From positions 64,001 to 74,884 of IMG/VR virus record IMGVR_UViG_3300001605_000025: a DNA stretch of 10,884 nt. One strand, written 5' to 3'. This DNA is from a virus (lineage: Duplodnaviria > Heunggongvirae > Uroviricota > Caudoviricetes). Of the stretch, positions 1 to 10,884 are shown piece by piece. Under the pieces are notes generated by a model. It searched no databases. It saw only the letters and a program-made list of their open reading frames with translations, and was not told where the DNA came from. The first letter of the stretch is position 1, and every line of letters begins with the position of its first letter. The position numbers and the translations under genes were made by a program.

Positions 1-76
1 ACCGTTAACAATGCCATCCTTTCGGAGGTATAAGCGTTTTCGGTAATTTAGCATGCTACCGTTACACCACAGACTC
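1..76 (-). tRNA. tRNA-like 5' half (acceptor 5' strand, D arm, start of anticodon arm) with a hairpin insertion; 3' half lies outside the window
   Basis: Minus strand from 76 reads GAGTCTG-TG-GTGT-AACGGTA-GCAT-G-CTAAA-TT-ACC-G: canonical U8/R9, a 4-bp D stem GTGT/GCAT and a D loop with GG. It is followed by a 44-nt GAAA-capped hairpin (44->1) instead of the anticodon 3' strand. Acceptor partner and T arm are not visible. Confidence 0.45.
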
Positions 77-80
77 ATTT

Positions 81-179
81 AACGGAGAGTACAGTCAAGC
101 ACGGCACGAATCCACATGTACCCAGTTAAGGGTACTTGGAGTTGAACCAAGAAGTATCCGTACTTTACGCTACTCCGTT
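81..179 (-). ncRNA. Structured RNA unit U5 (99 nt) containing a T-loop arm
   Basis: Outer stem AACGGAG/CTCCGTT (179-173/87-81); inner stem AAGTACGG/CCGTGCTT with one G-U (165-158/104-97); conserved TACTTC; T-arm CTTGG-TTCAACT-CCAAG (151-135) followed by hairpin TACCC-TTAACT-GGGTA. Confidence 0.75.
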
Positions 180-185
180 TTCTTT

Positions 186-311
186 AACAGAGGGAACATT
201 TGAATACAGAGGATTAGTTTAACGACATTTCGGTCGTCAGGGTTTGAACCTGATAGATCTCAAATATACGAGGTCATGTACCGAAGTATCTGTATTCAGT
301 GCCACTCTATC
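186..311 (-). ncRNA. Structured RNA unit U4 (126 nt) containing a T-loop arm
   Basis: Outer stem GATAGAG/CTCTGTT (two G-U); 10-bp stem TGAATACAGA/TCTGTATTCA (298-289/210-201); TAC then TTCGGT/ACCGAA helix enclosing hairpin GACCTC-GTATATTT-GAGATC and T-arm TCAGG-TTCAAAC-CCTGA (253-237). Confidence 0.75.
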
Positions 312-322
312 TTGTAATCATC

Positions 323-418
323 AGTAGGGAGAACGATCGAGAACGGGGTAACCTTTGCCCGGTCTAGCCGGAGGTCTTCGTACAGTGGTGAAGTATCCGT
401 TCTCTTTGCTACCCTATC
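323..418 (-). ncRNA. Structured RNA unit U3 (96 nt)
   Basis: Outer stem GATAGGG/CCCTACT (6 of 7 pairs); inner stem GAGAACGG/CCGTTCTC (404-397/346-339); TACTTC with TTC/GAA helix; second internal hairpin TCCGG-CTAGA-CCGGG. Confidence 0.7.
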
Positions 419-423
419 ATCTT

Positions 424-496
424 TCAGGAAGGTATAGGCCAGTACGGTGTTTAGTTCCAGTGTAAGTGAAGTAACCGTACTGTTTGCCATTCCTAC
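424..496 (-). ncRNA. Structured RNA unit U2 (73 nt)
   Basis: Outer stem GTAGGAA/TTCCTGA (6 of 7); 9-bp stem CAGTACGGT/ACCGTACTG (482-474/448-440) closing a 25-nt loop that starts TACTTC. Confidence 0.7.
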
Positions 497-514
497 ATTA
501 GCACCTCGGGGGAG

Positions 515-587
515 GTCGCAGGGTATAATCTAATACAGTATGATTTCAAGGTCAAGTAGAAGTAACTGTATTATTCGCCACTGCAGG
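515..587 (-). ncRNA. Structured RNA unit U1 (73 nt)
   Basis: Outer stem CCTGCAG/CTGCGAC (5 of 7); 9-bp stem TAATACAGT/ACTGTATTA (573-565/539-531) closing a 25-nt loop that starts TACTTC. Same geometry as U2. Confidence 0.7.
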
Positions 588-596
588 TACTACCGT

Positions 597-1592
597 TCAC
601 TCAAACATAACGTTGTCGAGTTTCTTAATTGCATTTGCAGTCTTAGCGGATTCAGGGTTAGCTGCAAATCCAGCAAACGACATGGAACGTCTCTTCCCGC
701 CATTTACCTTATCATCAGTTTCCATTGTCCGTCCCGCTGCAATAATATCATTTCCAGGACTTAAGGTATTAATCTCATCGTTCAGTTCACCATCAGCAGT
801 GAAACAAACCAGACCTTCCTGGAAAGTATCTGAATTCAGAACGATCATCATTCCTTTACCAGACTCACGAACTGAAACAATAGTCCCAGCTGTAACGACA
901 TGCTTGTTCTTCAGGATATCATTTACCGAAGCTAGATCTACAGCCATGTCATCCTTTCCGGCAACATCGTTAGCCAGCTTCCAGAACTCAGTATCTTCAA
1001 GCATCTTGATTACTTTCAGTCCTGGACCATCCTTCGGAACGGAAACATATCCTTTTTCTGAAGGTACACCGAAGATTGCATACTCATAACCGAGTTTACA
1101 ATCAAACGTTCCGAACACCCGGATGAATTTCTTCCCGATGATAAATAACGCTTCCCGTTGGATATTATCGCCTAACGGCTTACCCCAATTCCTATTCTTC
1201 ATCTTCTTAGTATCGGGGTCTAAGAACTCACGGTTATCCGCAGGAACGGGTTTATTATCCTTCATCATGAGCGTACCATCAGCATTGACAGCGACATACT
1301 TGCCACTGATAGCTTCAGTTGGATTCTGCTCATAGATCTCCATTGCCTTCCGCTTAGCGAAGTTATTCGAATCCTGCTTAGGACCGAACCCGATACATAC
1401 ACCGGTCAGTCTCTCAATCTTAGATCGTAAGATCTTACCAATTGCAAGTCGAATAGTCTTCTCAATGAAAGCATCATCCTCACCAGGATTCTGCTGGACA
1501 AGTGCAGCCTGAAGTGCTTTAACCTTCAGTTCCGCTTCCTTCTTATCCCATCCGCCCTTTACGAGCATTTCAACAAATGGTTTAGTCTGCAT
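597..1592 (-). CDS. 331-aa protein with probable C-terminal OB fold(s); putative single-stranded nucleic-acid-binding protein
   Basis: Longest ORF, RBS GAGGA 5 nt upstream. Helical N-terminus, then beta-rich; the C-terminal pattern (VVTAGTIVSVRE...MMIVLN...LVCF...LSPGNDIIAAGR) resembles the OB-fold strand order. CDS is secure; the function is pattern-based inference. Confidence 0.6.
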   Translation of the reverse strand: MQTKPFVEMLVKGGWDKKEAELKVKALQAALVQQNPGEDDAFIEKTIRLAIGKILRSKIERLTGVCIGFGPKQDSNNFAKRKAMEIYEQNPTEAISGKYVAVNADGTLMMKDNKPVPADNREFLDPDTKKMKNRNWGKPLGDNIQREALFIIGKKFIRVFGTFDCKLGYEYAIFGVPSEKGYVSVPKDGPGLKVIKMLEDTEFWKLANDVAGKDDMAVDLASVNDILKNKHVVTAGTIVSVRESGKGMMIVLNSDTFQEGLVCFTADGELNDEINTLSPGNDIIAAGRTMETDDKVNGGKRRSMSFAGFAANPESAKTANAIKKLDNVMFE

Positions 1593-1605
1593 TTAATTCC
1601 TCGTT

Positions 1606-1776
1606 TCATGGTTGCTTGTCAGTTATCGATGCTGTTGCGAGACCGAATACTGTTGCTCCGATCGTTGATACGATCATCACCGCAACAGCCGGTATCGTTC
1701 CACCATTAATTCCGTAAACGATTCCGAACACGAATAGTCCAGTTACTAATCCAAATACTATCTGAGTAGTATTCAT
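1606..1776 (-). CDS. 56-aa small membrane protein (two hydrophobic segments)
   Basis: Start refined to MNTTQ (ATGA overlap with the stop of 1773-2045); hydrophobic IVFGLVTGLFVFGIVYGI and IPAVAVMIVSTIGATVFGLA. Confidence 0.75.
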   Translation of the reverse strand: MNTTQIVFGLVTGLFVFGIVYGINGGTIPAVAVMIVSTIGATVFGLATASITDKQP

Positions 1777-2045
1777 AGTACCTTTACTCCAAGTTCTCTG
1801 AATGGTTTTCGCCAACATGAATGCGCATAGTATGTATTGCGTTCCCATTTAATCTGACAAAGGACTCCTTTATCAACCAACCGCATTAGATAGTATCGAG
1901 CCAATCGAATATCTATATTGAACATCTCCGCTACATCCGATAGCGTATAAGCTTCATCGATAGTCCAATCATTCAGTACGAAAAGTCCAATACGTTCACT
2001 CAGTATTTCGGTATAGAACGATGTTTCCATCTTCAAGTTGAACAC
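1773..2045 (-). CDS. Winged helix-turn-helix DNA-binding protein
   Basis: YTLSDVAEMFNIDIRLARYYLMRLVDKGVL followed by a beta-wing (CQIKWERNTYY) is a typical wHTH signature. Start may be GTG 2045 or ATG 2030. Confidence 0.75.
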   Translation of the reverse strand: MFNLKMETSFYTEILSERIGLFVLNDWTIDEAYTLSDVAEMFNIDIRLARYYLMRLVDKGVLCQIKWERNTYYAHSCWRKPFRELGVKVL

Positions 2046-2229
2046 CTACACCGAATTCTGGATGGTTGGAGAGATACTGATGTAACGAAACGTAAACGTT
2101 TTGTTTATCACGTCCAGTCTGGTCCACGTTAACCTTCAGCTTGTCCTTCTTTGCTTCCAAGAACGTAGCTACAATCTTTCGTGATTTGATTCGGCGTGGC
2201 AGCTTGGATGGTATTAACAAGTTCGTCAT
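1996..2229 (-). CDS. 77-aa basic hypothetical protein, possibly nucleic-acid-binding
   Basis: Perfect RBS GGAGGTGA 6 nt upstream of ATG; Lys/Arg-rich N-terminus. Confidence 0.75.
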   Translation of the reverse strand: MTNLLIPSKLPRRIKSRKIVATFLEAKKDKLKVNVDQTGRDKQNVYVSLHQYLSNHPEFGVGVQLEDGNIVLYRNTE

Positions 2230-2488
2230 ATAGTATCACCTCCCGCGATAATCGGAGTCCGAAGCCGATAAGGAGTTCTCTCGGAATTGCTTCGGTGGAT
2301 TCTGATGGTGGAACTGCAAACTGAATATCTAACGGAATCCCGTGTTCTCTACACTGAACTTTCAGTTTATACTTCAGGTCTGTAGTACTATCTTGTCTAC
2401 AGTGTATCCATAAAACTCCAGTCAGTTCAGTCCACGGTAATCGTTCAAATTGTACAGTCTGGTAGTTTCCGACCACCAGGAGGACCAT
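2129..2488 (-). CDS. Hypothetical protein (119 aa)
   Basis: ATG directly follows the TAA of the upstream gene, with GGGGAG RBS. The 3' 100 nt overlap the next gene. Confidence 0.6.
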   Translation of the reverse strand: MVLLVVGNYQTVQFERLPWTELTGVLWIHCRQDSTTDLKYKLKVQCREHGIPLDIQFAVPPSESTEAIPRELLIGFGLRLSREVILYDELVNTIQAATPNQITKDCSYVLGSKEGQAEG

Positions 2489-2821
2489 TTACTCCCCTTT
2501 CTGTTTCCGCTGTTTCGGGGGCTTCTCGTGATCGGTCAGTACAACAACCGCACCGGTCTTGTCCTTCCTAGTCTCATACATCCCATTGATCAGTGTACTA
2601 AAGTATGACTGATCAAGTTTGGCGTCCTCACCAATAAGTTTCTTAACGGCCTGGCGGAGAGTTGCCTGTGAAAGTTCAGTCATGTTCTGCTTTGCCTTTG
2701 CAGCAACAATGTTCCGAACATGTTCACGTATAATTCCTGCTTTCTCTCCTTTCACACCCTTTGCTGCCTGTTCTGCAGCAATAGAGTCATACAGGTCTGC
2801 AAGTTCAGTTGCTTTCGACAT
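2489..2821 (-). CDS. 110-aa basic helical protein, possible DNA-binding or chromatin-like; first gene after the TATA box
   Basis: Start refined to MSKAT (RBS GAGGA); Lys/Ala-rich with basic tail KPPKQRKQKGE. Confidence 0.7.
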   Translation of the reverse strand: MSKATELADLYDSIAAEQAAKGVKGEKAGIIREHVRNIVAAKAKQNMTELSQATLRQAVKKLIGEDAKLDQSYFSTLINGMYETRKDKTGAVVVLTDHEKPPKQRKQKGE

Positions 2822-2889
2822 AGTGTTTCCTCGGACGATTACGTCTGATAAAAATATCGTAATCTCCATAATATGATTGTACTTATTAG

Positions 2890-2897
2890 TATTTAAA
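2890..2897 (-). promoter_or_regulatory. Archaeal-type TATA box TTTAAATA
   Basis: Exact match to the TTTAWATA consensus in an AT-rich intergenic gap (2822-2899), about 70 nt upstream of the 2821 start. Confidence 0.6.
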
Positions 2898-2899
2898 TC

Positions 2900-3283
2900 T
2901 TATGATTTGTAAAGGACATTAAGATTTGAAAGGTAATGATAGTACGTGCTACCACATTCATTATCCTCGGAAACAGTAATAATGCGACCGGAAAGTGTGA
3001 TATGTTCCGTTATGACCTTCGAAATAGCTTTAGCCATCATCTCACACGATCCAGCGTCTGACTTGTTGATACAGAGAGGAAGTTTCTCGTTGATCGTCCG
3101 TTGAACTTGGTGAAACTCAAGTTCCCGATCGACAGCTGGATTGATAAAGATTTCAGCACGCCAATAGAATTTGTGACGGTGTGGTTCCCTCAGATATGAC
3201 ACGTCATCGGGAGCTCCAGGATAGTGGTGAAATGCAGTGAACGAACCCGTTACCCAGATAGACATACGTTCGATAGGAGTCAT
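2900..3283 (-). CDS. queD: QueD-like (6-pyruvoyl-tetrahydropterin synthase / T-fold) protein of the viral type
   Basis: Motifs F-x-A-F-H, P-H-R-H, D-R-E-L-E-F, S-C-E and V-S-E-D-x-x-x-G follow the PTPS/QueD Zn-binding layout; RBS GAGGT. Confidence 0.8.
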   Translation of the reverse strand: MTPIERMSIWVTGSFTAFHHYPGAPDDVSYLREPHRHKFYWRAEIFINPAVDRELEFHQVQRTINEKLPLCINKSDAGSCEMMAKAISKVITEHITLSGRIITVSEDNECGSTYYHYLSNLNVLYKS

Positions 3284-3423
3284 GGATACCTCACGTAATC
3301 ACTAACACAGTTACTTGGTCGTGATAGATTATCGTTTAGTTTATGTTGCTTGAAGCAACTCCAATGACGATCACTTCCGTATAGATTCATACAACTGTGG
3401 CACCACTTTTCTAGTTCAGTCAT
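3280..3423 (-). CDS. 47-aa Cys-rich microprotein (not in ORF track)
   Basis: MTELEKWCHSCMNLYGSDRHWSCFKQHKLNDNLSRPSNCVSDYVRYP; RBS GAGGGG; stop overlaps queD start (ATGA). Confidence 0.7.
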   Translation of the reverse strand: MTELEKWCHSCMNLYGSDRHWSCFKQHKLNDNLSRPSNCVSDYVRYP

Positions 3424-3567
3424 CTACCCCTCAACTATATAGTCGTCAACTATACTGATAACTTTATCCAGAACGTCTTTAGGAACGTCCTCACACGTAA
3501 TCCGTTTTACAAGTCTTGTTAACGGTGATACAAATATTAGTGCTAGTCTAGTAGTTGGTTCAGTCAT
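3424..3567 (-). CDS. 47-aa microprotein (not in ORF track)
   Basis: MTEPTTRLALIFVSPLTRLVKRITCEDVPKDVLDKVISIVDDYIVEG; ATGACTGA overlap with upstream stop; TAG abuts the next ATG. Confidence 0.7.
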   Translation of the reverse strand: MTEPTTRLALIFVSPLTRLVKRITCEDVPKDVLDKVISIVDDYIVEG

Positions 3568-3574
3568 GTTTATC
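3560..3574. repeat. 15-bp direct repeat TCAGTCATGTTTATC, copy 1 (copy 2 at 5759-5773)
   Basis: Exact match at two gene junctions, both reading ...D-K-H-D-stop / M-T... on the minus strand. Confidence 0.8.
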
Positions 3575-3880
3575 ATCTACTACTACCAGTATACGTTTAT
3601 CTTCCGGTATCAAGTTTATTATCTCATCGAACGTCGGTGCTGGCTTATCACCAAGGAATTCTTCCTTTAAGCGTCCCGCTGATCCAAATTCGTGTGTCCA
3701 CACTGGTCTCCCAAGTGTACTTTCAACTGCTTTATGAAACAGATCGAACGGCATACATAAACGTTTCGTAAATAGTTGAAACTCGACAATTTCACGATCG
3801 GTTTTTCCTTCCCACCACTTACTTTCAGCTAAGTGTATTGCCTGGTCTTTTGTCAGTTCGGTAACATCAGCTATCATCAT
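3560..3880 (-). CDS. Conserved-looking viral hypothetical protein (RPVWTHEF motif type)
   Basis: Start refined to MMIAD (RBS GGAG). The SKWW...FQLF...LCMPF...LGRPVWTHEFG pattern is familiar from uncharacterised phage proteins; function unknown. Confidence 0.75.
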   Translation of the reverse strand: MMIADVTELTKDQAIHLAESKWWEGKTDREIVEFQLFTKRLCMPFDLFHKAVESTLGRPVWTHEFGSAGRLKEEFLGDKPAPTFDEIINLIPEDKRILVVVDDKHD

Positions 3881-4010
3881 TATCTTCTCCGTATGGATCA
3901 ATCCACACGTTACACTTCTCCAGATATCCATCACACTGCTTACCAGTTAAGTCACAGATATTACAGTAAGCTGTTCGATCGTAATAGCTATACGGACAAC
4001 GGTTAGTCAT
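3867..4010 (-). CDS. 47-aa Cys-rich microprotein (not in ORF track)
   Basis: MTNRCPYSYYDRTAYCNICDLTGKQCDGYLEKCNVWIDPYGEDNDDS; ATGACTAA overlap with upstream stop. Confidence 0.7.
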   Translation of the reverse strand: MTNRCPYSYYDRTAYCNICDLTGKQCDGYLEKCNVWIDPYGEDNDDS

Positions 4011-4185
4011 TACGAATCACCAGTTTATATTCACGATAGCCGTCCAATGGTGACGTCAGCTCTCGTACAAGTGTTACTCTGTTCTCAGATATAGCACATG
4101 TAATCTTATCTAGATCAACGTTAGCTCTTCGTTTCTTAACGAACGTATTGATCTCTTTATCTGACATTTCAGATATATCAGTCAT
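4003..4185 (-). CDS. Hypothetical protein (60 aa)
   Basis: RBS GGTGA; coupled at both ends. Confidence 0.7.
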   Translation of the reverse strand: MTDISEMSDKEINTFVKKRRANVDLDKITCAISENRVTLVRELTSPLDGYREYKLVIRND

Positions 4186-4346
4186 TCTATCACCGGATCC
4201 CTTAGTCGATACACTATACCGTTCCCAGGGTTGATCGAACCCTCACACGATAAACATTTATACAACGTACCGTCTATCTGTTTCAGTAGTACGTTCAGTG
4301 CACCACATTCAGGACATCGTATAACTAGTCCATCAGTATAGTTCAT
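4182..4346 (-). CDS. 54-aa zinc-ribbon protein (not in ORF track)
   Basis: MNYTDGLVIRCPECGALNVLLKQIDGTLYKCLSCEGSINPGNGIVYRLRDPVIE; CPEC...CLSC; stop overlaps the 4185 start. Confidence 0.75.
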   Translation of the reverse strand: MNYTDGLVIRCPECGALNVLLKQIDGTLYKCLSCEGSINPGNGIVYRLRDPVIE

Positions 4347-4351
4347 AACGA

Positions 4352-4537
4352 TCAACCCGCCAGTTCAGCAAACAGAGTTTGAGCTTCATCGTGAGTCATA
4401 CAGCCTAATCGTTCACATGCCTGGAGGAATCCAGCAAGCATATTACGACAATTATAACGGTTACTCTCGTTCATTAGTCTAAAGTCTCCAAGTTCAGCAC
4501 AGAACTTTCTAACCTGTGGTTCGGCTTCAGTAGTCAT
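4352..4537 (-). CDS. Hypothetical protein (61 aa)
   Basis: ATGA overlap with upstream stop; fills the gene chain. Confidence 0.7.
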   Translation of the reverse strand: MTTEAEPQVRKFCAELGDFRLMNESNRYNCRNMLAGFLQACERLGCMTHDEAQTLFAELAG

Positions 4538-4692
4538 TTCATCAACTCTCTTACAATAATTTTACGAATCGATATATGTTTCTTTATATGGCATCTAGTA
4601 CATTCATATACTATACATATTTTCAGGTCATCAGGTGCGTAACCTTCATCCCAAGTATGTCCGAAAAAGAAACACGTTAGTTTGTCAGTCAT
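4534..4692 (-). CDS. 52-aa protein with C-x-F-F-G-H...C-x-R-C motif (DUF1660-like prophage Zn-binding protein)
   Basis: Start refined to MTDKLT (ATGACTGA overlap); LTCFFFGHTW...YECTRC matches the motif typical of that family. Confidence 0.65.
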   Translation of the reverse strand: MTDKLTCFFFGHTWDEGYAPDDLKICIVYECTRCHIKKHISIRKIIVRELMK

Positions 4693-4816
4693 CCTCGACA
4701 TAATCTGGTAACTCCTCACCGTCGTTAGCCCATTCGAACATCCAACTGTTGTGTGACATTAGTGTCTCAAACCACATATAGTCCCCAGACGGAACGTCAA
4801 CGATAGCTTTCTTCAC
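4685..4816 (-). CDS. 43-aa acidic microprotein (not in ORF track)
   Basis: GTG start, MKKAIVDVPSGDYMWFETLMSHNSWMFEWANDGEELPDYVEDD; GTGA overlap upstream and ATGACTGA overlap downstream. Confidence 0.65.
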   Translation of the reverse strand: MKKAIVDVPSGDYMWFETLMSHNSWMFEWANDGEELPDYVEDD

Positions 4817-4992
4817 GATAATCCCCTACAGAACTTACACATTGCTTCAGTTGGCTCACCACGTGAACGGCAGTCAGAACATATTAGTTCAACACACGGC
4901 CAGTCACCTTGACTTCTTCGTTGTGTCATATAATTACAGTATCCACAACCACACTTCGAGATACAGAAATCAACTAAGTCCTCATCGTTCAT
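4813..4992 (-). CDS. 59-aa protein with 9 Cys (not in ORF track)
   Basis: MNDEDLVDFCISKCGCGYCNYMTQRRSQGDWPCVELICSDCRSRGEPTEAMCKFCRGLS; RBS GGAG. Confidence 0.7.
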   Translation of the reverse strand: MNDEDLVDFCISKCGCGYCNYMTQRRSQGDWPCVELICSDCRSRGEPTEAMCKFCRGLS

Positions 4993-4993
4993 A

Positions 4994-5206
4994 TTACTGT
5001 CTCCAACGATACTGTGTACAGTCAGGAAATAGTATCTCAGCTATAGACTGTTGTAGTTTATTTCCTGACCGTGCTACTTCCTGCCACTCATCATCATGTC
5101 GCTTTCCAGGTACAGCATCAATATACGCCGCCCAGTCACCAACATCTTCATTAACCGAGGCTACAGCTATTACACGAGCTGATAACGCTCTATATCTACG
5201 AATCAT
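4994..5206 (-). CDS. Viral hypothetical protein (70 aa)
   Basis: ATGA overlap; globular-looking GDWAAY...G-x-KL...A-x-x-LFP pattern. Confidence 0.75.
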   Translation of the reverse strand: MIRRYRALSARVIAVASVNEDVGDWAAYIDAVPGKRHDDEWQEVARSGNKLQQSIAEILFPDCTQYRWRQ

Positions 5207-5544
5207 AGTCCAAGTTCCTTCACGGCATCTTCGAATGAGATACGCTTTCCAGTTCGTTCAACATGTTCAATATGTCTAAGTACCTTAAGTGTTCTCCCGA
5301 GATACTCAACATTAATCGTTTCGTTGTGTACCCAGATACGATATACGCTATACATCGTATTACTAATCATCTGGGTGTCGTATAACTTATCATCCAGATA
5401 ATCATGCATCTCCTGTTCAGACATTCCGTCTATAGCGTCACCGTTGACAAACTTTACCCACCTGGTCCTGTAGCGTTCCCAGCAAACATGTGGTCCTTCA
5501 ACAATACGCTTAATTCCAGATACTTCAATGTTTCCAAGCTTCAT
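5203..5544 (-). CDS. Hypothetical protein (113 aa)
   Basis: RBS GGAG upstream; coupled to the next gene. Confidence 0.75.
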   Translation of the reverse strand: MKLGNIEVSGIKRIVEGPHVCWERYRTRWVKFVNGDAIDGMSEQEMHDYLDDKLYDTQMISNTMYSVYRIWVHNETINVEYLGRTLKVLRHIEHVERTGKRISFEDAVKELGL

Positions 5545-5559
5545 CTAGTTCATCTCCAG

Positions 5560-5766
5560 TTAGATACTCTTAGCATCATTTAACGCTTCACATGCCTCAT
5601 CCAATGTATAAAGTTCATACTGGTCCTGTATATCACCAACGAACTTATCTCTAATTTTTTCAGGACAGTTATCGAACATGTGAACAAGCAAGTCGTACTC
5701 ATCAACACCATCGGTTGCGAGTAACGCATCAACAATATCTTCAGCAGTAGTACTTATGTCAGTCAT
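5560..5766 (-). CDS. 68-aa acidic hypothetical protein
   Basis: Start refined to MTDIST (ATGACTGA overlap with the 5759 stop). Confidence 0.7.
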   Translation of the reverse strand: MTDISTTAEDIVDALLATDGVDEYDLLVHMFDNCPEKIRDKFVGDIQDQYELYTLDEACEALNDAKSI

Positions 5767-5773
5767 GTTTATC
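5759..5773. repeat. 15-bp direct repeat TCAGTCATGTTTATC, copy 2
   Basis: See copy 1. Confidence 0.8.
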
Positions 5774-5968
5774 CTTCTGTAACTTATCAAACGGACATAC
5801 GTTTTGTTCATCACGTGAAGAACAATACATTGGTATATCTCCGTATTCGCAATCTACTTCACCACTTGCTTCGTACTTTCGTTTCCCAGCAAACGGGCAT
5901 TCCGGATATACATATACATTCGGAATACAGTCTGGATATGTTGTTAGTCTAACTTTTGCCATTATCAT
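5759..5968 (-). CDS. 69-aa Cys-containing hypothetical protein
   Basis: RBS GGAGGT; five Cys (two CPF motifs). Confidence 0.7.
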   Translation of the reverse strand: MIMAKVRLTTYPDCIPNVYVYPECPFAGKRKYEASGEVDCEYGDIPMYCSSRDEQNVCPFDKLQKDKHD

Positions 5969-5974
5969 ACCTCC

Positions 5975-6226
5975 TTACGTATACCAGTACCCATCAACGC
6001 CTGATATAACAGCAACGTCTACAGGTGCCGTCGTAACATTCTTACAACGATCTAACCACTCGAGTATACTCGGGCATTCATCATACTCATCATCAAGATG
6101 ATCATCGTACCAATCTTCTGAGAATCTATTATACTCTTCAACGTACTCAGCCATCTTTAGACCTTCTTTACGATCGATGTAGAAGGTCGCATATACCTCC
6201 CCTTCGATCATCATTACCATTATCAC
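5975..6226 (-). CDS. Acidic hypothetical protein (up to 83 aa)
   Basis: RBS GAGGAGG upstream; exact start among GTG/ATG codons is uncertain. Confidence 0.7.
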   Translation of the reverse strand: MIMVMMIEGEVYATFYIDRKEGLKMAEYVEEYNRFSEDWYDDHLDDEYDECPSILEWLDRCKNVTTAPVDVAVISGVDGYWYT

Positions 6227-6239
6227 TTAACGGTCCTCC

Positions 6240-6255
6240 TCGGGGATATCCCCGA
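6240..6255. promoter_or_regulatory. Perfect 16-bp palindrome TCGGGGATATCCCCGA abutting the RBS of 5975-6226
   Basis: The sequence is its own reverse complement, is intergenic, and its last bases overlap GAGGAGG on the minus strand. Confidence 0.55.
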
Positions 6256-6256
6256 A

Positions 6257-6302
6257 TACCCCTTTCCGGATTGAACCGGATTACCTAACAGTAAAAAGGG
6301 TA
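6257..6302 (-). ncRNA. 46-nt three-way-junction RNA element with T-loop-like arm (may double as terminator or processing signal)
   Basis: TACCCTTT | TTAC-TGTTAG-GTAA | TCCGG-TTCAAT-CCGGA | AAGGGGTA: 8-bp closing stem (one G-U, favouring minus strand), 4-bp and 5-bp hairpins, no linkers. Confidence 0.55.
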
Positions 6303-6304
6303 GA

Positions 6305-7090
6305 TTAGGTCACACACGCTGATCTACTAACTCCCTTACAGATATTCTGTCTCGGAACGATCCGTGACTCGATCTCACGATCAACCTCAACTATCGGAAC
6401 GTCAGTCGACCAGTCTGACCATTCTGTCCAATGATCCTCAGATACTGGTACCCATTCACAGTATGCAGGTGTATCGATAACGATCCGTACAGTAGTTCTC
6501 TCCGTACATCGTTTCGTACCGTAACAACTATCTAGACAGTATCCTTCCTCCCACGGAGATGTTATAACCCATCCAGCTTTCGTATACGTCTCTATCTGTC
6601 TCTCCGTTATCCGTTCCTCATGGCTAACTTCAGGATGACAAACTTCCTGTAGTTCACCCTTAACGAAATCACGGAAACGATACTCTGTGTGTTCCAGGAT
6701 AACACAGTCAGGCTTAGTATGATTAACCTTCGGGGAGACTGCAGCTCCAAGAAGCGAAACGTATGTTATTCCATTCTCAACGTAGAAGTCTAGCTTCTCT
6801 TCCTGGTTAGCGTTACCATTCCGTATGTGTACAGTCCACCAACCAGTATCTAGATCGATCAATTCCGTTCTCCCATCTGGAAGAACTGTTCCTTTAATAA
6901 ATTCAACATTCTGGTTCTCGATTTCAGTTCTATCCGGATGGTACATCGAGTCAAATGGAGTCGTATTAGATCCAAAGTACACAGTTGTATCCTGAGCAGA
7001 TCCTCCAGCTCGAAGTATCACCATGACTGATCCTGCTGTAACAGGATTAACACACATCAATATCAGTACGATTAGTAGTTCTCGTTTCAT
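6305..7090 (-). CDS. 261-aa exported or surface protein with N-terminal signal peptide
   Basis: MKR + hydrophobic LLIVLILMCV + PVTA cleavage-like site; beta-rich domain, then a Cys/Trp/Glu-rich region; RBS GGTGTGA. Confidence 0.75.
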   Translation of the reverse strand: MKRELLIVLILMCVNPVTAGSVMVILRAGGSAQDTTVYFGSNTTPFDSMYHPDRTEIENQNVEFIKGTVLPDGRTELIDLDTGWWTVHIRNGNANQEEKLDFYVENGITYVSLLGAAVSPKVNHTKPDCVILEHTEYRFRDFVKGELQEVCHPEVSHEERITERQIETYTKAGWVITSPWEEGYCLDSCYGTKRCTERTTVRIVIDTPAYCEWVPVSEDHWTEWSDWSTDVPIVEVDREIESRIVPRQNICKGVSRSACVT

Positions 7091-7094
7091 GTTA

Positions 7095-7265
7095 TCACAC
7101 CGTTAGTACTAAAGTTTCTTCTCCACAAACGTTACAACGGTATCGTAGATGGTAATCTTCCCATCCGATAACCGTAATGTTTATGCTTCCACACTGTATA
7201 CAAATTAATTGCCCTATAGCACAGAGGAATATTCTGTACAGTCGGACTACCCAATCAATCATCAT
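7095..7265 (-). CDS. 56-aa zinc-ribbon protein (not in ORF track)
   Basis: MMIDWVVRLYRIFLCAIGQLICIQCGSINITVIGWEDYHLRYRCNVCGEETLVLTV; CIQC...CNVC; ATGA overlap. Confidence 0.7.
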   Translation of the reverse strand: MMIDWVVRLYRIFLCAIGQLICIQCGSINITVIGWEDYHLRYRCNVCGEETLVLTV

Positions 7266-7441
7266 ACTGGATCTTCCGTTAACATATTTCCGACATCCTC
7301 CAGGATACGGAGCATTAAGTCTAGTCCATCAGTTCGTATATCGATACCTTCTTCAACATCATAACGGAAGTATGCCGCTATCACACGGATGCCTTCCGTT
7401 CCGTACTTCTGTTTCAGTTGTTCAACTGTCATCTTTCCCAT
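7262..7441 (-). CDS. 59-aa hypothetical protein (not in ORF track)
   Basis: MGKMTVEQLKQKYGTEGIRVIAAYFRYDVEEGIDIRTDGLDLMLRILEDVGNMLTEDPV; RBS GGAGG. Confidence 0.75.
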   Translation of the reverse strand: MGKMTVEQLKQKYGTEGIRVIAAYFRYDVEEGIDIRTDGLDLMLRILEDVGNMLTEDPV

Positions 7442-7613
7442 ATGTTAATCCTCCTATTAACTCTGATACGTGATCGTCACAAACTCTCAGTACTCTCATC
7501 AGATCAGGGCTAACTTTATGCCAGCCTTCTAACGTAGCATCGTTCTGACAGCTGGTAACCTGACACTTACCGTGTGTCAGTACTTCTTGATTACATGTTG
7601 GACATCGTTTCAT
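7422..7613 (-). CDS. 63-aa Cys/His zinc-binding protein
   Basis: Start refined to MKRCPTC (RBS GAGGA); CPTC, CQVTSC, CDDH motifs. Confidence 0.7.
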   Translation of the reverse strand: MKRCPTCNQEVLTHGKCQVTSCQNDATLEGWHKVSPDLMRVLRVCDDHVSELIGGLTYGKDDS

Positions 7614-7674
7614 AACGTTCCTCAATAGTTTCACCAGTTGTTCCTGTTCAAAAGTATAGCCGAACCATAACAGT

Positions 7675-8469
7675 CTAGCAGCAGCAGTTACCATATGGCT
7701 GTCCACACATCGAACAGACGTGACCTGCTTTCCTTTCGTTCTCAAGTCGTTCTAGATGTTTCGTCCAACATCCCACACATACCTTTCCGGCGAACAACGG
7801 TCGTCCAGCACACCCATCCTCACGGAAAGTTTTGTGACAAGTAGTGCAGCGGAACTTCTTTCCGTTAGCCAGTTCCTCCATTAGTTTAAATATCTGTTCC
7901 GGATCCTGAATCGCAAGAAGCTTCTCGTCAATATCTAACGGAAAAGTTGTATGTCCTTTATCGATCCAGGTACAGACACTAGGCATCGAATGACGCATCG
8001 TAACGTGATGTCCACCGTAATTAGGTTTCGTGTGGAATCCGTAATCAGATCTTCCGATCCACACAACATTTCCGTTCTTCATATACTCCAAGTTCGAATC
8101 GTAGTGTAGTTCTCCTCTCCAGGTTGACCGTTGATCAATACCTCTCAGTAAATGTCCAGATGTATCGTCGTGAGCACATGTTGAACAGAGAACCTGGTTT
8201 GTCTCCATATCAATCATTGGTGTGTTATACGAAGCATTCTTTCCACAACGTTCACATGTTAGTTTAGTTTTGAGTTCACGAACGTCAATCAGGTTGTCCA
8301 ATTGTTCCTGAAGACGTCTCATTAGATTCCAATCATCATCGTTTCTACCTTTACTATACTGTAGTTCGTCTATCTTTAAACGTAAGACAGTCCAGATCTG
8401 ATCATAATCTGTTTCATTGATCTGATCTAGTTTATAGTCACCATTCAGTATCTGATCAATCGTAAACAT
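7675..8469 (-). CDS. 264-aa multi-zinc-finger protein
   Basis: RBS GGAGGT; CERC/CSTC, CTTC/CVGC, CSMC...CCC terminus. Confidence 0.8.
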   Translation of the reverse strand: MFTIDQILNGDYKLDQINETDYDQIWTVLRLKIDELQYSKGRNDDDWNLMRRLQEQLDNLIDVRELKTKLTCERCGKNASYNTPMIDMETNQVLCSTCAHDDTSGHLLRGIDQRSTWRGELHYDSNLEYMKNGNVVWIGRSDYGFHTKPNYGGHHVTMRHSMPSVCTWIDKGHTTFPLDIDEKLLAIQDPEQIFKLMEELANGKKFRCTTCHKTFREDGCAGRPLFAGKVCVGCWTKHLERLENERKAGHVCSMCGQPYGNCCC

Positions 8470-8481
8470 AGTAACCTCCAG

Positions 8482-8631
8482 TTACCAACTTTTCGGGCAC
8501 CTATCGTATCCACAACGTTTCTCTTCACTCTTTGCCTGTACTAACAGTTTACAGTGTGGATCACGACCAGGTCTATTAATCGACTGATCACAATGTCTAG
8601 CCTCGTGAATCCACTTAACTAACGTCATCAT
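8482..8631 (-). CDS. 49-aa Cys-containing microprotein (not in ORF track)
   Basis: MMTLVKWIHEARHCDQSINRPGRDPHCKLLVQAKSEEKRCGYDRCPKSW; ATGA overlap. Confidence 0.65.
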   Translation of the reverse strand: MMTLVKWIHEARHCDQSINRPGRDPHCKLLVQAKSEEKRCGYDRCPKSW

Positions 8632-8867
8632 GGTAGTTCATCTTCCACAAGCTTCCATGCTTTGTCAATAGCATCACGCTTATCCTTACCAGCTTTAGAT
8701 CGTTCATGGTTCAACCATGATAATATCTGGTAACGATCTTGTCCTTTAATCACACAACTCAGTATTCCATCTAGTGTCTCCACCCAAATAGCATCGGCTA
8801 CTGAATTACCAAAAACAGACCGAACTTTCGCAGTCTGTATTATCGTCACGATATCATCACGTTTCAC
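8628..8867 (-). CDS. Hypothetical protein (79 aa)
   Basis: GTG start 3 nt after upstream stop, with GAGGAGG RBS. Confidence 0.7.
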   Translation of the reverse strand: MKRDDIVTIIQTAKVRSVFGNSVADAIWVETLDGILSCVIKGQDRYQILSWLNHERSKAGKDKRDAIDKAWKLVEDELP

Positions 8868-8870
8868 ATA

Positions 8871-9152
8871 CTAGACCTCCTCACTAGCATCTTTAAGGAA
8901 TAATACTCTTGCAATACGAAACGCTTCTGCTGTACAGTAATTAGCAGTCTCTTGTTTTAAACCGTCACGTCTAAGTGATTCATGGTACTCAAGATACTCA
9001 GCTTCTTTCTTGATAAGTAGTTTAATATACCAGCAGAATGACTTCCATTCACTGATACACTCCGGATAGTCCTCATCTTGGTTCCACTCACATACTGAAC
9101 AGTTACCAAGTTCCAGTAGATCCGGTCGTCTACATGTATTAAAACTTACCAT
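8871..9152 (-). CDS. 93-aa protein with Cys-rich N-terminus
   Basis: RBS GGAGGT; six Cys. Confidence 0.75.
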   Translation of the reverse strand: MVSFNTCRRPDLLELGNCSVCEWNQDEDYPECISEWKSFCWYIKLLIKKEAEYLEYHESLRRDGLKQETANYCTAEAFRIARVLFLKDASEEV

Positions 9153-9166
9153 CTAACCTCCCAAGA

Positions 9167-9502
9167 TCACTCTAGATTATGTCCGTACTCAATGAACTCA
9201 TCTCCAAATGGATTTGGATCGTCTTGATCTGGACAGAACATTATTCCGCCAACCTCAATCACATCATCAATCGTAACTGGTCGTCTATTACCAGCTGCAG
9301 GTCCAGGGATAAACATTCTTAGATAGATCAGGTCACCAGTCTTCTCGTTAAAGTTAAACTCAACTTTATCTCCAACTTGGGGACAAGTTTGAGCCATACG
9401 TTCTTTAGATCGTTTAGTGTCAGTTAGAAACATATCGTTATCGATAAATATAGCGTCGTCTTCTATAGCTGTAACGATTCCAGTCTTGTTATTATAACTC
9501 AT
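9167..9502 (-). CDS. 111-aa protein with a small OB/cold-shock-like beta barrel and acidic tail
   Basis: RBS AGGAGG; GIVTAIEDDAIFID...PQVGDKVEFNF...LIYL resembles a small OB barrel. Fold is inferred. Confidence 0.6.
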   Translation of the reverse strand: MSYNNKTGIVTAIEDDAIFIDNDMFLTDTKRSKERMAQTCPQVGDKVEFNFNEKTGDLIYLRMFIPGPAAGNRRPVTIDDVIEVGGIMFCPDQDDPNPFGDEFIEYGHNLE

Positions 9503-9511
9503 ACCTTCCTC

Positions 9512-9715
9512 CTAATCATCGATTAGATAGACAAACTGTCCAGATGGAGCACCACGTACACAACCTGGATGCTTTCTTAAATACGTTGTTACGGTATCCC
9601 ATTCAGCTGGTTCACCAGTACCTATTTCACATATATGAAGAAAGCACTTCGAAACTTCAGCTTCTTTACATGGGTAGAACTTAAAGTCTCCAGCTGGTCT
9701 AAAGTAGAATGTCAT
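9512..9715 (-). CDS. Hypothetical protein (67 aa)
   Basis: RBS GGAG. Confidence 0.7.
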   Translation of the reverse strand: MTFYFRPAGDFKFYPCKEAEVSKCFLHICEIGTGEPAEWDTVTTYLRKHPGCVRGAPSGQFVYLIDD

Positions 9716-9726
9716 CTACAATCTCC

Positions 9727-9870
9727 TTACCGATCTTTCCGTCCACATACGGGACAGCAGTATATGTATCCCCACCTTTCGTTCTCTCCATCCCACTCCT
9801 CCCATATCTCAACGTCCATACGTGCCTTCACACCGTAATGTTCACACGATTCACAGTATCGGTCAGTCAT
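9727..9870 (-). CDS. 47-aa zinc-ribbon microprotein (not in ORF track)
   Basis: MTDRYCESCEHYGVKARMDVEIWEEWDGENERWGYIYCCPVCGRKDR; CESC...CPVC; ATGA overlap. Confidence 0.75.
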   Translation of the reverse strand: MTDRYCESCEHYGVKARMDVEIWEEWDGENERWGYIYCCPVCGRKDR

Positions 9871-10091
9871 CGAACGTCTCCGTACCGTTCAAACATCTCA
9901 TAATAACAATCAATACGGTCACAAATATCATCAACCAGATCAAGTTCACTATCACGGGTAACTTCATCGTGCATCAAACCAACAATATACATCACTGTAG
10001 GATAGTATAATGTAAGAGACTCCGTACTGTAGTCCATTTCTATCCAATACGTCTCGGTAGTACCATCGTAAAAACTATGAGTAACTATCAT
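9867..10091 (-). CDS. 74-aa acidic hypothetical protein
   Basis: Start refined to MIVTHS (RBS GGAG, ATGA overlap). Confidence 0.7.
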   Translation of the reverse strand: MIVTHSFYDGTTETYWIEMDYSTESLTLYYPTVMYIVGLMHDEVTRDSELDLVDDICDRIDCYYEMFERYGDVR

Positions 10092-10306
10092 CTGAAGTCT
10101 CCTAACATTGGTGGTCCACACGTCACGGATTCGGCAGATGCCCAGACTACCATATTACAGTTTCGACAGTGTAACCGGTACATTCCAGCTTGACTATCCC
10201 AACCGATCATATCGTACGTTCCTTTACAGTAATCACACCATAACAACTGGTAACCCCAGTGTTTCGGTTCCGGAATGTCCGGTAGTAAATCAGCTAGTCT
10301 CGTCAT
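10088..10306 (-). CDS. 72-aa zinc-ribbon protein
   Basis: CDYC...CRNC. Confidence 0.75.
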   Translation of the reverse strand: MTRLADLLPDIPEPKHWGYQLLWCDYCKGTYDMIGWDSQAGMYRLHCRNCNMVVWASAESVTCGPPMLGDFR

Positions 10307-10312
10307 AGTAAA

Positions 10313-10468
10313 CTACCTGGCTGGCTTGCGAACAATATACTCTCCATTTTCCATCCTTTTGATTTCCTCATCGGTCAAATCAAACTCTGCGGATTTCATC
10401 AATTCAATATGATCCGTGACAAAGTTCAAAGTACCAAGTGGTTTCCCGTTTCTTGCGAAAAATATCAT
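10313..10468 (-). CDS. 51-aa hypothetical protein (not in ORF track)
   Basis: MIFFARNGKPLGTLNFVTDHIELMKSAEFDLTDEEIKRMENGEYIVRKPAR; ATGA overlap. Confidence 0.7.
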   Translation of the reverse strand: MIFFARNGKPLGTLNFVTDHIELMKSAEFDLTDEEIKRMENGEYIVRKPAR

Positions 10469-10857
10469 CGCTGTTGCTCCTGTGCGGTGCGCCGGAGGGA
10501 TTCTATTGTATCCTTCTTTATAACAAATATTACCCCTTTCATCTGTGCGAATTCAAACGTTGAAAGATTCTCAATTTTATCTACTGCTGTGAGCGTGGCG
10601 GTGCGGGCTGCTTCGGCTTTCTCGTATTCTTGAACAAACCCACATTGTGAATCTGTCATACCACACGAATTTTTCTGATGATCCTCGTGATACTTTGCGC
10701 AATATTCAGACACTACACATTCGTCATCACAGGGGCAATCTCCAAAATCTCCGAAGCAGGAGCGCAAAAGCATCTTGGTAAGTTCCGGTGCCCGGGGGTG
10801 CGGGCGGGCGTTGCCACGGGTGCAATATGTGGGACTGTCTATACCATCCCAAATCAT
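10465..10857 (-). CDS. 130-aa protein with Cys-rich middle and helical C-terminus
   Basis: Purine-rich RBS-like stretch upstream; eight Cys; coupled to the next gene. Confidence 0.7.
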   Translation of the reverse strand: MIWDGIDSPTYCTRGNARPHPRAPELTKMLLRSCFGDFGDCPCDDECVVSEYCAKYHEDHQKNSCGMTDSQCGFVQEYEKAEAARTATLTAVDKIENLSTFEFAQMKGVIFVIKKDTIESLRRTAQEQQR

Positions 10858-10884
10858 AAATTCACAATCTGCTTTCCCTTCCCC

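What the first reader, a model, noticed from the sequence alone, without database searches (positions are those of the whole stretch)
81..587. Tandem array of five homologous, covarying stem-loop RNA units downstream of the OB-fold gene (candidate new ncRNA family or system)
Seen directly: five minus-strand units (U1 587-515, U2 496-424, U3 418-323, U4 311-186, U5 179-81) separated by only 5-18 nt. Their 24-nt 5' segments align without gaps: AGTGGCGAATAATACAGTTACTTC, AATGGCAAACAGTACGGTTACTTC, GGTAGCAAAGAGAACGGATACTTC, AGTGGCACTGAATACAGATACTTC, AGTAGCGTAAAGTACGGATACTTC. Their 17-nt 3' segments also align: CTGTATTAGATTATACC, CCGTACTGGCCTATACC, CCGTTCTCGATCGTTCT, CTGTATTCAAATGTTCC, CCGTGCTTGACTGTACT. 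The two segments pair in 8-10 bp stems whose sequences differ but stay complementary (TACAG/CTGTA, TACGG/CCGTA, AACGG/CCGTT, TACGG/CCGTG with G-U). The base after the bulged T covaries perfectly (G..C in U1/U2/U4, A..T in U3/U5). The invariant TACTTC opens a variable domain of 25-78 nt, usually through a TTC/GAA helix. Inference: a constant scaffold carrying variable cargo, co-transcribed with a viral operon, could be a set of decoy, protein-binding or guide RNAs. It fits neither CRISPR, TIGR, C/D nor ToxI arrays that I know.
Basis: partly seen in the sequence, partly recalled or inferred. Interest (0 to 1): 0.92.

Follow-up and report, generated by a model that had tools for sequence, protein, structure and literature searches.

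The report
Y RNA array of a viral Ro60
The five stem-loop units are real, covarying small-RNA genes, but they are Y RNAs, the known RNA partners of the Ro60 protein, whose gene lies about 500 bases beyond the window edge, so this is a large and divergent example of a known system and not a new one.

Summary
Five minus-strand units (window 585-517, 495-425, 416-325, 311-186, 179-81) share one scaffold: an outer stem with a bulged U, a 4x7-nt internal loop, an 8-bp inner stem and an invariant UACUUC. In six paralogues 96% of cells pair and 12 of 17 pairs show compensatory changes.

The "new ncRNA family" reading does not hold. The array continues past window position 1, giving eight modules in all. 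It ends about 45 nt upstream of a Ro60/Rsr gene (TROVE 2e-30 plus Ro60 vWA) on the same strand.

A covariance model of the scaffold hits 161 places (E<1) in 90 other Ro60 loci, 160 of them on the Ro60 strand. Where Rfam YrlA scores below threshold in those loci, its hits lie inside mine. The motifs fit published YrlA features (GNCGAA-like loop, YUAY).

The nearest solved protein is Thermus phage phiLo Ro60. That protein binds two upstream phage Y-like RNAs and recruits host PNPase.

U1 and U2 are short and YrlB-like. U4 and U5 carry T arms and are degenerate YrlA-like.

Ro60 binding and expression are inferred, not shown. This scan reached the same reading earlier on adjacent windows of this genome. 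Verdict: new member of a known kind, moderate interest.

The parts
517..585 (-). U1: short (69 nt) Y RNA-like unit, YrlB-like. It has the exact GGCGAA motif at 579-574, UACUUC at 564-559, and a pyrimidine-rich 11-nt loop closed by UUC/GAA.
   Evidence: Descriptor scan; model R1 69.3 bits; MFE equals the proposed scaffold, z -3.33; motif positions.
425..495 (-). U2: short (71 nt) Y RNA-like unit, YrlB-like. UACUUC lies at 473-468. Its head is a small hairpin with a 7-nt loop, CUUACAC.
   Evidence: R1 79.2 bits; MFE z -3.29.
325..416 (-). U3: 92-nt Y RNA-like unit. UACUUC lies at 395-390. The head has two hairpins (CUUC/GAAG and CCGG/CCGG) and no T arm.
   Evidence: R1 68.1 bits; MFE z -1.77.
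186..311 (-). U4: 126-nt Y RNA-like unit with a tRNA-like head. It has a T arm at 253-237 (5-bp stem, loop UUCAAAC) followed by a hairpin at 236-223. UACUUC lies at 288-283. No canonical D arm is present.
   Evidence: R1 63.6 bits; T-arm detector; coordinates; MFE z -3.58.
81..179 (-). U5: 99-nt Y RNA-like unit with a tRNA-like head. It has a T arm at 151-135 (loop UUCAACU), an acceptor-like closed hairpin at 135-118, then a GG-containing single strand. UACUUC lies at 156-151.
   Evidence: R1 69.9 bits; MFE z -4.14.
1..76 (-). 5' two-thirds of a sixth element (genome 64076-63952), which runs off the window. It is tRNA-shaped (acceptor stem, D arm, T arm). The same scaffold sits between the D arm and a hairpin that starts in UACUUC, but it is circularly permuted and its outer stem is capped by GAAA.

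Best explanation
U1-U5 are five of eight Y RNA genes (bacterial YrlA/YrlB kind). They fill the 1.1-kb gap between an OB-fold gene and the virus's own Ro60/Rsr gene, all on one strand.

Most likely mechanism:
1. The region is transcribed as one precursor and cut into 70-130-nt RNAs.
2. In each RNA the 5' and 3' ends pair into the conserved scaffold: outer stem with a bulged U, an internal loop with a C-G/A-A/U-A 5' strand, an 8-bp inner stem and the UACUUC junction. This scaffold docks on the outer face of the viral Ro60 ring.
3. The variable head binds a second factor. The heads are a short pyrimidine-rich loop in U1 and U2, two hairpins in U3, and a T arm plus closed acceptor-like hairpin in U4 and U5.
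4. The RNAs would thereby gate the Ro60 cavity and tether Ro60 to host proteins. One candidate is a 3'-5' exoribonuclease, as in the Ro60-Y RNA-PNPase machine of Deinococcus, Salmonella and Thermus phage phiLo.

Shown here: the structure, its covariation, family membership by scaffold, and a tight co-oriented association with Ro60 genes. Inferred: transcription, processing, Ro60 binding and the identity of the effectors.
For: (1) The ORF at genome 63496-61973, on the same strand, is Ro60: Pfam TROVE 2.1e-30 and vWA_Ro60 3.4e-10. Its best solved relative is Thermus phage phiLo Ro60 (9KOP/9L5Y, E 2.4e-34), followed by D. radiodurans Rsr.

(2) All eight copies of the 5' motif lie in the gap upstream of that gene. 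Model R1 hits only there in the whole genome.

(3) Covariation among the paralogues: 96% of cells paired and 12 of 17 pairs compensatory.

(4) R1 finds 168 places at E<1 in 91 loci: 7 in the virus's own array and 161 in 90 other loci chosen only for encoding Ro60. All but one of those 161 lie on the Ro60 strand. They are often tandem, for example 8 in L018. R1 also hits Chryseobacterium, Flavobacterium, Mucilaginibacter, a Methanocella MAG, and the unannotated gap after the TROVE gene of crAss001.

(5) Family alignment of 116 units from 61 loci: 94.3% of cells paired, all 17 pairs vary on both sides, covariation score 0.92 against 0.24 shuffled and 0.13-0.18 slid. UACUUC is 97-100% invariant and the 5' side of the loop reads C-G-U-A.

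(6) Link to the named family: Rfam YrlA RF02553 scores 30-46 bits, below its 69-bit threshold, inside R1 hits in L006, L018 (four times), L083 and L073. The L006 unit carries near-consensus YrlA T arm, closed acceptor hairpin, UA linker and D arm inside the R1 scaffold.

(7) Published YrlA features fit: a GNCGAA(N)G motif near the 5' end, YUAY opening the variable loop, a tRNA-like head, location within a few kb of Ro60 on the same strand, and processing from polycistronic precursors (PMC4201824). The conserved UA makes a kink at the top of the stem (bioRxiv 10.1101/312249).

(8) Unit lengths are bimodal, 70-80 and 130-140 nt. A strict T arm is found in 33 of 68 long units and 1 of 48 short ones, matching the YrlA/YrlB split.

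(9) Direct precedent in a phage: phiLo Ro60 binds two upstream Y-like RNAs that carry a CGAA internal loop, and forms a ternary complex with host PNPase (PMC12135203).
Against: - Rfam finds no family in the units even at E<=10, and YrlA RF02553 finds nothing in the whole genome.
- Only U1 has the exact GGCGAA motif. U2-U5 read GGCAAA, AGCAAA, GGCACU and AGCGUA.
- U4 and U5 lack the conserved YrlA D arm.
- The family-wide alignment was fitted to my own model, so its pair counts lean towards the structure. The invariance of UACUUC is partly selected by a seed in which it is invariant.
- No transcript data exist, and no protein-RNA binding was or could be tested here.
- Association with Ro60 was measured only in loci fetched because they encode Ro60. 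The strand bias and the E-values, not the proximity, carry the weight.
Confidence: 0.83

Rival explanations
1. The scaffold is a real RNA module, but another factor recognises it, not Ro60. Candidates are a processing nuclease, a tRNA-modifying or CCA-adding enzyme, or a second viral protein. Ro60 would then only be a neighbour acting on the same RNAs in another way, for example through its central cavity.
For: Family-wide, the most invariant element is UACUUC (97-100%), not the CGAA-type loop proposed to contact Ro60. In the literature only the 5' strand motif is tied to Ro60 contact. No binding test was possible.
Against: The scaffold and Ro60 genes travel together and co-oriented from viruses to Bacteroidota, with 160 of 161 hits outside this genome on the Ro60 strand. 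The phiLo Ro60 binds RNAs of the same stem, internal loop, stem design.
Confidence: 0.07
2. This is a new, Ro60-independent RNA system. A constant handle would present variable heads that act as guides or decoys against host or competitor nucleic acids.
For: The heads are highly variable on a constant handle. There is no Rfam hit.
Against: The longest matches of the heads to the rest of the virus genome (9-12 nt) equal those of shuffled heads, which average 10-11.5 nt. Other genomes were not searched for targets. The handle is the one found beside Ro60 genes in 90 other loci and encloses YrlA hits there. The heads fall into the two known Y RNA classes.
Confidence: 0.04
3. The units are decayed tRNA genes or tRNA-derived punctuation: leftovers of a viral tRNA cluster that still fold and serve only as RNase P/Z processing sites.
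For: U4 and U5 have good T arms. The neighbouring elements are tRNA-shaped. The relative L013 has three normal tRNAs in the same gap.
Against: ARAGORN finds no tRNA in the window or its flank, and none in the whole genome without its intron option. U1-U3 have no tRNA arm at all. The conserved, covarying part is the non-tRNA scaffold, which is kept across distant genomes, and that argues for selection on it.
Confidence: 0.04
4. The repeats act as DNA, as iterons or protein-binding sites near a replication gene, and the apparent RNA structure is incidental.
For: The array sits next to an OB-fold (RPA/SSB-like) gene.
Against: Pairing is kept through compensatory changes while the sequence drifts, including G-U pairs that are valid only on the minus-strand RNA. 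The motif occurs on one strand only.
Confidence: 0.02

Closest known systems
Bacterial and phage YrlA / YrlB Y RNAs (Chen et al. 2014, PMC4201824; Rfam RF02553; YrlA structure, bioRxiv 10.1101/312249)
   Same: They are encoded within about 1 kb of Ro60 on the same strand. The 5' and 3' ends pair into a long stem. A GNCGAA-like motif sits on the 5' strand of an internal loop. A Y/W-UAC motif lies at the top of the stem and opens the variable region. There are two classes: short hairpins (as U1 and U2) and tRNA-like heads with a T arm and a closed acceptor-like hairpin (as U4 and U5). In related loci the same scaffold encloses sub-threshold YrlA hits.
   Different: The Rfam model finds nothing here at E<=10. 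The loop motif is degenerate in four of the five units. U4 and U5 lack the conserved D arm. There are eight modules in one array, against the two to five small RNAs per locus in the papers I could read. Two neighbouring modules are circularly permuted inside complete tRNA shapes.
Thermus phage phiLo Ro60 with Yrl1 and Yrl2 (PMC12135203; PDB 9KOP, 9L5Y)
   Same: It is a virus-encoded Ro60 and the best solved relative of this one (E 2.4e-34). Y-like RNAs lie directly upstream. They have a stem, internal loop, stem design with a CGAA motif. Binding was shown in vitro and a ternary complex forms with host PNPase.
   Different: phiLo has two RNAs, not eight. No tRNA-like heads turned up in the passages I read. 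Its host is a thermophilic bacterium, whereas the host here is unknown and possibly archaeal.
Deinococcus radiodurans Yrn1/Yrn2 and metazoan Y RNAs
   Same: These are Ro60-bound RNAs of about 100 nt with a terminal stem carrying a bulged helix and a variable effector module. [quoted passage not shown]
   Different: Their conserved helix (GGUCCGA with a bulged C, both strands conserved) is not the one found here. Rfam Y_RNA gives no hit.
tRNA
   Same: U4 and U5 have T arms with a UUCRANN loop. The adjacent elements have acceptor, D and T arms.
   Different: U1-U5 have no acceptor ends, D arm or anticodon arm. ARAGORN finds no tRNA in the window and Rfam's tRNA model does not hit U1-U5.

Membership tests
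Y RNA, bacterial YrlA/YrlB kind | Encoded close to a Ro60/Rsr (TROVE) gene, on the same strand | tested here: met
   The Ro60 ORF starts at genome 63496 (window -504) on the minus strand. U1-U5 lie 585-1090 nt upstream, and the array continues to about 45 nt from the ATG.
Y RNA, bacterial YrlA/YrlB kind | Long stem formed by pairing of the 5' and 3' ends, interrupted by a bulge or internal loop | tested here: met
   17 pairs; 96% of cells paired in paralogues and 94% in 116 family members; the stems recur in the MFE fold of each unit.
Y RNA, bacterial YrlA/YrlB kind | GNCGAA(N)G / CGAA motif on the 5' strand of the stem (proposed Ro60 contact) | tested here: inconclusive
   Exact in U1 (GGCGAA, 579-574). 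Degenerate in U2-U5 (GGCAAA, AGCAAA, GGCACU, AGCGUA). The consensus of the R1 family is G-N-C-G-U-A-G.
Y RNA, bacterial YrlA/YrlB kind | Conserved YUAY at the top of the stem, opening the variable loop | tested here: met
   UUAC in U1 and U2, AUAC in U3-U5. The UAC is 97-100% conserved family-wide and is followed by invariant UUC.
Y RNA, bacterial YrlA/YrlB kind | YrlA only: a tRNA-like head with T arm, closed acceptor-like hairpin and D arm of conserved sequence | tested here: inconclusive
   U4 and U5 have a T arm plus the following hairpin but no recognisable D arm. U1-U3 have none of these and fit YrlB. A related unit in L006 has all of them.
Y RNA, bacterial YrlA/YrlB kind | Scores above the gathering threshold of Rfam RF02553 | tested here: not met
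   No match at E<=10 in the genome. In related loci YrlA reaches 30-46 bits against a threshold of 69, inside R1 hits. The model appears narrow, so failing it does not exclude membership of the wider family.
Y RNA, bacterial YrlA/YrlB kind | Physically bound and stabilised by Ro60 | not testable with these tools
   Needs immunoprecipitation or a gel-shift assay. No RNA data are available.
tRNA | Cloverleaf with open acceptor stem, D, anticodon and T arms | tested here: not met
   ARAGORN finds 0 genes in the window. Rfam tRNA has no hit in U1-U5.
CRISPR or other repeat-spacer guide arrays | Identical direct repeats separating unique spacers, with spacers that match targets | tested here: not met
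   The units differ in sequence but keep their pairing. The heads match the rest of the genome no better than shuffles do.

The most novel reading that the evidence does not exclude
The eight Y RNAs are an adaptor kit. One constant Ro60 handle would carry different heads, each recruiting a different host factor, such as an exoribonuclease or exosome, tRNA-modifying enzymes, or the translation apparatus. The tRNA-like ones (U4, U5 and the two complete tRNA shapes next to them) would double as decoys or sensors for host tRNA-targeting defences. If the host is an archaeon, as the replication genes of this virus and its relatives suggest, this would be the first Ro60-Y RNA particle defined for an archaeal virus. 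The circularly permuted tRNA-framed modules would then mark the path from tRNA to Y RNA.
Probability: 0.15. Interest if true: 0.7.

Novelty: new member of a known kind. Interest (0 to 1): 0.36.

Why it matters
Ro60 and its Y RNAs are conserved from bacteria to humans and are a major lupus and Sjogren autoantigen, yet what the variable Y RNA heads recruit is known in only a few cases.

This virus packs eight differently headed Y RNAs in front of its own Ro60. That makes it a compact natural test set for the "one handle, many adaptors" model and for why viruses carry Ro60 at all.

The practical gain is a covariance model of the handle. It recovers Y RNA candidates beside Ro60 genes where Rfam's YrlA model is silent, including an unannotated gap in the cultured phage crAss001. 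It also shows that UACUUC is the most conserved element of the family.

The claim of a new RNA system should be dropped.

Tried and rejected
- ARAGORN found no tRNA or tmRNA in the window or the flank, and none in the whole genome without its intron option. With introns allowed it called three "tRNAs with introns": two are the neighbouring tRNA-shaped elements outside the finding, and the third (genome 25003-27477, a 2.4-kb intron) I take to be spurious.
- Rfam at gathering threshold on the window, and at E<=10 on window 1-700, gave nothing relevant. RF02553 found nothing in the whole genome at E<=10.
- blastn of window 1-1600 against 50,697 phage records: no match.
- The search for related loci with the single Ro60 protein in viral contigs: none.
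- Sequencing runs: no RNA holder listed. The only full holders are four DNA runs of one hydrocarbon metagenome sample, which may be the source.
- Guide hypothesis: the longest exact matches of the variable heads to the rest of the genome do not exceed those of shuffles.
- The sigma-70 promoter and intrinsic-terminator scan of the array was not above shuffles. It is uninformative if the host is archaeal.
- Upstream 331-aa ORF: no Pfam or PHROG hit and no tblastn hit in any other fetched locus. Only a weak Atlas lead to archaeal RPA/SSB-type OB folds.
- HGTV-1 (Halogranum virus, the best Ro60 hit among cultured viruses, 33% identity): no R1 hit at E<0.1 within 3 kb of its TROVE gene.
- The two Wolin reviews (PMC10870794, PMC6047535) are not held. 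I therefore could not check what they say about array size or permuted forms.

Full report
OBSERVATION. Reading the minus strand of window 1-700 confirms five adjacent units. The gaps between them are 21, 8, 13 and 6 nt.

Each unit has, in order:
- an outer stem of 5-7 bp;
- a bulged U;
- two further pairs (GG/CC or AG/CU);
- an asymmetric internal loop, with 5' side C-R-A-A-like (4 nt) and 3' side GAYYRUW-like (7 nt);
- W-UACUUC, which opens a variable head.

On the alignment of these five plus a sixth open unit just outside the window (A2), 96.1% of cells pair. This compares with 72.8% after shuffling and 37-51% with slid partners. Twelve of 17 pairs change on both sides, and 0 of 500 shuffles reach the covariation score. 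The 21-nt 5' motif occurs exactly eight times in the 74.9-kb genome, always on the minus strand between genome 64579 and 63666. Folded alone, each unit returns the two stems, and U1 and U2 the exact scaffold, with z-scores from -1.8 to -4.1.

The window is the last 10.9 kb of a 74,884-bp IMG/VR virus record with direct terminal repeats. With the genome laid out, the structured region continues past window position 1.

- A tRNA-shaped element lies at genome 64076-63952; its first 76 nt are window 76-1.
- A sixth open unit lies at genome 63932-63862.
- An unassigned hairpin-rich stretch follows.
- A second tRNA-shaped element lies at genome 63753-63623.
- A tRNA-like RNA without an anticodon loop lies at about genome 63610-63535.
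- An ORF then starts at genome 63496.

That ORF (507 aa) is Ro60/Rsr: Pfam TROVE 2.1e-30 and Ro60-type vWA 3.4e-10. Its nearest solved relatives are the Ro60 of Thermus phage phiLo (E 2.4e-34) and D. radiodurans Rsr. All of this lies on the minus strand, as do essentially all long ORFs of the window.

WHAT THE UNITS ARE. I built a covariance model (R1) from the six open units with the hand-derived structure. I searched it against loci fetched only because they encode a Ro60 relative: 10 viral contigs, 80 metagenome contigs, and later named genomes.

- At E<1 it found 168 places in 91 loci: 7 in this virus's own array and 161 in the 90 other loci.
- All but one of those 161 lie on the Ro60 strand.
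- The hits are commonly tandem, with eight in L018 and four each in L006, L011, L019, L029, L072, L073 and L084.
- It also hits beside Ro60 in Chryseobacterium defluvii, Flavobacterium pectinovorum, Mucilaginibacter, a Clostridium MAG and a Methanocella MAG.
- It hits three times in the unannotated 900-bp gap after the TROVE gene of Bacteroides phage crAss001.
- In this virus's own genome it hits only the array.

The model-guided alignment of 116 units from 61 loci keeps 94.3% of cells paired. All 17 pairs vary on both sides, and the covariation score is 0.92 against 0.24 shuffled and 0.13-0.18 slid. This alignment was fitted to the model, so the numbers lean its way; the slid controls are the fairer comparison. 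In that alignment UACUUC is 97-100% invariant and the 5' side of the loop reads C-G-U-A after G-N.

LINK TO THE NAMED FAMILY. Rfam has a YrlA model (RF02553, 114 positions, threshold 69 bits). It finds nothing in this genome at E<=10 and nothing at threshold in 20 related loci. With the permissive threshold it scores 30-46 bits in L006, L018 (four times), L083, L073, L104 and L125. In L006, L018, L083 and L073 those hits lie inside R1 hits.

In L006 the unit 2499-2631 has my scaffold on the outside. Inside it are a T arm, a closed acceptor-like hairpin, a UA linker and a D arm that match the YrlA consensus almost letter for letter. Three shorter R1 units follow it in tandem.

Chen et al. 2014 define YrlA/YrlB by several features (PMC4201824):
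- a GNCGAA(N)G motif near the 5' end, thought to contact Ro60;
- YUAY opening the variable loop;
- a tRNA-like head in YrlA and a short hairpin with a pyrimidine-rich loop in YrlB;
- location within a few kb of Ro60 on the same strand;
- polycistronic synthesis.

The crystal structure paper places the conserved UA at a kink at the top of the stem that leads to the Ro60-binding module.

The units here fit this description. U1 has GGCGAA exactly, and the others carry degenerate versions. UUAC or AUAC sits where YUAY should. U1 and U2 (and the sixth unit) are short with pyrimidine-rich loops. U4 and U5 carry T arms (window 253-237 and 151-135), each followed by a closed hairpin.

Across the family, unit lengths are bimodal, 70-80 and 130-140 nt. 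A strict T arm is present in 33 of 68 long units but 1 of 48 short ones. U4 and U5 lack the conserved D arm, which explains why the Rfam model misses them.

MECHANISM. The best-supported model is the known one. [quoted passage not shown] The head binds an effector. The RNA both gates the Ro60 cavity and tethers Ro60 to a partner such as PNPase.

A direct viral precedent exists. Thermus phage phiLo Ro60 binds two Y-like RNAs encoded just upstream. Each has a 5'-3' stem around an internal loop with CGAA. The protein and RNAs assemble with host PNPase, which the authors propose as a way to subvert host RNA processing (PMC12135203).

What is shown here is structure, homology of the scaffold and genomic association. 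Transcription, processing and binding are inferred. One caution: the most invariant element is UACUUC, not the CGAA-type loop, so which part Ro60 reads remains open. I keep a 7% rival in which another factor reads the scaffold.

RIVALS REJECTED.
- DNA iterons are excluded by compensatory changes, by G-U pairs valid on one strand only, and by strict strand bias.
- Guide RNAs: the heads match the rest of the virus genome no better than shuffled heads do. Host genomes could not be tested because the host is unknown.
- Decayed tRNAs: no tRNA is detected in U1-U5, and the conserved part is the non-tRNA scaffold.
- The upstream 331-aa gene gives only a weak lead to archaeal RPA/SSB-type OB folds and is not found beside arrays elsewhere, so it is a neighbour and not a component.

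NOVELTY. Y RNAs next to Ro60 in bacteria and phages have been known since 2014, and phage Ro60 with upstream Y-like RNAs was characterised in 2025. This is therefore a new member of a known kind. Four things are unusual:
- The number of modules: eight, with six open units at E<1e-4, the most among the 61 loci in A3.
- The divergence from the Rfam model.
- The possible archaeal host. Relatives L093 and L094 carry an MCM helicase upstream of their arrays, and a Methanocella MAG has the same architecture. I did not test the host.
- The two neighbouring tRNA-shaped RNAs, in which the same scaffold is circularly permuted and capped by a tetraloop (GAAA, AAGA). The same form appears in L003, L008 and the Methanocella MAG L103. 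These lie mostly outside the coordinates I was given. I did not find this form in the Y RNA papers I could read, but the two main reviews are not held.

EARLIER NOTES OF THIS SCAN. After I had reached the Ro60/Y RNA reading, the notebook of the scan showed that agents working on adjacent windows of this same genome had reached it too (e1-1889593, e1-1685127, e1-1889594, e1-1889595). I re-derived the eight modules, the two tRNA-framed forms and the YrlA link independently. I confirmed R1-type units in crAss001. I did not find any in HGTV-1 within 3 kb of its TROVE gene.

VERDICT. The interpretation as a new system is not supported. The units are Y RNAs of a virus-encoded Ro60. Interest is moderate (0.36): an ordinary family, but an unusually rich and divergent locus and a useful scaffold model.

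Noticed in passing
window 1-76 (-), continuing to genome 63952: A complete tRNA shape (acceptor stem, D arm, T arm, discriminator A). The Y RNA scaffold is inserted between the D arm and a hairpin with a 7-nt loop, CUGUGGA. The scaffold is circularly permuted and closed by a GAAA tetraloop. A second such element (AAGA cap, loop CUUCCAC) lies at genome 63753-63623.
   Followed up: partly
L003:2743-2867, L008:2656-2777, L008:2785-2908, L103:1879-2005, L103:2262-2387: The same tRNA-framed, capped scaffold with UACUUC recurs upstream of distant Ro60 genes, including a Methanocella MAG. In L008:2785-2908 the module sits at the tip of an intact anticodon stem (CCAGG...CCUGG) and not beside a separate hairpin.
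   Followed up: partly
L178:4445-4530, 4539-4619, 5018-5167 (Bacteroides phage crAss001, MH675552.1): Three matches to the scaffold model lie in the unannotated 900-bp gap directly downstream of the TROVE gene gp96. These are candidate, unannotated Y RNAs in a cultured phage.
   Followed up: partly
L013:718-950: In the closest relative with flanking DNA (Ro60 60% identical), one tRNA-shaped element carries an insertion of about 150 nt that ends in the scaffold's 5' segment and UACUUC. Three ordinary tRNA genes follow before Ro60.
   Followed up: no
genome 63855-63760 and 63610-63535 (outside the window): Two further structured elements lie between the array and Ro60. One is a long hairpin closed by GUGACAGGU/ACCUGUCAU. 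The other is a tRNA-like RNA with acceptor stem and T arm but a 13-nt loop in place of an anticodon loop (Rfam tRNA-Sec model 29.4 bits, below threshold).
   Followed up: partly
window 597-1592 (-): This 331-aa ORF has no Pfam or PHROG hit. The ESM Atlas features point weakly (0.80-0.84, lead only) to archaeal RPA/SSB-type OB-fold proteins. No homologue lies beside the arrays in other loci.
   Followed up: partly
window 3560-3934 (-): A 124-aa ORF with a DUF7736 domain (Pfam 7e-14) and PHROG 13999/23870 hits of unknown function.
   Followed up: no
window 9167-9502 (-): A 111-aa ORF with a sub-threshold S1-like match (Pfam PF14444, E 0.004, 17.5 bits against a cutoff of 25.2). A small RNA-binding protein would be of interest in a virus with a Ro60 system.
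   Followed up: no
window 501-10884: GC skew is negative in every 500-nt bin from 501 onward, and essentially all long ORFs are on the minus strand. This is one long co-directional gene block running into the Y RNA array and Ro60.
   Followed up: no
L093:1-1281, L094:1-1186: Relatives with Ro60 58-60% identical carry an MCM-family helicase (MCM_OB, MCM, MCM_lid) about 1-2 kb upstream of their Y RNA arrays. This fits an archaeal-type replication module in this virus group.
   Followed up: no
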